A stretch of 63,934 nt of DNA, counting the filler, from an uncultured Methanosarcinales archaeon (GTDB lineage Archaea > Nanobdellota > Nanobdellia > Woesearchaeales > BS150m-G63), in NCBI GenBank assembly GCA_964630685.1. It is 4 parts of 4 records of this genome, joined end to end, with 100 filler letters (N's around TTAATTAATTAA, not from the genome) between each part and the next. Parts side by side here need not be neighbours in the genome. Positions count along the whole stretch, not along the records: positions 1 to 8,885 come from CAZVVW010000002.1; 3 more parts are not named here. One strand, written 5' to 3'. Under the pieces are notes generated by a model. It made no database searches and was not told the DNA's origin. It was given only the letters and a program-made list of their open reading frames with translations. Below are positions 1-63,934 of the stretch, piece after piece; the first letter of the stretch is position 1; each line of letters begins with the position of its first letter. Both the position numbers and the translations under genes were made by a program.

Positions 1-751
1 CTTTGATATCTCTTTCAAGATTTTCTAATTTGGTTACACCAAAACAAGTTGTTGCTATCAATGCTGTAGCAATTAATGCTCCTTTAGCAGTTGTTTTCCA
101 ATCTTTTTTGATTATTTTTTCTAAATCTGAATTATTGATTTGTCTTTTCTTTTTTTCAAGGTACTTTTTTTGTAACCAAGAATTTGATTTTAAAAGTTCA
201 TAATCGATTCCTTTTTGTTCAAAATCCAATAATTCTTTTTCTCCACCAAAATATTTTGTCAAGTAATGACCTCTAGTGGTTGGAGTGATTTTATGTTTAA
301 TATTATGATATTGTTTAGTGTTTATTTTTCCAGAAGAGTATAATTCTATGAGTGTTTCAGCATGTTCTCTTCCAGAGAGCAAATCTCGTTCAAATTTTTT
401 GTATTCTTTTTTTGAAAGTTTGTTTTCATTGGTTGTGAATTTAAAAGAATTAGGATTGATTTTTTGAGTTTTTGATTTAATTGCTGGAGGAATTTTGTAT
501 TCTCGATTACCTTTAGGAATTCCTTCAGCTAAAGGTAGTTGTTTTGAGAATAAAGACAATTCTAATTGATTCTTTGTTTGAGGTGCTTTTGTTTCTTGAG
601 GTTCTTTATTTTGAAGATATTTAACATATTTGAAAATATTATTATCCCAAAATTTACATTCATGATGATCTAGTTCTTTTGAATCTAGCATCTTCTTATA
701 AATTTGTTCCATGTGAGCGATGCTCATGCTATCTAGTTCTTGTTTTTCCAT
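1..751 (-). CDS. Hypothetical protein, 3'-truncated by window edge (~250 aa visible, hydrophobic segment near the visible end)
   Basis: Manual translation from ATG at 751 (MEKQELDSMSIAHMEQ...GALIATALIATTCFGV...) stays open to the window edge; AT-rich promoter-like spacer upstream; absent from the ORF track because it has no stop. Confidence 0.75.
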   Translation of the reverse strand, partial: MEKQELDSMSIAHMEQIYKKMLDSKELDHHECKFWDNNIFKYVKYLQNKEPQETKAPQTKNQLELSLFSKQLPLAEGIPKGNREYKIPPAIKSKTQKINPNSFKFTTNENKLSKKEYKKFERDLLSGREHAETLIELYSSGKINTKQYHNIKHKITPTTRGHYLTKYFGGEKELLDFEQKGIDYELLKSNSWLQKKYLEKKKRQINNSDLEKIIKKDWKTTAKGALIATALIATTCFGVTKLENLERDIK

Positions 752-823
752 TTGATATAGAATTAAGTATTATTTACTACTTAGTAATGAATAGTTTGAT
801 TATTTATAAATCTTTCGTTTTAT

Positions 824-2170
824 TTATTGGATTAGTGTGATAAAGATTGGTGAGTTTGTTAAGGTGATTTCAGAAGAATCTGTTGTTTTTTCTTGTCCTA
901 AGTAGTTTGTTATTTTTACTGTTCCTTTTATTTCAGAGTCTAAAGGGGTTGATTCACTTTTCCAAACAACATAAACTGGATTTTTGTCTTTAAAGAGATA
1001 TTTGTATTGGTTGTTTTTTATTTCTGTTACTTTTGTAAATCCATCTAATTTTTTGATTAATATTTTGTAAGTGTAAAAAGATTGTTTTTTTTCATTTGAT
1101 TCTGTTAATAATCCCGTATGTTCAAATAAGTCGTTTGGGATTTCTTCAAAATCCCAGTCAGATAGAAACCAAAAAATCTTGTTGTATCCATTGTTGAATA
1201 AAATTGTAAAATATTTTATCATATCTTCTGCTTGTTTTTCTTCTGTTGATCCGAGTTCCCATACACCCCATTTAGGATTTAAAGTTGCAGAAGGTAAACC
1301 AGATTCTGTAGAGATTAATTCTTTTCCGGGACAAATTGAGTTCCATTGAGTGTTGTAATTTTTTAATTTTTGAGAGGCTAACCCATTTGGTAAAATATGG
1401 GCATCTATAAAATCAAAATAAGGACAAATTGTTTGAATAGTGCTTTTCCATCCTGTTAATTCATTTAATTCTTTATTGAAACTTATCCCAATTTTGCAAT
1501 CAGGACAGTTTGATTTAATTTTTTCATAAGATGTTTTGACCATGTTCACATAATCTTGTTTTGTACCTTCCCAAAAATCTAAATCAACTTCATTCGCAAC
1601 TTGCCAATATTTTACAGAGGGTAAACCTTTCATTAAATAGTCTAGATATTCTTCATAAATTGTTTTCTCTTGTGGACTATAATCTGTTTTAAAATCAGGT
1701 TGGATTGTTGGACTTTTAGTTGTTGTAAGAATTGTTACAATTAAATTAAGATTTGAGTTGTATGTAGAGATTCCTTGAATCTTTGTTTTATTAGGATATT
1801 TATTGCAATAATAAATGCCTTCTGAACACGAACAATCTGTAAATTCTGTTTCTATACAACAGCTTTTGCAATCCATGATGCTTGAAGGTTTTCCTTTTTT
1901 GATTATAAACCATCCAGGGCTTTCAGATAACTCTTCTCTAACGTAAATATCTCCCAATTCTTTTATGTAAGGTATTGTTTCTTTAGGGTTTTTTCCTGAG
2001 ATATGAATTCCAAAGTGACTCTCTTTGGGAGATTCTTGTTGAGGATTACAGAGAGCTCGTTCTTTTGAGTTTATTTTTTTATCTTGGTTTAAATCACAAG
2101 AATCGTAATTTGAGACACACCCAACTATAAATATGAATAGTAGGACCAAGTAAATTAGATTTTTGTTCAT
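824..2170 (-). CDS. Secreted/lipid-anchored glycoside hydrolase (clan GH-A TIM barrel, GH39/GH5-like)
   Basis: Signal peptide ending FIVGC; YWQVANE acid/base motif, DFIDAH, ISTESG nucleophile motif; small DLNQDKKIN EF-hand/dockerin-like loop. Confidence 0.7.
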   Translation of the reverse strand: MNKNLIYLVLLFIFIVGCVSNYDSCDLNQDKKINSKERALCNPQQESPKESHFGIHISGKNPKETIPYIKELGDIYVREELSESPGWFIIKKGKPSSIMDCKSCCIETEFTDCSCSEGIYYCNKYPNKTKIQGISTYNSNLNLIVTILTTTKSPTIQPDFKTDYSPQEKTIYEEYLDYLMKGLPSVKYWQVANEVDLDFWEGTKQDYVNMVKTSYEKIKSNCPDCKIGISFNKELNELTGWKSTIQTICPYFDFIDAHILPNGLASQKLKNYNTQWNSICPGKELISTESGLPSATLNPKWGVWELGSTEEKQAEDMIKYFTILFNNGYNKIFWFLSDWDFEEIPNDLFEHTGLLTESNEKKQSFYTYKILIKKLDGFTKVTEIKNNQYKYLFKDKNPVYVVWKSESTPLDSEIKGTVKITNYLGQEKTTDSSEITLTNSPIFITLIQ

Positions 2171-2218
2171 TATAAGGTGTTAGGTTAATTGAGTTTATAA
2201 AAATATTCATTGATTAGA

Positions 2219-2551
2219 TTATTTTTTATGTTTAATATTGAATATTTTGTTTAAGTGAGTTTTTACATTATTTTCAAGGTGGGGGTACTCACAATTACTA
2301 CAATCCCAGATTTTTTTAGAAGGTAATTTTTTTGAATAAGTCCATTTTCCATTAGGATTATCAATTAAACAACCACCTTCTTGATTATCTGTGTCGTAGT
2401 TAGGACAATAACATAAAAAACAGTTTAAATTATCCATATCATGACAAGGAATTTTTTGTTTATAACACATACATTCAGCTGGGTGATTGGTGCTTCTAGT
2501 TTCATAGTTATATTCTTTAATTATTTGGTTGATGTGATTTTCAAGATTCAT
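2219..2551 (-). CDS. Cysteine-rich small domain (zinc-finger-like) protein
   Basis: PCHxxxxLNCxxCYCP...GGC...IWDCSNCEYPH pattern; start moved to ATG 2551 (MNLENH) because the longer ORF runs into the repeat region. Confidence 0.7.
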   Translation of the reverse strand: MNLENHINQIIKEYNYETRSTNHPAECMCYKQKIPCHDMDNLNCFLCYCPNYDTDNQEGGCLIDNPNGKWTYSKKLPSKKIWDCSNCEYPHLENNVKTHLNKIFNIKHKK

Positions 2552-2823
2552 TTTTAAAAAATAATCTAATTCCTTAATGTATTTATTTAATTTTGAAAGT
2601 TTAATAATTTTTTGTTTTTTTATTAATTGGGAAGATTCAACATCGCGATAATTGCTGTTAAATACCCCGACGACCAACGGGAGGAGAGTTCAACGTGGTC
2701 GACTGACCGAAGGGAAGGAGAAGTTGAATTCTTACGTTACAGCGATATAGGCGAAGCCGTACGTTCAGTTTAGGGTGTGGCTGTCAGTTTACACATTAGT
2801 TAGTTCTTAGAAAAGGGTCGCCT

Positions 2824-3807
2824 CTACATCTGGATATTTGGGCAGAAATTGTATTTATGAACTTGATAAATACTTAGTGCAGAATAATCTTTTAAGATGT
2901 CATTAAATGTTGTTTTAATGTCCATCATTATTTCTCTAAATTGTTCGGCACTTTCTACTTCTAGATCAATTTCAAATTCCCAAGGTCCAAGAGATTTTAC
3001 AATATAGATGATATTGGGTTTTCTTCTACAATATTCTCTTAATGTTTTCTCTCTTTGTTCTGAAATGTTTCTGAAACCTATCAAAACTTTGTAATGAAGA
3101 AAAGGATATTTTGATTCATTCGGAACGATGTTATAATGTCTTATCACGCCAGATTTTTGTAATTTCCTAATTCTCTCGCCTACTGCGTCAGCACTTAATT
3201 TAATTTCATGGGCAATATCAACAGCTGTATTTCTTGAATTTTCTCCCAACATTAACAGAATTTTCCAATCATATTTATCCATCTTAACTGGAGAAGGGAC
3301 AGCACCAAAAAATGATTCTCTATATGAACTTGCTTGTTTTTTGTGAATAAGATAATCACGAATAAAATAATCTCCTCTGATGATTGTTGCAATTTGTCTA
3401 TCTGCTATATATTCTCCAAATTTTTTATCTAATTCTGTTAATGTTTTGTCAAGAAATTCCATGTTTTTTGCCCATGTGCCAAAAGCTAAATCAAATCTCC
3501 CATCACAACTAGCAATCCAAACAACATTTGGATGATTTTTAAGAAAATCTATCAATTCTTTTTCTTTTCCACTATCAAGATTTTGTAAACGTAAAAAATT
3601 CTTGTGAACTGTAAAACCTAATTTTGAGATGTCAATAACTGAATAGAAGAAAGAAATGATTTTTTCTTTGATTAATCTCTTAATCCGAAATCCGACAACT
3701 TGCTTAGATAATCCTACTTTTTTGGCAATTTCTGAATTGGACTGTCTTGAATTAATATCTAGTTGATAGAGTATTTTCCTGTCTTTTAAGTCCAATTTTA
3801 CTGCCAT
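2824..3807 (-). CDS. Lrp/AsnC-family regulator, tandem-duplicated (2x HTH + RAM)
   Basis: LDLKDRKILYQLDINSRQSNSEIAKKVGLS and a second MDKYDWKILLMLGENSR..IAHEIKLS HTH; GxxD motifs in both RAM domains. Confidence 0.9.
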   Translation of the reverse strand: MAVKLDLKDRKILYQLDINSRQSNSEIAKKVGLSKQVVGFRIKRLIKEKIISFFYSVIDISKLGFTVHKNFLRLQNLDSGKEKELIDFLKNHPNVVWIASCDGRFDLAFGTWAKNMEFLDKTLTELDKKFGEYIADRQIATIIRGDYFIRDYLIHKKQASSYRESFFGAVPSPVKMDKYDWKILLMLGENSRNTAVDIAHEIKLSADAVGERIRKLQKSGVIRHYNIVPNESKYPFLHYKVLIGFRNISEQREKTLREYCRRKPNIIYIVKSLGPWEFEIDLEVESAEQFREIMMDIKTTFNDILKDYSALSIYQVHKYNFCPNIQM

Positions 3808-3908
3808 ATTGTTATTTAATCTTTATTAGTATATAAATTTAGCGATTTTGTAAAAAATATGGCTAATAAGTTTAATATACTCTTAACTACTCTTATGTTA
3901 CTACTAAG

Positions 3909-4913
3909 ATGGAAAGAAAACTAGGAATAACAAAAAAGCTAGAAGACATGGCAGAAGAAGGAGGTTTAGATAGTTCTGTGGCTATGCTAAATCTACCTAG
4001 TGCTAATTATTGTGAAAAAAGAGCAGAAAGAGTTTATGAGGATGGAGGATTACAGCAGTCATGTTATGGTTGTGTTACTCAAGGGATTAAATCAAAAGAT
4101 ATTATTGATATTGATGAAGTAAAAAGAGTTATTGACTTCTTTGCTGAAAATTATGATACTAAGTTTATTACTATCAATGGTCGTGGTGATCCATTTAACC
4201 CTAGATTAAGTGCAGATAATTTAGAAAAGATTCGTTATGCACACGACCAATGGGGAATACAAGCTTATGTTTTTACAGCGGGAAATAATCTTGATGATAG
4301 GACTTGTCAACTATTAGCTGAAAATGAAGCTAATGTGATGATTAGTTTATTTGGAAATAGGTTCATTGATGCAGATTTTTTTAATGGAAAAGAGTACCCT
4401 GCAATGCCTAAACCATTTCAGAACCAAGCACAAATAGCTGAGAATCTTAGAAGGTTAATTGAAACTTACAGAGGAAGTGAAAGACAACCAGAAGAAGGAA
4501 CAACAAGAATTGGAATTAATTATGTTGTCTCTCAGAGTGATTTAGTTGATGGTGGTGCGAAGATTAGGGCATTAAAAAAAGCAGCCAATGATAATGGATT
4601 ATTTTTTGTAGCTAATACTGATTTCCAAAAACGCCCAGATGATGCAGTACAAAAAGCTTTTGAACAAATGGCAAATCAATATACTGATTTTAATTTGAGA
4701 CATAGCACGGCAGTTAATGGTCAGTGTCAGATGGGTGCAGGTTCTTCAGCAACAGTAGATTTTGATGGGACTTTATTACGTTGTCCCTACATGGATTCAT
4801 CTGAAGGTAATGGGAGATTTAATATTTTATCAGGCGAGAGAATTAGAGAAGTAGTTAGTGTTTATATGGCGGATAGATCATTTCCATGCGTGATGAGAAA
4901 ACATCAGAAATAA
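3909..4913 (+). CDS. Radical SAM-like protein with atypical CX16CX2C motif and SPASM/twitch-like C-terminus
   Basis: C-EKRAERVYEDGGLQQS-CYGC; INGRGDPF (GGEP-like); FTAG; C-terminal CxxGxxxxxVDxDGxLxxCP. Confidence 0.7.
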   Translation: MERKLGITKKLEDMAEEGGLDSSVAMLNLPSANYCEKRAERVYEDGGLQQSCYGCVTQGIKSKDIIDIDEVKRVIDFFAENYDTKFITINGRGDPFNPRLSADNLEKIRYAHDQWGIQAYVFTAGNNLDDRTCQLLAENEANVMISLFGNRFIDADFFNGKEYPAMPKPFQNQAQIAENLRRLIETYRGSERQPEEGTTRIGINYVVSQSDLVDGGAKIRALKKAANDNGLFFVANTDFQKRPDDAVQKAFEQMANQYTDFNLRHSTAVNGQCQMGAGSSATVDFDGTLLRCPYMDSSEGNGRFNILSGERIREVVSVYMADRSFPCVMRKHQK

Positions 4914-5032
4914 GAGGCGACCCTGTTTTAGTTATAGTTTTTACATTCTATTGTTGTGACAAGTCACACAAAGCCACACCTGTTTTTATCGTATTAGTAA
5001 GAATTCAATTGTATTTAACATTAGGAAATCCT

Positions 5033-6837
5033 TGTTAAACTCTCCGTTAGGATTGATTTTTAGTGCAACGATGCCGAAGGCAAAAAATCAAAGTCGAATT
5101 TTCACTTATATAATTTAGAGCGTAGCGAGTGTAACTGTCCGAAGGACTAAAGAGTTGGGGGCGTTCAATCTAGCTCGTTAGAGCCTTAAAGAACAAAAGG
5201 ATTGTAAGATGGCATGAATTAAAACCGCTAAGTTTTTATTATACATCAACTTAAGGATAATTATGTTAAATCAACCATTAATTAAATTTAATTTTTTTGA
5301 AGATAGTTTTGAAGAAGAACTAAATAAATTTAAAGATATTATTAAGAATTTAAATAATAGTAATGTTCATTATTCTAGTTTAAAGAATTTTCCCCCTTGC
5401 ATTATTGATAAAATAATATCTAAGGCAGATTCTAATACTCTGTATCTATCAAGATCAAATGCAATTTTGAATAACAATCTTTATTTTGGTGAGAATTTTA
5501 AATCACTAAATCGATTATTCTTAAGATCGCCTTTTATCTCCAATAAATGTAAAAATTGTATTCATTTTAAAAAAAATATTTGTCGAGGTTTATTGAATAA
5601 AAAGTTTTTAGAAAAGAAAGAACAAATTATTAAAAAAATAGGCTTAAAAAGATATAACGCGGTTAAAAGCGACTATGAAAATGGTTTATTTGTTTTTGGC
5701 TCTGTTTGTAATAACTCATGTAGATTTTGTGTCGATAAATTTGCTCCAGAAGAAGTAGTAAAGAAAATTCCATTTTTGTCAGAATATGATATTATTCATT
5801 TTTTACATTATCTATCAAAAAAAATTCAATGGGTTGGGACAAGTTATCATTGTGCAAGTGGAGAATTTTTTGATCATCCTAAATTTTTCAAGATTATGGA
5901 ATTTTTGCCATTTTTTATGTCTTCTAAATCCTGGCTTTTTACTAATTGTATTAGTCTTGATGAAGATATGCTCAAGATAATTAAGAAGAAAAACTTGAAA
6001 TTAATATTTTCTATTCATACTTTAAATGATGACATTAGGAAAAGGATAATGAATTATAAAGAAAATTTTAAAATTAAGGATAAACTAAAATTAGTAGATA
6101 AATACAATATTCGATATGAATGTTGGTTTGTTCCATTAAAATTTCTTATCAAAAGTGGTGATACAGATAATTCATTGAACTATCTCGTTAATTTTACAAA
6201 TACCAGAAAAATATCATTTAGCACTTCTTCTCCTAGCAAATATATTCCAGAAGAGATGAAAAAAGAGCTTTTAGTAGATAATTCATTAGTAAATAAATTA
6301 ATGAGGTATAATCATAAGATTAATTATGTTGATAATGGAGCAAAAGATATTCATAATCATAAAAGTGAAGATAATTCTTTTAAAAAGATTGCTGATCATA
6401 TAAAAAAGATTTGTAATGATAAAGGGTTGTTGGTACTAGCACCGAAAAGATCTTTTGATATTTTTAAAAAGGAATTTAGGAATAATATAAATATTGAGAT
6501 TAGGAAAGTAAATTCTTTTTTAGGTGAGAATATCGATATTTCAGGAGTTCTTACAGTAAAAGATTATGTTGAAGTAATTCAAAAAAGTAATCCTGGATAT
6601 GATTATATTATTATTCCCAAAAATTCTTTTGATATCAATCTAGATGATTTTATGCTTAATAGTATTAATGAGATCTACCATTATAAAAATAAACCATTGA
6701 TATTACTTTGATTTCTTGACTTTTGAATCTAATAAATTCGACCGAAGGGAGTGTATATGTGCGAAGCACCGCCCCCAACTCTTTTTTTGGTTCTTTTTTT
6801 AAAAGAACATTTAATGAAAATTCGATTGAGTTTAACA
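5033..6837. mobile_element. Putative gene cassette 2 bounded by three nested inverted-repeat pairs (radical SAM cargo)
   Basis: TGTTAAACTC 5033/GAGTTTAACA 6828; TCGAATTTTCA 5094/TGAAAATTCGA 6815; AAAGAGTTGGGGGCG 5149/CGCCCCCAACTCTTT 6770. Confidence 0.6.
5263..6711 (+). CDS. Radical SAM Fe-S protein with DUF512-like C-terminal domain
   Basis: CNNSCRFC motif, SGEFF, extra CKNC..C cluster; C-terminal NSFLGENIDISGVLTVKD...IIIPKNSFD resembles DUF512. Confidence 0.7.
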   Translation: MLNQPLIKFNFFEDSFEEELNKFKDIIKNLNNSNVHYSSLKNFPPCIIDKIISKADSNTLYLSRSNAILNNNLYFGENFKSLNRLFLRSPFISNKCKNCIHFKKNICRGLLNKKFLEKKEQIIKKIGLKRYNAVKSDYENGLFVFGSVCNNSCRFCVDKFAPEEVVKKIPFLSEYDIIHFLHYLSKKIQWVGTSYHCASGEFFDHPKFFKIMEFLPFFMSSKSWLFTNCISLDEDMLKIIKKKNLKLIFSIHTLNDDIRKRIMNYKENFKIKDKLKLVDKYNIRYECWFVPLKFLIKSGDTDNSLNYLVNFTNTRKISFSTSSPSKYIPEEMKKELLVDNSLVNKLMRYNHKINYVDNGAKDIHNHKSEDNSFKKIADHIKKICNDKGLLVLAPKRSFDIFKKEFRNNINIEIRKVNSFLGENIDISGVLTVKDYVEVIQKSNPGYDYIIIPKNSFDINLDDFMLNSINEIYHYKNKPLILL

Positions 6838-6946
6838 TCGGGCCCTGTTATATTCGTTTCCCATACGAAGTGTGGGAAACCTGCGTCCGCAGAGTTTTTG
6901 GATTACTAATCAATTCGACCGTAGGGAGACTATATGTCCGAAGGAC
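6729..6946 (+). repeat. 41-bp direct repeat pair (6729-6769, 6906-6946) forming double hairpins; third degenerate copy at 5118-5147
   Basis: 35/41 identical; differences include a compensatory stem change (GTGC-GAA-GCAC vs GTCC-GAA-GGAC). Confidence 0.85.
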
Positions 6947-7175
6947 TGGGGAGTCTAGTTCCTTCTAAAGAGCGAATGCGATACATCAAGAACAAGAATC
7001 AAGGGGGAGTTCTTTTTATCAAAGCCGAAGGCTCTTTTAGTTAGTACATTTAGGGGAGTTCCGTTCAATACAAGCGAACACAGTGAGCCTTCAAGAACAA
7101 GAAGAGAGGGGCGTTCAATTTTTACCGAAACTAGATATTTATCACTAAGTAGTAGTTATTAAACGAAACATTTAA

Positions 7176-7198
7176 AAAGTAGTAAATTTTACTACTTT
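7176..7198. promoter_or_regulatory. Palindromic operator overlapping the promoter of the RHH gene
   Basis: AAAGTAGTAAA-T-TTTACTACTTT perfect inverted repeat next to a TTTAAA TATA-like box; extra AAGTAGTA half-site at 7147. Confidence 0.55.
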
Positions 7199-7203
7199 AT
7201 AGT

Positions 7204-7347
7204 ATGAAAATTAAAGTTAGTGTTTCAATAGAAAAGGAATTACATGAAAAGGTGAAGGATAAAGTAGCCGTAAGTATATTCAGAAATACTAGCCATCTTG
7301 TAGAGCATGCTGTTGAATTATTCTTAAAGGAGGCTCAAAATGAGTAA
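7204..7347 (+). CDS. Small ribbon-helix-helix (CopG/Arc/MetJ-like) regulator, 47 aa
   Basis: Manual translation MKIKVSVSIEKELHEKVKDKVAVSIFRNTSHLVEHAVELFLKEAQNE; beta-strand then helix-NxS-helix pattern; overlaps next start codon. Confidence 0.8.
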   Translation: MKIKVSVSIEKELHEKVKDKVAVSIFRNTSHLVEHAVELFLKEAQNE

Positions 7348-8885
7348 TTTGCAAACTTTAGAGGAAATTGCAAATAATCTTGGAAATATGTTTAGGGCGA
7401 GCCATCCAGCTACACCAGTTTCAATAGACATTGATGGAAAAACAGCTGAACAGATTAAATTAGAATTGGAAGCATTGGGTGAAGATTCAGAGCAAAATAT
7501 AGTCTATATAAATGAAAGAATAGCCGAGATAGAAAAACTAACTGAAGATCCTTCTGATTTGAGTTCACCAACAGCTATTCAGAATGCAGCAAGAATTATC
7601 TCTGATGTTAAAAGAACAAAATCAAATATAAATGTTGGTGGAGAAACTGCAAAACAGTTAAATGATGATTATAAACAAAAATTGTTATTTGAATCAGGTT
7701 TTGAAAGCTATGAAGATGTTTCTACACAGATTGATAATCTATCATCTCAAAGAGCTAATCTAAGACAAAAATTTCTTGGAGGTCTTAGGTTTAAAGGTCA
7801 AATCAAAGATTTGGGTTCCAAAATTAATTCACTCTATGATCTTTCTCACACTCAACATGATGGAGTTAGAATTGGAGAACTTGGATACTTAGAAACTAGA
7901 CGTTTTGAGGATGCACAAGGCAAGTTATTTGGTAGATTTGCTAGCCAGTTATTTGATCAATATGATCAATTAGCAAGCCAATTAGTTAGAACCGATGATG
8001 AACAAAAAGCAGTTGCCCCTGCAATCCTTGAATCATTAACTGATGATTATGTCTCTAAATATTTTATGTCAAGAATTGATGCAGAATTAGAAGCAAATCA
8101 AAAACGAGATGATCATTACGGCAGAGAGAAAGTTGCAGTTTTAAGTGATCCAGCTCTTGTAGGTGAAGCATTATCTGTTCTTAGAGAAGGATTGAATCAA
8201 TCTCATGTTTTATGGGCAGGACAATCATATACTGAAGAACAAGAAGAAAGAGCAAGAGAATTGGATTCAAGATTAAGTGCTTTGCCCTATGAATTGAAAA
8301 GTATTGTTGAAAGAGGCATGATTAGAGGTAACAAAACTACAAATGATGAATTTGCAGAATTTGCAGATTATCTGACTCAAGTACCTATTGATATTCAACG
8401 AAGAGAATTATTGACATCACTTTCAACAGCTAAAGAACATGTATTGAGTGCTATATCTGATGATGATTTACCATATTCAATTACTGGTCAAAGATGGGAT
8501 CTTGAAAGATCTGCTAGCAACCTTGAACACTCATTAAAATCAACTGAGAAATCTGATTTTCTTAAAGAATTGGATATGGAAAAATGGGATGCTTTCAGAA
8601 ATAATGCAGGTGTTAGAGAAGTCTATGGTGCTGGAGCATTAGACTCATTTAATGATTTGATTAGGGGAGAAGTTTTTGATAGATTATTAGTAACACCAGA
8701 ACACACAAATGAATCAGTTGGGCTTGGTTACAAAGCTCTTTGGTTTAAAGATGCAGACTCAGTTGCCTATAACCTATTAAATTTCTGGAGAGAACCAGGA
8801 CATTCAGGAGAGCAACCCTTTTTATCAACACACTCAAGTTCAGAAAATACTCTTGGTGCACAATATATTGCATCATTAACAGATG
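7340..8885 (+). CDS. Hypothetical helical/coiled-coil protein, truncated at contig end
   Basis: Long ORF with AAGGAGG RBS; no motif recognised. Confidence 0.75.
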
Positions 8886-8985
8886 NNNNNNNNNNNNNNN
8901 NNNNNNNNNNNNNNNNNNNNNNNNNNNNNTTAATTAATTAANNNNNNNNNNNNNNNNNNNNNNNNNNNNNNNNNNNNNNNNNNNN
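8886..8985. other. Artificial contig linker
   Basis: N-run/TTAATTAATTAA/N-run (stops in all frames). Confidence 0.98.
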
Positions 8986-10153
8986 TGTGGGTAACGATTA
9001 TTACTTTAATGTAACTGGGTTCACTAATTATAGTGTTGGTGATTATATTGCTGAAAGTGTTGAGGTGGTTTCCTCAGCAAATGAAGATGTTATAGAGCCT
9101 GTTAATTATAAAATTGAGATGAATTATCTTGGTTTTGAATATAAGGGTGTTGATATGGGTGAATTGTTTAGGATTGTGATTGAAGAAGCAGGATATAGAT
9201 TACTTGATGGAGGGGTTGGTAATATGATTGGTACTGTTGGGCAATCTCTTGAAGTTGGTGATACTATTGAGTTGAGTTTGATGGCTATGAGATTAATTGA
9301 TTTAAGTGAATGGGTAGTAGAAGATATGGTGTTATATGTTAGAGAAGGTGTTTTGATTTCAGATGCTGTTAATGATATGTTGAGCGCTTTTGAAGAGGGT
9401 GTTGTTGAGATTGAATTAAGAGGTGTTGATGAGAATTCTGTTAATGTAGTGGTTGAAGGCGAAACTGTTGAAATTGGATTAGGAAAAACTGCTGAGTTTG
9501 ATATTAATAATGATTGGGTAACTGATTTAAGTGTTGAGTTTGTGGGTGTTGATGGAGGAGTTGTTGATTTGTTGGTGATACAGAAAGTTCCTGCTATTAG
9601 TTTGATAGATATTGATGGGAGAGTTGTTGAAGAAGAGGTTACTGGGGATGTTGTTGAAGAAGAGGTTACTGGGGATGTTGTTGAAGAAGAGGTTACTGAA
9701 GAGGGAAGTGATTTAACTGGTGGTGCTTATATGTTTATAGGTAGAGCTATTGGAGAAAATGGTATGGCTTTGCTTAGCTATTTTGTTGTTTTGATAATTG
9801 TTGTTGTAGGAATGTTGTTATCTCATGGACTGTCAAGGGTGGTTGTGGCTGTTCCAGAAAGAAAAGAAAAAATTAAAAAATTAAGTCTCTTACTAAAAGA
9901 TGTGCCAGAAGGAAGTGGTTTTGTATTAAAAGGTGGTAGAGTTGTGAAAAATATTGAAGAAATGGTGTTTGAGCTTATGAGTATGGGGGGGGAAGAATTT
10001 GTATGTTATGTTAATTGGAGTAAAAACGATATTGCTGAATGGATAAAATATGTTTTTAGAGAAAATGGACTTGCTGAAACTTTGAAAGGAGAGAAAGATA
10101 AAGAAAAAATTGCTGTTTTACTTTATGAAGCTTTGAGGAATGCTAAGAAATGA
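8986..10153 (+). CDS. 5'-truncated membrane-anchored surface protein with DUF5752-like cytoplasmic tail
   Basis: Begins mid-module (YYFNVTGFTNYSVG); TM helix; FVLKGG.VVKN...VNxxKNDIAEWIKYVF..xxLA tail. Confidence 0.7.
9623..9698 (+). repeat. 27-bp coding tandem repeat x~2.8 (VVEEEVTGD)
   Basis: gttgttgaagaagaggttactggggat repeated. Confidence 0.9.
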
Positions 10154-13100
10154 ATTCAAAAAAAAGAGTTTGGAACAAGAAAGGGTATGGTGAATTAGTG
10201 GGAGTTGGGATTATCATTCTGCTTGCATTAGTTTTCACTGTTTCAAAACCTTTGATAACTGGATTGGTTGCTGGAAATACTAGTTTAGATAACATTAGCC
10301 TGAATTTGAGTGTTGAGAATATGAGTGTTGTTGAAGAAAATGCTTCTGTTGGTGTAATAGTGGTTGAAGAAAACGTCTCTTTATTTGAAGAAGTGATGAC
10401 TAATATTACTGAAAATGAAACTGTGGAAAATATAAGTTTGGAGAATTTGGGTTTAGAGAATGTTACTGGAAATGTGGATGTTAATGTAAGCGAGATTAAT
10501 CTTAGTTTAGATAATTTGAGTATTGAGAATGTTTCTATTAATACGAGTGTGAATATTACTGAAAATATTAGTATTAATGAAACTCTGGAAGTTGTTGAAA
10601 AATTGATTGTGGAAAACATAAGTTTGGGGAATATTACTGCTGAAAATGTTAGTGTGAATTTAAGTGCTAATGTTACTGAAAATATTACTATTAATGTGAC
10701 TACTGAAGAAAAAATAGTGGGGAGAGTGATGATTAATAGACCTGTCAAGTTTATCAAAAAAATTAAACTTACTGCTTCTAAAGAAAATCTGATTGTTGAA
10801 TTGCCTAAGAATGCTAGTAATATTGAAGTTAAGAAAATAACTGGAAGAGTTGAGAAAGATATTTCTAACAAAGTTGTTGTTAAGAAAGGTGAAATAGTGG
10901 AAGAGTTAAGCGAACATAATCTTGCAATACTTACTGGGGGGGTTGTTGGTGGTGTGGGTGATGGATTGTTGTTTAAATTGATTGATTGGCTGAAAGGATT
11001 GTTTAGATTTACAGGTTATGTTGTTGAGGAAATCACAGAAGACTCGATGAACTTGTCTTCAGTACTTTCTTCAACTGAAATAATTGTTGAAGAAAGCGTA
11101 GAAGAGATTGAGGTAGAATATGAACTGCCTGGCCCTACTGCTGTTGAAGAAGAATTGGGGGGCGGGCGAAAAAGAATAGTTGTGAGTTCTGAAATACATT
11201 ATGAAGATATTTTGGCTTATACTTTTATTCCTGATAGTGCTGTTGAGAGTGTTAAATTGTATTGGATTGTTGATGGAGAACGTGAAAGCGTAAACTTTGA
11301 TGGATATGATACTACTGGGACTGGATTGGTTGATTATGTTGAATGGATTGTGCCAAGTTTGAGTAATCAGACTTATGAGATTGAAATTAATGTATTGAAT
11401 CCTATCGAATATCTGCGTGATGGAGATACTTGGACTATGATGTTTAACACTACTGGAACTGCTAATCTGAGTATTAGAAGTACTAATGCTTATTGGGAAG
11501 AGGTTATGGTTGATAATGGTGAAAGTGTTGATGAGATGAGATTTGTGGATTTCAAATGTGGAGAAGATTCTCTACTCGATGTGTTGAAGATTATTAATAA
11601 TGATGGGTATGTTTATGATTATAGCTCAATTAGTGATGATGATTCAATAAAACCTGTTGAGTTTTTAGTGGAAGATTACAGCTGTAGTGAAATTGGAAGG
11701 TTTGTGAATTATATGAATATAGGTGGTTATGCTACACTAATTCTTGAGTTTAGCAATCAAGATATGAGTGTAACTGATTATGCTTATGATCCAAGCTATA
11801 CTTATGACAGTTGTGATAATATCACTGTGAGTGGAACTCATGAGATGAATGCAAGTATAGATTATTATAATGATACTGAGCTTTGTTTTAATATTAATGC
11901 TTCAGATGTTGTGTTTGATTGTGGGGGATATCACATAGACGGAGAATATAATGCAAATTATGTTAATACTTTTACTGCAATAAATATAGATAATGTTACT
12001 AATGTTACTGTGAAAAATTGTGATATTACTGACTTTACTTATGGGATCTATTATGATGGTGGTTCTGATAATGGATATATTTTCAATAATTCAATCCACT
12101 TGGTAGACAGTAATTATACTATTGCAGGAATTGTTTCCGATACTTCTGATAATGTTTTGATTGATTCTAACACTATAAGAAATATTGGAGATGGGGGTGT
12201 TGGAAGTATGGGTATTTCTGTATCTGAATGTACCGGAAATAATGTGACTAACAATATTCTCCATGATATTTCTGGAAGTGGAATATATGTCAGGGGGTCT
12301 GGACATCTTGTGGATAGCAATGAGATTAATGACACTCAAAGTGGAAATAGTTTTGCTGCGATTCAATTAGATAATTGTGATGATAGTTTAATTAATGCTA
12401 ATGAGCTTATTGGAACTAATGGATGTAGTGCTAAATGTAATAATTATGGAATAGAATTAGACACTTCTAGTAATAACAATATAACTGGAAATACTATTAA
12501 TAATCCAACCGATAATTTTGTGTATCTTCATTCTTCCTCCATTGGAAATAGGATTGTTGATCAAGTGTTTAATATAACTCAATTTGGTGCTGGTGTGAAG
12601 TTGACTAGTGCTTGTGAAAATAATACTCTGGACAATCTTACTATACATAATTCATATTTAGATGGAATTGAATTTAGTGATAGCTCTAATAACAATAATA
12701 TTACTGATGTTGAAATGAAGTACAATAATTATTCTGGAATTAGTTTTGATGATTCTCATAACAATAGTGTTTATGCTGTTTTGATTACTGATAGTCAGGA
12801 TTCTGCTGTTTATTTCTTGAATTCGTCTGGAAATGAATTTATGGATTCTACTTTAGATGGCAATTCTTTACACTGGGGGGATGATGCTGATGTTTGGGTT
12901 GAGGGAACTGCTAGTGGTACAAATACTTTTGTGAATATTTCTTTTAATGAAAGTGCTACTTTATTCAGTGATTCTGGAAGTAGTGCCATCTATGTTAATT
13001 GGTATCTTGATGTTTATGTGAATGATAGTAGTGGTGCTATTAATGGAGCTAATGTGAGTGCTTGGGATACTGATGATTTGTTTGTGTTTTCTGTTTTGAG

Positions 13101-13650
13101 TGGTGGAGATGGATGGATAGCGAGACAAAACATTAGTGAGTATTATGAAAATTGTTCTAGCTGTAATTGGGTTGCTGGAACTAAAAATTATCTGACTAAT
13201 TATACTTTGAATAATACTAAGAGTGGATATGGTGGGGATTCTCGTGGGGTAAATCTTACTGATAATGGTGTGGTGTATGTTACTTTGAGTGTACTTATCC
13301 CCTCTAATAAGAAGTTTGCTATTACTACCAGTTATGATGATATTGTTGGGAGTATTGATGATACTGGAAACATGTTTATTAGGGGTACTTTGTCAGAAGA
13401 ATCTTCAATTAGTTTGAGTCCTGAAGCTAATTCTTTTATCTTGCAGGACAATACTGGGAGAGATATTGCTTATGTTTCAAACACAGGTAATTTGTTTTTG
13501 GTTGGGGAATTGACTGAGAATGCTGTGATGAGGGTTCCTGTTACTGCTTTGAAGTTTGTGAATGCTTCTGATTCTTTAGTTGCTTTCTTTGATAATAGTG
13601 GAAATCTTAAATTGAAGGGTTCTTTGGCTCAGAGTTATAGTGATCCTTAA
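10150..13650 (+). CDS. Large surface glycoprotein with parallel beta-helix (PbH1/NosD-like) repeats
   Basis: N-terminal TM; dense N-x-S/T sequons; INASDVVFDCGG..I, NVTVKNCDI and GIxLxxSxNNxIxxN repeats. Confidence 0.85.
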   Translation: MNSKKRVWNKKGYGELVGVGIIILLALVFTVSKPLITGLVAGNTSLDNISLNLSVENMSVVEENASVGVIVVEENVSLFEEVMTNITENETVENISLENLGLENVTGNVDVNVSEINLSLDNLSIENVSINTSVNITENISINETLEVVEKLIVENISLGNITAENVSVNLSANVTENITINVTTEEKIVGRVMINRPVKFIKKIKLTASKENLIVELPKNASNIEVKKITGRVEKDISNKVVVKKGEIVEELSEHNLAILTGGVVGGVGDGLLFKLIDWLKGLFRFTGYVVEEITEDSMNLSSVLSSTEIIVEESVEEIEVEYELPGPTAVEEELGGGRKRIVVSSEIHYEDILAYTFIPDSAVESVKLYWIVDGERESVNFDGYDTTGTGLVDYVEWIVPSLSNQTYEIEINVLNPIEYLRDGDTWTMMFNTTGTANLSIRSTNAYWEEVMVDNGESVDEMRFVDFKCGEDSLLDVLKIINNDGYVYDYSSISDDDSIKPVEFLVEDYSCSEIGRFVNYMNIGGYATLILEFSNQDMSVTDYAYDPSYTYDSCDNITVSGTHEMNASIDYYNDTELCFNINASDVVFDCGGYHIDGEYNANYVNTFTAINIDNVTNVTVKNCDITDFTYGIYYDGGSDNGYIFNNSIHLVDSNYTIAGIVSDTSDNVLIDSNTIRNIGDGGVGSMGISVSECTGNNVTNNILHDISGSGIYVRGSGHLVDSNEINDTQSGNSFAAIQLDNCDDSLINANELIGTNGCSAKCNNYGIELDTSSNNNITGNTINNPTDNFVYLHSSSIGNRIVDQVFNITQFGAGVKLTSACENNTLDNLTIHNSYLDGIEFSDSSNNNNITDVEMKYNNYSGISFDDSHNNSVYAVLITDSQDSAVYFLNSSGNEFMDSTLDGNSLHWGDDADVWVEGTASGTNTFVNISFNESATLFSDSGSSAIYVNWYLDVYVNDSSGAINGANVSAWDTDDLFVFSVLSGGDGWIARQNISEYYENCSSCNWVAGTKNYLTNYTLNNTKSGYGGDSRGVNLTDNGVVYVTLSVLIPSNKKFAITTSYDDIVGSIDDTGNMFIRGTLSEESSISLSPEANSFILQDNTGRDIAYVSNTGNLFLVGELTENAVMRVPVTALKFVNASDSLVAFFDNSGNLKLKGSLAQSYSDP

Positions 13651-13728
13651 TAGAAAGATTTATATATTACTAATAGTAAAATGCTATTTATTGAATTATA
13701 AAACTTTAATTAGTAGTAAATTACTATA

Positions 13729-13902
13729 ATGCCAAAACATACTATAGAACTGAGCAAAGAAGAGATTAGGGTAATTAATGTAATTAAAGCAGTCAAAGAT
13801 ATCAAGAGTATAGACAAAGCGATTTCTTTTATTCTTTCTGATTATGCTGAAAATAAAGATTATATAAAATTTATACAGGAAAAAGGGGAAATGAATAAAT
13901 GA
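13729..13902 (+). CDS. Small DUF2683-like/antitoxin-like DNA-binding protein, 57 aa
   Basis: Manual translation MPKHTIELSKEEIRVINVIKAVKDIKSIDKAISFILSDY...; ATGA overlap with next gene. Confidence 0.65.
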   Translation: MPKHTIELSKEEIRVINVIKAVKDIKSIDKAISFILSDYAENKDYIKFIQEKGEMNK

Positions 13903-14513
13903 ATAAATTAAAAAAAGGTAATGTGTCAGAATTGGCTAATATAAGTCAAAATTGGCTAAATATACTTATTCCTTTTAGTTATAATTATAATGAAAAATTT
14001 AGTGGAAGTGAGTTATCAAGAATTCTTAGTACTCCCCAAAGAAGTGTTGCTAGATATCTTTCACAATTAGTTGAAAATAACCTTCTTAAATTTGAGATTA
14101 GGGGTAAAAATAAATTTTATTATCTTGATTTAGAAAATAAAAAAATTAAAATCTTAATGAATCTTCTTGAGAATCAAAAATCTTTGAAATTTCAATTAAA
14201 AAATAGCAAGATTGCTGTGATTATCAATGAATTTTTAGATAATGGTGAAGGAGTTATCTTATTTGGTTCTTATGCTTGTGGTAAAGAAGATGTTAAATCT
14301 GATTTAGATCTGGTTGTTTTTAATTCAAAAAATACTGATAAAATCAAGAGTCATTATTCTATTGAAATTAATGTACATGAAATTAAATATTCTGAATTCA
14401 AAAAAATACTTGATGAGAAAAATCCCCTTGCTTTAGAGATATTAAATAACCATATTCTTTTTGGCGATGTATCTAAAATGGTTGATATCTTTTGGAGGTT
14501 TTATAATGGATAA
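13899..14513 (+). CDS. HTH + minimal nucleotidyltransferase (MNT) antitoxin
   Basis: Winged HTH N-terminus; VILFGSYACG...SDLDLVV nucleotidyltransferase motif. Confidence 0.9.
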   Translation: MNKLKKGNVSELANISQNWLNILIPFSYNYNEKFSGSELSRILSTPQRSVARYLSQLVENNLLKFEIRGKNKFYYLDLENKKIKILMNLLENQKSLKFQLKNSKIAVIINEFLDNGEGVILFGSYACGKEDVKSDLDLVVFNSKNTDKIKSHYSIEINVHEIKYSEFKKILDEKNPLALEILNNHILFGDVSKMVDIFWRFYNG

Positions 14514-14940
14514 ACTAAATTGGTGTTTAAAACAAAAAAGGGGGGTAGAATTGATTTCTTTAAAACCTCATTTAAAAAATTCTTATATTAAAGATGCTGA
14601 AAATAGTATGGAAATTTGTTCAACAATTAAAGGAAAATGGAAGTTGATTACTGGATATTATGCTTGTTATAATGCTCTTTATGCTATTTTGATGATGTGC
14701 GGAATTAAAAGTGAGATTCATGATTGTTCAATTGAGTTGATGAGTTTATTTGATTTTTCTGAAAAAGATGTTAGTTTTTTGAGAGGTTTGAAAAAAGATA
14801 GAATTCAAACACAATATTATCTGAAAGAAGTATTGTTTGAAAATGAAGATGGTGTAAAAGATTTTGTTGTTAAATGTAAAGAAATTTTAGATGGGTTATC
14901 TTCATCTAAAATAGAAAAAATAAGAGAAAAAATTAAATGA
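14506..14940 (+). CDS. HEPN domain protein (cognate of MNT)
   Basis: WxxITGYYACYNALYAILxxxGIKSEIHDC, RIQTQYY; start ATG 14506 after GGAGG. Confidence 0.85.
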   Translation: MDKLNWCLKQKRGVELISLKPHLKNSYIKDAENSMEICSTIKGKWKLITGYYACYNALYAILMMCGIKSEIHDCSIELMSLFDFSEKDVSFLRGLKKDRIQTQYYLKEVLFENEDGVKDFVVKCKEILDGLSSSKIEKIREKIK

Positions 14941-16319
14941 ATAAATCAAAGATACTTGGGATGTGTATGTTGTTTGTGTTATTCTCTATTAGTGTCTATG
15001 CTATTCCTCAGAGTATCACTGTAAATGGTCTTTTGACTGACAGCAATAATGATAGCTTAACTGGCACTTATGAAATTAATTTTACTATTTATGATAATGC
15101 TACTGGTGGAAATGTTGAATACAATACTATTAAGAATGTAACTACTGATGCTAATGGTGTGTATAATGTTGTGTTGAGTGGGTTAGATATTGATTTTTCT
15201 GAAGCTTATTACTTAGGAGTTCAAATTGAGAGTGATGCTGAGATGACTCCTAGGTTGAATTTAACTAGTTCACCTTATGCGTTTTCTACTTCTGGATTGG
15301 ATGCTGAAATTAACCTAAGCCATGATGTAAATATTGATGGGGGAACTTTATTTATAGATGCTGATGGAGATCGGATTGGTATTGGGCTAACTACTCCTGA
15401 AGCAAAATTGCATGTTAATGGTACAATTCGTGTAGATAGTGGGTTGGGGTATATTAGCACTTTATATTCTAATGGGCTTGAATTTAATAGAACATCTTTG
15501 AATTATATAGATCTGTTAACTGGTGGTGGCTTAGCATTTAGAATAAATTATTCTACTAAAATGATATTGACAACTGATGGAAAGGTTGGTATTGGGGCTA
15601 CAAATCCATTGGCATTATTGTCTGTTGGTGGGGATGGAGAAGCAGCATCATTTAGTGTATCAGGACAATCAGGATTAAGAAATATAGCGACATTTAGAGA
15701 TGTAAATGGAGAAAATGTGTTTCAAGCTTCAGGTTCTGTTTCTGAAGCGGATTTAGAAGTTAGTTTTGGAGACATGGATGAAGCAGGAAACGGAAATTAT
15801 TTTAAAACAACAGATTCAAAAACATATTTTATAGGTGGCAATGTCGGAATTGGAACAACAACACCTTCTTCTACACTACATATTAATGGAACTGTTAATG
15901 ATCTTAGTGGTGGTTTAGCATTTGGTGATGGTGATTCTGGTATTTTTGAAAAGAGTGATGATACCATTTATGTTTGGACTAGTGGTTCTAGAGATTTAGA
16001 GATTAGTACTATTAGTTTTAAAGTAAATACTCCTAATTTCATGTCTACCAATTCTAATAGGTGGAAGATTAATGGAGGGAGTAATCCTTCTGACACAACA
16101 GCTACTTTTTTAGTTAATCAAAGTGATACCAATACTGGAATTGGTGGTGATGGCAGTGATCAACTTTCTTTGATTGCTGGTGGTAAGGGTTTGACTGTTG
16201 CTAATGTGTCTTCTGGTATGGAAGCAAGTACTACAGAGGGTAATGTCACTATAACTAGTAGTGGAGGTTCTGTGATTATTAAGAGTAGTGGAGGTTCTGT
16301 GATTATTAAGTTAGGTTAA
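14937..16319 (+). CDS. Secreted protein with tail-fibre-like GNVGIGTTTP repeats
   Basis: Signal peptide; GxLTD...EMTPRLxLTSSPYA head module; repeated (G)xVGIGxTxP..LHxNG; terminal SSGGSVIIK duplication. Confidence 0.75.
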   Translation: MNKSKILGMCMLFVLFSISVYAIPQSITVNGLLTDSNNDSLTGTYEINFTIYDNATGGNVEYNTIKNVTTDANGVYNVVLSGLDIDFSEAYYLGVQIESDAEMTPRLNLTSSPYAFSTSGLDAEINLSHDVNIDGGTLFIDADGDRIGIGLTTPEAKLHVNGTIRVDSGLGYISTLYSNGLEFNRTSLNYIDLLTGGGLAFRINYSTKMILTTDGKVGIGATNPLALLSVGGDGEAASFSVSGQSGLRNIATFRDVNGENVFQASGSVSEADLEVSFGDMDEAGNGNYFKTTDSKTYFIGGNVGIGTTTPSSTLHINGTVNDLSGGLAFGDGDSGIFEKSDDTIYVWTSGSRDLEISTISFKVNTPNFMSTNSNRWKINGGSNPSDTTATFLVNQSDTNTGIGGDGSDQLSLIAGGKGLTVANVSSGMEASTTEGNVTITSSGGSVIIKSSGGSVIIKLG

Positions 16320-16321
16320 TA

Positions 16322-16355
16322 TTCCAAATATGGAAAATAGTTTCCAAATATGGAA
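16322..16355. promoter_or_regulatory. Two identical palindromic operators TTCCAAATATGGAA
   Basis: Copies at 16322-16335 and 16342-16355 (20-bp period) just upstream of a TTTAAA box and an HTH gene. Confidence 0.65.
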
Positions 16356-16389
16356 ATATTTAAAAAGAGAAAGTGCCTAAACTGTTTCT

Positions 16390-16635
16390 ATGAGCTTATT
16401 TGTTGAGCTAATTGATAAAAAGATAGTAGATATTCTAGAGGTATTTACAAACAGCAAAGAAGAATTACTTCATCTGAGTATGGTTGCTGAAAGAGCTAAA
16501 GTGCCACTTACTTCTACTCATAGAATAGTTAATTCTCTTGTTGATAAAACGCTGATTGAACAGGTAATTGTTGGCAAGATGAAATTATACAAGTTATCCA
16601 AAACTAAAGAGGTTGAGAGATTATTTAAGAAATGA
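16390..16635 (+). CDS. Small winged-HTH transcriptional regulator
   Basis: HLSMVAERAKVPLTSTHRIVNSLV...GKMKLYKL. Confidence 0.8.
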   Translation: MSLFVELIDKKIVDILEVFTNSKEELLHLSMVAERAKVPLTSTHRIVNSLVDKTLIEQVIVGKMKLYKLSKTKEVERLFKK

Positions 16636-19600
16636 TAAAACTAAATAAAAAAAGGAATGTGAAGTTTTTCTTAATAATCTTAGCGCTTTTGATATTAATA
16701 GGTCCGCTGAATGTTTATTCTATGGAAAGCGGGAACTACAGCAGTCCAAGTGCTGGAGTTTCCAGTGGAGTCAAGTCTGGTTCTAGTAATTATGGATCTA
16801 ATTTTGGTATTGTAAACTTGGCAGGGATGGCTGTTTCTGCAAGTTATAAGATATTTGAAGGATTATGGAACACATTTGTTTCTCAAGGGGTGAGTTGTAA
16901 TTCTGAGATAGATGAATCTACAACTCTTAGTTATGATATAACTGGTTGTACTAATGATTATATCATAAATATAACTGCTGATGATGTGGTGTTTGATTGT
17001 GACGGACACACAATACAAGGAAAGGGTAGTAATGGAGTTTATGTGACTGCTGATAATGTTACTGTTAAGAATTGTAATATTAGTTTAAATGGAACTGAAA
17101 GTGATAAAGCTGTTTATTATTTTAATTCTGATAATGGAATCATAGAAAATAATACTGTTTATGTTGAGAGATATATTGGAATTTACATTGAGTCTTCTGA
17201 TGGTAATACTATATTTAACAATAATGCAACTGCAAATAGTGGGAAAGGGGGAATTAAGATATATTCTGGTGATGATAATTTAATTTATGATAATATTTTT
17301 ATTAGTCTGTTATATGGAATATCTTTGAGATGGACTTCTGAGGGGAATATGTTTTTGAATAATAATATAACTGCTACTAGTTCAACTTTATTTTATGACT
17401 ATACTAGTGCGGGTTATACAAACACCTTAATTTACAATAACAGTTTTGGTGAAGTAATGTGGGAAAGTGAAGATCTATCAATCTCAGAAGCAGGAACATT
17501 AAACTTAGGAACAAACTTAGATATAACAAACAATAATATTTTCGTAAATTCAACTAAATTCTCTGGACTTAATCAAAGCGCAAATTTGACATTTAACAAT
17601 GTGATTATTGCTGGAAGTGCATATCCATTCAAAGAGGGAATATTTTGTTCAGATGGAGAATGTAATAATTTAGAACAAGTTGGAAATAATTATACATATG
17701 ATGTTAATGGATTTAGCAATTATAGTGTGGGAGATGCATGTAATCAAAACATATCTTCTTCAACAAGTTTAGATTACAACATAACTGGATGTACAAATGA
17801 TTATATCATAAATATAACTGCTGATGATGTGGTGTTTGATTGTGACGGACACACAATACAAGGAAAGGGTAGTAATGGAGTTTATGTGACTGCTGATAAT
17901 GTTACTGTTAAGAATTGTAATATTAGTTTAAATGGAACTGAAAGTGATAAAGCTGTTTATTATTTTAATTCTGATAATGGAATCATAGAAAATAATACTG
18001 TTTATGTTGAGAGATATATTGGAATTTACATTGAGTCTTCTGATGGTAATACTATATTTAACAATAATGCAACTGCAAATAGTGGGAAAGGGGGAATTAA
18101 GATATATTCTGGTGATGATAATTTAATTTATGATAATATTTTTATTAGTCTGTTATATGGAATATCTTTGAGATGGACTTCTGAGGGGAATATGTTTTTG
18201 AATAATAATATAACTACAGAAACTTCAAATTTAATTTATGATCCAACTGGAGGAAGTTACACAAACACTTTAATTTATAATAATTCATATGGAGAAGTTA
18301 AGTGGGCTGACAAAGGAGATTTAGGGGTTACAGAAGCTGGAACACTTTACTTTGGAAGCGGGATAGACATTTCTGAAAATTATATTTTTGTGAACTCAAG
18401 TATGTTTAATGGATTGAATCAGTCAGCTAATTTGAGTTTCTATAATATTACTGTGGGTGGAACTGCAAGAGCATTTAGAAATGGTGTTGCTTGTGCTGAT
18501 AGTGTCTGTGGAGGATTTAGTAATGTGGGTAACGATTATTACTTTAATGTAACTGGGTTCACTAATTATAGTGTTGGTAATAACACTTTATCTGAAGCTC
18601 AAAATGTTTCTGTTGTTTCTTCTGATGCTTTGAATAGAACTAACGGCACCCTTACTGGAAGTTTTGATTACTATGATGGTAATGGAGATGTTCAGAGTGC
18701 TAATGAGACTAGGTGGTATAATAATTCAGTAGAAGTTAGCGCATTAGCTAACTTAACTTTGGTTAATAGTGGGAATGTCTCAAAAGGAGAGAACTGGACT
18801 TTTAGTGCTAGAGTTCATGATGGGTTTGAATGGAGTGATTGGGTTGGATCTAATGCTTTGACTATTTTGAATTCTGAACCTGTTTTAGAATCAATTAGTT
18901 TGAGTGAAAATATTACAACTTTAACAGATATAAACTGTACTATAAATATAATTGATGAGGATGCTGAAGACACTTTGTATGCTAATTACACTTGGTATAA
19001 AGATGGTGTTGCTAATCTAACTGGACAATCTCAAGTAGTAAATGGACAATTTAGTGTTATTACACTCGGATATGGAGCCACAACCAATGGGGATAATTGG
19101 AGTTGTGGAGTTACACCTTATGATTCTGAAGACTATGGAGATGAAAAAAGTGGGGAAGAAATTATTGATTCTTGTGGAATGATTGTGAATGGAAATGCTG
19201 AATTAAAACCTTATGAGAATATAAGTTGTAATGGAACTGCAATTATTATTGGATCTAATGATGTAGTGTTTGATTGTAGGGGTGCTGATATCACTTATGG
19301 TATGACTGACGAAGGGTATGGGATTTATAATTATGGTAATCCTAATGTAAGTATCAAGAATTGTAATATCACTGAAGGAGATTATTCTGCTTCAGGTGAA
19401 CATGCAATATATTTCGATGGAAAAGATTCTGAATTATTTGGAAGAGATATTTATAATAATACTTTAACAACCAATAGTGGAAATAGTTATGGAGTATTTT
19501 TATCTAATTATTATGGGGGTATGAATATTTCTGAAAATATTATTATTACTAATGGGTTAGGCGGTAAGGGGATAGTGTTGTCTGATTCTTTCTTAACTAA

Positions 19601-21140
19601 TCTGAGTGGGAATAATATTGAAACTTTTGGTAATGCTGGGGATGGTGTGTACATTGAAAATTCTAACAATAATATTGTTGAAGATAATATTATTATTACA
19701 AATGGACAGAATAGTTATGGGGTCTCTTTGGATAAAACTAGAAGTGAAGATTCCACTTATTCAAATGTTATTAAAGATAATAATATAACTACTAGATATT
19801 TGGGAGCAAATGGACTTAATATAAAGGGTACAATCGATTCAGAAGTAAATAACAATTTAATCAATGTTAGTGATGCTGATGCAATTTATATTGGTGGTAA
19901 TTCTAACAGCTCTTTTGAGAATAATGAAGTGGTTTTAGCGGGAAGAGATGGAATAAGATTAGAATCTGGAGTTTCTGAAAATAATAATTTCACAAACAAC
20001 TCTTTTAGTGGTGTTGGAGGATATGAATTAAATCTCGTTAGTGTAGGGAATGATAAAACTTATTTAATTGATCAGGTGATCGCTAATTATTCTATTGGTG
20101 GTGTTGGTTCTATTCTTTATTTCAAAGACAGTGAGTATGGGGAGATAAAGTATCTTGAAGCTATAAATGGTAGTGGAACTAATTTAAGTGCTGATGTTCG
20201 GATTAATGATAATCTAATAGAAGTTGATTCTGTAAGCAATCTTGGATTGAATCAAAGTGCTAATTTGAGTTTCTATGATGTTAGTGTGGGTGGAACTGCA
20301 AGAGCATTTAGGAATGGTGTTGCTTGTGCTGATGATGTTTGTGGAGAATTTGGTGGTGTGGGCGATGATTATTACTTTAATGTAACTGGGTTCACTAATT
20401 ATAGTGTTGGTAATAACACTGCTCCTGAAAGTGTTGAGCTAGTTTCCCCATCAAATGGAGATGATACTATACTAAATAGAACTGTTATTTTTGATTGGAA
20501 TGCTTCAAGTGATTTAGACGGAGATGATATCACTTATGATTTGAATCTAACTCACGCCATCTGTGCAGATGTTTATGAAACTGGAATAACAGATACTAAT
20601 CATAGTGAGTTGATAGATTGTGATGATGGACTTGACTCTGAATGGGAATGGAAAGTTAGGGCTTGTGATGAAAATGAATGTAATGATTGGAGTGATACTT
20701 GGAATTTCTCAATCATGTCTGTGAGTATTATTATTGTAAATGGAAGTGTAGACTTTGGAGTATTACAAACAGGTGATGAGGTGAATACTTCGGGTGATGG
20801 TTCTCCTTATCCTTTAACTGTAGAGAACAATGGAAATGTGAATGTAAATGTTAGTATTTATGCTCAAGATAGTTTATGGGATACTGAAGAATTGAATAGT
20901 AGTTTCTTCCAATTCAAAGCAGGAAATTCAAGCGAGGTTGGAGCTTTTGATTGGGATAATTCTGTGATTGACTGGAGTTATATGCAAAATCAGAGCAATA
21001 TGATTACTACTTTTGCTGTGTTGAATTATGCTGATGTGACTGATTTGGCAGAGCTGGATGTTTTGATTAGGGTCCCCCTAGAAGAATCATCTGGAAATAA
21101 AGGTTCAACAATTGTGTTTGAGGCGGTTTCAAATGAATAA
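16632..21140 (+). CDS. Giant surface glycoprotein with beta-helix repeats and Ig/FN3-like domains
   Basis: Signal peptide; repeated INITADDVVFDCDG/NVTVKNCNI modules; WEWKVRACD FN3-like strand; many sequons. Confidence 0.85.
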   Translation: MIKLNKKRNVKFFLIILALLILIGPLNVYSMESGNYSSPSAGVSSGVKSGSSNYGSNFGIVNLAGMAVSASYKIFEGLWNTFVSQGVSCNSEIDESTTLSYDITGCTNDYIINITADDVVFDCDGHTIQGKGSNGVYVTADNVTVKNCNISLNGTESDKAVYYFNSDNGIIENNTVYVERYIGIYIESSDGNTIFNNNATANSGKGGIKIYSGDDNLIYDNIFISLLYGISLRWTSEGNMFLNNNITATSSTLFYDYTSAGYTNTLIYNNSFGEVMWESEDLSISEAGTLNLGTNLDITNNNIFVNSTKFSGLNQSANLTFNNVIIAGSAYPFKEGIFCSDGECNNLEQVGNNYTYDVNGFSNYSVGDACNQNISSSTSLDYNITGCTNDYIINITADDVVFDCDGHTIQGKGSNGVYVTADNVTVKNCNISLNGTESDKAVYYFNSDNGIIENNTVYVERYIGIYIESSDGNTIFNNNATANSGKGGIKIYSGDDNLIYDNIFISLLYGISLRWTSEGNMFLNNNITTETSNLIYDPTGGSYTNTLIYNNSYGEVKWADKGDLGVTEAGTLYFGSGIDISENYIFVNSSMFNGLNQSANLSFYNITVGGTARAFRNGVACADSVCGGFSNVGNDYYFNVTGFTNYSVGNNTLSEAQNVSVVSSDALNRTNGTLTGSFDYYDGNGDVQSANETRWYNNSVEVSALANLTLVNSGNVSKGENWTFSARVHDGFEWSDWVGSNALTILNSEPVLESISLSENITTLTDINCTINIIDEDAEDTLYANYTWYKDGVANLTGQSQVVNGQFSVITLGYGATTNGDNWSCGVTPYDSEDYGDEKSGEEIIDSCGMIVNGNAELKPYENISCNGTAIIIGSNDVVFDCRGADITYGMTDEGYGIYNYGNPNVSIKNCNITEGDYSASGEHAIYFDGKDSELFGRDIYNNTLTTNSGNSYGVFLSNYYGGMNISENIIITNGLGGKGIVLSDSFLTNLSGNNIETFGNAGDGVYIENSNNNIVEDNIIITNGQNSYGVSLDKTRSEDSTYSNVIKDNNITTRYLGANGLNIKGTIDSEVNNNLINVSDADAIYIGGNSNSSFENNEVVLAGRDGIRLESGVSENNNFTNNSFSGVGGYELNLVSVGNDKTYLIDQVIANYSIGGVGSILYFKDSEYGEIKYLEAINGSGTNLSADVRINDNLIEVDSVSNLGLNQSANLSFYDVSVGGTARAFRNGVACADDVCGEFGGVGDDYYFNVTGFTNYSVGNNTAPESVELVSPSNGDDTILNRTVIFDWNASSDLDGDDITYDLNLTHAICADVYETGITDTNHSELIDCDDGLDSEWEWKVRACDENECNDWSDTWNFSIMSVSIIIVNGSVDFGVLQTGDEVNTSGDGSPYPLTVENNGNVNVNVSIYAQDSLWDTEELNSSFFQFKAGNSSEVGAFDWDNSVIDWSYMQNQSNMITTFAVLNYADVTDLAELDVLIRVPLEESSGNKGSTIVFEAVSNE
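16953..18215 (+). repeat. Apparently identical 420-bp intragenic direct repeat (16953-17372 and 17796-18215)
   Basis: Same nucleotide and protein sequence at 843-bp offset. Confidence 0.9.
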
Positions 21141-22338
21141 AAATAATATTGCAAAACTTGGAATGATTTTTGTAGTGTTAATCAGCTTGAGCTGTTTTGT
21201 TACTGCCTTGGGTGTAGGTCCAACTAAAAAAGTGGTTGATTTTGAGGCTGGTTTAGAGAAAGAAGTGAGTTTAAAAATAGTTAATAATGAACATAAAGAT
21301 TTCAAAGCAGTTGTTTATGTGAGGGGAGAGTTGGCTGAGTATCTGAGTGTTGAAAACAGTCTAATTACTGTAGGTGCTGAACAAGAATTTGTTGAATTTA
21401 AGTATGTTGTTGATTTGCCTGAAAAATTAGATAAGCCAGGGATACATGAAGCAGAAGTAGTTGTGATGGAATTTGAAGATGAGTTTGCTAGCGGAAAAGA
21501 AAATGTTGCTGTGAATGCCGTTGCTGCTGTTGTTTCTAAGTTACAGATTAGAGTGCCTTATCCTGGAAAATATGCAGAATCAAAAGTTTATGTCACTAGT
21601 GCTATGATTGGCGAAGAGGTGTTATTTACTATTCCTGTGTTCAACTTTGGAAAAGAAGAGATTGTTAATGCGAATGCTAAGGTTGAAATTTATGGTGCTA
21701 CTTATGAAAAGATAGGAGAATTTTACACTAATGATATCAGCTTAGATGTGAAAGGAGAAGGTAAGATTGTTGGTGCGTGGGCTGCTGATGTAAATCCTGG
21801 TGTTTATCATGCTGTTGTTGTGGTTGATTATGATGGCAAAAAAATACGGCTGGAAAAGAATTTTGAGGTTGGAAATCTTTATGTTGATATAGATGAAGTT
21901 AAAGTGGATAATTTTAATCTCGGCGAAGTCGCTAAGTTTGACATCTATATTGAAAACATGTGGAATGAGCTATTAAAAGAGGTTTATGGGGAAATGGTGG
22001 TATTTGGTAAGGACGGAACTGAATACACTAGATTTAAGACTGCAAGTATTGATCTCAGTGGATATGAAACTGGTGTGCTGGAAGCGTATTGGAGTACAAA
22101 AGGAATTCCTATCGGTGCTTACGACTTAGACTTAACTGTATTTTATGAAGATAAAACGACTCATAAGCTAATTGAGGCTAATGTAAATGTGGATTCAATA
22201 ACTACTGAGAGTATTAGTGGAGGAGTTGTTAGTGGAAAAGGGGAAATTAGTAGAGATACTGTGTTGATGTTGGTTGTGTTCATATTAGTGCTGATTAATA
22301 TCGGCTGGTTTGTGTATTTAAGGAAAAGGAAAATATAA
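21133..22338 (+). CDS. Membrane-anchored Ig-like domain protein
   Basis: Signal peptide (ALGVGP), beta-rich repeats, C-terminal TM + basic tail; start at ATG 21133. Confidence 0.75.
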   Translation: MNKNNIAKLGMIFVVLISLSCFVTALGVGPTKKVVDFEAGLEKEVSLKIVNNEHKDFKAVVYVRGELAEYLSVENSLITVGAEQEFVEFKYVVDLPEKLDKPGIHEAEVVVMEFEDEFASGKENVAVNAVAAVVSKLQIRVPYPGKYAESKVYVTSAMIGEEVLFTIPVFNFGKEEIVNANAKVEIYGATYEKIGEFYTNDISLDVKGEGKIVGAWAADVNPGVYHAVVVVDYDGKKIRLEKNFEVGNLYVDIDEVKVDNFNLGEVAKFDIYIENMWNELLKEVYGEMVVFGKDGTEYTRFKTASIDLSGYETGVLEAYWSTKGIPIGAYDLDLTVFYEDKTTHKLIEANVNVDSITTESISGGVVSGKGEISRDTVLMLVVFILVLINIGWFVYLRKRKI

Positions 22339-22396
22339 AAACAAAAATTATTTAAATGTAATTGAAGTATTTAAAATAAAAGAGGTTGATTAAACA

Positions 22397-25010
22397 ATGA
22401 AAAAAACCATCACATTCTTACTCGTTGTGTTATTATTAGTTTCTCCCGCTGCTTATGCTTTTAGTTTTTCTGATATTGGTAATTTTTTTGAAAATTTATT
22501 TGGTCCTGCCGATATAACTGGTATGGCTAAAGGAAAAGGAGGGGCACCCCCAAATCCTTGTGGTGATGGAACATGTAATGCTAAAGGAGGAGAAAATTGT
22601 GCTACTTGTGCAAAAGATTGTGCATGTGATTCTGGGTATAGTTGTAATAAAGGCAGTTGTGTAGCCGACCCTGTTTGTGGAGATGGAACAAAAGATGAGG
22701 GTGAAGAATGTGATGATGCTGATTTAAATAGTCAAACGTGTGTAACTCAAGGTTTTGATGGGGGTAATTTAGCGTGTGATGTTAGTTGTGGGTTTGATAC
22801 ATCTAGCTGTTATAGTTGTGGTGATGGAACAGTAAATGGGGATGAAGTTTGTGAGGTTGGTGATACTCAATCCTGTACTTCTAGTGGTTATGTTGGTTCT
22901 CAATCCTGTTTAAGTGATTGTAGTGGTTGGGATGCTTGTGTTCCTACTGAAAGTTGTGGTGATGGCATTGTTCAAGCCCTTGCTGGAGAAGAATGTGATG
23001 GGAAAAACTTAGATGGAAGAACTTGTAAAGGATTTGGATATGATAAGGGAAGTTTAGATTGCACTAATAAATGTAAATTAGATAAATCTGGGTGTAGTAA
23101 TTATCAATGTGGAGATAAAAAGGTAGAAGGTAATGAAGAGTGTGATGATGGTAATTCTGATAATACTGATGCTTGTTTGAATGACTGTACTGATGCTGTG
23201 TGTGGTGATAGTAATGTTTGGAAAGGGGTTGAAAATTGTGATGATGGTAATTCTGATAATACTGATGCTTGTTTGAATGACTGTACTGATGNNNNNNNNN
23301 NNNNNNNNNNNNNNNNNNNNNNNNNNNNNNNNNNNNNNNNNNNNNNNNNNNNNNNNNNNNNNNNNNNNNNNNNNNNNNNNNNNNNNNNNNNATTCTGATA
23401 ATACTGATGCTTGTTTGAATGACTGTACTGATGCTGTGTGTGGTGACGGGTTCATATATGTGGGTGTTGAAAATTGTGAAAATTGTATTTCTGATGTTGG
23501 ACGTTGTAATGATTATGATACTCTTCCAACTATATCTATTAAAGGTGGAGGAGATATTAGTTTTGGTACTAATAATATCCTCATTACAATCTCTGATGAT
23601 ACTGGATGTAGTGTTGCTTTTTCAAGATTAGATGAATTAATTGCAAGAAGAGGTAAAACTATTGAACAAAATGTTAATTTAATTGAAAAAATGATTTCTT
23701 GTGAAAGTGCTAATAATTGGATTGCCGGATATGTTAGGGAGCTTCCTGCTGGAACTTATAATCTAGTAGTTACTGCAATAAATAATGTAGGTGCAAGTGG
23801 AGCAAGTGTTAGTTTTACTATTACTGCTAGCCCCATAACAATAACTTCTCCTGAATCTGAGATTATTTATACAGATATAATTACACCTCAGGCAACAGTA
23901 AGTGTAACTGATGGTAGTAGTTGTAGTTACTATGTAAATGATTGTACTCAAAATTTTAATTGTGATGATGGGCTAAATGAAGAAGATTTATTAGTTGCGT
24001 TGGGGGAGGATTGCTTTAATGATAAAGAGAATAAATTCAGCGTTACTACAACAATAGGTAAAGAATCTAAAATTGCAGGGGTTTATTTTTCATATATGAA
24101 AACTCAAAAAGAATATGAAAGATTAGTTAAAAGAGCTAGTGGTATGAGGATGTCTCTTGAGACAGAAGATATTCTTCTTTATCCTACTGTTGGAGGTAGT
24201 GATGGAAAAAGAGTTAATCTTAGTGAAGGATCTGCTAAAGCTTTATTGGCTATGAATATGGCAAAAGGAGTGGTACCTGAAGATTCATATAATAAAATTA
24301 TAGAAATTTTGGCTAATAAGGACGAAATAAAACAAGTTCTTGCAGGAATAGATTCTGCTGGATGGGGTGATGGCGCTATATTAGGTGTTGCCCCTGCTGC
24401 TCAAATATCGGGCGAAAATACAAAAGAATTTAAGGCATTTGTTTCTCATACTCAGGGAAGTACTAATACTTATGAGATGTTGGAAGAAGTCCATAACTTA
24501 GAAGTAAAATATACAAACAATATGCAGCAAGTTGGAACTAACTTAGCTATTGTAACTTTCCATAGTGACCCTATAACTATTGAATTGGAAGATGGGGAGT
24601 GTATGGCTGTAGATCTTAATAATGATACTTTTGAAGATGTTATTGCATGTTATAATTCTGAAGACGGTGTTACTGTAAATAATATTGTGTTGATTGATGA
24701 AAATATGGAGCCTGCAATAGATGAAAGCACAACAGTTATTTCTCCTGTTACTTACACAACCGAAAATACTTATGTTACAACAGTGGATTCAAAGAAATTG
24801 GAAAAGGAATTTTTGAACAAATTATCAACTGGTGAATATTCTGTACCTTTAGAGGGATTAGATATTAAAGGGATAGAAAAAATGATAATAAAAAAATATT
24901 CTCCTTTCTTGGTTGTGATTACATTGTTTTTGGTTTATGTGGTTAGTGTTATTTCTTTTTCAGGAAGAGTTAAACCCCTAAAGAAGAAAACGCGAAAACG
25001 AAAAAAATGA
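22397..25010 (+). CDS. Cysteine-rich repeat (DUF4215/Myxococcus-type CGDG...EECDDGN) surface protein spanning an N gap
   Basis: Signal peptide, CGDG/ECDDGN repeats on both sides of gap 23292-23391, C-terminal TM; the two track ORFs are probably one gene. Confidence 0.75.
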
Positions 25011-25071
25011 TTTTTTCTTTTTCTTATTTTTTATCAAAAGTTTTATATAAATTAAGTGTGGATATAAGATT

Positions 25072-26550
25072 ATGATTAAAAAAAGGGTTGATTGGAGCAG
25101 AATTGTTGTTAGTTTTGTGATATTATTTGTTATTTCTCTTATTTTGGTTAACTATAAAGGTGGAATGCTAGATGAAACTATTAGTGGAGAAGTGATTGGA
25201 AATATCAGTGTGTGCATTAATACTCCACCAACAATTGAGCTAAGTGGTTGTGGTGCTGAGGTAAATGTGGGGGAAGAATATTCTTGTGATATTAGTTCTG
25301 ATGATGATGGTGGAGATAATTTAATTTTTTCTGATAATACTGAATTGTTTGATATTAATGAAAGCACTGGTGAGATTAATTTTACTGCTGGAAGTGGAGA
25401 TGTTGGAAATCATAATATCAATATTTCTGTTTATGATGATAGTGGATGTTCAAATAATTTCAGCAGTGATATATTGAGTTTGAGTGTGGTTGGAGAAGAG
25501 GAAGAGCCAGTTACTCCAAGTGGTGGTGGGGGTGGAAGAGCTATTGTGCTTCCTGGGTTTTCACTTGATCAGGATTCTTTGAAAGTGTTGCTGAAAGTTG
25601 ATGGTACTGTTGAAAAAAGCGTTAAAATAACTAACACTGGAGATATGGGATTGGATATTTCTATAAGTTTTAGTGGGTTAGATGGATTTGTGGAAGTTTC
25701 TGAAAAGGAATTTAATCTGGATGTTGACGAGTCTAAGAGTGTTGTTTTTTACTTTAATGCTTTTAGTAGTGTATCTGGAGTTTATAGTGGAGAAATATTA
25801 TTTACTAGTGATTCTTTGGAAACGAGTCTTCCTGTGATGGTAGAGGTTGAAGAAAGAGGAATTTTGTTAGATTTACGTTTGGATATTCCTGAAGAAAGGA
25901 GACAGCTGAAGAAAGGAGAATATGTTTCTGCAAAAATTGCTTTATTTAATCTTGGGGGAATTGATGCAATAGATGTGTCTGTTAAGTATCTTGTTAAGAA
26001 TATTGATGGAGAAGAATTAATCAGTGAAGAAGAAACTATAGGGATAACTGAGGGGACTTCTTTTATTAAAAAGATAGATTTGCCAGAAGATATTGATTAT
26101 GGGGATTATGTTTTTTATGCTGAAGCTAATTATGAAAATAATAAAGCTGTGAGTGGGAGCTTGTTTGAGGTTGTTAGAGTTAAACATATAGAGAAACCTG
26201 CTGTTGTTCAGAGTGAAATGGTTGCTGAACAAGTGTTTGGAATGGTAAAAAGTGTGTATGCCAGACCTATAATCAGCCTGCTGGTGATTATTATAATCTT
26301 ACTTGTTGGTTTGATGGGTTATCAATATCTAGTGTTGAAGAATCTTCCTCAATCTCAACATAAAAAACTCAGAGAGATATATATTGGGTTGAAACGAAGT
26401 GCTAAAAGCAGAAGTGAAAAAGAATTATATAAAAAGAAACTAGAAAAACAACTAAAATTGGTTGAAACTGCCCATAGATTAAAGTATATTAGTGATAAAG
26501 CGTATAAGAAGAGCAAAAGAGATGTTGAAAAGGTGCTTCGAGAACTATAA
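25072..26550 (+). CDS. Membrane-anchored Ig/cadherin-like surface protein
   Basis: NTPP...LFDINxxTGEINFT cadherin-like motif, Gly linker, C-terminal TM and basic tail. Confidence 0.75.
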   Translation: MIKKRVDWSRIVVSFVILFVISLILVNYKGGMLDETISGEVIGNISVCINTPPTIELSGCGAEVNVGEEYSCDISSDDDGGDNLIFSDNTELFDINESTGEINFTAGSGDVGNHNINISVYDDSGCSNNFSSDILSLSVVGEEEEPVTPSGGGGGRAIVLPGFSLDQDSLKVLLKVDGTVEKSVKITNTGDMGLDISISFSGLDGFVEVSEKEFNLDVDESKSVVFYFNAFSSVSGVYSGEILFTSDSLETSLPVMVEVEERGILLDLRLDIPEERRQLKKGEYVSAKIALFNLGGIDAIDVSVKYLVKNIDGEELISEEETIGITEGTSFIKKIDLPEDIDYGDYVFYAEANYENNKAVSGSLFEVVRVKHIEKPAVVQSEMVAEQVFGMVKSVYARPIISLLVIIIILLVGLMGYQYLVLKNLPQSQHKKLREIYIGLKRSAKSRSEKELYKKKLEKQLKLVETAHRLKYISDKAYKKSKRDVEKVLREL

Positions 26551-26624
26551 AAAAAGAAAGATTAATAAATAAATGAGTTATAGAGAATAATATTATTATT
26601 ATAATTATAAAAGGTGATTGATTC

Positions 26625-26930
26625 ATGGCAAAAGAAAAAAAAGAGCACATAATACTCAAATCAGCTATTACTGATTTAGAAAAAGAACTTTCTAATTTAA
26701 GAAAACAAAAAAAGACAATAGACACAAGAATGAATAATCTTGGCGAAGATATTGTTGACACTCAATCAGAAGAAGAAAAATTGAGAAATCAAATATCTAA
26801 ATTAGTTGCTAAAGAAGGTACTCTTGAGAGAAAAAGGAATAGGTTAAAGGAAAAATTAACTGATACTACTGGAAAAATCTCAAAAGTCAGGTCTATTAAA
26901 GAGCAACTGACCGATGTTGAAGAAAATTAA
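26625..26930 (+). CDS. Coiled-coil hypothetical protein
   Basis: Heptad-rich 101 aa; GGTGA RBS. Confidence 0.7.
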   Translation: MAKEKKEHIILKSAITDLEKELSNLRKQKKTIDTRMNNLGEDIVDTQSEEEKLRNQISKLVAKEGTLERKRNRLKEKLTDTTGKISKVRSIKEQLTDVEEN

Positions 26931-26938
26931 TTCTTAGG

Positions 26939-27301
26939 ATGAAAACTCGTCTTAGTGCAATAATTTTAGTAATCTTTTGTACTATTTTTACTGCTACTGG
27001 ACAAATATTATGGAAATTAGGAGTAAAAAATCTTGAGCTTAGTTTTTTAGGATTAATAACTAATTATCCACTTATTCTGGGTTTTGTTTCTTATGGAGTT
27101 GGTACTGTGTTATTGGTCGTTGCATTGAAATATGGAGAATTATCTGTGTTGTACCCATTTATTGCACTCAGTTTTATTTGGGTAGGGTTTATGTCTGTTG
27201 CTTTTTTAGGGGAAGTTATGACTTTTTTTAAATGGATGGCAATCTTATTGATTATTGGAGGGGTTTCCCTTATAAGTTTTAAGAGTGATAAACATGGTTG
27301 A
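26939..27301 (+). CDS. EamA/SMR-like 4-TM transporter subunit (ArnE/ArnF-like)
   Basis: GQILWKLG, ALKYGELSVLYP, FLGE motifs. Confidence 0.8.
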   Translation: MKTRLSAIILVIFCTIFTATGQILWKLGVKNLELSFLGLITNYPLILGFVSYGVGTVLLVVALKYGELSVLYPFIALSFIWVGFMSVAFLGEVMTFFKWMAILLIIGGVSLISFKSDKHG

Positions 27302-27632
27302 GTTTTGGTTAATTGGATTAGTGTTATTTGCAACAATGATTGGGGCAGTTGGATCGCTTTATTTTAAGAAGGCGGCTAAAAAAATTAAGTTTAGCTTTAA
27401 GGGGGTATTTAATTTTGAGCTAATTTTTGGGGTGTTTCTTTATTTTTTATCTACTTTATTGTTTATTACTGCTCTAAGAAAAGGAGATGTTAATGTGCTT
27501 TATCCAATAACTTCTTGTAGTTACATCTGGGTATCTTTTTTATCTATCAAGTTTTTAGGCGAAAGAATGAATAATTTTAAATGGGGTGGAATAGCACTAA
27601 TTATTTTAGGTGTGGTCGCTATTACTCTTTAG
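27294..27632 (+). CDS. EamA/SMR-like 4-TM transporter subunit, paralogous partner
   Basis: ALRKGDVNVLYPI..SYIWV..FLGE. Confidence 0.8.
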   Translation: MVEFWLIGLVLFATMIGAVGSLYFKKAAKKIKFSFKGVFNFELIFGVFLYFLSTLLFITALRKGDVNVLYPITSCSYIWVSFLSIKFLGERMNNFKWGGIALIILGVVAITL

Positions 27633-28035
27633 AATTAATTGATTTTTTGTATGATTCTCTTGTTTCTGATTTCCAAATAAGAAAAGAATTTCCAAAACCG
27701 GTTATTGTAATATCTGCTGGAAGGGATTCATAACCAAGGTGAGCTAATGAATTTTTGGGTAATCTCATTCTTCCTTGTGCGTCTAATTTTGTGGTATCTG
27801 AGCTAAAAAAATCTATTTCTTCATCGATTGAATTAAATTTTAGATTCATTATATCTTCAAGATTTGCTGGTTGACATTTAATGTAATTGTGTGCCCTATC
27901 TGATTTTTCATATAGAATTATATCCTTATTATCTACCTTATTTATTAATTCTCGGTAATCTTTATGAAGGTATAATCTAGCTTTTTCGTCTATATGCCTT
28001 TCATATGTTCCCCAAAAAAGATTTTTATCTGACAT
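27622..28035 (-). CDS. mraZ: MraZ-like transcriptional regulator (two SpoVT/AbrB repeats)
   Basis: FWGTYERHIDEKARL and LDAQGRMRLP...ITGFGNSFLIW match both DxxxR repeats of MraZ. Confidence 0.7.
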   Translation of the reverse strand: MSDKNLFWGTYERHIDEKARLYLHKDYRELINKVDNKDIILYEKSDRAHNYIKCQPANLEDIMNLKFNSIDEEIDFFSSDTTKLDAQGRMRLPKNSLAHLGYESLPADITITGFGNSFLIWKSETRESYKKSINSKE

Positions 28036-28063
28036 TTTAATATTAGATTTAATTTTAATTTAA

Positions 28064-29986
28064 TTAGATTCTTTGTCTAATAAGAAAATCGTTGTAGTCT
28101 CTTTGATTCATCATTCCTGCTGTGTGGGCTGCTTTATTACTTGCATAAACACCAGAACCCTTTGCATTTGATTGTTTTACCCTCCATCTTCCATCTCTTC
28201 CTTGTTTGTAAGCATGTTCTCCAAAAGTGGACCATTCTGTTTGCAATGGTTTATTGGACTCAGATGTTGAGCTGTCTTTAGGTGTTGGTGTTGTTTTAGA
28301 TGAATCTTGTTTAGAATTGTACATTTGGATTCTTCCTTCTATTGAATCTCTTTGGTCTCTTTTATCAAGAAGATAATTTTGTTGTAATTTTAATTCTTTT
28401 CTCATTACATTTCTTTGTTTTTTTAATTGTTTATATTCTCTTATCTCTTGTTTTTTCTTTTTTAATTCATCTTTATCATCTTTTATAGGCCTTAACTCCT
28501 CTTTTAATTCTTTATATCTAACTGTTAAAGAATCATAAGTGGATTTTATTGTTTTGTACTGAGGTAATAAAGAATCTATCTGGGTGTTGTAAATATCAAC
28601 TTGATTTTGAAAATAAGGTAGACTATCTGTGATTGTTTCTTCTAAATTTATGTCTGTAGAATCTATTTTGACTGATTTATTTTGTTTGTTGGGTAATTCT
28701 ATTGGAAATTTAGGGTAATCAATTAATATATCAAAACAATAATCAATTATTCTTGAACCAAAGTTTAATTCGTTTTCTAAATTTTTTCTTGATTCTTTTT
28801 TTGGTAAGTCTAAAAGTAAATCAGTTTCACCTATATCATAAGTGGATTTAAGAGTGTTGAGAGTTTTATCCATTAAATCCCTCATAAAATCTTCTGTTGC
28901 TAAAATTGTTGAGTCTACTGTAGAATTTTGATAATCTTTTTTGTTTAATTTATTGTATAATTTATCTACTTTGTAAAGATTTTTTACAAACTTTAATCTA
29001 TCTGTAGAATCAAAAAGCCCTTCATCTATTTTACAAGATAGTGCAGTTAAAGAATCATTTAGTTCTTCTGTTTGTGATAAGTATTCTGGAACTATTTTTT
29101 GAATTTCTTGTGTGCTTGTGTTTAGTGTGTCTTCTGTTGTTGATTTTAATGTGTCTTGTGAAACTGAGGTTGTATCTGGTTGTGAAATTGTTGTGTCTTG
29201 TTTGATTGGCTCTATTTTTTTAAGTGTGCTGTACTCTTTTGTTTTTGTATAACCAACAATAAACTCATTTCCAGGGAAAATTAAGTCTGGGTACAATCCA
29301 TCTTTGCAATTTAAGGTGTATTTTTGGTCTTTCATGCAACCAATATCTGTATTTTTATTGATGTTATTCCATTCAGATATATTAATCACTCTTTCAGAAA
29401 TTTGATTGTTTGAAGGGGTTTGGATTCCTTCTTTAATTAATTGACCTTTTGCAACTTTCCATGCAGTATCTCCACCCCCAATGGTGTATTTTACTGGATT
29501 TATCACTTCTTTGACTTGTAATGTAGTGTCTGTGAAACCTAATGCTATGTTTAAAGATTGATTGTTTTCTTCTTCAGCAAGAATATTATTAAGGTGATTT
29601 TTTATATCTACTTTTGTTGTGTCTTGTTCTTCTGCTAAAAGTGGTTGAGTGATTTTTTGATAATTAGTGTCTTTGAGACTTAATTTATCTGTTAATATTG
29701 CTATATCTTCTTTTATTTCTTTTTTTGTTTCGTTAGAAATATAATTTGAATTTAAAAGTTTTTTATTAGTTTCTAGATAAAGATTATCTAAATATATAGA
29801 ATGATTATTCAAATTTATCTTCATTTCTTCTATTTGTGTTGTTAGAGAATCTGAAAATTGGGTGTTTTTATTATTAGAAACCTCTTTAGAGGAACCGCAA
29901 CTGTATAAAGTTAAACCTGCTGTTGCAGTTAGTAAAACATTTCTTAATTTTTTGTGTTTTGACAAAAATTTACTTAATCGATTCAT
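28064..29986 (-). CDS. Putative lipoprotein with LysM-like domain and coiled coil
   Basis: Basic N-region + LTLYSC lipobox-like site; YTIGGGDTAWKVA...DLIFPG LysM-like pattern. Confidence 0.6.
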   Translation of the reverse strand: MNRLSKFLSKHKKLRNVLLTATAGLTLYSCGSSKEVSNNKNTQFSDSLTTQIEEMKINLNNHSIYLDNLYLETNKKLLNSNYISNETKKEIKEDIAILTDKLSLKDTNYQKITQPLLAEEQDTTKVDIKNHLNNILAEEENNQSLNIALGFTDTTLQVKEVINPVKYTIGGGDTAWKVAKGQLIKEGIQTPSNNQISERVINISEWNNINKNTDIGCMKDQKYTLNCKDGLYPDLIFPGNEFIVGYTKTKEYSTLKKIEPIKQDTTISQPDTTSVSQDTLKSTTEDTLNTSTQEIQKIVPEYLSQTEELNDSLTALSCKIDEGLFDSTDRLKFVKNLYKVDKLYNKLNKKDYQNSTVDSTILATEDFMRDLMDKTLNTLKSTYDIGETDLLLDLPKKESRKNLENELNFGSRIIDYCFDILIDYPKFPIELPNKQNKSVKIDSTDINLEETITDSLPYFQNQVDIYNTQIDSLLPQYKTIKSTYDSLTVRYKELKEELRPIKDDKDELKKKKQEIREYKQLKKQRNVMRKELKLQQNYLLDKRDQRDSIEGRIQMYNSKQDSSKTTPTPKDSSTSESNKPLQTEWSTFGEHAYKQGRDGRWRVKQSNAKGSGVYASNKAAHTAGMMNQRDYNDFLIRQRI

Positions 29987-30120
29987 TTTATTTATTATTG
30001 AGTCATCTCCAAGATAGTGGGTATATAAAGTTTTCTATTTTTTAGGATTATCTAGTAGTGACAATTGAGGGGTTTTGATATATGAAAGATTTTATAAATA
30101 AAGGGGGTTTTATTTTTTCA

Positions 30121-30717
30121 ATGAAAATTTTAGCTTTTGTGGATTTGCATGGTTCTTTGACTGCTCTGAAAGAGATTAAACGAAAAGCAAAGAAGGTGGA
30201 TGTAGTTGTTTGTGCTGGAGATCTGACTGTGTTTGAAGCAGATATTGAATTTTTAATAGATGAATTGAGCAAGGTTGGAAAAGATGTTATTATGGTGCAT
30301 GGAAATCATGAAGACGATGTTTATATGAGGGAATTATGTAAACCTTACAAGAATATTCATTTTATCCATAAGAAAAAGAAAGTGATTGGTGGTGTGATGT
30401 TTTTAGGATATGGTGGAAAAGGATTTTCCATTGAAGATGAAGAATTTGATAAACTCGCCAAAAAGTTTAAGAAGTGGATTGAAAAAAGTGATGTGGAAAA
30501 AGTCGTGTTGGTGAGTCATGCCCCTCCTTATGGCACTAAATTGGATAAACTTAGTGGAGATTTTGTGGGTAATCTGTCTCTGAAAGAATTTATAGTTAAA
30601 ATGGAAACTCATCTGCTGGTTTGTGGGCATTTGCATGAAACTGCAGGCAGAAAAGATGAAGTTGAAGGCACTTTGATGATTAATCCTGGACCAAAAGGAA
30701 AAATTGTAGAAGTTTAA
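30121..30717 (+). CDS. Calcineurin-like metallophosphoesterase
   Basis: DLHG, AGD, GNHE, SHAPP, CGHLHE motifs. Confidence 0.92.
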   Translation: MKILAFVDLHGSLTALKEIKRKAKKVDVVVCAGDLTVFEADIEFLIDELSKVGKDVIMVHGNHEDDVYMRELCKPYKNIHFIHKKKKVIGGVMFLGYGGKGFSIEDEEFDKLAKKFKKWIEKSDVEKVVLVSHAPPYGTKLDKLSGDFVGNLSLKEFIVKMETHLLVCGHLHETAGRKDEVEGTLMINPGPKGKIVEV

Positions 30718-30739
30718 CTGGTTTAATGTGGGTGGTTAA

Positions 30740-31684
30740 TTAAAATTTCATTATTCTATCTTTGAAATCTTTTTTCATCAACAATAGTACTCTGCTTTCT
30801 TTTTGCTCATCAATGATTTTATAGTTTAAATGTTTGCAGAGCTCTTGTGCGAATTCTTTTACTTCTTCGTGTCTTGGCATATTTTTTTGTTCAAGACGTT
30901 CTCTGCTGGAGCCAACCCACATGTAAGATTTTGCTTCAACAAAATGAGGATCTGCCAATTTAATTAATTCTGCATATTTCTCTGGTTGTTCCATATTTAA
31001 TCCTTTAATTAATGTAAGTCTAATGCAAGTTCTTGTTTTTTGTTTTAATTTTTTTAGTGCTTTTAGTGAGCTAAGTAGGTTTTCCCAACTTGCAGAGGTT
31101 AGGGGTTTACAGATTTTATTGAATGATAATTTTGTTGGGGCGCTTACTGAAACATATAGTTGGGTTGGTGGCTCAATTTTTTCTAATTTTTTAGGGAATT
31201 GGCCATTAGTTACAATAAAAGTTGAACAGTTTTGTTTGTGTAAAGTTTTGATTAATTTATTTATTTTTGGGTAAGCCAACACTTCTCCTGTAAGGGATAT
31301 TGCAAAGTTTTTTGGGTTTTGTGCCTGTTCTAGTTTTTCTTTGTTTACTTTTTCATTTCCACCAAAACCTGAAAGAAGTTTTCTTTGTGCTAGAATAGAA
31401 TTCTTTATTATATCTTCTGGTTGGTCTATGTTTTCTACTTGGAAGTTTTTGTGGTCCCTCCAACAATATACACACTCGTTTTGACAGAAATTTAATGCTG
31501 GAGATATCTGACAGCAGAGGTGGCTTTTTATGCCATAGAATTTTTGTTTATAGCACACTCCTTGGTCTTTTAATGATTTTTTTGTCCAAGAGCAAATCTT
31601 ACAGGCAGAATGTTGTCCTGTTAATTCATATTGTTGCTTTTCTAAGTGTTTTCTAAATTCTTTTATGTTGGTTATTGTTTTCAT
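30740..31684 (-). CDS. taw1: 4-demethylwyosine synthase Taw1/TYW1 (radical SAM)
   Basis: HSACKICSWTK, CYKQKFYGIKSH, CQNECVYCWR, AISLTGE, PTQLY; start MKTITN overlaps lgt stop. Confidence 0.93.
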   Translation of the reverse strand: MKTITNIKEFRKHLEKQQYELTGQHSACKICSWTKKSLKDQGVCYKQKFYGIKSHLCCQISPALNFCQNECVYCWRDHKNFQVENIDQPEDIIKNSILAQRKLLSGFGGNEKVNKEKLEQAQNPKNFAISLTGEVLAYPKINKLIKTLHKQNCSTFIVTNGQFPKKLEKIEPPTQLYVSVSAPTKLSFNKICKPLTSASWENLLSSLKALKKLKQKTRTCIRLTLIKGLNMEQPEKYAELIKLADPHFVEAKSYMWVGSSRERLEQKNMPRHEEVKEFAQELCKHLNYKIIDEQKESRVLLLMKKDFKDRIMKF

Positions 31685-32439
31685 TTTTTTGGTAAGTGGT
31701 CCTTGAGCAAAAAATATGCTGCTGGAATAAACATCAAGATGCAAAGATATTGGCCTATGCTTAATCCGAAATAGTAGTTTGGTGAAAACCTATAAAATTC
31801 TATTATGAATCTAAAAAGGCCGTACAATAAAATGAAATGCCAGAAGAGGAATCCTGGTTTGTGTTTCTTTTTTGATTGAAATAATAGGATTGAGAAAATT
31901 AGGAGGTTTTTGAGTGCTTCATAAATTTGCGATGGGTGTCTGAATCCAGGTATGTTTTGGAATTTTACTGCCCATGGCAGGTTTGTGATGTGACCAAACA
32001 GTTCTCCGTTGATGAAATTTGCTATTCTGCCGAAAAAGAGGAATATTGCTCCTGGTATTGCTATAAGGTCTGCTAATTTATAGAAGTTGAGCTTTATTTT
32101 TTTTGCGAATAAATAAGTTGTTACGATTATGGCTATCAATGCTCCGTGGAATGCCATTCCACCTCTCCACACTGCAAAGATTTGTAGAGGATTATGTAAG
32201 TAGTATGATGGGTTATATACAAATACGTGAAAGAGTCTTCCTCCAAGCATTACCCCTATAACTAGGAAAAGGATATAATCGTATAACTGTTCTTTTGTTA
32301 AAGGTAATTTTTTGTGTTTTATTAGATAGTTTAAATAGAAAAATACTGCGATAAAGCTGAGTACATAAATTAAACCATAGTACCTTATTTCTAGTGTCCC
32401 TATTTGAAGAAGGGTTGGATCTATGTTGTGAATAAACAT
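31681..32439 (-). CDS. lgt: Prolipoprotein diacylglyceryl transferase
   Basis: IRYYGL, GGRL, WRGGMAFHG, GRIANFINGELFG, RHPSQIYEA, RFIIEFYR signatures. Confidence 0.95.
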   Translation of the reverse strand: MFIHNIDPTLLQIGTLEIRYYGLIYVLSFIAVFFYLNYLIKHKKLPLTKEQLYDYILFLVIGVMLGGRLFHVFVYNPSYYLHNPLQIFAVWRGGMAFHGALIAIIVTTYLFAKKIKLNFYKLADLIAIPGAIFLFFGRIANFINGELFGHITNLPWAVKFQNIPGFRHPSQIYEALKNLLIFSILLFQSKKKHKPGFLFWHFILLYGLFRFIIEFYRFSPNYYFGLSIGQYLCILMFIPAAYFLLKDHLPKK

Positions 32440-32498
32440 AGAATGTTAGAAACAAATGGGTTATATAAAATTATTGTGTTTTAAGGGTTGTGATAGTA

Positions 32499-33125
32499 TT
32501 AATAAATTGGTTTTCCTGGCACAAAATGATGTTTGATACACCTTGCTTCATAATTATCTTTTGCACCGATTAATTTTATTGGGCTGTTGTAGGGTGCAGG
32601 TTCTTGGCCCATTAAACGCTGTGTTCTTGTGGCGTCTTTTCCACAAGTTTTTTTGTTTAACTCATAAGTGCAGATTGCAGTTAATCTTTCAAGATAATCT
32701 GCTTTTGCTAAAAGCTCTCCCATGTGTTTGTTTGAATTGTTGAAAGGGAATGGTTCTCCCCTAAAATCAAGGTCTAGTCCTGCTAAGATTATTCTTTTTC
32801 CTTGATTTCTTATGTATTCTGAAAAAGGAATTATTAAATCATCCAGAAACTGAACTTCGTCTATTATTATTGTGTCTGTTTCTTTTTTGAGTTTTTGATC
32901 TATATCTGAAATGTAAAGTATTGGTTCTGCTGGCATGAATAATTTATCGTGAGATGCTAAATCATTTTCGCTGTACCTTTTATCTTCTCCATATTTGAAA
33001 ACCTGAACTGTTTTGTTGGCGATTAATTCTCTTCTTGCTAATCTAATCAATTCAGAAGACTTTCCACAATACATTGGGCCACATACTACATGTATCTGTC
33101 CGGGATTGTTGTTTTCTATATTCAT
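32499..33125 (-). CDS. tdk: Thymidine kinase
   Basis: GPMYCGKSSEL, IDEVQF, AGLDLDFRGEPF, YEARC. Confidence 0.95.
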   Translation of the reverse strand: MNIENNNPGQIHVVCGPMYCGKSSELIRLARRELIANKTVQVFKYGEDKRYSENDLASHDKLFMPAEPILYISDIDQKLKKETDTIIIDEVQFLDDLIIPFSEYIRNQGKRIILAGLDLDFRGEPFPFNNSNKHMGELLAKADYLERLTAICTYELNKKTCGKDATRTQRLMGQEPAPYNSPIKLIGAKDNYEARCIKHHFVPGKPIY

Positions 33126-33177
33126 GTTTTAGTTAGAAAAATGAAAAGAAAAAAGAAAAAAAAAGTGGAAACTGTGT

Positions 33178-34836
33178 TTAACAGCTTCCGCCTGCTGCTA
33201 CTCCTCCTGTGTCTGAGCTAAGAGTGTTTTCACAACCAGATAAGTCTGAGTTATATTTACAGAAGTTTTGTTTTACTGTTTCTGCATCTATTCCACTAAA
33301 CTGATATCTGTTGTTTGCTAACCATGTTGGTGACGCACCTACATTAAGTTCGTTAGCCAATGTTATTTTTTCTTTTAATAGCTCTACTCCTTCGCTTCCT
33401 TCAAAACAGGTATTAATTGCTTCTGTGCTAATGCCGTTTTGAGAAGCGCATGATTCCCATGTTGAATCCAGGTTTTTGTAGTTATCAATTTGACAGTAGA
33501 CATAATCCAAAAATTTATTTGGATAATATTTTTCTATGCATGCCTGTCGCATATTACCATCTACTTCTGGCTGACCATGTAATGAAGAGAAAGTCCCATC
33601 TCCATTATCTTTAGCTATGAAGTGTAATGTGAAATCTACTCCTTCAAAATTAGCAAGGAATTCCTGTAAAGCAGATTCTGCTTTTACTCCGTAAGGGCAT
33701 TGAGACATCACAAATAAGTCTAATTTTTGTGGTGCTTCTTCTCTACACACTAACTGAGATTGACAGTAAGGATCGTCACAGTCTACTTTGTTGTTGTTAT
33801 CATCATCTATGTTGTTATTACAGATTTCTGCTGTTGGGTCAAATTCTGCGCCAATCGTCAAAGTAGTGTAATCTCCTTTTGGTTGTAGGTATCTTTGAAG
33901 ATTTGAATACCCCTCACCTTCTTTTACTGAATCATCAAATAATAGTACTGGAAGGTATTGTAAGTTTAATGTGTTGTATAATTCTTTACCTTCACTTGAA
34001 CTATAGTCTAGAATTGTTGTTTCTAATCCGGGAAATAATCCTTTTAGACTTGAAATAACTCCTGCAACATCACATTCTTCACATCTTTTATCTGTTATTA
34101 CTGTTAATGTTACTTCTTTTGCTTTAGGCATGTTTTCACATGCGGAAGGTGCTTTTTCAAATTCATTACAAACCGACCTCATGAAATCTGCTGTTGTTCT
34201 TCCACCAGAATATTTTTCGTCGTTTAGATAAATCGTTGGGCTTCCTGTTGCAGATACTTTGTTTGTTTGTACAATTGATTCTGAAAGGAGCTCTTTTCCT
34301 TCATCTCCTTCATAACATTCTTTTATTTTTTCTGTGTTCAGGTTATTTTGGTTTGAACATGTTTCCCAATTTCCAGGAATTGATCTTGCATCTTTGTTCT
34401 GGCATACAATCATATCCATGTATTTATCTGGATTATGTTTGATTGCACATAATTGAACTATGTTTCCAAGAACTTCTGGCTGACCGTGTAAAGATGAGAA
34501 TTGACCATTACCATTATCGTTTGCTATGAAATATAAGTTAAGATCTAAATTATCTCCCAATTTTTCCATAACTGGTGCTATTGCGTCTTCAACTTGTGTT
34601 CCATAAGGACACTGAGACATTACATAAAAATCCAGTTTAACTGTTTCTGATGAAGTTGTTGATGTAGATAATTTTGGAAAACTATATTCTGGAAATACCC
34701 TGAAACCTTGAGTTGCAATAGAAATTACAAACAATACTGCAAGAATTACAGTAAATGCCTTCCAATAAGTAATATTTTCATAAGATTTTGATCTTTTTTT
34801 TATATGGTGCTTTGTAGCGCTAGTGTGTTTTGTCAT
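33178..34836 (-). CDS. Membrane-anchored tandem thioredoxin-fold (DsbA/GILT-like) protein
   Basis: Two FxMSQCPYG...FSSLHGQPEV...SPT repeats; N-terminal TM. Confidence 0.75.
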   Translation of the reverse strand: MTKHTSATKHHIKKRSKSYENITYWKAFTVILAVLFVISIATQGFRVFPEYSFPKLSTSTTSSETVKLDFYVMSQCPYGTQVEDAIAPVMEKLGDNLDLNLYFIANDNGNGQFSSLHGQPEVLGNIVQLCAIKHNPDKYMDMIVCQNKDARSIPGNWETCSNQNNLNTEKIKECYEGDEGKELLSESIVQTNKVSATGSPTIYLNDEKYSGGRTTADFMRSVCNEFEKAPSACENMPKAKEVTLTVITDKRCEECDVAGVISSLKGLFPGLETTILDYSSSEGKELYNTLNLQYLPVLLFDDSVKEGEGYSNLQRYLQPKGDYTTLTIGAEFDPTAEICNNNIDDDNNNKVDCDDPYCQSQLVCREEAPQKLDLFVMSQCPYGVKAESALQEFLANFEGVDFTLHFIAKDNGDGTFSSLHGQPEVDGNMRQACIEKYYPNKFLDYVYCQIDNYKNLDSTWESCASQNGISTEAINTCFEGSEGVELLKEKITLANELNVGASPTWLANNRYQFSGIDAETVKQNFCKYNSDLSGCENTLSSDTGGVAAGGSC

Positions 34837-34954
34837 TTATATCCCTCCATTTTAAAGAATTATTATGGATATAATTAAATGGTTTATAAATATTGTTGTA
34901 ATGATTTGATTATTAATGTAAAATTATTTAAACAATGGATGATTTTTATTTTTT

Positions 34955-35455
34955 ATGGATGTTAAAACTGCTTTGGAGATAGTAGGAAAAGATAAAGAAT
35001 TTGATTCTTGGAAGAAAAAACATAAGGATTTTTATTTTGCTAATGCTTTTGTTATGTTGCAAGGAACTGAGAGTATTGATTCTGTTCAGTTGGGTTATTG
35101 CAATAAAAAGGGAGATAAAATTACTAGTTTTATTGTGAGCGAGAGTGAAGTGAAGATGTTTACTGATGAAATGTTTAAACGGCCAGAAACAAAAGTTGGT
35201 GCTGTTAATGTTGATGAGATAGGGATTGATATTGGGCAGGTTTTAAAAAAAGCTAATGGATTTCGTGAGAAAATGTACCCTACTGATACTGCGAATAAAA
35301 AAGTTTTCATACTGCAAAACTCAGATAAAGGGATGATTTGGAATGTTACTTTTATTACTGATTCCCTTAATGTTTTGAATTTTAAAATTGCTTGCAAAGA
35401 TGGTAAACTATTGAAACATAATAAAACGTCTTTGTTACAGTTCAGAAGTAACTGA
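34955..35455 (+). CDS. Hypothetical protein (possible PepSY-like fold)
   Basis: Intact 166-aa ORF; IWNVTFIT...FKIxxxxG pattern. Confidence 0.65.
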   Translation: MDVKTALEIVGKDKEFDSWKKKHKDFYFANAFVMLQGTESIDSVQLGYCNKKGDKITSFIVSESEVKMFTDEMFKRPETKVGAVNVDEIGIDIGQVLKKANGFREKMYPTDTANKKVFILQNSDKGMIWNVTFITDSLNVLNFKIACKDGKLLKHNKTSLLQFRSN

Positions 35456-35631
35456 AAAAAATTTCTCGACGAGCATTATTTAGTGTAGTATATAGTTTGG
35501 GATGATGTTATTTTAATCTTATAATTATAGTTTCATATTATTTAAATAGGAGTAAGTATTCCATATTTTTGGGAGGAAGTCAGGGCTCAAGATTAAAGCC
35601 TTTGATTCTAAAAAGAGGGAAAGAGGTAACA

Positions 35632-35727
35632 ATGGATATAAGCTATGAAACCATAAAAAAGAACAAGACGCTTGTTGAGTTTTTTGATGATTTGGATTAC
35701 GAAGAAGAACCTCCTATTATGGATTAG
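35632..35727 (+). CDS. Putative 31-aa acidic small protein
   Basis: AGAGGT RBS; MDISYETIKKNKTLVEFFDDLDYEEEPPIMD; followed by hairpin GAAGATTTAG-GAAA-CTAAATCTTC. Confidence 0.4.
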   Translation: MDISYETIKKNKTLVEFFDDLDYEEEPPIMD

Positions 35728-35900
35728 AAGATTTAGGAAACTAAATCTTCAAGCTCTACAAAAAGAATAATAAAATTCTTTTAATAGGATTAAAAAAAAT
35801 AAGGGTTTCTTTGTTCTTTTTAGTAAGATTTACCTATTTATTTTGTAGACTAATAGTAATATTTAAATTAAGTAAAGATTTCTAAGTTATTTGGGGGAAT

Positions 35901-36641
35901 ATGCAAGCTTATATCAAAGATGTTTTATTAATATCTGGATTAAAATCTAGGGAAAGTTATGTTCGAATAGATTTTACTGGGTGTGATTTTAAGTGTGGTT
36001 ATTGCGATAGGCAAGATATTCTTGATTTTAAAATTGGATTTCAGAAAGATGTGAAAGTGATTAAAGAAAAAATTAAGGGATATGTTGGGATAGCTGGTGT
36101 TGTTGTTTTTTCTGGAGCAGAACCTTGTTTACAAAGACAAGCTTTACAGAACTTAGCTAAATATTGTAAAAGGTTGGGATTTAAAGTTATTTTGAAAACT
36201 GATGGGACTTCCCCTGCTTTATTGGGCTTATTGATTAAAAGTGGATTGATTGATAAAGTTAGAGTAGATTTTAAGGCTCCACTTGTTGATGGGGTTTTTG
36301 AGAGAGTGACTAAATCAAGAACTTTTTTTAAGAATAGTGGAGAGATTATTGATAATTTTAAGAAAAGTTTGGCTGTTATTAAGAAAAATGATGGTAAAAT
36401 TGGTGTGGTGTTTAGAACAGTGATTGTGCCTGGGTTGATTTATAAAAAAGAAGATATTTTAAGGATTGGTGAAAGAATTAATGGGATAAACTGTGTTTGG
36501 GTATTGCAACAATTTAACAATGAAGGGATTGATGGGATGTTTGGTAAGATAGATAGCCCTTCTATTGGTTTTTTGGAGAATCTAAAAGAGAGTTGTATGA
36601 AAGAGTTTCCTAATTTAAGAATTCAGATTATTGGTTGTTGA
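35901..36641 (+). CDS. Glycyl-radical activating enzyme (anaerobic RNR activase NrdG-like)
   Basis: GCDFKCGYC, FSGAEP, TDG, VDFKAP, FRTVIVPG. Confidence 0.8.
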   Translation: MQAYIKDVLLISGLKSRESYVRIDFTGCDFKCGYCDRQDILDFKIGFQKDVKVIKEKIKGYVGIAGVVVFSGAEPCLQRQALQNLAKYCKRLGFKVILKTDGTSPALLGLLIKSGLIDKVRVDFKAPLVDGVFERVTKSRTFFKNSGEIIDNFKKSLAVIKKNDGKIGVVFRTVIVPGLIYKKEDILRIGERINGINCVWVLQQFNNEGIDGMFGKIDSPSIGFLENLKESCMKEFPNLRIQIIGC

Positions 36642-37356
36642 TAAATTCTTTATATATTTTTATTGCTTGTTCTTGTGTATCTTTAATAGAAAGGCTTGCA
36701 TCAAGATATTTTACTATGGTGTTTCTGGTTTCAAAAATTTGCCTTAATTCTTCACTTTCATAGATAGGTTTTAATTTTAATTGAAAGTTTATGTTTTCAA
36801 AGATGCAGTTATCTTGTTTAGTTCTATTATTTAGTCTGGTCATTAATTCTTCTGTGTTTTTTATTGTTGGTATTATTAGTAAGTTGGGTGAATTATCAAG
36901 TGCTAATTTATTACCTTCTAATTCTTTTAGTTGAGTTATTGAAATGGTGTTGTCTGACTGAGTTCTTTGATACACTAAACTGGAACAGACTGATCTATCC
37001 TGAATTACTGTTTTCCCATCTTTTAGTGCTTTTAGAATTATTTTATTGTAAAGAATTAGTCTGTCTTGAGAGTATGCTTTTGCTGTTTTGAGAGCTGAAT
37101 GAGTTGTGCCTTTTGCTATGATTTTGTTTCTTATCTCTAACCCTTTTTCTGCATAAGTTGGTTCTGAAGAGATTATTGTGTCGTAGGATTTTAGTGATTC
37201 GTAGTCTGGGTGGGTTTTATGTTTTTTCCAGAATTCTATTAGATCGAATACTTTTTTTGTTTTGGTTTCTGTTTCTTTTAATGCTTTTAGAATTACTCCT
37301 TTTCCTATTCCGTCAAGGCCATCTATAATTATGAATTTTCCTTTGTAGGGGTGCAT
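36628..37356 (-). CDS. tmk: Thymidylate kinase
   Basis: FIIIDGLDGIGKG P-loop, EPT, QDRSVCSSLVYQ; start MHPY. Confidence 0.88.
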   Translation of the reverse strand: MHPYKGKFIIIDGLDGIGKGVILKALKETETKTKKVFDLIEFWKKHKTHPDYESLKSYDTIISSEPTYAEKGLEIRNKIIAKGTTHSALKTAKAYSQDRLILYNKIILKALKDGKTVIQDRSVCSSLVYQRTQSDNTISITQLKELEGNKLALDNSPNLLIIPTIKNTEELMTRLNNRTKQDNCIFENINFQLKLKPIYESEELRQIFETRNTIVKYLDASLSIKDTQEQAIKIYKEFINNQ

Positions 37357-37534
37357 GGTTTTTTGGGTGTTTTTTTGGTTTATATATTTTTTTAAAACGA
37401 AAATCAATGGGATTTTAGAAACATTTAAATACAATTAGTACTATTTTACTATTAAATAGGTAATTATAAATTATTTATTTAATAATTATTTAGTACTAAT
37501 ATACAGAATAAAATGCGTGTCGTTGTAAGCAATA

Positions 37535-37634
37535 NNNNNNNNNNNNNNNNNNNNNNNNNNNNNNNNNNNNNNNNNNNNTTAATTAATTAANNNNNNNNNN
37601 NNNNNNNNNNNNNNNNNNNNNNNNNNNNNNNNNN
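37535..37634. other. Artificial contig linker
   Basis: N/TTAATTAATTAA/N. Confidence 0.98.
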
Positions 37635-38320
37635 CAACTCCAACAACTCCAACAACTCCAACAACTCCAACAACTCCAACAACTCCAACTACTCCAACTA
37701 CTCCAACCACCTGCGAAATATCTGTTGAACCAACATCAGAAAGAGCACACAAAGTGCATGAATTGGCATCCTTAAGGGATTTAAGAGACAATAAGATACC
37801 TCAAAGATGGGCAGAAGTAGATAGTGATCCAAGTAATAATTTTGAAGATTTTACTTTTAGCGTAAAAAATAGGGGAAATACAAAAGGAAGATATATTTAT
37901 AGCATAGCACTCATGTATAAAGAAAATGGACATTGGCGTTTATTTACTCCTGAAATGTATAACACATGGTTACAAGCTAATCACCCATATGGCCAATTAA
38001 CAAATAATGAACAAGGTAATGAGAATGAAGTAGGATATTTAGCTGGAGCAGGAGGGATATTTGGACATATTCGTCAAAAATTAATGGGTAAAAAAATGCC
38101 TACAGCAACTAAAAATGCTAAATCTATACATGTTAGGTTAACTCCTCAAAAAGGATTTGAAGAAGTTATAGTAAGATTATGTGCCACAGTTGTTAAAGGG
38201 CCAAAAGATAAAAGACCTTTATGTAAAGCTACCGCTGGCTATGTATTAAAATTTGGAAATTATCCTCTAACAGAAGGTGTTGAAGTCAGAATTATTGGGA
38301 ACAGAGAGGTGCAAGTATGA
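37635..38320 (+). CDS. 5'-truncated protein with (TPT)n linker
   Basis: 9-bp tandem repeat (caactccaa, 37635-37711) at contig start reads in frame into ORF 37754..38320. Confidence 0.6.
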
Positions 38321-39105
38321 TTAGAGTTAAATTTACAGTTAGAAACCTCCTTAAAGAAACCCTAGATTATAATTTAAAAGGATATTTACTAACTTGCAAT
38401 ATAATGAGAAGAATTTTGAATTCTGATTCAACAAATATAACTTTATCTGAAGAATATGTAGAATTGAAAAGTTATGAAAAAAAAGAAATCACTCTCCAGT
38501 TTTCTCCCCCACAAACCTTTTAAAAAAAAAAAAAATATTTAATTAGTTTATGGGCTATAAGCCCCCAAAATAGCCACACATTTGAAATAACTAATGAAAG
38601 TGTACAAAAAGTGGTAGATTATAATAGGTCTAAAGGAGCTACAATAGGTTGCGATTATTATGAGTTAAAAGAAACCCAAAAACTTACCATTGAAGACTTA
38701 AAAAAACATATAAATAAATGGGACAAAAAAGTCCAAAAAAGTGAAAATCCTTTATTCTTTGGAGGGTATATTAATATGATAGGTTATTTGAAAAAAGCAA
38801 TTCCTATCCAAGATGAAAAAAGTATTTTAACTAAATACCATCTTGAAGGGAGAGAAGAATTAGTTCAATTACATCATGAAACTATTAGTGGTAAATATGT
38901 ATTACTCAATGATAAACTGAAAAACCAAATAATGCCAAAAGATACTTTTAGATTCAAAGAATATACAAACTTCACAGATTTCATAAAATCTTTAAATAAG
39001 AATGCAATTAAAGGATTTATTAAAGAAATAAAGGAAGGAGATATAGAAGGATTGAGTAAAGAAGAAGGAAATAATTTAATAAAATTAATAAAAAAGATCA
39101 CTTAA
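38317..39105 (+). pseudogene. Single reading frame interrupted by one TAA at 38521-38523 (pseudogene or homopolymer error)
   Basis: ORFs 38317..38523 and 38611..39105 share a frame and the intervening codons are open. Confidence 0.55.
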
Positions 39106-39166
39106 TTAAAAAAGAGGGAAGAATAAAAAACAAAACAACAAGGTTAATTCATAAGGAGGAATTAAA

Positions 39167-40078
39167 ATGGGAGTAGTATCAAAACAAATAGCAAAGATTG
39201 GATTGGTCATGCATATTGGCTCATCAAAGCACTATGCAAAAGTTATTATAAGACTTACAAAAGCAATTAAAGGAGATGTAAAAGACGAACATGAAGATGT
39301 TCATAAATTAGATGAAGCAATAACAGAAGGTTCTATTTTAAAAGTAAAAGAAACAATGAACCACTTAATTGAAACATGTAAAGATGAAGCAAAAGAATTA
39401 GATAAAATATCAGAAGAAGTCTATGTTCTAGAATTTAGGATGGAAAAAGACTTAAAAAAATTAGTAGATGATTTAAACTCATTAAACAAGGACCCTAAAC
39501 ATGAAGCAGAATTAAAAGAATCACTCAATTCATTATACTCTTTATTCAAAGAGATTCATCAAAAGATTTTGATGGAAAAGAAACAAATGAGGGATTTAAA
39601 GAAAGATAGACATAGATTAAGAGATAGAACCATTAAACTAAATATTATGTTATTTCACACATTAAAAGTTTGTGCAAAAGCAGAAAAGAGAGATGTAAAA
39701 AAAGTTGCAAAAGTAATCCACGAATTACAAGGACTTATCGAAGACTTAAAGAAAGGTAAAGCAGACAAAAACGTTTTTGGAACAATAAAAACAGATGCAG
39801 AAAAATTAAAATCTGAAATTGAAGAAGAATTAAAAGTCTTAACCCAAATAGAATCTGCAACAGTTTACCTTACAGAGAGATTTAAAGAATTAAATGCAAA
39901 AGAATTCCAAAAAGTAAGAGATTTAGCACAAAAAGGATTCCCTCAAAAAGTGGAATCAGAAATAGCACTCAAAGAACAAGAATTCTTAGAACAACTAAAA
40001 GCAGAAGAAAGAAAAGAATATGATAGGGTGAGGGCAGTTCTTGGAGTATCTAAAGAAGGATATAAAATGGCAGCTTAA
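39167..40078 (+). CDS. Coiled-coil hypothetical protein
   Basis: K/E-rich helical 303 aa; GGAGG RBS. Confidence 0.75.
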   Translation: MGVVSKQIAKIGLVMHIGSSKHYAKVIIRLTKAIKGDVKDEHEDVHKLDEAITEGSILKVKETMNHLIETCKDEAKELDKISEEVYVLEFRMEKDLKKLVDDLNSLNKDPKHEAELKESLNSLYSLFKEIHQKILMEKKQMRDLKKDRHRLRDRTIKLNIMLFHTLKVCAKAEKRDVKKVAKVIHELQGLIEDLKKGKADKNVFGTIKTDAEKLKSEIEEELKVLTQIESATVYLTERFKELNAKEFQKVRDLAQKGFPQKVESEIALKEQEFLEQLKAEERKEYDRVRAVLGVSKEGYKMAA

Positions 40079-40119
40079 AACAGTTAATTTTATATAATTC
40101 TTTTTTATTATTTTAGTTT

Positions 40120-41493
40120 ATGTTAAAAAAGAGCTCTTTCATAGTGTCATCTATCTTAGCAACACAATCTGTTCTAGCAATAGATATGCCTAATATAGGT
40201 GAAGCAGTTGGAATGATAGGGAAAGTGCTTTATTCTATTTCTACAAATTCTTATGCCCAATTTGCAATAGTTGCAATAATCCTATATATCTTACTTTACC
40301 AAATATTCAAAGCCCCATTAAAAAAAGTTCCTGTTTTTGAAGGCAGCTCAGGGAATATTATAGCAGCAGCATTAGCACTATTAGCAGACCTAGGCATAGT
40401 ATACAAATCTAGAGAAGTGGGTTTAGAGGGTTTCTTAGCAAAGATATTTGGCCCAAATAGGCTCTTTGCAGGGGTAATAATAGCAATAGTTCTTTTCTTT
40501 ATCTTAAAAAAATCTCTTGGAAATAAAAGTAAATTAGCTTTATTCTTAACAGGGCTCACTTGTTTAGTGTTAGCAAATATGCTACAACTTCCTATTATGG
40601 GCACAATTGGTTTATTTTTAATGATTGGCTCTGGGCTATGGTTTATGGCAAGTCACGCACGTCCATCGGCAGGGGGTTCTTCTTTTAGCTCAAAATTAAA
40701 GAATGAATGGGGTTCAAAAAAAGGGTTTGGAAGTGGCAAAATCAAAAGGATAAAAGATTGGGGAAAAACCAGAAAAAAAGACGAGAAAAAGATAAAGAAA
40801 AACAAAAAAGACGAGAAAAAACTCTCACATAAACAAAAAAAACAGATCAAAGGAGACCATAATATTCATGCAAAACTGATTAAAGCCATAGAAGCACAAG
40901 ACACCCAAAAAATAATAGAATTATCAAGAGAGTTAGATGAATCTGTAAAAGAAGAAATCAAGTTATACATAAAGGAAAGAGAAGATGTAGTGAAAGAACA
41001 ACAATTAGATATTCAAGACGAAGCAATTACAAGAAAAAAAATAGAGGGGATAGAAAAACTAAAAAAATCAGACGAGTTAGATAAAGATACCAAAAAAGAT
41101 TTAGAAAAAGAAGAACAAATAGAGATAAAAGAAGATAAAATTGAAAGACAAGAATATGGTTGGGATAACAAAGAAAAAGAACAATTTGCAAAATTAGGAA
41201 CAGTCAGTACTGAAATAGAGAGTATATTAAGGAGTTTAGTGGTAAAGGCTCAAGAAGAACAATTTAGGGAATGTTTAAAGATAGCACAGGAAATTAAAAC
41301 AAAACTTCAAGAGAGAGATAATATATGGGGGGTTAAAGAGGGTTTCAGGGAAAAAGAAAGAAAAGCATGGAAAAAACAAAAGAAATTAGTTAAAAAAGAG
41401 CACAAACAAGAAAAAAAAGTAGAAAAAGACGTTGAAAAACAAACAAAAGGAGAAGCAAAAGCAGGCAAACAATTAGAATTCAACTTCAAATAA
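40120..41493 (+). CDS. Multi-TM membrane protein with charged coiled-coil tail
   Basis: About 5-6 hydrophobic helices followed by a K/E-rich region. Confidence 0.75.
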   Translation: MLKKSSFIVSSILATQSVLAIDMPNIGEAVGMIGKVLYSISTNSYAQFAIVAIILYILLYQIFKAPLKKVPVFEGSSGNIIAAALALLADLGIVYKSREVGLEGFLAKIFGPNRLFAGVIIAIVLFFILKKSLGNKSKLALFLTGLTCLVLANMLQLPIMGTIGLFLMIGSGLWFMASHARPSAGGSSFSSKLKNEWGSKKGFGSGKIKRIKDWGKTRKKDEKKIKKNKKDEKKLSHKQKKQIKGDHNIHAKLIKAIEAQDTQKIIELSRELDESVKEEIKLYIKEREDVVKEQQLDIQDEAITRKKIEGIEKLKKSDELDKDTKKDLEKEEQIEIKEDKIERQEYGWDNKEKEQFAKLGTVSTEIESILRSLVVKAQEEQFRECLKIAQEIKTKLQERDNIWGVKEGFREKERKAWKKQKKLVKKEHKQEKKVEKDVEKQTKGEAKAGKQLEFNFK

Positions 41494-41759
41494 TAATCAT
41501 TTTTTAGAAATCTTTTATAACAGAGCGAAGTGATGTTGTCTAAAAGGTTATTTTTCAAAATCTTTTTGGTTTGGGAGCAACACAACACAACCTTAAAGCT
41601 TTGAAAATGGAAACCATTTCTGAAATCTTTAAACTTGCGGGCAAAGCGAAGCAAGTAATGAAGGTTAAAGGAAAGTTTTAACTTTCCGAAACCTTTATAT
41701 ATCACTTCTAAAACCTTTTACTCATTAATCCTTATTAAATAGAGAAGGGGGAAATTAAG

Positions 41760-43043
41760 ATGGCTAAAGATAAAATACATATGAATTTAGTGTTCATCGG
41801 ACACGTTGACCATGGTAAATCAACAACTGTAGGTAGAATGTTGTTTGACTCTGGTAATATCGAGGAACAAACATTAAGAAAATTAAAAGACAAAGCAGAA
41901 GAGCTAGGAAAAGGCGGATTTGAGTTCGCTTTTGTAATGGATAACCTAAAAGAAGAAAGAGAAAGGGGAGTTACAATTGACTTAGCACATAAGAAATTTG
42001 AGACCGATAAATATTCTTTTACAATAATCGACGCTCCAGGGCACAAAGATTTTATTAAGAATATGATTACAGGTGCATCACAAGCAGATGCCGCAGTTCT
42101 TTGTGTAGCAGCTAATGATGGTATCATGGCTCAAACTAAAGAGCATTTGTTCTTATCAAGAACTCTTGGTGTAAATCAACTTATAATTGCAATAAATAAA
42201 ATGGATATGAAAGATTATGATCAAGGAATATTCAATAAAATCAAAGACGACATGAGTGCATTGATGAAAACTGTTGGATATAAACCTGAAGAAGCAAAAT
42301 TCATACCAATCGCTTCATTACCCGGAGACAATGTTGTTAAGAAATCAGATAAATTGTCCTGGTTTGATGGAATGACATTAGCTGAAGCAATTAATGATTT
42401 AAAAGCACCTGAAAAACCAACTAATTTACCATTGAGATTACCAATTCAAGATGTTTATAGCATCACAGGTATTGGAGTAGTTCCAGTAGGAAAGGTTGAA
42501 ACAGGCGTGATGAAAATCGGCGACAAAGTTATAGTTGTTCCAGGAAGAGAAGGAACTGGTGTAACTGGTGAAGTTAAAACAATTGAAATGCATCACGAAC
42601 AAATGCAAAGTGCAGAACCAGGAGACAATATTGGATTCAACGTAAGAGGGATTGGTAAAAAAGATATGGCTCGTGGAGATGTATTAGGTCATACTGATAA
42701 CCCACCAACCGTTGTAAGTGAGTTTACAGCACAGATTGTTGTATTAAATCACCCAAGTGTTATTACTGTAGGATACACTCCAGTATTCCACATACATACC
42801 GCACAAGTGGCATGCCAAGTGATAGCAATTGAGAAAAAACTCAATCCAACAACTGGTGAAACCTTAGCTGAAAACCCAGACTTTATTAAGAATGGAGACG
42901 CAGCAATAGTTAAGATAAAACCAACAACTCCGTTGGTCATCGAGAAACAAAAGGAAATACCACATATGGCAAGGTTCGCTATTAGAGATTCAGGAACCAC
43001 AGTTGCTGCAGGAATGTGTATTGACTCAGTCAAAAAGAGCTAA
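41760..43043 (+). CDS. tuf: Translation elongation factor EF-1alpha (archaeal)
   Basis: [30 protein letters not shown]; archaeal-type sequence. Confidence 0.99.
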
Positions 43044-43120
43044 GTTAATACATTTTTTTTATCTTTTTTATTTTTTATATGCATGGTGAATACCTGTTTA
43101 TCATGTGGTAGTTAAGGAAT

Positions 43121-43432
43121 ATGCAGAAAGCAAGAATAAAAATAGCAAGTACAGAAATAGACAAGGTTAATGAAACCTGTCAGTACATACAAGATATTGC
43201 AGAGAAGACCGGCGTAGATATTAGAGGTCCTATTCCTTTACCTACCAAAAAATTAAAATTAACAACTAGAAAAAGCCCAGACGGTGAGGGCAAGGCTTCT
43301 TGGGAACGTTATGAAATGCGTGTCCATAAACGTATTATTGATTTAGGTACAGATGAAAGAGCATTAAGACTAATTATGAGAGTGCCTATTCCAGAAGGTC
43401 TCAATATTGAGATTGAAATGATTGATGTTTAA
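43121..43432 (+). CDS. rpsJ: 30S ribosomal protein S10 (uS10)
   Basis: [18 protein letters not shown]...EMRVHKR. Confidence 0.98.
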
Positions 43433-43496
43433 GACAATATTCAATTATTCTAATAACACAATTTTTATAAATAGTTTAATTTATCTTAACTTTAGT

Positions 43497-43578
43497 GCCA
43501 CGATCGCATAATCTGGTATTGCGCAAGATTGGAAATCTTGTCCCTATGGGATTCCCGGTTCAAATCCGGGTCGTGGCG
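43497..43578 (+). tRNA. tRNA-Ser(GGA)
   Basis: GCCACGA/TCGTGGC acceptor stem; CAAGA-TTGGAAA-TCTTG anticodon arm; long variable arm; GGTTCAAATCC. Confidence 0.95.
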
Positions 43579-43698
43579 TATTTTTTTTTTTATAGTGTTT
43601 TTAAATTAAGATAATCTATTAAAGAGTGTGCTATGTAATTAAGTTAACTTCGTTAACTTATATTGCATCTGGGGGGCTACGACCCAAAACGTAGGTTC

Positions 43699-43723
43699 CA
43701 AATCCGGGTCGTGGCGTATTTTT
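43699..43723 (+). repeat. 25-bp duplicate of the tRNA-Ser 3' end (att-like)
   Basis: caaatccgggtcgtggcgtattttt also at 43561-43585. Confidence 0.9.
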
Positions 43724-43770
43724 CTTTCACATTTATTTTATTAATTCAAGTTTTCTATTTAATAAAGTAA

Positions 43771-44568
43771 TTAATTATACTCATTAATAACAGAAATAGC
43801 TTTACCTAAAAAACTCTTACGTTCTAATTCATCAGGCTCAAAATCATAGAAATATTTATTACTCAATAAAACTTCTAACTTTCCATTTTTTATCAGGGAA
43901 TTAACGGCAGTTATCACCACACCATTTTTAATGTTAGGATCAATCACACCCCAATCAAACCAGAATAAAGAATATTTTTTAAGTTTTAATTTTCCTTTGT
44001 CACCCCTAAAATAATAATAAACTTTACCACCATAAGATATTTTATCATCCTTATTAGGTACAACCACTGCAGTAAATGCCCTTGGATCAAATATGTACAA
44101 CATTGTCTGAAAAAAAGCATCCTGATTAAATATAAATTGCCCAATATCTTCAACTGTTTCATAAACTGCTCTACCTTCTTTCACATTAACTATAAACCCA
44201 GCTTCAGAACCTTCTTTTTTTATTAATTTAAACTGTAATTCTTCTCCCTTGGGAAGAATGTCTATAAAATTATCAATATTAAAACTTCCTCCAGCAGAAA
44301 CTCTTTTTTGAATTAACTCATTAAAAGCCATTTTGGTTTCAATTAAATTGCCTTCAGCATATTGGTAATAAGCAGCTTCTATTAATCTTTCAATATCTGG
44401 AGTTATCTGTAATCCTTTATATTCTTCAATTTCTCCAGCACCAAGCACTTTAAACCCAAATCCAGCCATATCTCCTTCTCCTGCAAAAACAAACCCAAAT
44501 GAGGCCTCTAAGAGTATAGCAACAAAAAGAATTCCCAACAATCCATTTATTCTACCAAACACCTCCAT
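43771..44568 (-). CDS. Hypothetical secreted/membrane protein
   Basis: N-terminal hydrophobic segment; lies between two tRNAs. Confidence 0.65.
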   Translation of the reverse strand: MEVFGRINGLLGILFVAILLEASFGFVFAGEGDMAGFGFKVLGAGEIEEYKGLQITPDIERLIEAAYYQYAEGNLIETKMAFNELIQKRVSAGGSFNIDNFIDILPKGEELQFKLIKKEGSEAGFIVNVKEGRAVYETVEDIGQFIFNQDAFFQTMLYIFDPRAFTAVVVPNKDDKISYGGKVYYYFRGDKGKLKLKKYSLFWFDWGVIDPNIKNGVVITAVNSLIKNGKLEVLLSNKYFYDFEPDELERKSFLGKAISVINEYN

Positions 44569-44664
44569 ATTGAATATTTATCATTATTGGATATAAATAC
44601 TTTTCTAATCTATCCTTAATTAACCGTTACTTTTTTAAATAAATCACCTATTTAGGGCTAATAT

Positions 44665-44805
44665 GGGCCCATAGCTCAGCCTGGCTAGAGCGATTGGCTC
44701 TTAAATTGTGTCTGCATACTTTGTAGACAAAGTCTAGAAACCAATAGGTCGCGGGTTCAAATGTCTGGTTAAAATATAATCAGTCTGAAAGTCCCGTTGG
44801 GCCCA
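44665..44805 (+). tRNA. tRNA-Lys(CTT) with two introns (anticodon loop ~44704-44739; T-loop ~44762-44791)
   Basis: GGGCCCA/TGGGCCC acceptor stem; ATTGG-CTCTTA...ACCAAT; GCGGGTTCAAA...TCCCGT with bulge-helix-bulge (TTCA/TGAA helix, AAT and AGT bulges). Confidence 0.88.
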
Positions 44806-44929
44806 TTTCATAATCAAATAAAGCGAGGAGAGTTGGTGGGACCTCTAAGGTTTTAGCCTTAGTGTGTCGCACATCCTTTTGACCAGATTTTTGAAAAAAT
44901 CTGCGTTGGGCCCATTAATTTAACCAAAA

Positions 44930-45130
44930 ATGGAATGTCAAAAAGAAAAAAACCTTGAAAGCTGTTCTTGCACCTATCCTGGATGTAAGAAAAAAGGAAT
45001 TTGTTGCGAATGTGTGAGATTTCACAGAGAAAGAGGAGAATTGCCGGGTTGCTTTTTCCCTTCAGAAACAGAGAAAACATTTGATCGCTCAATAAGCAAA
45101 TTTATCCAAACAAGAAGATTTGATTCTTAA
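44930..45130 (+). CDS. Small Cys-rich protein (DUF6485-like)
   Basis: CSCTYPGCxKKGICCEC..HR..GELPGCFF..ExTFDRS. Confidence 0.75.
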   Translation: MECQKEKNLESCSCTYPGCKKKGICCECVRFHRERGELPGCFFPSETEKTFDRSISKFIQTRRFDS

Positions 45131-45226
45131 ATCTTCAAGTCACACCCAAAGATTTTTTAAATCTTTAAGTGTAACAAACAGCTGAAAATAAAATTAAAGC
45201 CCAAATGATAATGATATTATAATAAA

Positions 45227-45604
45227 ATGAAACCTATAATGAGATTATATCGTCCAAGTTGGAATTTATATGGGATAGAAATAGATAGATATGGTGATGG
45301 AGTTCTTGAAGAATACTGGGAAGAAGCAACAGATAAGAGAATGAAAGAAAAATATCCTTCTCTCATAGAAAGAATCATCCATTATCCAAGAAAAAAAGAA
45401 ATCAAAAAAGATATCTGGAATCAAATGAATAAGATAATTAGATTAAATGGGTTAGAGAGAATGTATAATAAAAGGATGGAAGAGTTTTTTTCAGTTTATT
45501 CTAACAAAGAAGGAGCACTAAAACAAAGGATGCAAGATTTACATTATGATTTCAAAGAGTATTTCAAAGTAGATTTGAAAACAGAGATAGAATATATTAA
45601 GTAA
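45227..45604 (+). CDS. Hypothetical protein
   Basis: 125-aa ORF, no motif recognised. Confidence 0.6.
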   Translation: MKPIMRLYRPSWNLYGIEIDRYGDGVLEEYWEEATDKRMKEKYPSLIERIIHYPRKKEIKKDIWNQMNKIIRLNGLERMYNKRMEEFFSVYSNKEGALKQRMQDLHYDFKEYFKVDLKTEIEYIK

Positions 45605-45788
45605 TATAAAATAGTAAGTAATAAGTAAGATGGCCCTTATTTATGTTTTCGATGCCAAATACATCGTAAGAGGGGCCAGGAATAGAAAAAATTTACTTTT
45701 TGTGTAATTTTTCTACATCGAAAACTGGCCAACTTATTACTTGCTTAAAATAGAAAACTTTATATTCTTTTTAATCTAGAGGAATCTT

Positions 45789-46817
45789 ATGAAAAAAAAG
45801 ATAGTGATTTTACTCTTTTTATTGATAGTCTGTTCTAGTTTTGCAAGCGCTTACTCTTTTGAAGAATTTATTGATGACGCAAAGAATTTCTTTTTAGAAT
45901 TCTCTTCAATAACTGGAATGGTTGTAGCAGAAATGGGTGGAGAGAAAAAAGAAACTCAAGAAGAAAAATTTGAAAAGATAAAACTGCCAGAACCAAAAGA
46001 AGTAGAATTAGCTAAAAAAACAAAAGAAAAAGAAACACCCGTAGAAGAAACCCAAGAAATTGATATTCAAGAAGAATCTACACAAGAAGAGACAGTTGAA
46101 AAAGAAAAAACAAAAGAAAAAGAAACACCAAAAAAATCAAAGAGGACAAAAAGAGTAAAACCAACAATTCATATTCCAGAATGTTCTGATTATGCAGATA
46201 ATAATGTAAATTATTACAAAAAAGGAACCTGTAAAGATGAAAGCAAAAAAAGAATAGACCAAGGTACAGAGGATTATTGTAGTAAAGATGGCACAACCCT
46301 TATGGAATATTCTTGTGGCTCAACTGGTTTCTGTGAAGGCTCTTGGTATGTCTGTGCTAACGGATGCGAAGACGGCGCATGCCTTACAGAAAAGAAGGAA
46401 GAGCTAAAACCAGATCTTAAGGTGCTTTCATTAACTAATAAAGCAGATTCTTCCTTAGTTTCTGTAAAAAATACAGGTACAAAAGGAACCTACTTTAAGA
46501 CACAAATAAACACACCAGATAAAGAAGAACTTTCAGAGGTAGATTATTATCTAGAGCCAGGAGAAGTTGTTGAAGTAAATTTAGGTGAAAAAATCACAGG
46601 AGATTATTCTATAGGGATAATTGCAGATGAAGACGAAAATCAGCAAGATAATACCTTGGAAGGCCACATTGAAGAACCAAAAGAACTACAAGAAGTCCAA
46701 CAACAGATAACCGGTGCAGTAACAACAGAGATACCAAAAGAGCAAGAACAAGAAAGTAAAGAAAACAAAAAATCGGCATTTACAAAATTCATAGAATTCT
46801 TAAAAAATATCTTTTAA
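45789..46817 (+). CDS. Secreted protein with Cys-rich module and CARDB-like domain
   Basis: Signal peptide; CxDxD...C..GC.DGAC; PDLKV...VKNTG...DENQQDN. Confidence 0.7.
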   Translation: MKKKIVILLFLLIVCSSFASAYSFEEFIDDAKNFFLEFSSITGMVVAEMGGEKKETQEEKFEKIKLPEPKEVELAKKTKEKETPVEETQEIDIQEESTQEETVEKEKTKEKETPKKSKRTKRVKPTIHIPECSDYADNNVNYYKKGTCKDESKKRIDQGTEDYCSKDGTTLMEYSCGSTGFCEGSWYVCANGCEDGACLTEKKEELKPDLKVLSLTNKADSSLVSVKNTGTKGTYFKTQINTPDKEELSEVDYYLEPGEVVEVNLGEKITGDYSIGIIADEDENQQDNTLEGHIEEPKELQEVQQQITGAVTTEIPKEQEQESKENKKSAFTKFIEFLKNIF

Positions 46818-46819
46818 TT

Positions 46820-47404
46820 TTAATTAGCAACCATGCCAGTTAATTTCTCAAAACCACTACTAGGGGTGCTAACTCCTAACACTTTATCGATAACTATTGT
46901 TCCATCTCCGCCACCATAATTAAACAATGCATAACTATCTGAACTCATTTTAACAGAAGAAACCCTAAAATGATACCATTTGTATTCATCAGTCAATTCT
47001 CCTCCAGCAATTTTTGTGTTTCCAGGAGCCCAAATTTCAAAAGAAGCACTACTCCCTTCTTTTTTCATATATAAAGATAAAAGTACTAATTTCCTATTCC
47101 ATTCCACATACAAATATTCATCATTTTTCCCTGCAGGAACTGTGGTTTTATCCAATAAAAGCACACCATCTCCCTTCTCAATTAAAGAATCAAGCACACC
47201 ATCTTTCATTTTATTATCCTCTGTTCTTAACAAAACTCCTAAAACAGGAACACTGGCTTCTTTTAATTCTTCAATCTCAAATTCTCCAGAAATCGCCCTA
47301 CCAGTTATAGATTCTAATTTAAAATCTTTAACAGTTTCAGCAATACCAAAGAGCATAACTAAAGAAATAACCACTACAGGTAGAATATATCTGATATATT
47401 TCAT
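46820..47404 (-). CDS. Hypothetical membrane-anchored protein
   Basis: N-terminal TM and ITGRAI motif. Confidence 0.65.
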   Translation of the reverse strand: MKYIRYILPVVVISLVMLFGIAETVKDFKLESITGRAISGEFEIEELKEASVPVLGVLLRTEDNKMKDGVLDSLIEKGDGVLLLDKTTVPAGKNDEYLYVEWNRKLVLLSLYMKKEGSSASFEIWAPGNTKIAGGELTDEYKWYHFRVSSVKMSSDSYALFNYGGGDGTIVIDKVLGVSTPSSGFEKLTGMVAN

Positions 47405-47469
47405 ACTAGTTCACTTATCTTAGTAATTTAAATAATTTTTGTTTTTGAGTAAGAAATAAGTAAGAAGAG

Positions 47470-48435
47470 TTATGAAAAATAATTGGAAGGTAAGTAATTG
47501 AACGTTTCTTTATTTTTTACATCTACAATCTCAAAATCAATAATTAGCTCTTCAAATCTCTCTCTTAATTCACTCATAAAATCATCAAAGCTATTTTCTT
47601 TCAATGACTCAAAATTAATCACAAGATCCCAACTTCCAAAAGTTTTTACCACCGAAACTACAGAAGAGTTTTCTTTACAAAAATTAGTCAACTCATCCTC
47701 TATTTTGAAATCATAAGCAGAATATTTTAATAGAATTTTTTTATTAAGTATACCTAATTTATCACAATCAAGAATTGGCTCAAATTTCCGTATAACCAAT
47801 CTTTTTTTCAACGATTTAAGTTTAGATGAAAAAGTTTTGAAGCTCGTCCCACTAATTTTGCTCAATTCCTTTAATTTAGCACTCGGTTTCTCTAACAATG
47901 CCTTGCAAACAAACTTCTCAGAATCACTAAAATTAACTGGAGCTCTATCACCTCCAATCACTTTATCTTCCCCTTCTCTAGCCCAAGGATTAAGATACTG
48001 CCTACCAAATTTACGAATCACAATAACAGTACAAATGTGGTTATCAGTAATATCTTCTTTATGTTTGGAGATAAATTTCTTTAAAGTTTTATTAAAACTA
48101 GAAGGATTTTGGGATAAAAACATAGCACTAATATCCAATTTTCCCTGAAGTGTTTCAATCCATACAACCTCTGGAAGATCTTTCAAATTCTTAAGTAATT
48201 CTGAAGAGCCATTTTTTTTGTGAGATGTTCTAAACAACACAAGATATCCATTAAAATCAAATTTTGCATAATCAAAAACAGTCGCATAACCCTTTATTTG
48301 TCTTTTTTTATTCATTGATTTTAAGGTATAACTGACCCTTTGTTCACTCGTCTTTAAACGCTTAGCTATCTTTGATAAAGTAGTTCTACTGTTTTCGTCG
48401 AGAAAGTGCAATATTCTATAAATAACCTTAGTCAT
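47470..48435 (-). CDS. Lrp/AsnC-family regulator, tandem-duplicated
   Basis: ILHFLDENSRTTLSKIAKRL HTH; second HTH; GxxD RAM motifs; divergent from the following operon. Confidence 0.88.
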   Translation of the reverse strand: MTKVIYRILHFLDENSRTTLSKIAKRLKTSEQRVSYTLKSMNKKRQIKGYATVFDYAKFDFNGYLVLFRTSHKKNGSSELLKNLKDLPEVVWIETLQGKLDISAMFLSQNPSSFNKTLKKFISKHKEDITDNHICTVIVIRKFGRQYLNPWAREGEDKVIGGDRAPVNFSDSEKFVCKALLEKPSAKLKELSKISGTSFKTFSSKLKSLKKRLVIRKFEPILDCDKLGILNKKILLKYSAYDFKIEDELTNFCKENSSVVSVVKTFGSWDLVINFESLKENSFDDFMSELRERFEELIIDFEIVDVKNKETFNYLPSNYFS

Positions 48436-48595
48436 ATTTTGAATTAATGCCTTATTCTATATAAATTTTTCCACTTTTTACAAAATAAACTAACCTAAAT
48501 TTTATATTAAATAATTAATTACTTACTAATATTGGCCAAAAAGTCCTTTTTTTTCTAATTGGATGTATATAATCAATTAAAAATTAACTAGATAA

Positions 48596-49699
48596 ATGAA
48601 AAAACCAAAATTCGCAGTAATAGGAGCCGGCTGTGGCGGACAAACCTTTGCAGGACATTTAGCATCTGAAGGTTATGATGTAAATCTTTACAATAGATCC
48701 CCAGAAAAGTTAGGTAACTTAAATGAAGAAAAAAAGATTTCATTAGAAGGAATTCTAAACCAAGAAGGAAAAATAAATATTGCAACAACAAACTTAAAAG
48801 AAGCAGTTCAAGACAGAGATATAATTATGGTTGTAACCACAGCAACAGGTCATGAAGAAATATCTAAAAACATAACGCCTTACCTTAAAGGGGGTCAAAC
48901 AATCATACTAAATCCTGGAAGAACATTCGGAGCATTAGAATTCTTAAATAATATTTATCAACAAAGACCCAATTTAGACGTTACAGTTGGAGAAGCAAAC
49001 ACATTACTTTATGCAACAAGAGTTACAGAGCCAGGAAAAGCTAATGTTTTAGGGGTAAAAGAAGAAGTTTCACTATCAACATTACCTAGTTATAGGACAG
49101 AAGAAATTGTAGGTCAATTAAATGAGTTTTATCCATCATTTAAAGCATCAGAAAATTTCTTAGAAACTAGTGTAGGAAATATTGGGGCAGTGTTTCATCC
49201 TTCAATCATGTTATTGAATCATGATAAAATAGTAAACAACGAGCCTTTTGAGTTTTACACAGAAGGAGCATCAGAATATGTTGCAGGATTTATGAATGAG
49301 ATAGACAAAGAAAGACAACAAATCGCAAAAAAATTAGGAACACCAATACCCACATTAGAAGAATGGTTAGGAAGCAGATATAATTTAGAACAAAAAGAAC
49401 TACACTTAATGCTTAAAGAAAATCCAGCATATCAAGGGATAATGGCGCCAACCACAATGGACCACAGATATATTTTTGAAGATGTCCCAACAGGATTGGT
49501 TCCACTCGCACTTACAGCAAAATCATTAGGAGTTGACACTCCCTATATGGACCATTTAATTAATTATTCAAGTCAAATACACAACAAAAATTATTGGGAA
49601 GAAGGGCGAACACTCAAAAAAATAGGTCTGAACAAAGATTATCTTACAGAACAATTAGGCGAGATTATACATCAAAATCATTATGTAGGGGTATCATGA
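48596..49699 (+). CDS. NAD(P)-dependent opine (octopine/nopaline) dehydrogenase family protein
   Basis: VIGAGCGG Rossmann motif; LNPGRTFG; NIGAVFHP; HRYIFEDVPTGLVP. Confidence 0.9.
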   Translation: MKKPKFAVIGAGCGGQTFAGHLASEGYDVNLYNRSPEKLGNLNEEKKISLEGILNQEGKINIATTNLKEAVQDRDIIMVVTTATGHEEISKNITPYLKGGQTIILNPGRTFGALEFLNNIYQQRPNLDVTVGEANTLLYATRVTEPGKANVLGVKEEVSLSTLPSYRTEEIVGQLNEFYPSFKASENFLETSVGNIGAVFHPSIMLLNHDKIVNNEPFEFYTEGASEYVAGFMNEIDKERQQIAKKLGTPIPTLEEWLGSRYNLEQKELHLMLKENPAYQGIMAPTTMDHRYIFEDVPTGLVPLALTAKSLGVDTPYMDHLINYSSQIHNKNYWEEGRTLKKIGLNKDYLTEQLGEIIHQNHYVGVS

Positions 49700-51357
49700 A
49701 AAAAATAATAGGGGCTTCTTTAGGGGAAGATGTCCATATTCAAGGAGTTTATAATTTCTTGAAACTGGCAGAAGAAAAAGGTTATGATACAAATTTTCTT
49801 GGACCAGCAGTAAATCTAGATGGGCTCATAAAAACAATAAAAGAACAAAAACCAGATATTGTTGCATTGAGTTATAGGTTGACTCCAGAAACAGGAGATA
49901 ATTTAATTAAAGAACTTGACGAAAGAATAAAACAAGAAGGATTAACTCAACCAGAATATGTTTTTGGTGGAACAGAACCAGTTACACAAGTTGCTAAAAA
50001 ATACAATCTTTTTTCATTTATTTCAAACGGGAATAATAATGAAGAGCTAATGGATTTCTTAAATAATGAAAAACAAAGAAGAAACCTTCGCGTCAATTAT
50101 CCTCAAAATATTGTTGAAAGAATAAAACAAAAAAAACCATACCCAGTTCTAAGAACTCATTTTGGTCAGCCAACCTTAGAGGATACAATAAAAGGAATAG
50201 AAAAAATATCAGACTCTGGTTTGATTGATGTTGTATCTTTAGGAATCGATCAAGATGCCCAAGCAAATTTCTTTCACCCAGAAAGGCAAGATATCAAAAG
50301 AGCAGGAGCAGGAGGAGTACCGGTAAGAACAGAATCAGATTTAAAAAAATTATACTCAGCTACAAGAAGGGGCAACTTTCCTTTAATGAGAAGTTACGCA
50401 GGAACAGACGACTTAATAAAAATGGCTGAGATGTATGTCGATACAATAAATAATGCATGGGCAGCGATTCCAATCTTTTGGTTTAATGATATGGATGGAA
50501 GAGGATCACAAGAATTAGAACATTCTATCGACCAACACCTTCAAACAATTGAATGGCATTCTTTTGAAGATGTACCTGTGGAAATTTTAGAAGCACATCA
50601 TTGGGGAATGAGATGGGCACACGATTCACTAGCAGTTGCATCTGCTTATCTCGGAGCAAAAATAGCAAAAGGAGTTGGAGTTGAGAAATATATCCACCAA
50701 TACATGTTTAATGTTCCATCAGACACTTCTTTCAAAAATGATCTTGCAAAAATGCTAGCAGTAAAAGAAATGATTACAGAATTAGAAGATAAATATGTTT
50801 TTGATATTTATCACCAAACAAGAGCAGGATTGCCCAGTTTTCCATATAACATGGAAGCAGCAAGAGGTCAGTTAGCCTCTTCAACATTATTGCAAATGCA
50901 GTTAAACCCAGATATAATCCATGTTGTGAATTATTCAGAACCTCATCATGCAGCTACAGCAGAAGATGTAATCAACAGCGCATATATCACAAACCAAGTT
51001 ATAAAAAATTCTTTTGGAATGCCAGATATAACTAAAGATCCTGAAGTTGTAAAAAGAAAAGAAGAACTAAAAAAAGAAGCAGGACATTTGATTGAACATA
51101 TAGAAAAAAAAGGAAATATTCTTGATCCAAATTATCTCACAACCATAGTAAGAAATGGAATATTCGATGCTCCGATGTTAAAGAATAACAAATATGCTAA
51201 AGGAGAGTTAGAAGTGCTGGAAAAAGACGGCGCTTATTTTCCCTCAAAAGATGGAAGAATAATCTCAGAAAAAGAAAGGATAAAAAATGTAATGAATGAA
51301 AATATAAAGGGGTTAAACTTATATGCAAATAGCATTTCAAACAGCAACAAATATTGA
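49696..51357 (+). CDS. Cobalamin-binding protein with C-terminal catalytic domain (B12-dependent mutase-like)
   Basis: EDVHIQG (DxHxxG), LG, ALSY, FGG B12-binding motifs; true start MKKIIG overlaps previous stop (ATGA). Confidence 0.8.
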   Translation: MKKIIGASLGEDVHIQGVYNFLKLAEEKGYDTNFLGPAVNLDGLIKTIKEQKPDIVALSYRLTPETGDNLIKELDERIKQEGLTQPEYVFGGTEPVTQVAKKYNLFSFISNGNNNEELMDFLNNEKQRRNLRVNYPQNIVERIKQKKPYPVLRTHFGQPTLEDTIKGIEKISDSGLIDVVSLGIDQDAQANFFHPERQDIKRAGAGGVPVRTESDLKKLYSATRRGNFPLMRSYAGTDDLIKMAEMYVDTINNAWAAIPIFWFNDMDGRGSQELEHSIDQHLQTIEWHSFEDVPVEILEAHHWGMRWAHDSLAVASAYLGAKIAKGVGVEKYIHQYMFNVPSDTSFKNDLAKMLAVKEMITELEDKYVFDIYHQTRAGLPSFPYNMEAARGQLASSTLLQMQLNPDIIHVVNYSEPHHAATAEDVINSAYITNQVIKNSFGMPDITKDPEVVKRKEELKKEAGHLIEHIEKKGNILDPNYLTTIVRNGIFDAPMLKNNKYAKGELEVLEKDGAYFPSKDGRIISEKERIKNVMNENIKGLNLYANSISNSNKY

Positions 51358-52279
51358 AGATAAAGTTAATGTGGATTATAATCTTAATAATCCTGGAAAA
51401 ACAATAAATCCTTTACTCCAAGGATTATATAGGAGGGGAATCAAAGAAATATTTCATTATAATCTTTCTGATTTAACCACTAATACACTTCTTTCTGCAA
51501 ACGGATACACTCTAACACTTAATGAATTAAACAAAGATGGAAAATTAGACGTATCTTATCGCCCAACCATAAAAAGTTTAGATGATTTTGATATTATTTT
51601 TACAAGGGGGGACGATGTTAATAAAAAAACAGAAAAAGAAGCACTACAAATAGACAGTTTGGAAGATACTTTACTCATTAATTCAGGTTATGCTACATTA
51701 GCTACTAGGGATAAATTTGAAATCCCTAAAAGATTCTCACAATATCCAGAATTAATTCCAGATACAGTTTGTGTATCTAAAGAAGAAGATTTAAAACAAG
51801 CATGGGATACAATTAACACTGATTATGTTGTGTTAAAAGGGAGATATGGTTCTTCCGGAAAACAAGTTGAAAGATTTCCAAGAACTAAGGAAGGATATGC
51901 TCAAGCAAAAAATTATTTTAAAGAAATTGGAGATTTAGTTGTCCAAGAATTTTTGCCAGAAATAAAAAAAGGAGACGTGAGGATTAATGTTTTTGATGGA
52001 GAGATTCTCGGAGGATCTAAAAGAATTCCAGGTAATAATTGGTTAACTAACATATCTAATGGCGGAAAAATGAAGCCAGTTGAACTATCTCAAGAACTTA
52101 TAAAAAATGCACAGATAGCTGCGAGTTTATATCCTGAAGTCAGATTTCAAGGATTGGATCTCACCTATGATTCTGGAAAATTCATAGAAACAAACGCATT
52201 TCCCGCATCCATTGGCCATATGAATATCCTTTACGGCGCACACAATGAAGAAACTATTTTAGATAAAATAATAAAGTAA
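51323..52279 (+). CDS. ATP-grasp ligase (glutathione synthetase/RimK-like)
   Basis: DKF, PDT, VLKGRYGSSGKQV, VQEFLPE..GDVR, NISNGG, GLD...ETN. Confidence 0.85.
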   Translation: MQIAFQTATNIEDKVNVDYNLNNPGKTINPLLQGLYRRGIKEIFHYNLSDLTTNTLLSANGYTLTLNELNKDGKLDVSYRPTIKSLDDFDIIFTRGDDVNKKTEKEALQIDSLEDTLLINSGYATLATRDKFEIPKRFSQYPELIPDTVCVSKEEDLKQAWDTINTDYVVLKGRYGSSGKQVERFPRTKEGYAQAKNYFKEIGDLVVQEFLPEIKKGDVRINVFDGEILGGSKRIPGNNWLTNISNGGKMKPVELSQELIKNAQIAASLYPEVRFQGLDLTYDSGKFIETNAFPASIGHMNILYGAHNEETILDKIIK

Positions 52280-52298
52280 TTCACATATATTCAAATTC

Positions 52299-53000
52299 AT
52301 GAAACCATTAATTGCCATAACAACTCATTTTCAAAAAGAAAACCAAAACTATTATTCTATTTATGAAACTTATTCAAAAGCAATAGAATTAGCAGGCGGA
52401 GTGCCTGTTTTTATCCCAATATTATCAGATGTCTCAGTTTTAGAAAAATTTGATGGATTTCTTATCTCTGGAGGGGGGCAAGGAGTAAAATATCTAGAAA
52501 CAGATGGAAAATTACCTTCATTAAGAGAACAGAATCCAGAGAGATATGATTTTGAAATTAAAGTAATCAACTACGCATTAGAAAATAACAAACCTTTAAT
52601 TGGAATATGCAGGGGATGTCAAACTCTCAATGAATCTCAAGAAGGAACAACCATAGATATCAAACAGATTTCTAATTCTTTGAATCATAGACAAACAACA
52701 GAAAAACATAAACCATTCCACCAAATAAACATCCGAGGAAAACTCAAAGAGATATTACAGACAGACACAATTGAAGTAAATAGTGTCCACAGTCAAGCAA
52801 TAGATAAGGTTGCAAAAGGATTTAAACAGATAGCAAAAGCAAAAGACAACATAACAGAAGCAATAGAATCCACAAAACACGATTTTGTGATTGGATTACA
52901 ATTTCATCCAGAAAAGATGTTAGAAAATTCCTTTTGTTTTATCAAAATATTTCAAGAATTCATAAACAAGTGTAACCTTAATACTCATGACCTACAATGA
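52299..53000 (+). CDS. Class I glutamine amidotransferase / gamma-glutamyl hydrolase (PuuD, peptidase C26-like)
   Basis: GICRGCQ nucleophile elbow, VNSVHSQA, GLQFHPE. Confidence 0.9.
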   Translation: MKPLIAITTHFQKENQNYYSIYETYSKAIELAGGVPVFIPILSDVSVLEKFDGFLISGGGQGVKYLETDGKLPSLREQNPERYDFEIKVINYALENNKPLIGICRGCQTLNESQEGTTIDIKQISNSLNHRQTTEKHKPFHQINIRGKLKEILQTDTIEVNSVHSQAIDKVAKGFKQIAKAKDNITEAIESTKHDFVIGLQFHPEKMLENSFCFIKIFQEFINKCNLNTHDLQ

Positions 53001-54399
53001 GTTCATCCATCTGCATGATTTCTACACAATTGGTTGTTCTTAAATGTCTTGTTAGTTTATGATTAAAGGTCATCACAATTAAATCCTCTCTTTTGACAAC
53101 TCCTGCTTTGATTGCCCTCTTTAAAGAATCAATAAATCTTTCTCTTTTCTTTTTCTTAAATGAATGGAACTGGAACACTCCTTTGACAATATCAAGTTTT
53201 CTTGACACTCTTTCATCAGTACTCAAAGCGATTATAGGAATCTTTGGCCTATATTTTGCAATTAAATTTGGAGTAAAACCAGAATGGGTTGGAGTGATTA
53301 TTGCTTTAACATCTAAAAAACGAGCAATTTGATTCACATTAATCGCAATTGTTTCTGGAATAGTATAATTCTCTTTTATTTTCATCTTTTTTTCAGGCCT
53401 TTCAACATCAACATCTTTTATAATCCTAGCCATAGTTCTCACAGCTTCAACAGGATGATCTCCTCCAGCAGTTTCACCGCTCAGCATAACTGCATCAGCA
53501 CCATCAAGAATTGCATTGGCAACATCACTTGCTTCAGCCCTTGTTGGTTTTAGATTAGTAGTCATAGATTCAAGCATCTGAGTAGCAACAATAACTGGTT
53601 TTCCGACTTTATTGACTTTTTTAATTATTCTTTTTTGAATCATAGGTACATTTTCTACAGAAATATTCAATCCCAAATCGCCACGCGCAACCATAATTCC
53701 ATCAGAAACTTCAATAATTTTGTCAATATGATCTATTGCAGCAGGATGTTCTATTTTAGAGATAATGCTAATATTTTTTCCAGCTTTTTCTATCATTCTT
53801 CTTACTTTTAACACTGTAGCGTGTTTAGTGACAAAAGATAGGGCAATAAAATCAACATTATGTTTTAACCCAAATTCAATATCCTTATAATCTTTTTTGG
53901 TTAAGTCAGGAAGATTTACTTTTTTATGGGGCACAACCAAACTTTTTTTACTTCCCAACACACAGTTTGATAAAACCTTACATTTAACTTCTCCCTTAGA
54001 TTTAGAAACCACCCTCAACTGGACCATCCCATCACTGATTAAGATTATGTTTCCTTTGCTAACATCTTTCCATAATCCTTTATATGTCTGGTGTAATACC
54101 TTTCTTACCAATTCTGTTTTTCTGTTTGTTAAAGTTATTATTTCCCCTTTTTTCAGATGTAATGGTTCTTCCAATACAGTAGTTCTTATCTCAGGACCTT
54201 TTGTATCGAGTAAGATAGCCACCCTATGAGATAATTTTCTAACCCTCTTGATAACTTCTCTGTGATAATGATAATCTCCATGAGAGAGGTTGAGTCTTGC
54301 CACATCCATTCCTTCTTTAATTAGTTCCCTTAATTTACTAGGTTTATCACAGGATGGACCTATTGTACATATTAATTTTGTAAACTTCAAGTGTGTCAT
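52978..54399 (-). CDS. pyk: Pyruvate kinase
   Basis: TKLICTIGP, ARLNLSHG, DTKGPEIR, MVARGDLG, ATQMLESM, MLSGETA. Confidence 0.98.
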   Translation of the reverse strand: MTHLKFTKLICTIGPSCDKPSKLRELIKEGMDVARLNLSHGDYHYHREVIKRVRKLSHRVAILLDTKGPEIRTTVLEEPLHLKKGEIITLTNRKTELVRKVLHQTYKGLWKDVSKGNIILISDGMVQLRVVSKSKGEVKCKVLSNCVLGSKKSLVVPHKKVNLPDLTKKDYKDIEFGLKHNVDFIALSFVTKHATVLKVRRMIEKAGKNISIISKIEHPAAIDHIDKIIEVSDGIMVARGDLGLNISVENVPMIQKRIIKKVNKVGKPVIVATQMLESMTTNLKPTRAEASDVANAILDGADAVMLSGETAGGDHPVEAVRTMARIIKDVDVERPEKKMKIKENYTIPETIAINVNQIARFLDVKAIITPTHSGFTPNLIAKYRPKIPIIALSTDERVSRKLDIVKGVFQFHSFKKKKRERFIDSLKRAIKAGVVKREDLIVMTFNHKLTRHLRTTNCVEIMQMDELIVGHEY

Positions 54400-54491
54400 T
54401 TAACATTAAGTTGATATTATATTATTTATATCTTTGTCTATACTTTTTAGTAGTTCAATTGAAATATGTTTGATTTAGACAAAAAAGAGAA

Positions 54492-54575
54492 CGTCGCAGC
54501 TCGGATTTGAACCGAGATATCCCAAAGGAAACGAGGGTTCGAGCCTCGCGCAATACCAGATTATGCGACTGCGAC
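54492..54575 (-). tRNA. tRNA-Ser(CGA)
   Basis: GTCGCAG/CTGCGAC acceptor stem; CGAGG-CTCGAAC-CCTCG; long variable arm. Confidence 0.93.
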
Positions 54576-54728
54576 ACAATCAATATTTAGTTGTATATTT
54601 ACAATATAAAAATAAAGCCCCACTTTCTCTCTCTTTATCATAGGTCCTTAATAGGATCTCCAAGAGTTTAAGGAGCAGGGCAATTAGAATATAATTGAGT
54701 TCTTTAAAATAGTTTTGGTATTATTGAA

Positions 54729-56009
54729 TTAATGTCTATAATAAGATTCATATTCTTGATGAGTTTCAAAATATTTGAATATCTCTATAGTGAGGGTGCT
54801 ATCAGCATTTCTACTCACTTCAAACAAAGCTCTTCTAGGGCCAAATCCTTCTCTTCTGAAATGTCCCTCATGTCCCCTTTCTTTTTTACAGGTTTCATAA
54901 AAAGAAGCATTTGCAACTTTAGACTTTTTAACAATCCTCCTCCCTGTATTAAATGGGCCTGCCAAAAGTTCTTTTTCTAAAACATCTCTATCTTTCCTAT
55001 TTGTTATTTCAGTTAGATTATGAATATACACTTTAGGCTTATCTTTTTTTATCAATCTCCTCAATCTTTTTTGAGATTTATAATTTTTGATATTTCTGTT
55101 AGGCAATATCCCGGTAGCATTAGGAAAAGTATCCAATACATCTTCTAATGCTGCATGATACTCTATAGACTCATCATTATTTAATCTCAATACATTGGAG
55201 TATCTTTGATATATCTTATATGCTTCACTTTTATTAATTCCTCTTTCTTCAAATATTTCTTCTATATGTTCTATTTGTTCTTTCATAATTGAATACATAG
55301 GATCATCTATCCAATCTTTTGCAGTTCTTCCTATAATCCCCTTTGTTTCCAAAAAACTAATTTCTTTAGCATCATAAATTTTAGGTTTATATTCTTGTTT
55401 TTTTGGTTCAGGCACAACAACTCTTTTTACTTTTTCCACTAACCTTTCAACTTTTCTTTCAGGTTTTTTATAGATTATTTTACGTGCTCTAGATATATTT
55501 ATTTCATGGTTAATCATTTGCAAAAGAACATTCTCAACTTCTTCATTTTTTAAATAAATTTTTTTACCTTTTAATTCTTCCATAATATTGAGATATTTTC
55601 CTAACTCTGTAGCATACTGTTTAACTTTATGTAATTGAGATAACCCATTTGAAACATTTTCTGATTTTTTATTTGTTATATTTTTTATTTCATAAAATTC
55701 TGTTAAAGCACTTTTTGGGGGGATAATAATACTTTTATTTATTCTTTTATTCCATTTATTTATTTCACTAGTTTCATCAATTAATTTGATATTTCTTTCA
55801 ACTAATATGTCATTATATGCTTCAATTTTTTCTTTTAATTGTTCAACTAAAGGAATATATTCTTTCATAGGAATTGTTGTATAATCTCCATTCCCCCCTT
55901 TCGGAATCATCAATCTATTTTCTTCAAAAGGCAAATTTTCTTCTTCCCTCACAGCTTCAGCTATATCATCTGCTTTCTTTAAGGTTTTAAGAATTATTTT
56001 TTCTAACAT
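54729..56009 (-). CDS. Hypothetical protein
   Basis: 426-aa ORF between tRNAs; no motif recognised. Confidence 0.7.
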   Translation of the reverse strand: MLEKIILKTLKKADDIAEAVREEENLPFEENRLMIPKGGNGDYTTIPMKEYIPLVEQLKEKIEAYNDILVERNIKLIDETSEINKWNKRINKSIIIPPKSALTEFYEIKNITNKKSENVSNGLSQLHKVKQYATELGKYLNIMEELKGKKIYLKNEEVENVLLQMINHEINISRARKIIYKKPERKVERLVEKVKRVVVPEPKKQEYKPKIYDAKEISFLETKGIIGRTAKDWIDDPMYSIMKEQIEHIEEIFEERGINKSEAYKIYQRYSNVLRLNNDESIEYHAALEDVLDTFPNATGILPNRNIKNYKSQKRLRRLIKKDKPKVYIHNLTEITNRKDRDVLEKELLAGPFNTGRRIVKKSKVANASFYETCKKERGHEGHFRREGFGPRRALFEVSRNADSTLTIEIFKYFETHQEYESYYRH

Positions 56010-56082
56010 ATACTAAATTCATCATAGTTTGTTTATAAAACTTTCTATAAGTTACTACTTTTAAGTAACATTAAAGAAAAGG

Positions 56083-56207
56083 TGCGGGTGCGGGGATCTG
56101 AACCCCGGACCTCTAGATTTCGCGCTTTAGTTTGGTCATCAGCAAATCATTGCCTCATTACTCAAAGATATGAGTCTAGCGCTCTAACCAGGCTGAGCTA
56201 CACCCGC
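56083..56207 (-). tRNA. tRNA with CAT anticodon (elongator Met or Ile2), 50-nt intron at 37/38 (56119-56168)
   Basis: GCGGGTG/CACCCGC acceptor stem; CTAGA-CTCATA|intron|A-TCTAG; lacks initiator GGG/CCC stem. Confidence 0.88.
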
Positions 56208-56276
56208 GTTAATATGGAAAGAAATAATCTCTCTATTTTTAAGCTTTATGAAAAAATAATAAAAAATAAGAAAAAA

Positions 56277-56296
56277 ACTCTGCTATAGCAGAGTTG
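56277..56296. terminator. Perfect palindrome downstream of acidic-protein gene
   Basis: AACTCTGCTATAGCAGAGTT followed by a T-run on the minus strand. Confidence 0.5.
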
Positions 56297-56310
56297 GTTG
56301 TTTAAAAAAT

Positions 56311-56779
56311 CTAAAGATCTGTTGGTTCTTCTTCTTCGTTTTCAGTAGAATCATCTGAATCTTCTTCTGAATCTTCTTCTGAATCTTCTTCAGCATCATC
56401 TGAATCTTCTTCAACATCATCTGNNNNNNNNNNNNNNNNNNNNNNNNNNNNNNNNNNNNNNNNNNNNNNNNNNNNNNNNNNNNNNNNNNNNNNNNNNNNN
56501 NNNNNNNNNNNNNNNNNNNNNNNAAGAACTTTCTTCTTCTGAATCTTCAGCATCATCTGAATCTTCTTCTGAATCTTCTTCAACATCATCTGAAGAACTT
56601 TCTTCTTCTGAATCTTCAGCATCATCTGAATCTTCTTCTGAATCTTCAGCATCATCTGAATCATCATCTGAATCTTCTTCTCTATCATCTGAAGAAATTT
56701 CTTCTTCTGAGTCCTCGCTAGATTCTTCTTCGGTTGATTCTTCTTCTTGGGTTTCTTCTTCAAAATGTTCTTCTTCCAT
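56311..56779 (-). CDS. Highly acidic low-complexity (D/E/S) protein spanning an N gap
   Basis: GGAGG RBS; MEEEHFEEE...(DSEE)n...EEEEPTDL; gap 56424-56523 lies within the repeats. Confidence 0.7.
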
Positions 56780-56937
56780 TTTATATTAATTCCTCCTTAA
56801 CAAATAACTCTACCTAATAGATTGAGTAAGATTTAGATAACCATCCTCTCTTTTTTTAGGTGTTCTAATCAAGATTTAATACCTCTTTATAAGGATTTAT
56901 AGACTAAAAAATACATTTAAGAATACTCATATAACAA

Positions 56938-57345
56938 TTACAAGGAAGATATTATTTTTCTTTGGATATCTTCAACTTCTCCAGGCGAATAACTTTTTCC
57001 TTCCCAAAGCTTCAATCCATCTTCTTTTTTCCTTGGGATAATATGAAAATGTATATGATCTACTTTCTGTCCAGCAACATCTCCATTGTTTTGTGTTAAA
57101 TTAAACCCTTCAACATCAACTGCTTTAGTAACTGCAACAGCAATCTTCTGTACAGCCCCAATCAATTTAAGCAATGGCTCTTCAGGTATATCCAATAAAT
57201 TTTGGTGATGTTCTTTTGGAATAACTAATGTATGCCCTTTGTTTACAGGACTAATATCTAAAAAAGCCAAAACATTTTCATCTTCATAAACCTTTGAACA
57301 AGGCAATTCTCCTTTAACAATTTTGCAAAAAATACAATCTTCCAT
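56938..57345 (-). CDS. HIT family hydrolase
   Basis: CIFCKI, GHTLVIPK, HIHFHIIPR. Confidence 0.95.
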   Translation of the reverse strand: MEDCIFCKIVKGELPCSKVYEDENVLAFLDISPVNKGHTLVIPKEHHQNLLDIPEEPLLKLIGAVQKIAVAVTKAVDVEGFNLTQNNGDVAGQKVDHIHFHIIPRKKEDGLKLWEGKSYSPGEVEDIQRKIISSL

Positions 57346-57365
57346 TTTAAACTTCTAAAAATTTA

Positions 57366-57461
57366 TGGACTGGGCGGGATTTGAACCCGCAGCCTCTCGA
57401 TATTTGGAGTCATTTCTAACTTTGCCAACCGAGCGATCTAACCAGATTGAGCTACCAGCCC
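57366..57461 (-). tRNA. tRNA-Ala(GGC) with ~21-nt canonical intron
   Basis: GGGCTGG/CCAGTCC acceptor stem with G3:U70; CTCGG-TTGGCA|intron|A-TCGAG. Confidence 0.9.
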
Positions 57462-57612
57462 GCTAATAATATTAAAAAAATTTTATATTTATATAACTTA
57501 CTAAATAGAAAAATTTAAAAGCTATCTAATTAAAGATTTTTTGTAAAAAACTTAAAACAAAATGAACCAATAAGACACAAAGTCTTAAAGATTCATTTTT
57601 CGCAAACTCAAA

Positions 57613-58710
57613 ATGAACCAACAAGAATTTTTTAAATGGCTTGATAAAGAGCAATTATCTTCTTTTATCAAAAACACAACACCTTTTAAAAAAATATTAT
57701 CTAATCATTTTGACCCATACAAAAAAATAATTATTTTATCTGATTTTGGTTATCCCACAGGAAGACTTGCGCCAATCATGGCGGCGCTATACACTCAAGC
57801 AGCAAAAGAACTTAATATAGATTATGAATTAATTATCCAACAACCAAAAGTATTTGGTGAAGACGCAGATGATAAAATAATAGAAGCATTCTTACAATCA
57901 AATGGAGACACATTACTTCTAATGGCTTTCTCAGATCGTATTGGTTCATTAAAATCAATAGGAAAAAGTTTTAGAAAATACGCTAAAAGCAAAAATATGT
58001 CTTTTCTTTCAACCCAAGGGCTTTCACAATTAAAAACAGAACAGTTTAACCAACTCATGGACTCAATAGATATTGATTATGAAGAATTGAGAAAAAGAGG
58101 CGACGTGATAAAACAAGCATTAGATAATGGAAAAACAGCCAGAATTTATACAGATGCAGGAACAAACTTAACTTTAGATATAAGCGAATACAAATCAATA
58201 CCTAATGATGGCTTTTACAAAGGAGGAAAAGGGGGAAATCTTCCTGTTGGAGAAATTTATATAGCCCCTGGCAAAAGGAAAGTTAATGGCACATTAGTAA
58301 TAGATGTTTCTTCAAAAAATAGGGAAGGAACTCTTTTAATCAAAGAACAACCCATCATTGTGACAATAAAAGATGGGGAGATAATAAAACTAGAAGGAGG
58401 CCCAGAAGCAGACGCACTCAACGCCAGTTTTGAATGGGCAATTGAAAGGGCAAAACACCCATGGGGAATCAAATTAGTAGGTGAATTAGGAATTGGCATA
58501 AACCCTGGAGCAGAAATAATAGGACCCACAATTGTAAATGAAAAAAAAGTGGGAACAGCCCACATAGCATTTGGGAGCAATTCGTGGTTTGGTGGAAACA
58601 TTTTTTCAATAACTCACTTTGACCAGGTTTTTAATAACCCAAAGATTGAAATAGACGGACAACCGTTAGACTTAAAAAGAATACTTGATTATTCTAAATC
58701 ATACGAATAA
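57613..58710 (+). CDS. Aminopeptidase (M29/AmpT-like)
   Basis: GNLPVGEIY, GELGIGINP, EKxxGTAHIAFG, HFD. Confidence 0.85.
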   Translation: MNQQEFFKWLDKEQLSSFIKNTTPFKKILSNHFDPYKKIIILSDFGYPTGRLAPIMAALYTQAAKELNIDYELIIQQPKVFGEDADDKIIEAFLQSNGDTLLLMAFSDRIGSLKSIGKSFRKYAKSKNMSFLSTQGLSQLKTEQFNQLMDSIDIDYEELRKRGDVIKQALDNGKTARIYTDAGTNLTLDISEYKSIPNDGFYKGGKGGNLPVGEIYIAPGKRKVNGTLVIDVSSKNREGTLLIKEQPIIVTIKDGEIIKLEGGPEADALNASFEWAIERAKHPWGIKLVGELGIGINPGAEIIGPTIVNEKKVGTAHIAFGSNSWFGGNIFSITHFDQVFNNPKIEIDGQPLDLKRILDYSKSYE

Positions 58711-58718
58711 GTAAAACA

Positions 58719-59060
58719 ATGTATAAACAAGTAATAATAGTAAGACAGGATTTGAAATTGCCAAAAGGAAAAATGGCAGCTCAAGTAGCTCATGCTTCAG
58801 TTAGGGCTGTTCTAAATTCAGATAAAAAGAAAGTTCAAGAGTGGAATGACTTAGGAATGGCAAAGATTGTACTTAAAACAGAAAACGAAAAAACCATGTT
58901 AAAATTATTACAAACCGCTAAAGACAATAATCTTAAAACAGCAATGATAACAGATGCAGGAAAAACAGTTATAGCCCCAGGAACTAAAACATGTATAGCA
59001 ATCGGACCAGATGAAGAAGAAAAAATAGATGAAATCACTAATTCTTTAAAACTTATTTGA
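58719..59060 (+). CDS. pth2: Peptidyl-tRNA hydrolase Pth2
   Basis: KQVIIVRQDL..GKMAAQVAHA, DAGKT..PGT.TCIAIGP. Confidence 0.96.
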   Translation: MYKQVIIVRQDLKLPKGKMAAQVAHASVRAVLNSDKKKVQEWNDLGMAKIVLKTENEKTMLKLLQTAKDNNLKTAMITDAGKTVIAPGTKTCIAIGPDEEEKIDEITNSLKLI

Positions 59061-59631
59061 GCAAAATAGCTGGAATATTTATTAACACAAAACTCACAAA
59101 AACCATCAACCCATAAACTAATTTATTCCACTTCAAAATCTTTGCCCCATCAAAAGGCATAAAAGGAATCATATTAAACAAAGCCAACCAAGTGTTAATT
59201 AAAAAGCCGTAATAAAATAACACTATTTCAGGATAACTAATTAAGAATCCTAAAAAAAGAAAAGCTAACACTAAATTTGCCAAAGGTCCAGCAGCAGATA
59301 TTTTTCCATTTCTTGCAGTAGTTATATGGCCACCCATTATGTAAACAGCTCCTGGAGCAGCAAACACAAACCCAAAAAAACTCATAACTACAGCCAAAAA
59401 CAGCATCTGCATATTTGCCCTAAATTCTGCAAAGCAACCATACTTCTGCGCAACAAATTTATGCGCCATTTCATGAATCAAAAAACCAAGACCTACTGTA
59501 AATCCAGCAACCAATATCTGAACCCCAAATGCCAGAGTCAATGAAAATCCCCCCATAACAATTGCAAAAGCCAAAGAAATCATTACCCAAGCTTTAAACA
59601 AATCCTGTTTTTCAAGATCTGAAAATTTCAT
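59053..59631 (-). CDS. Site-2 protease family (M50) metalloprotease
   Basis: HEMAH, AGP, FNMIPFMPFDG. Confidence 0.93.
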   Translation of the reverse strand: MKFSDLEKQDLFKAWVMISLAFAIVMGGFSLTLAFGVQILVAGFTVGLGFLIHEMAHKFVAQKYGCFAEFRANMQMLFLAVVMSFFGFVFAAPGAVYIMGGHITTARNGKISAAGPLANLVLAFLFLGFLISYPEIVLFYYGFLINTWLALFNMIPFMPFDGAKILKWNKLVYGLMVFVSFVLINIPAILLK

Positions 59632-59790
59632 AAAACAGATAAACAGTTTTAGGTTTATAAAACTTACGCGAAAAATATCTCTATTTTACACACTAATTAA
59701 CAAAAATTATTTAAATGAGTTGCACTACAATTAAGAATATTAGGAAATAAATGTAAGGTAATTAGTTTTTAATTAAAAGAGGTTGGTGGT

Positions 59791-61852
59791 TTGGTCTACG
59801 CGAAGTACATAAAGAGAGATGGAAAAAGATTTGGTCCTTACTATTACAAAAGTGTAAGAACTAAAGATGGTAAAGTTAAAAATGTCTATATAGGCACAAA
59901 ATTACCAAAAAAGAAAAAACAAAAACAACAAAAAAAAGTTACCTTACAAAAATTAAATTCAACAACAAACTCTATATCGCCCACAATTTATTCAAGAGTA
60001 TTAGCAATTTCTGCAATCTTAATTATATCCTTATTGTTTCTAAATGTTTATTTTGAAAAAACAGGCATATCTACTTTATCTTCTTTTTCTTTAAGTCAAA
60101 AGTTGCACTACACTTCTTTTACAGGATATGAAAATCCTTCTTTGTTAACAGGTTATACAATTTACGCTGGTGGCGGAGGAAATAATTCTAACATGACTCT
60201 TTGGGATGAGACAGACGAAGATCTTGGAAGTAATGCAACTAAATTCATAAACCACCAAATTGACTTCTTTGTAAATTACGCCAATTCAACAGATGGCGTA
60301 TCTATCAACGGAACAAACATTTCTTGTAAAATCAGATTTAACATAACTGGAACATACACAGATTATATCAACATGAGTTTTAATAATTCTTCTTTGTTGT
60401 ACGAATACAACAGAAGTTTCCAAACCACAGAAACTTTAGATTGGAATGTTTATTGTAATGGCACAGAACAAAGTTATGATAATTTAAATGCAACAGACAC
60501 AACAACTATTTCTACTTTAATTTTAACAAATCCCCAACCAACTACATCTCAAACATCTCAAAGTTTTTTACTTTCCGTAAAATCAAGCGGTGAAGTAAAT
60601 TGCAAATACTCAATTAATCAAAATGTAAGTTATAATGATATGGGCAATTTTATGACAGAAGTAAATGACACAGAAGACTTACATCATGCGCCATTAACAG
60701 TATCATCAGGCGACACCTATAATGTTTATTTTACCTGTAAAGATTTAATTGGAAATAATTATGCCTACTCAAATACTTCTTTTTATGTAGATTCAATAGC
60801 CCCATACATTACAGCAACAGCCCCAGAAGGAACACAAACAACAACTTCAGTGACAATCTACGCAAACACATCAACCAATGCAGACTGTAAATACTCAACA
60901 ACCGACACCAACTTTTCAAACATGGGCGCCACAATGACAGGGGCAGGAACTACAGAGCACAATGCAACACCAACTTCAACACAAGGACTAAACACTTACT
61001 ACATCAGATGTAACGACAGCTTTGGAAACACAATGACAAGTTCTGCTTTAATTCTTTTTGAAGTAGATTCAATCTCACCAACTTCACCCTCATTAATCTC
61101 TCCAGCTAATGATTCTTACCAAAACCAAACACCAACCTTTAGCTGGGGAGCTTCTTCTTCTGCAGTAAACTACACAATAAACATCACAAACAGCACAGAT
61201 GATGTGGTAAACCTAACAACCACAAACCTAACAACATTCACTCCGCAAACACTTTCAGAAGACACTTATACCTGGAAAGTTAGAGCAACAGATTCAGCAG
61301 GAAACACAGGCGATTGGTCAACATTAAGAACTTTCATAATAGACACTTCAGCACCACCTCTATCAAATCCATTACCCTTAACAAATCAATCATCAAGAAC
61401 TTTCTTGGTTTCAGTCAATGGCTCAGAAACAGGATTAACATGTAAATTTGATCCAACCATTTCAACTTATGATGAGATGGGCTATTACATGACAGACTTA
61501 GGCACAAACATTTATCAGTCATACTTAACAGTTCCATCAGATGGTTCATACACAATTTATTTTGCTTGCCAAGATTCAGCAGGAAACATAGAAACAACAA
61601 ACACAGGAGAATTTAATGTTGATTCAATAGCCCCATATATTACAGCAACCTCTCCATTAGGATTACAAAATAGCACATCAACCACAATTTATTCAAATAC
61701 TTCAACATCAGCAACTTGTAAATATTCAACAACCGACACCAACTTTTCAAACATGGGCGCCACAATGACAGGGGCAGGAACTACAGAGCACAATGCAACA
61801 CCAACTTCAACACAAGGACTAAACACTTACTACATCAGATGTAACGACAGCT
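59791..61852 (+). CDS. Surface protein with basic N-terminal domain, TM and Ig/FN3-like repeats; truncated at contig end
   Basis: GAGGT RBS + TTG start; YxKxIKxxGKxFGPYYYxSxR motif; identical 127-bp repeat 60895-61021/61726-61852 at the break. Confidence 0.75.
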
Positions 61853-61952
61853 NNNNNNNNNNNNNNNNNNNNNNNNNNNNNNNNNNNNNNNNNNNNTTAA
61901 TTAATTAANNNNNNNNNNNNNNNNNNNNNNNNNNNNNNNNNNNNNNNNNNNN
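61853..61952. other. Artificial contig linker
   Basis: N/TTAATTAATTAA/N. Confidence 0.98.
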
Positions 61953-62010
61953 AAAAAATTATTTTTAATTAACTATATACACAAAAACTTAAATTTAAAG
62001 GAGATTTGAA

Positions 62011-63273
62011 ATGGCTGAAAACAAAGCAGCATTAGACGCTCAAAAAAAAGGTTTTTTGCAAATACTCACTGCAATAATAGAATACTTTACAACCCCAACA
62101 TTATTTGCTTTTATCTGCTGGGCTTTACCTCCGATAACAATATGTTTCGGTTTATCTTTGTTTTTTGAATTAAATAATATTACGTATATCACTATTATTA
62201 TAGTAGGATTTTTTGCCTTTGCCGGAACTTTTCTAAGCTATTTTTCTTTTGAAGTTCCTAGCTACACAGCAATAAATATGTACCATTACTATAATGGAGA
62301 TATATTTACATATTTCCCTGGATTTTATTTCAAATATCCTTGGTTAGTTCTTAACAACAAAGAAACCAGTATTATTGAAATAAAATCTATAGAAATAAGT
62401 CTTGAAGAAGATTATCCTGCTAAAGATGGAGTTCCTATGTTAGCCAAAGGAACAATGGAACTTAGACCAGATCCCCACAATGCTGAGATATTTGAAGGAT
62501 TAACAGAAGAAATAATCAATAAAGCAATGAAAGAGACTTTCAGTGCTAGACTTTCAACAATAGTTGCCAAAGGAATTTCTACTGAATTAAGAGGAGATAC
62601 AGATCTTATAGAAAAAGATTTAGAAGAAATCTTTGGTGTTGATTTAAGGAAAGAAGAAAAAGAAAAAAGGAGGAGAAAGAGAATAAATGAAAACTTTTTT
62701 TCACAAAGAAAAACAACTCCACTAGAAAGATCTTATGGAATAATTTGTGAAAGAGTCACTATTTCTGATTTTGATTACCATCCTGATTACCAAAAAGTAT
62801 TAACTGATCAAAAAGCAACTGAAAATTTAAAAGAAATAGCCTTACAGCATTTTTTAGACAATGGTGGAAAAGCTGAAGTTAAAAAGGTGTACAAAAAAAG
62901 AGTAATAACTGAAGAATTTTTGTCAACCAAAATCAAAAATGCAGGTTTTTCTCTAAAAATCTTTAGAATTTTGTCTAAAATGGGAGCTCAAACTATTAAG
63001 GACCTCTTATCTTTAAATGAAGCTAATTTATTTTCTATTGATGGCTTTGACACAAAAGACGCAGAAGAAATTAAGAATAATCTTTTTTATACCAAAGAAT
63101 TGGAATCTACGTCAATAAAAGTTACGAAAAAAGGCTTGAAAACAATGCCAGAATGTTTTAATTTTGCCTTAGAATCAACAGGAAAAGTCAAAACTACTCA
63201 TTTTAAAAATATGGGAGATGGGAGCAAAATTAAACCCGTAGTAGATCCAACTATTTCTGAAGGAGGTCAATAA
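62011..63273 (+). CDS. SPFH/Band-7-like membrane protein with inserted RNAP alpha-CTD-like domain
   Basis: Two TMs, PGFYFKYPW, AKDGVP, YGI.xxxVTISD; then FSLKIFRILSKMGAQTIKDLLSLNEANLFSIDGFDTKDAEEI. Confidence 0.65.
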   Translation: MAENKAALDAQKKGFLQILTAIIEYFTTPTLFAFICWALPPITICFGLSLFFELNNITYITIIIVGFFAFAGTFLSYFSFEVPSYTAINMYHYYNGDIFTYFPGFYFKYPWLVLNNKETSIIEIKSIEISLEEDYPAKDGVPMLAKGTMELRPDPHNAEIFEGLTEEIINKAMKETFSARLSTIVAKGISTELRGDTDLIEKDLEEIFGVDLRKEEKEKRRRKRINENFFSQRKTTPLERSYGIICERVTISDFDYHPDYQKVLTDQKATENLKEIALQHFLDNGGKAEVKKVYKKRVITEEFLSTKIKNAGFSLKIFRILSKMGAQTIKDLLSLNEANLFSIDGFDTKDAEEIKNNLFYTKELESTSIKVTKKGLKTMPECFNFALESTGKVKTTHFKNMGDGSKIKPVVDPTISEGGQ

Positions 63274-63707
63274 TGGCAACTATGTCACAAAAAACTCATA
63301 AAAATATCTTATTTGGGATCGCTGTATTTTTTCTTTTTGGTTTTGTTTGTTATAAAGGTTACTCTTATCTAAAACAAGACAAAATCATAAAGAAAAAAAC
63401 TTCTGTACAGAAACTTTCAACTCAAACTAATTATGTAATGGGTTGGACAACAAAAACAGACTCATTAATAGCCAATGTAGAAAAAATTAAGTTTGATGCA
63501 AAAGGAGAAATACTTGAAATGATATCTTATTCTCGCCGAACTGGAGTAAGAGCAATATTTAAAAGAATGTTTGCTGATCAAAAAGGGGAATATCACCAAC
63601 CTGGAGAAATCGGAATATGGTATCTTAAAAAAAGTTCCTATGGACACATAGGAACTATGTGGGACGACAAAGGAAAAAAAGCTACTTTTTTTGTCCAGAA
63701 AAAATAA
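63273..63707 (+). CDS. Hypothetical membrane-anchored protein
   Basis: GGAGG RBS, TAATG coupling, N-terminal TM. Confidence 0.7.
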   Translation: MATMSQKTHKNILFGIAVFFLFGFVCYKGYSYLKQDKIIKKKTSVQKLSTQTNYVMGWTTKTDSLIANVEKIKFDAKGEILEMISYSRRTGVRAIFKRMFADQKGEYHQPGEIGIWYLKKSSYGHIGTMWDDKGKKATFFVQKK

Positions 63708-63719
63708 ACCCAAAAAAAC

Positions 63720-63751
63720 AGAGAAACGAATTATTCGTTTCTCTTTTTTTT
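63720..63751 (+). terminator. Intrinsic (bacterial-style) terminator
   Basis: AGAGAAACGAA-TTA-TTCGTTTCTCT followed by a T-run and preceded by an A-run. Confidence 0.75.
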
Positions 63752-63934
63752 AATTTGCTGAATACAACTTTAAAATTCTTAAGAAATCCGACTCCTCCTA
63801 AGACGGACAGGTTCAGTAATGATTAAACAACACTCAACGACTAAAGATTACAGCTATCTTAATTAAGAGGCCGGACTTAATTTACTTAAGACTAGTAATT
63901 GTTCCGTCAATTACAGATGATAATAATTGAGCTC

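Follow-up and report, generated by a model that had tools for sequence, protein, structure and literature searches.

The three junction sites of the window (the whole 63,934-nt stretch of DNA that we analyzed), J1, J2, and J3, are best read as meeting points of neighboring gene modules, each lying inside its own long inverted repeats. The initial annotation had described these sites as miniature attC-like hairpins and overlooked that the arms are only the terminal 8 bp of much longer inverted repeats (100 to 190 nt), which are collinear and specific to each module. The J sites belong to neither the attC nor the dif class. In this tiny archaeal genome, the arrangement resembles mobile gene cassettes, yet it matches no known cassette system.

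Gene modules are bracketed by cognate inverted repeats

J1 (2635 to 2663; ATTCAACA-TC-GCGATAATTGC-TGTTAAAT), J2 (5013 to 5040; ATTTAACA-TT-AGGAAATCCT-TGTTAAAC), and J3 (6830 to 6853; GTTTAACA-TC-GGGCCC-TGTTATAT) were confirmed in the window sequence with the coordinates and sequences first written. All three lie on the + strand and scored 30.4, 35.7, and 28.3 bits, respectively, with our covariance model. The proposal that the right arm of one site matches the left arm of the next, as in a cassette-like rule, was upheld exactly: the reverse complement of the J1 right arm is the J2 left arm (8 of 8 positions), and that of the J2 right arm is the J3 left arm (8 of 8), whereas the arms within J1 to J3 agreed at 20 of 24 positions. 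This match was equalled by 16 of the 720 arm permutations.

Each module starts with 5'-TGTTAAAY and finishes with RTTTAACA-3', and only T-Y (or T-A-T) and a G+C-rich palindrome of 6 to 11 nt separate two modules. Unit 1, an AsnC-like gene and a radical SAM gene, is bracketed at 2656 to 5020, and unit 2, a radical SAM/DUF512 gene, at 5033 to 6837. The noncoding flanks of each module are complementary in three to seven blocks of up to 15 bp, and the inter-flank helices are nested and collinear. In the left flank of unit 1 (2656 to 2826, + strand), blocks at 2656-2665, 2722-2735, 2742-2752, 2773-2782, and 2807-2825 pair with the right flank (4913 to 5020, + strand), which begins where the radical SAM gene ends, at its stop codon, and contributes complementary blocks at 4913-4931, 4972-4992, 4997-5010, and 5011-5020. 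Cofolding gave 62 inter-flank pairs for unit 1 and a duplex gain of -36.6 kcal/mol (z -9.8; with DNA parameters, -25.5, z -8.9). The left flank of unit 2 (5033 to 5163, + strand) pairs through blocks 5033-5042, 5092-5104, and 5149-5163, with an insert of about 49 nt (5043-5091) that has no partner. Its right flank (6770 to 6837, + strand) pairs through 6770-6784, 6815-6827, and 6828-6837, with T7 and T8 runs between the first and second blocks. These helices of 10, 13, and 15 bp, including the 15-nt perfect match AAAGAGTTGGGGGCG, gained -36.0 kcal/mol (z -8.2; with DNA parameters, -31.1, z -11.7).

The pairing was specific to cognate flanks. Three cognate pairs gained -36.6, -36.0, and -33.9 kcal/mol (z -9.8, -8.2, and -7.8), and eight other flank combinations gained only -7.4 to -23.4 kcal/mol; with DNA parameters the cognate pairs gained -25.5, -31.1, and -21.4 (z -8.9, -11.7, and -5.0) versus -5.2 to -10.9 for the others. 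Among the 26 gene flank pairs of the window, analyzed with 130-nt flanks, unit 1 alone showed pairing. Flank pairing was found in 2 of 15 tested loci with the AsnC-like/radical SAM pair and was absent from 13 other relatives. Since pairing occurs in only 2 of 15 loci and 1 of 26 window flank pairs, it is not a general property of this genome or of the gene pair.

Unit 1 holds a gene for a double Lrp/AsnC-type HTH protein of 327 aa (2824 to 3807, - strand), a conserved DPANN protein with 173 homologs at E<=1e-100, and its divergent partner encoding a radical-SAM-like protein of 334 aa (3909 to 4913, + strand; 139 homologs). The unit 2 gene, encoding a radical SAM protein with DUF512 (482 aa; 5263 to 6711, + strand), is rare, with nine homologs in the whole database, and its G+C content of 0.21 to 0.27 lies below that of its neighbors; both properties fit the expectation for an acquired module. 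Unit 3 (genes at 7206 to 8884, + strand) comprises a small ORF (7206-7343) that we judged by eye to be ribbon-helix-helix-like and a function-unassigned protein of 515+ aa truncated at the contig end. The left flank of unit 3 (6846 to 7120, + strand) starts with TGTTATAT and holds a G-rich block, GAAGAGAGGGGCG followed by TTCAAT, that resembles the inner block of unit 2; its partner flank would fall past the contig end at 8885, where an N linker follows. A possible unit 0 (2197 to 2586) would consist of a zf-like gene (2219-2552, - strand) between AT-rich inverted repeats at 2197-2228 and 2555-2586, but these are weak (81% over 32 nt; duplex gain -16.6, z -2.4). The zf-like and AsnC-like genes are on the - strand; from unit 1 onward, four of the five array genes are on the + strand, the AsnC-like gene being the exception.

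Flank pairing is retained in a relative with changed sequence

The closest relative found, locus L001 (74% and 83% amino acid identity in two flanking genes), contains two sites of the same build at orthologous positions: 8838-8862 (GAGAAACG-TAT-GCATGC-TGTTAGGC) and 11078-11105 (ACTTAACG-TAT-CGGCGGCCG-TGTTATTA). They flank unit 1 in L001 just as J1 and J2 do in the window; unit 1 is a core DPANN gene pair whose location is shared by the two genomes. The L001 flanks have changed in sequence and kept their mutual pairing, compared with gains of only -7.6 and -17.7 against the window flanks, and the two mismatches inside the L001 helices both read as G.T on the + strand. Counted by hand, 7 of the 8 arm positions in L001 pair across the module, two as G.T, versus 4 of 8 and 5 of 8 within sites. 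In the left flank of unit 1, an insert of about 55 nt after J1 (about 2666 to 2720/2721, + strand) has no pairing partner; its CCCGACGACCAACGGGAGGAGAG is kept in L001 (invariant alignment columns; about 22 of 25 positions by hand count) and is followed by GACCGAAGGGAA. The left neighbor of unit 1 differs, being the zf-like gene in the window and ribosomal protein L21e in L001.

We observed no sign of movement. Unit 1 has the same location in both genomes, and in 13 of 15 loci the gene pair comes without flanks of this kind. Searches of 55 window proteins and 13 L001 proteins yielded no recombinase, transposase, or HUH protein, and no tyrosine recombinase turned up in the 64-kb window or in the 11 kb of L001.

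The junction motif is rare, and its asymmetric features keep to one strand

The strict pattern TTYAACATY-N4-16-TGTTAWA matched only J1 to J3 in the 63,934 nt (both strands), all on the + strand and intergenic. These three copies compare with a mean of 0.045 in 200 dinucleotide shuffles, none of which reached three, a figure that is inflated because the pattern was built from the J sites themselves. The sites are nonrandom and located at junctions as first proposed. The broader searches did not bear out enrichment: YAACATY..TGTTR gave 11 matches, the majority inside genes, and AACR-bulge-palindrome-TGTT gave 19 matches in 430,829 nt versus a shuffle mean of 16.3. A covariance model built from the five sites of the window and L001 detected no sixth copy in 430,829 nt.

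The AAC/GTT cores are present, with RYYYAAC satisfied by all three left arms of J1 to J3 and GTTRRRY by two of three right arms (the exception is GTTATAT in J3). Over the five sites, AAC.T and TGTTA are invariant and the AAC-to-GTT spacing is 10 to 15 nt. The tips described as self-complementary are clean palindromes in J2 and J3, but that of J1 contains one G.T mismatch. Variable spacing argues against a fixed 11-6-11 duplex site, in agreement with the initial annotation, but the stand-alone hairpins it favored as folded single-strand substrates were unconvincing. Single-stranded DNA folding gave -1.8 (J1), -4.5 (J2), and -1.0 kcal/mol (J3), with -0.3 and -2.0 kcal/mol for the L001 sites; J2 alone beat its shuffles (1 of 200 folded as well; z -2.9), and the other four sites were no better than theirs. 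Because the arms pair better across the module than within a site, the hairpin is probably not the right unit in which to describe these sites.

The unpaired T-Y (T-A-T in L001) is asymmetric and always on the same strand, the + strand in all five sites. GACCGNAGGGAG boxes and C-GNA-G mini-hairpins also keep to this strand regardless of gene direction. All three GACCGNAGGGAG boxes are on the + strand, with 0.14 expected; elsewhere the box occurs once in L001, at the orthologous place, and in none of 26 other loci. Six of the seven C-GNA-G hairpins of the window fall within 2750-7033, all six on the + strand. As DNA, such d(C-GNA-G) mini-hairpins greatly exceed their RNA counterparts in stability, and ssiA, a single-strand initiation site, includes a CCGAAGG hairpin (PMC13037366). 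Direct repeats on the + strand lie on both sides of unit 2: Y1 (5096 to 5196; mini-hairpin GTCCGAAGGAC; direct z 6.8-7.1), Y2 (6718 to 6769; GACCGAAGGGAG and GTGCGAAGCAC; 82% to Y3; direct z 13), and Y3 (6896 to 6995, within the left flank of unit 3; GACCGTAGGGAG and GTCCGAAGGAC), whose stem differs from that of Y2 by a compensatory change.

Models for the function of the junctions

We tentatively favor a reading in which the J sites join cassette-like modules into an array, with the modules acting through single-stranded fold-back DNA. The working form would be the single-stranded + strand, in which the two ends of a module would fold back on each other as a panhandle, so that a strand-specific enzyme from another locus, possibly a tyrosine recombinase or an HUH-type nuclease, could act on the AAC/GTT junction. 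Modules would behave, or would once have behaved, like cassettes, analogous to integron cassettes or Xer-bounded dif modules. We count for this reading the arm rule, the cognate flank pairing, the covariation in L001, the rarity of such pairing among other loci and other gene flanks, and the strand rule, as well as the stability of C-GNA-G as DNA, the rare, low-G+C unit 2 gene, and the changed left neighbor of unit 1. Counting against it are the negative searches for a recombinase, transposase, or HUH protein, the lack of any sign of movement, the instability of the J hairpins, the restriction of known sites to five in two genomes with no more detected by the covariance model, the long single-stranded stretch that a 2-kb panhandle requires, and duplex energies that do not discriminate between the + and - strands. 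Furthermore, the Y repeats lie outside the inverted repeats with no role in this model, and the palindromic tips are self-complementary to the very center (loops of 0 to 2 nt), which no hairpin model explains.

The nested, collinear helices that covary between genomes could also be RNA-level stems, an unlikely but credible alternative. The flanks would pair in a long + transcript, or flank RNA would pair with an mRNA 3' end, with each gene looped out like archaeal 16S/23S rRNA; the J sites would then be no more than the feet of adjoining stems and the short linker between them. On the + strand, the two mismatches within helices are each compatible with G.U pairing, array genes are mostly on the + strand, and the tRNA genes of this genome are intron-rich and therefore bulge-helix-bulge processing is active. 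However, the transcript would be antisense to the AsnC-like gene within unit 1, and the inner partner strands are separated from the outer ones by T4-T8 runs on the + strand (4926-4987 and 6782-6801), oligo-T tracts being terminators of archaeal transcription. The cofold structures showed no bulge-helix-bulge (3-nt bulge, 4 bp, 3-nt bulge), the three intergenic regions folded as RNA at shuffle level (z -0.07, 0.02, and -1.06), and Rfam had no match in 2300-7500. In addition, the GNA triloop is characteristic of DNA, not of RNA (PMC13037366).

Doubtful as well, and ranking below RNA stems, is the idea that the modules were formerly transposon-like elements with long terminal inverted repeats (mobile insertion cassette or foldback type) that are now fixed, with functionless junctions. 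The 5'-TG...CA-3' termini, an 8-bp perfect terminal repeat with subterminal repeats, the lack of a nearby enzyme among window and L001 proteins, and a position fixed in two genomes suit such relics. Target-site duplications are absent at both modules, though, and a single transposase could not read the inner blocks, because these vary from module to module within one genome. Decay would erode complementarity, yet the window and L001 have diverged in sequence with pairing retained, and three modules stand head to tail just 8 to 13 nt apart.

It is improbable that the sites are duplex DNA operators, in which palindromic TTAACA...TGTTAA would bind a dimeric regulator such as the Lrp/AsnC-type protein (its gene lies between J1 and J2) and coordinate the radical SAM cluster. 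The half-sites are AT-rich and palindromic, adjoin an HTH gene, and lie upstream of promoters, with the start codon 83 nt from J1 and 84 nt from the L001 site. Against operators, the spacing from AAC to GTT is not constant, the arms change with the neighboring module, 13 of 15 AsnC-like/radical SAM loci lack such flanks, the covariance model matches no locus but L001, and 100 to 190 nt of flank complementarity would be left unaccounted for.

Finally, true attC sites in a CALIN (an attC cluster without integrase) are a highly improbable reading, close to refuted on length and structure: although the sites show RYYYAAC/GTTRRRY cores and follow the cassette arm rule, and although integrons, chiefly CALINs, are known from Archaea including Nanoarchaeota (PMC9668308), the sites are far too short, lack an L box and a 5-6-nt unpaired central spacer on both arms, form unstable hairpins, and separate modules with their own promoters and as many as two divergent genes.

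Comparison with known systems

Like integrons, in which the IntI tyrosine recombinase acts on folded single strands of attC, the array has AAC/GTT cores, a module start that complements the inverse core at the module end, and a variable center with structure kept rather than sequence. Unpaired bases on the AAC arm, on the strand with most array genes (four of five), correspond to the attC top-strand arrangement (PMC5027507), and an array without a nearby integrase resembles a CALIN. In contrast to attC, the J sites are 24-29 nt rather than 57-141 nt, have no L box, unpaired central spacer, or variable terminal loop, and do not form stable hairpins. Unlike in integron cassettes, complementarity extends 100-190 nt into both module ends, and the modules hold core genes, two divergent genes, and their own promoters.

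J2, at 28 bp, can be written as 11-6-11 like dif. In Escherichia coli dif, the XerD arm has TGTTAAAT as its outermost 8 nt. The pdif modules of Acinetobacter plasmids likewise have matching arms at the two sites that face a module. Unlike dif, the J sites are 24, 28, and 29 nt without fixed spacing, and inner arm positions agree at only 7-8 of 11 (hand count). Archaeal dif (XerA/dif) is single-copy (PMC2958812), versus three J sites in 4.2 kb. Because the J-site centers have no shared homology, duplex strand exchange between sites is not expected, unlike at dif.

Mobile insertion cassettes and MITE-like non-autonomous elements, such as MIC231 of Bacillus cereus, carry passenger genes between terminal inverted repeats. 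The modules share this organization, the lack of a transposase, and the TG...CA termini, but they have no target duplications, their repeats are module-specific and covarying, no further copies occur in the 430 kb examined, and the modules are packed head to tail. Archaeal 16S/23S rRNA processing stems likewise form a long-range helix from the two flanks of each gene with a short spacer between stems, but here the genes are protein-coding, one is on the opposite strand, T-runs lie inside the flanks, and no bulge-helix-bulge was seen. The CCGAAGG- and GCGAAGC-type mini-hairpins are strand-specific, like the C-GNA-G single-stranded DNA signals of RSF1010 ssiA, the phage G4 origin, and the phage N4 hairpin promoters (PMC13037366); unlike those signals, they are chromosomal and stand in several copies next to gene modules.

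Gene content around the junction sites

The three junction sites (J1, 2635-2663; J2, 5013-5040; J3, 6830-6853) and the modules that they separate all lie within the first contig (1-8885) of an AT-rich window (31% G+C), and each of the three sites is intergenic and on the + strand. This contig encodes a lipoprotein-like protein of 448 amino acids (824-2170, -), a small cysteine-rich zf-like protein (2219-2552, -), a double Lrp/AsnC-type HTH protein (2824-3807, -), a radical-SAM-like protein (3909-4913, +), a radical SAM/DUF512 protein (5263-6711, +), and a small ORF followed by a protein of 515 or more amino acids that is cut by the contig end (7206-8884, +). The small ORF (7206-7343, about 45 amino acids, MKIKVSVSIEKELHEKVK...) overlaps the start of the gene at 7340 and resembles a ribbon-helix-helix protein. 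Protein matches were to Woesearchaeota/Nanoarchaeia-type DPANN archaea, and intron-containing tRNA genes, an archaeal trait, are present in the window.

The PF04071 zf-like domain, the AsnC/NirDL-like double HTH protein, and the two radical SAM proteins are grouped at 2219-6711, with the double HTH protein giving weak matches to the siroheme decarboxylase AhbA/AhbB. This gene content hints at a single functional theme that may recall tetrapyrrole-modifying clusters. In unit 1 (2656-5020), the radical SAM gene has 139 and the AsnC-like gene 173 or more homologs in the protein database. The gene of unit 2 (5033-6837) has just 9 (E value of ≤0.001, 5.8 billion clustered proteins); one of these 9 is identical and lies on a 1905-nt contig. 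The radical SAM/DUF512 protein (5263-6711) is a rare accessory enzyme, and the G+C content of its gene is lower. We considered whether contigs of close homologs (2397 and 1905 nt) end at a J site and dropped the idea; the nearest AsnC-like homologs lie on 1533- and 3289-nt contigs, and the lengths resemble ordinary metagenome fragmentation. The 8 + 47 window proteins yielded neither a recombinase or transposase family nor a TnpA (Y1 HUH), and no integron integrase was found among these 55 proteins and the 13 proteins of L001, the closest related locus found.

The flanks of each module are mutually complementary

The arms of the J sites are just the outermost 8 to 10 bp of long interrupted inverted repeats around each gene unit, which the initial annotation had overlooked. 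The three spacers are higher in G+C than the genes and rich in repeats that are absent elsewhere in the window. Around unit 1, pairing blocks were found at 2656-2665/5011-5020, 2722-2735/4997-5010, 2773-2782/4972-4981, and 2814-2825/4913-4924, with smaller blocks besides; around unit 2, they were found at 5033-5042/6828-6837, 5092-5104/6815-6827, and 5149-5163/6770-6784, the last being a perfect 15-mer. The left flank of both units contains an additional insert of ~50 nt past the arm.

Duplex energies were compared with those of mononucleotide shuffles of one flank (12 to 60 per test). The cognate flanks of unit 1, that is, the two non-coding ends of this module, paired at -36.6 kcal/mol (z -9.8) with RNA parameters and at -25.5 (z -8.9) with DNA parameters, and those of unit 2 paired at -36.0 (z -8.2) and -31.1 (z -11.7), respectively. 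Other flank combinations reached -7.4 to -23.4 with RNA parameters and -5.2 to -10.9 with DNA parameters. Among 26 window gene flank pairs with 130-nt flanks, unit 1 was the sole outlier (z -14); unit 2 requires flanks of greater length, since 160 to 230 nt separate its outer blocks from the start codon downstream. Pairing around the zf-like gene, a possible unit 0, was weak (z -2.4). Local alignment of the inverted flanks gave a z of only ~3, and the signal resides in the chain of blocks. Flank pairing was present in 2 of the 15 loci with the unit 1 gene pair and is not general. A 15-nt perfect complement between the divergent coding regions of unit 1 (3167-3181/4832-4846) was rejected as a stem; both genes have the same five codons there (G-E-R-I-R as we read them), so that codon usage probably produced the match by coincidence.

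J sites as joints between modules

The J1, J2, and J3 sequences reported in the initial annotation are present exactly as described. Its rule that the right arm of one site matches the left arm of the next also held, at 8/8 twice, with 16 of 720 permutations equaling it. The attC cores RYYYAAC and GTTRRRY were found in all three left arms and in two of three right arms, respectively, with GTTATAT of J3 as the misfit; at the L001 sites, only the AAC and GTT of attC cores are present. The specific J motif, a pattern derived post hoc from the sites themselves, occurs in 3 copies versus an expectation of 0.045, and not one of 200 shuffles reached 3. Looser patterns occurred at chance level without enrichment, and R1, a covariance model built from the three window sites and two L001 sites, matched its five training sites only. 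Searching for the small hairpins by themselves is therefore not advisable; the loose J motif is at chance, and it is in how module flanks pair that the information lies.

The sites measure 29, 28, and 24 nt in the window and 25 and 28 nt in L001, with 10 to 15 nt between AAC and GTT, and each has a single bulge of 2 to 3 nt in one arm only. The proposal that each site forms a stand-alone folded single-stranded hairpin was not borne out, with the five sites folding at -0.3 to -4.5 kcal/mol and J2 alone (1/5) folding better than shuffles. Window arms paired at 16/16 positions across the module versus 20/24 within the site, and L001 arms, counted by eye, paired at 7/8 across the module versus 4/8 and 5/8 within sites. 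The two flanks that share one J site did not pair significantly (z -1.0, DNA parameters). The tips are self-complementary to the center, with loops of 0 to 2 nt, which is not what selection for a hairpin loop would give. Due to these weak folds, the pairing of arms across modules, the lack of significant pairing between flanks sharing a J site, and the self-complementary tips, we read J as the joint of two bracketed modules with a short palindromic filler rather than as a free hairpin.

Complementarity is kept in a related locus

L001 was the closest of 27 related loci found, with 74% and 83% amino acid identity in the unit 1 genes. It contains two sites of the same build, one left of the 3' end of the AsnC-like gene and one right of the 3' end of the radical SAM gene, as in the window. 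AAC.T and TGTTA are conserved between the two loci, with wholly different G+C-rich palindromic tips. The cognate flanks of unit 1 in L001 paired at -33.9 kcal/mol (z -7.8) with RNA parameters and at -21.4 (z -5.0) with DNA parameters, and the only two mismatches within these helices are both G.T on the + strand. Since the L001 flanks pair with each other and not with window flanks, the sequence has changed and complementarity has been kept. The left neighbor of unit 1 differs between the window and L001. This difference, together with the rarity and lower G+C of the unit 2 gene, supports the units as units of gain. The whole analysis covers two genomes and five sites.

The AsnC-like ORF of L001 (8857-9897, -) encodes 346 amino acids and is ~19 codons longer than the window version. 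Its extension traverses the inverted repeat and a CCCGACGACCGAAGGG box and has its stop codon within the right arm of the junction; the same frame in the window (…SPPVGRRGI*) likewise stops in the J1 arm but is severed from the gene. Apart from this extension, a six-frame reading of the G+C-rich spacers as coding gave no conserved ORF, and the recurring D-R-R-E-like strings are explained by the repeated DNA box.

Strand polarity

The unpaired T-Y or T-A-T is on the + strand at 5/5 sites. The box GACCGNAGGGAG occurs three times in the window, always on the + strand, versus 0.14 expected, and once in L001 at the orthologous place, with none in 26 other loci. Six of the seven C-GNA-G mini-hairpins of the window are in this region, all on the + strand, as are the direct repeats Y1 to Y3. 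These asymmetric features are all on the + strand while the adjacent zf-like and AsnC-like genes are on the - strand, indicating that polarity tracks the DNA strand and not transcripts. Mini-hairpins of the C-GNA-G type are described as much stabler in DNA than in RNA and as part of single-strand initiation signals, ssiA among them (PMC13037366). Along the entire contig the + strand has more G than C, and by the usual skew rule the + strand may be the lagging-strand template.

Other searches and features of the window

The Rfam gathering scan of the whole window returned 3 tRNAs only, a permissive scan of 2300-7500 returned 7 weak matches, all well under gathering scores, and ARAGORN detected no tRNA in the J region. 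We also weighed by eye whether the region might be a split or fragmented tRNA, an rRNA, a C/D-box RNA, or a replication origin (ORB), and discarded each reading because its defining motifs are missing. By blastn, the two spacers searched had no match in plasmids and just a 29-nt AT-rich match in 11 records among phages.

An apparent tRNA gene interrupted by two intervening sequences (GGGCCCATAGCTCAGCC... ...GGTTCAAAT...TCCCGTTGGGCCCA) at 44665-44812 was missed by ARAGORN and the Rfam gathering scan, and a second copy of its 3' acceptor end (GCGTTGGGCCCA) lies at ~44904-44915. In the tRNA-Ser(GGA) region (43496-43722), a perfect hairpin of 9 bp (43640-43660; GAA/TTC loop, GTTAAC in the arms) comes after the gene; past it, a near-duplicate of the last ~27 nt of the tRNA (43692-43718) could be a piece of a split gene or the scar of an old integration. 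For the intron-containing tRNA gene at 57366-57461, ARAGORN and Rfam calls differ, with ARAGORN giving an undetermined identity and a four-base anticodon. Another intron-containing gene (56083-56207) was called by Rfam only, and tRNA-Ser(CGA) (54491-54576) by ARAGORN only. Very large secreted-type proteins with beta-helix/NosD repeats are encoded at 9000-13650 and 16632-21140, where GC skew is strongly positive, with internal 27-nt tandem repeats at 9607-9712. The window consists of several contigs joined by linkers and also contains two 100-N gaps. Apparent genes across the linkers (8886-8985, 37535-37634, and 61853-61952; N-run/TTAATTAATTAA/N-run) are artefacts of joining, and those seeming to cross the two 100-N gaps (23292-23391 and 56424-56523) are artefacts as well.

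Possible mechanisms for module flank pairing

The best-supported reading, which we hold tentatively, is that pairing occurs at the DNA level: the ends of a module would fold back in single-stranded DNA, and this fold-back would display the AAC/GTT joint to an enzyme encoded elsewhere. Counting against it, no enzyme was found, no movement was observed, and the core gene pair of unit 1 stays at a fixed position. In addition, 2 kb of single-stranded DNA has no known source, and the palindromic tips and direct Y repeats are unaccounted for.

Stems between module flanks at the RNA level would explain the nested covarying helices as well as the DNA reading does, and a long-range helix joining two flanks is likewise seen in archaeal processing stems. 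We nevertheless consider RNA stems doubtful: unit 1 contains an antisense gene, T4-T8 runs lie between the partner strands, RNA folds of the three intergenic regions were no stabler than shuffles, and the bulge-helix-bulge (3-4-3) of processing stems was absent by eye from cofold structures.

A broader form of the DNA fold-back reading, which we regard as unlikely, is an undescribed cassette system of a Woesearchaeota-like DPANN lineage, built on a covarying single-stranded DNA panhandle. A strand-specific enzyme acting in trans would join or exchange modules at a minimal AAC-R-T..palindrome..TGTT joint, and C-GNA-G mini-hairpin boxes (GACCGNAGGGAG) would mark strand and position. A literature search on mobile elements and terminal inverted repeats in DPANN archaea listed nothing relevant by title or abstract, which is thin support for "not described."

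Also unlikely is the view that the flanks are the relic ends of a transposon; the TG...CA termini fit such ends, but complementarity has been kept and target duplications are missing. Operator function of the J sites is improbable, as their spacing is variable and flank pairing would be unaccounted for.

DPANN genomes are very small, and little is known of how these archaea acquire and rearrange accessory genes. If the modules move, they would represent a recombination system that is compact and defined by structure, whose sites do not reach half the length of the smallest attC and in which, unusually, both ends of a module must pair. If they are static, covarying complementarity over a 2-kb range around protein genes still calls for explanation. 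The cassette-system reading, if true, would provide a third route to gene arrays beside integrons and Xer-bounded modules.

Comparison with known systems

The modules share terminal inverted repeats, with 8-bp perfect termini and collinear subterminal blocks, with MIC/MITE-type elements. They differ in that no direct repeat was seen by eye beside either module, the inner repeats are module specific, and no further copies were found. The comparison with IS200/IS605-type (PATE-like) elements, which have subterminal hairpins on one strand at both ends, TnpA, and no terminal inverted repeats, is mixed: unit 2 lies between the same-strand hairpin repeats Y1 and Y2, terminal inverted repeats are present, and TnpA was not found. 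Archaeal dif is described as a single 11-6-11 site, one per replicon (PMC2958812); in contrast, J2 alone is 28 bp, spacing is variable, and three J sites occur in 4.2 kb. Archaeal integrons, including some from Nanoarchaeota, are reported as found with the standard attC model and as mostly integrase-less clusters with ordinary attC sites (PMC9668308).

True attC membership is the least probable reading, failing by length, boxes, and stability: J sites are less than half the minimum of the 57 to 141 bp given for attC (PMC5027507) and lack L boxes, and they depart from the attC build, in which an unpaired central spacer of 5 to 6 nt per arm separates an R box from an L box, with 2 to 3 extrahelical bases and a terminal loop of at least 3 nt; nor do they share the stable folded single strand of attC. 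Integrons are described as reading structure rather than sequence, with the start of a cassette complementing the inverse core at its end (PMC5027507). The proposed fold-back would work in a similar way to integron cassettes, and the modules show the same relation between their ends, each start pairing with the inverse core at the far end at 8/8 and 8/8 positions.
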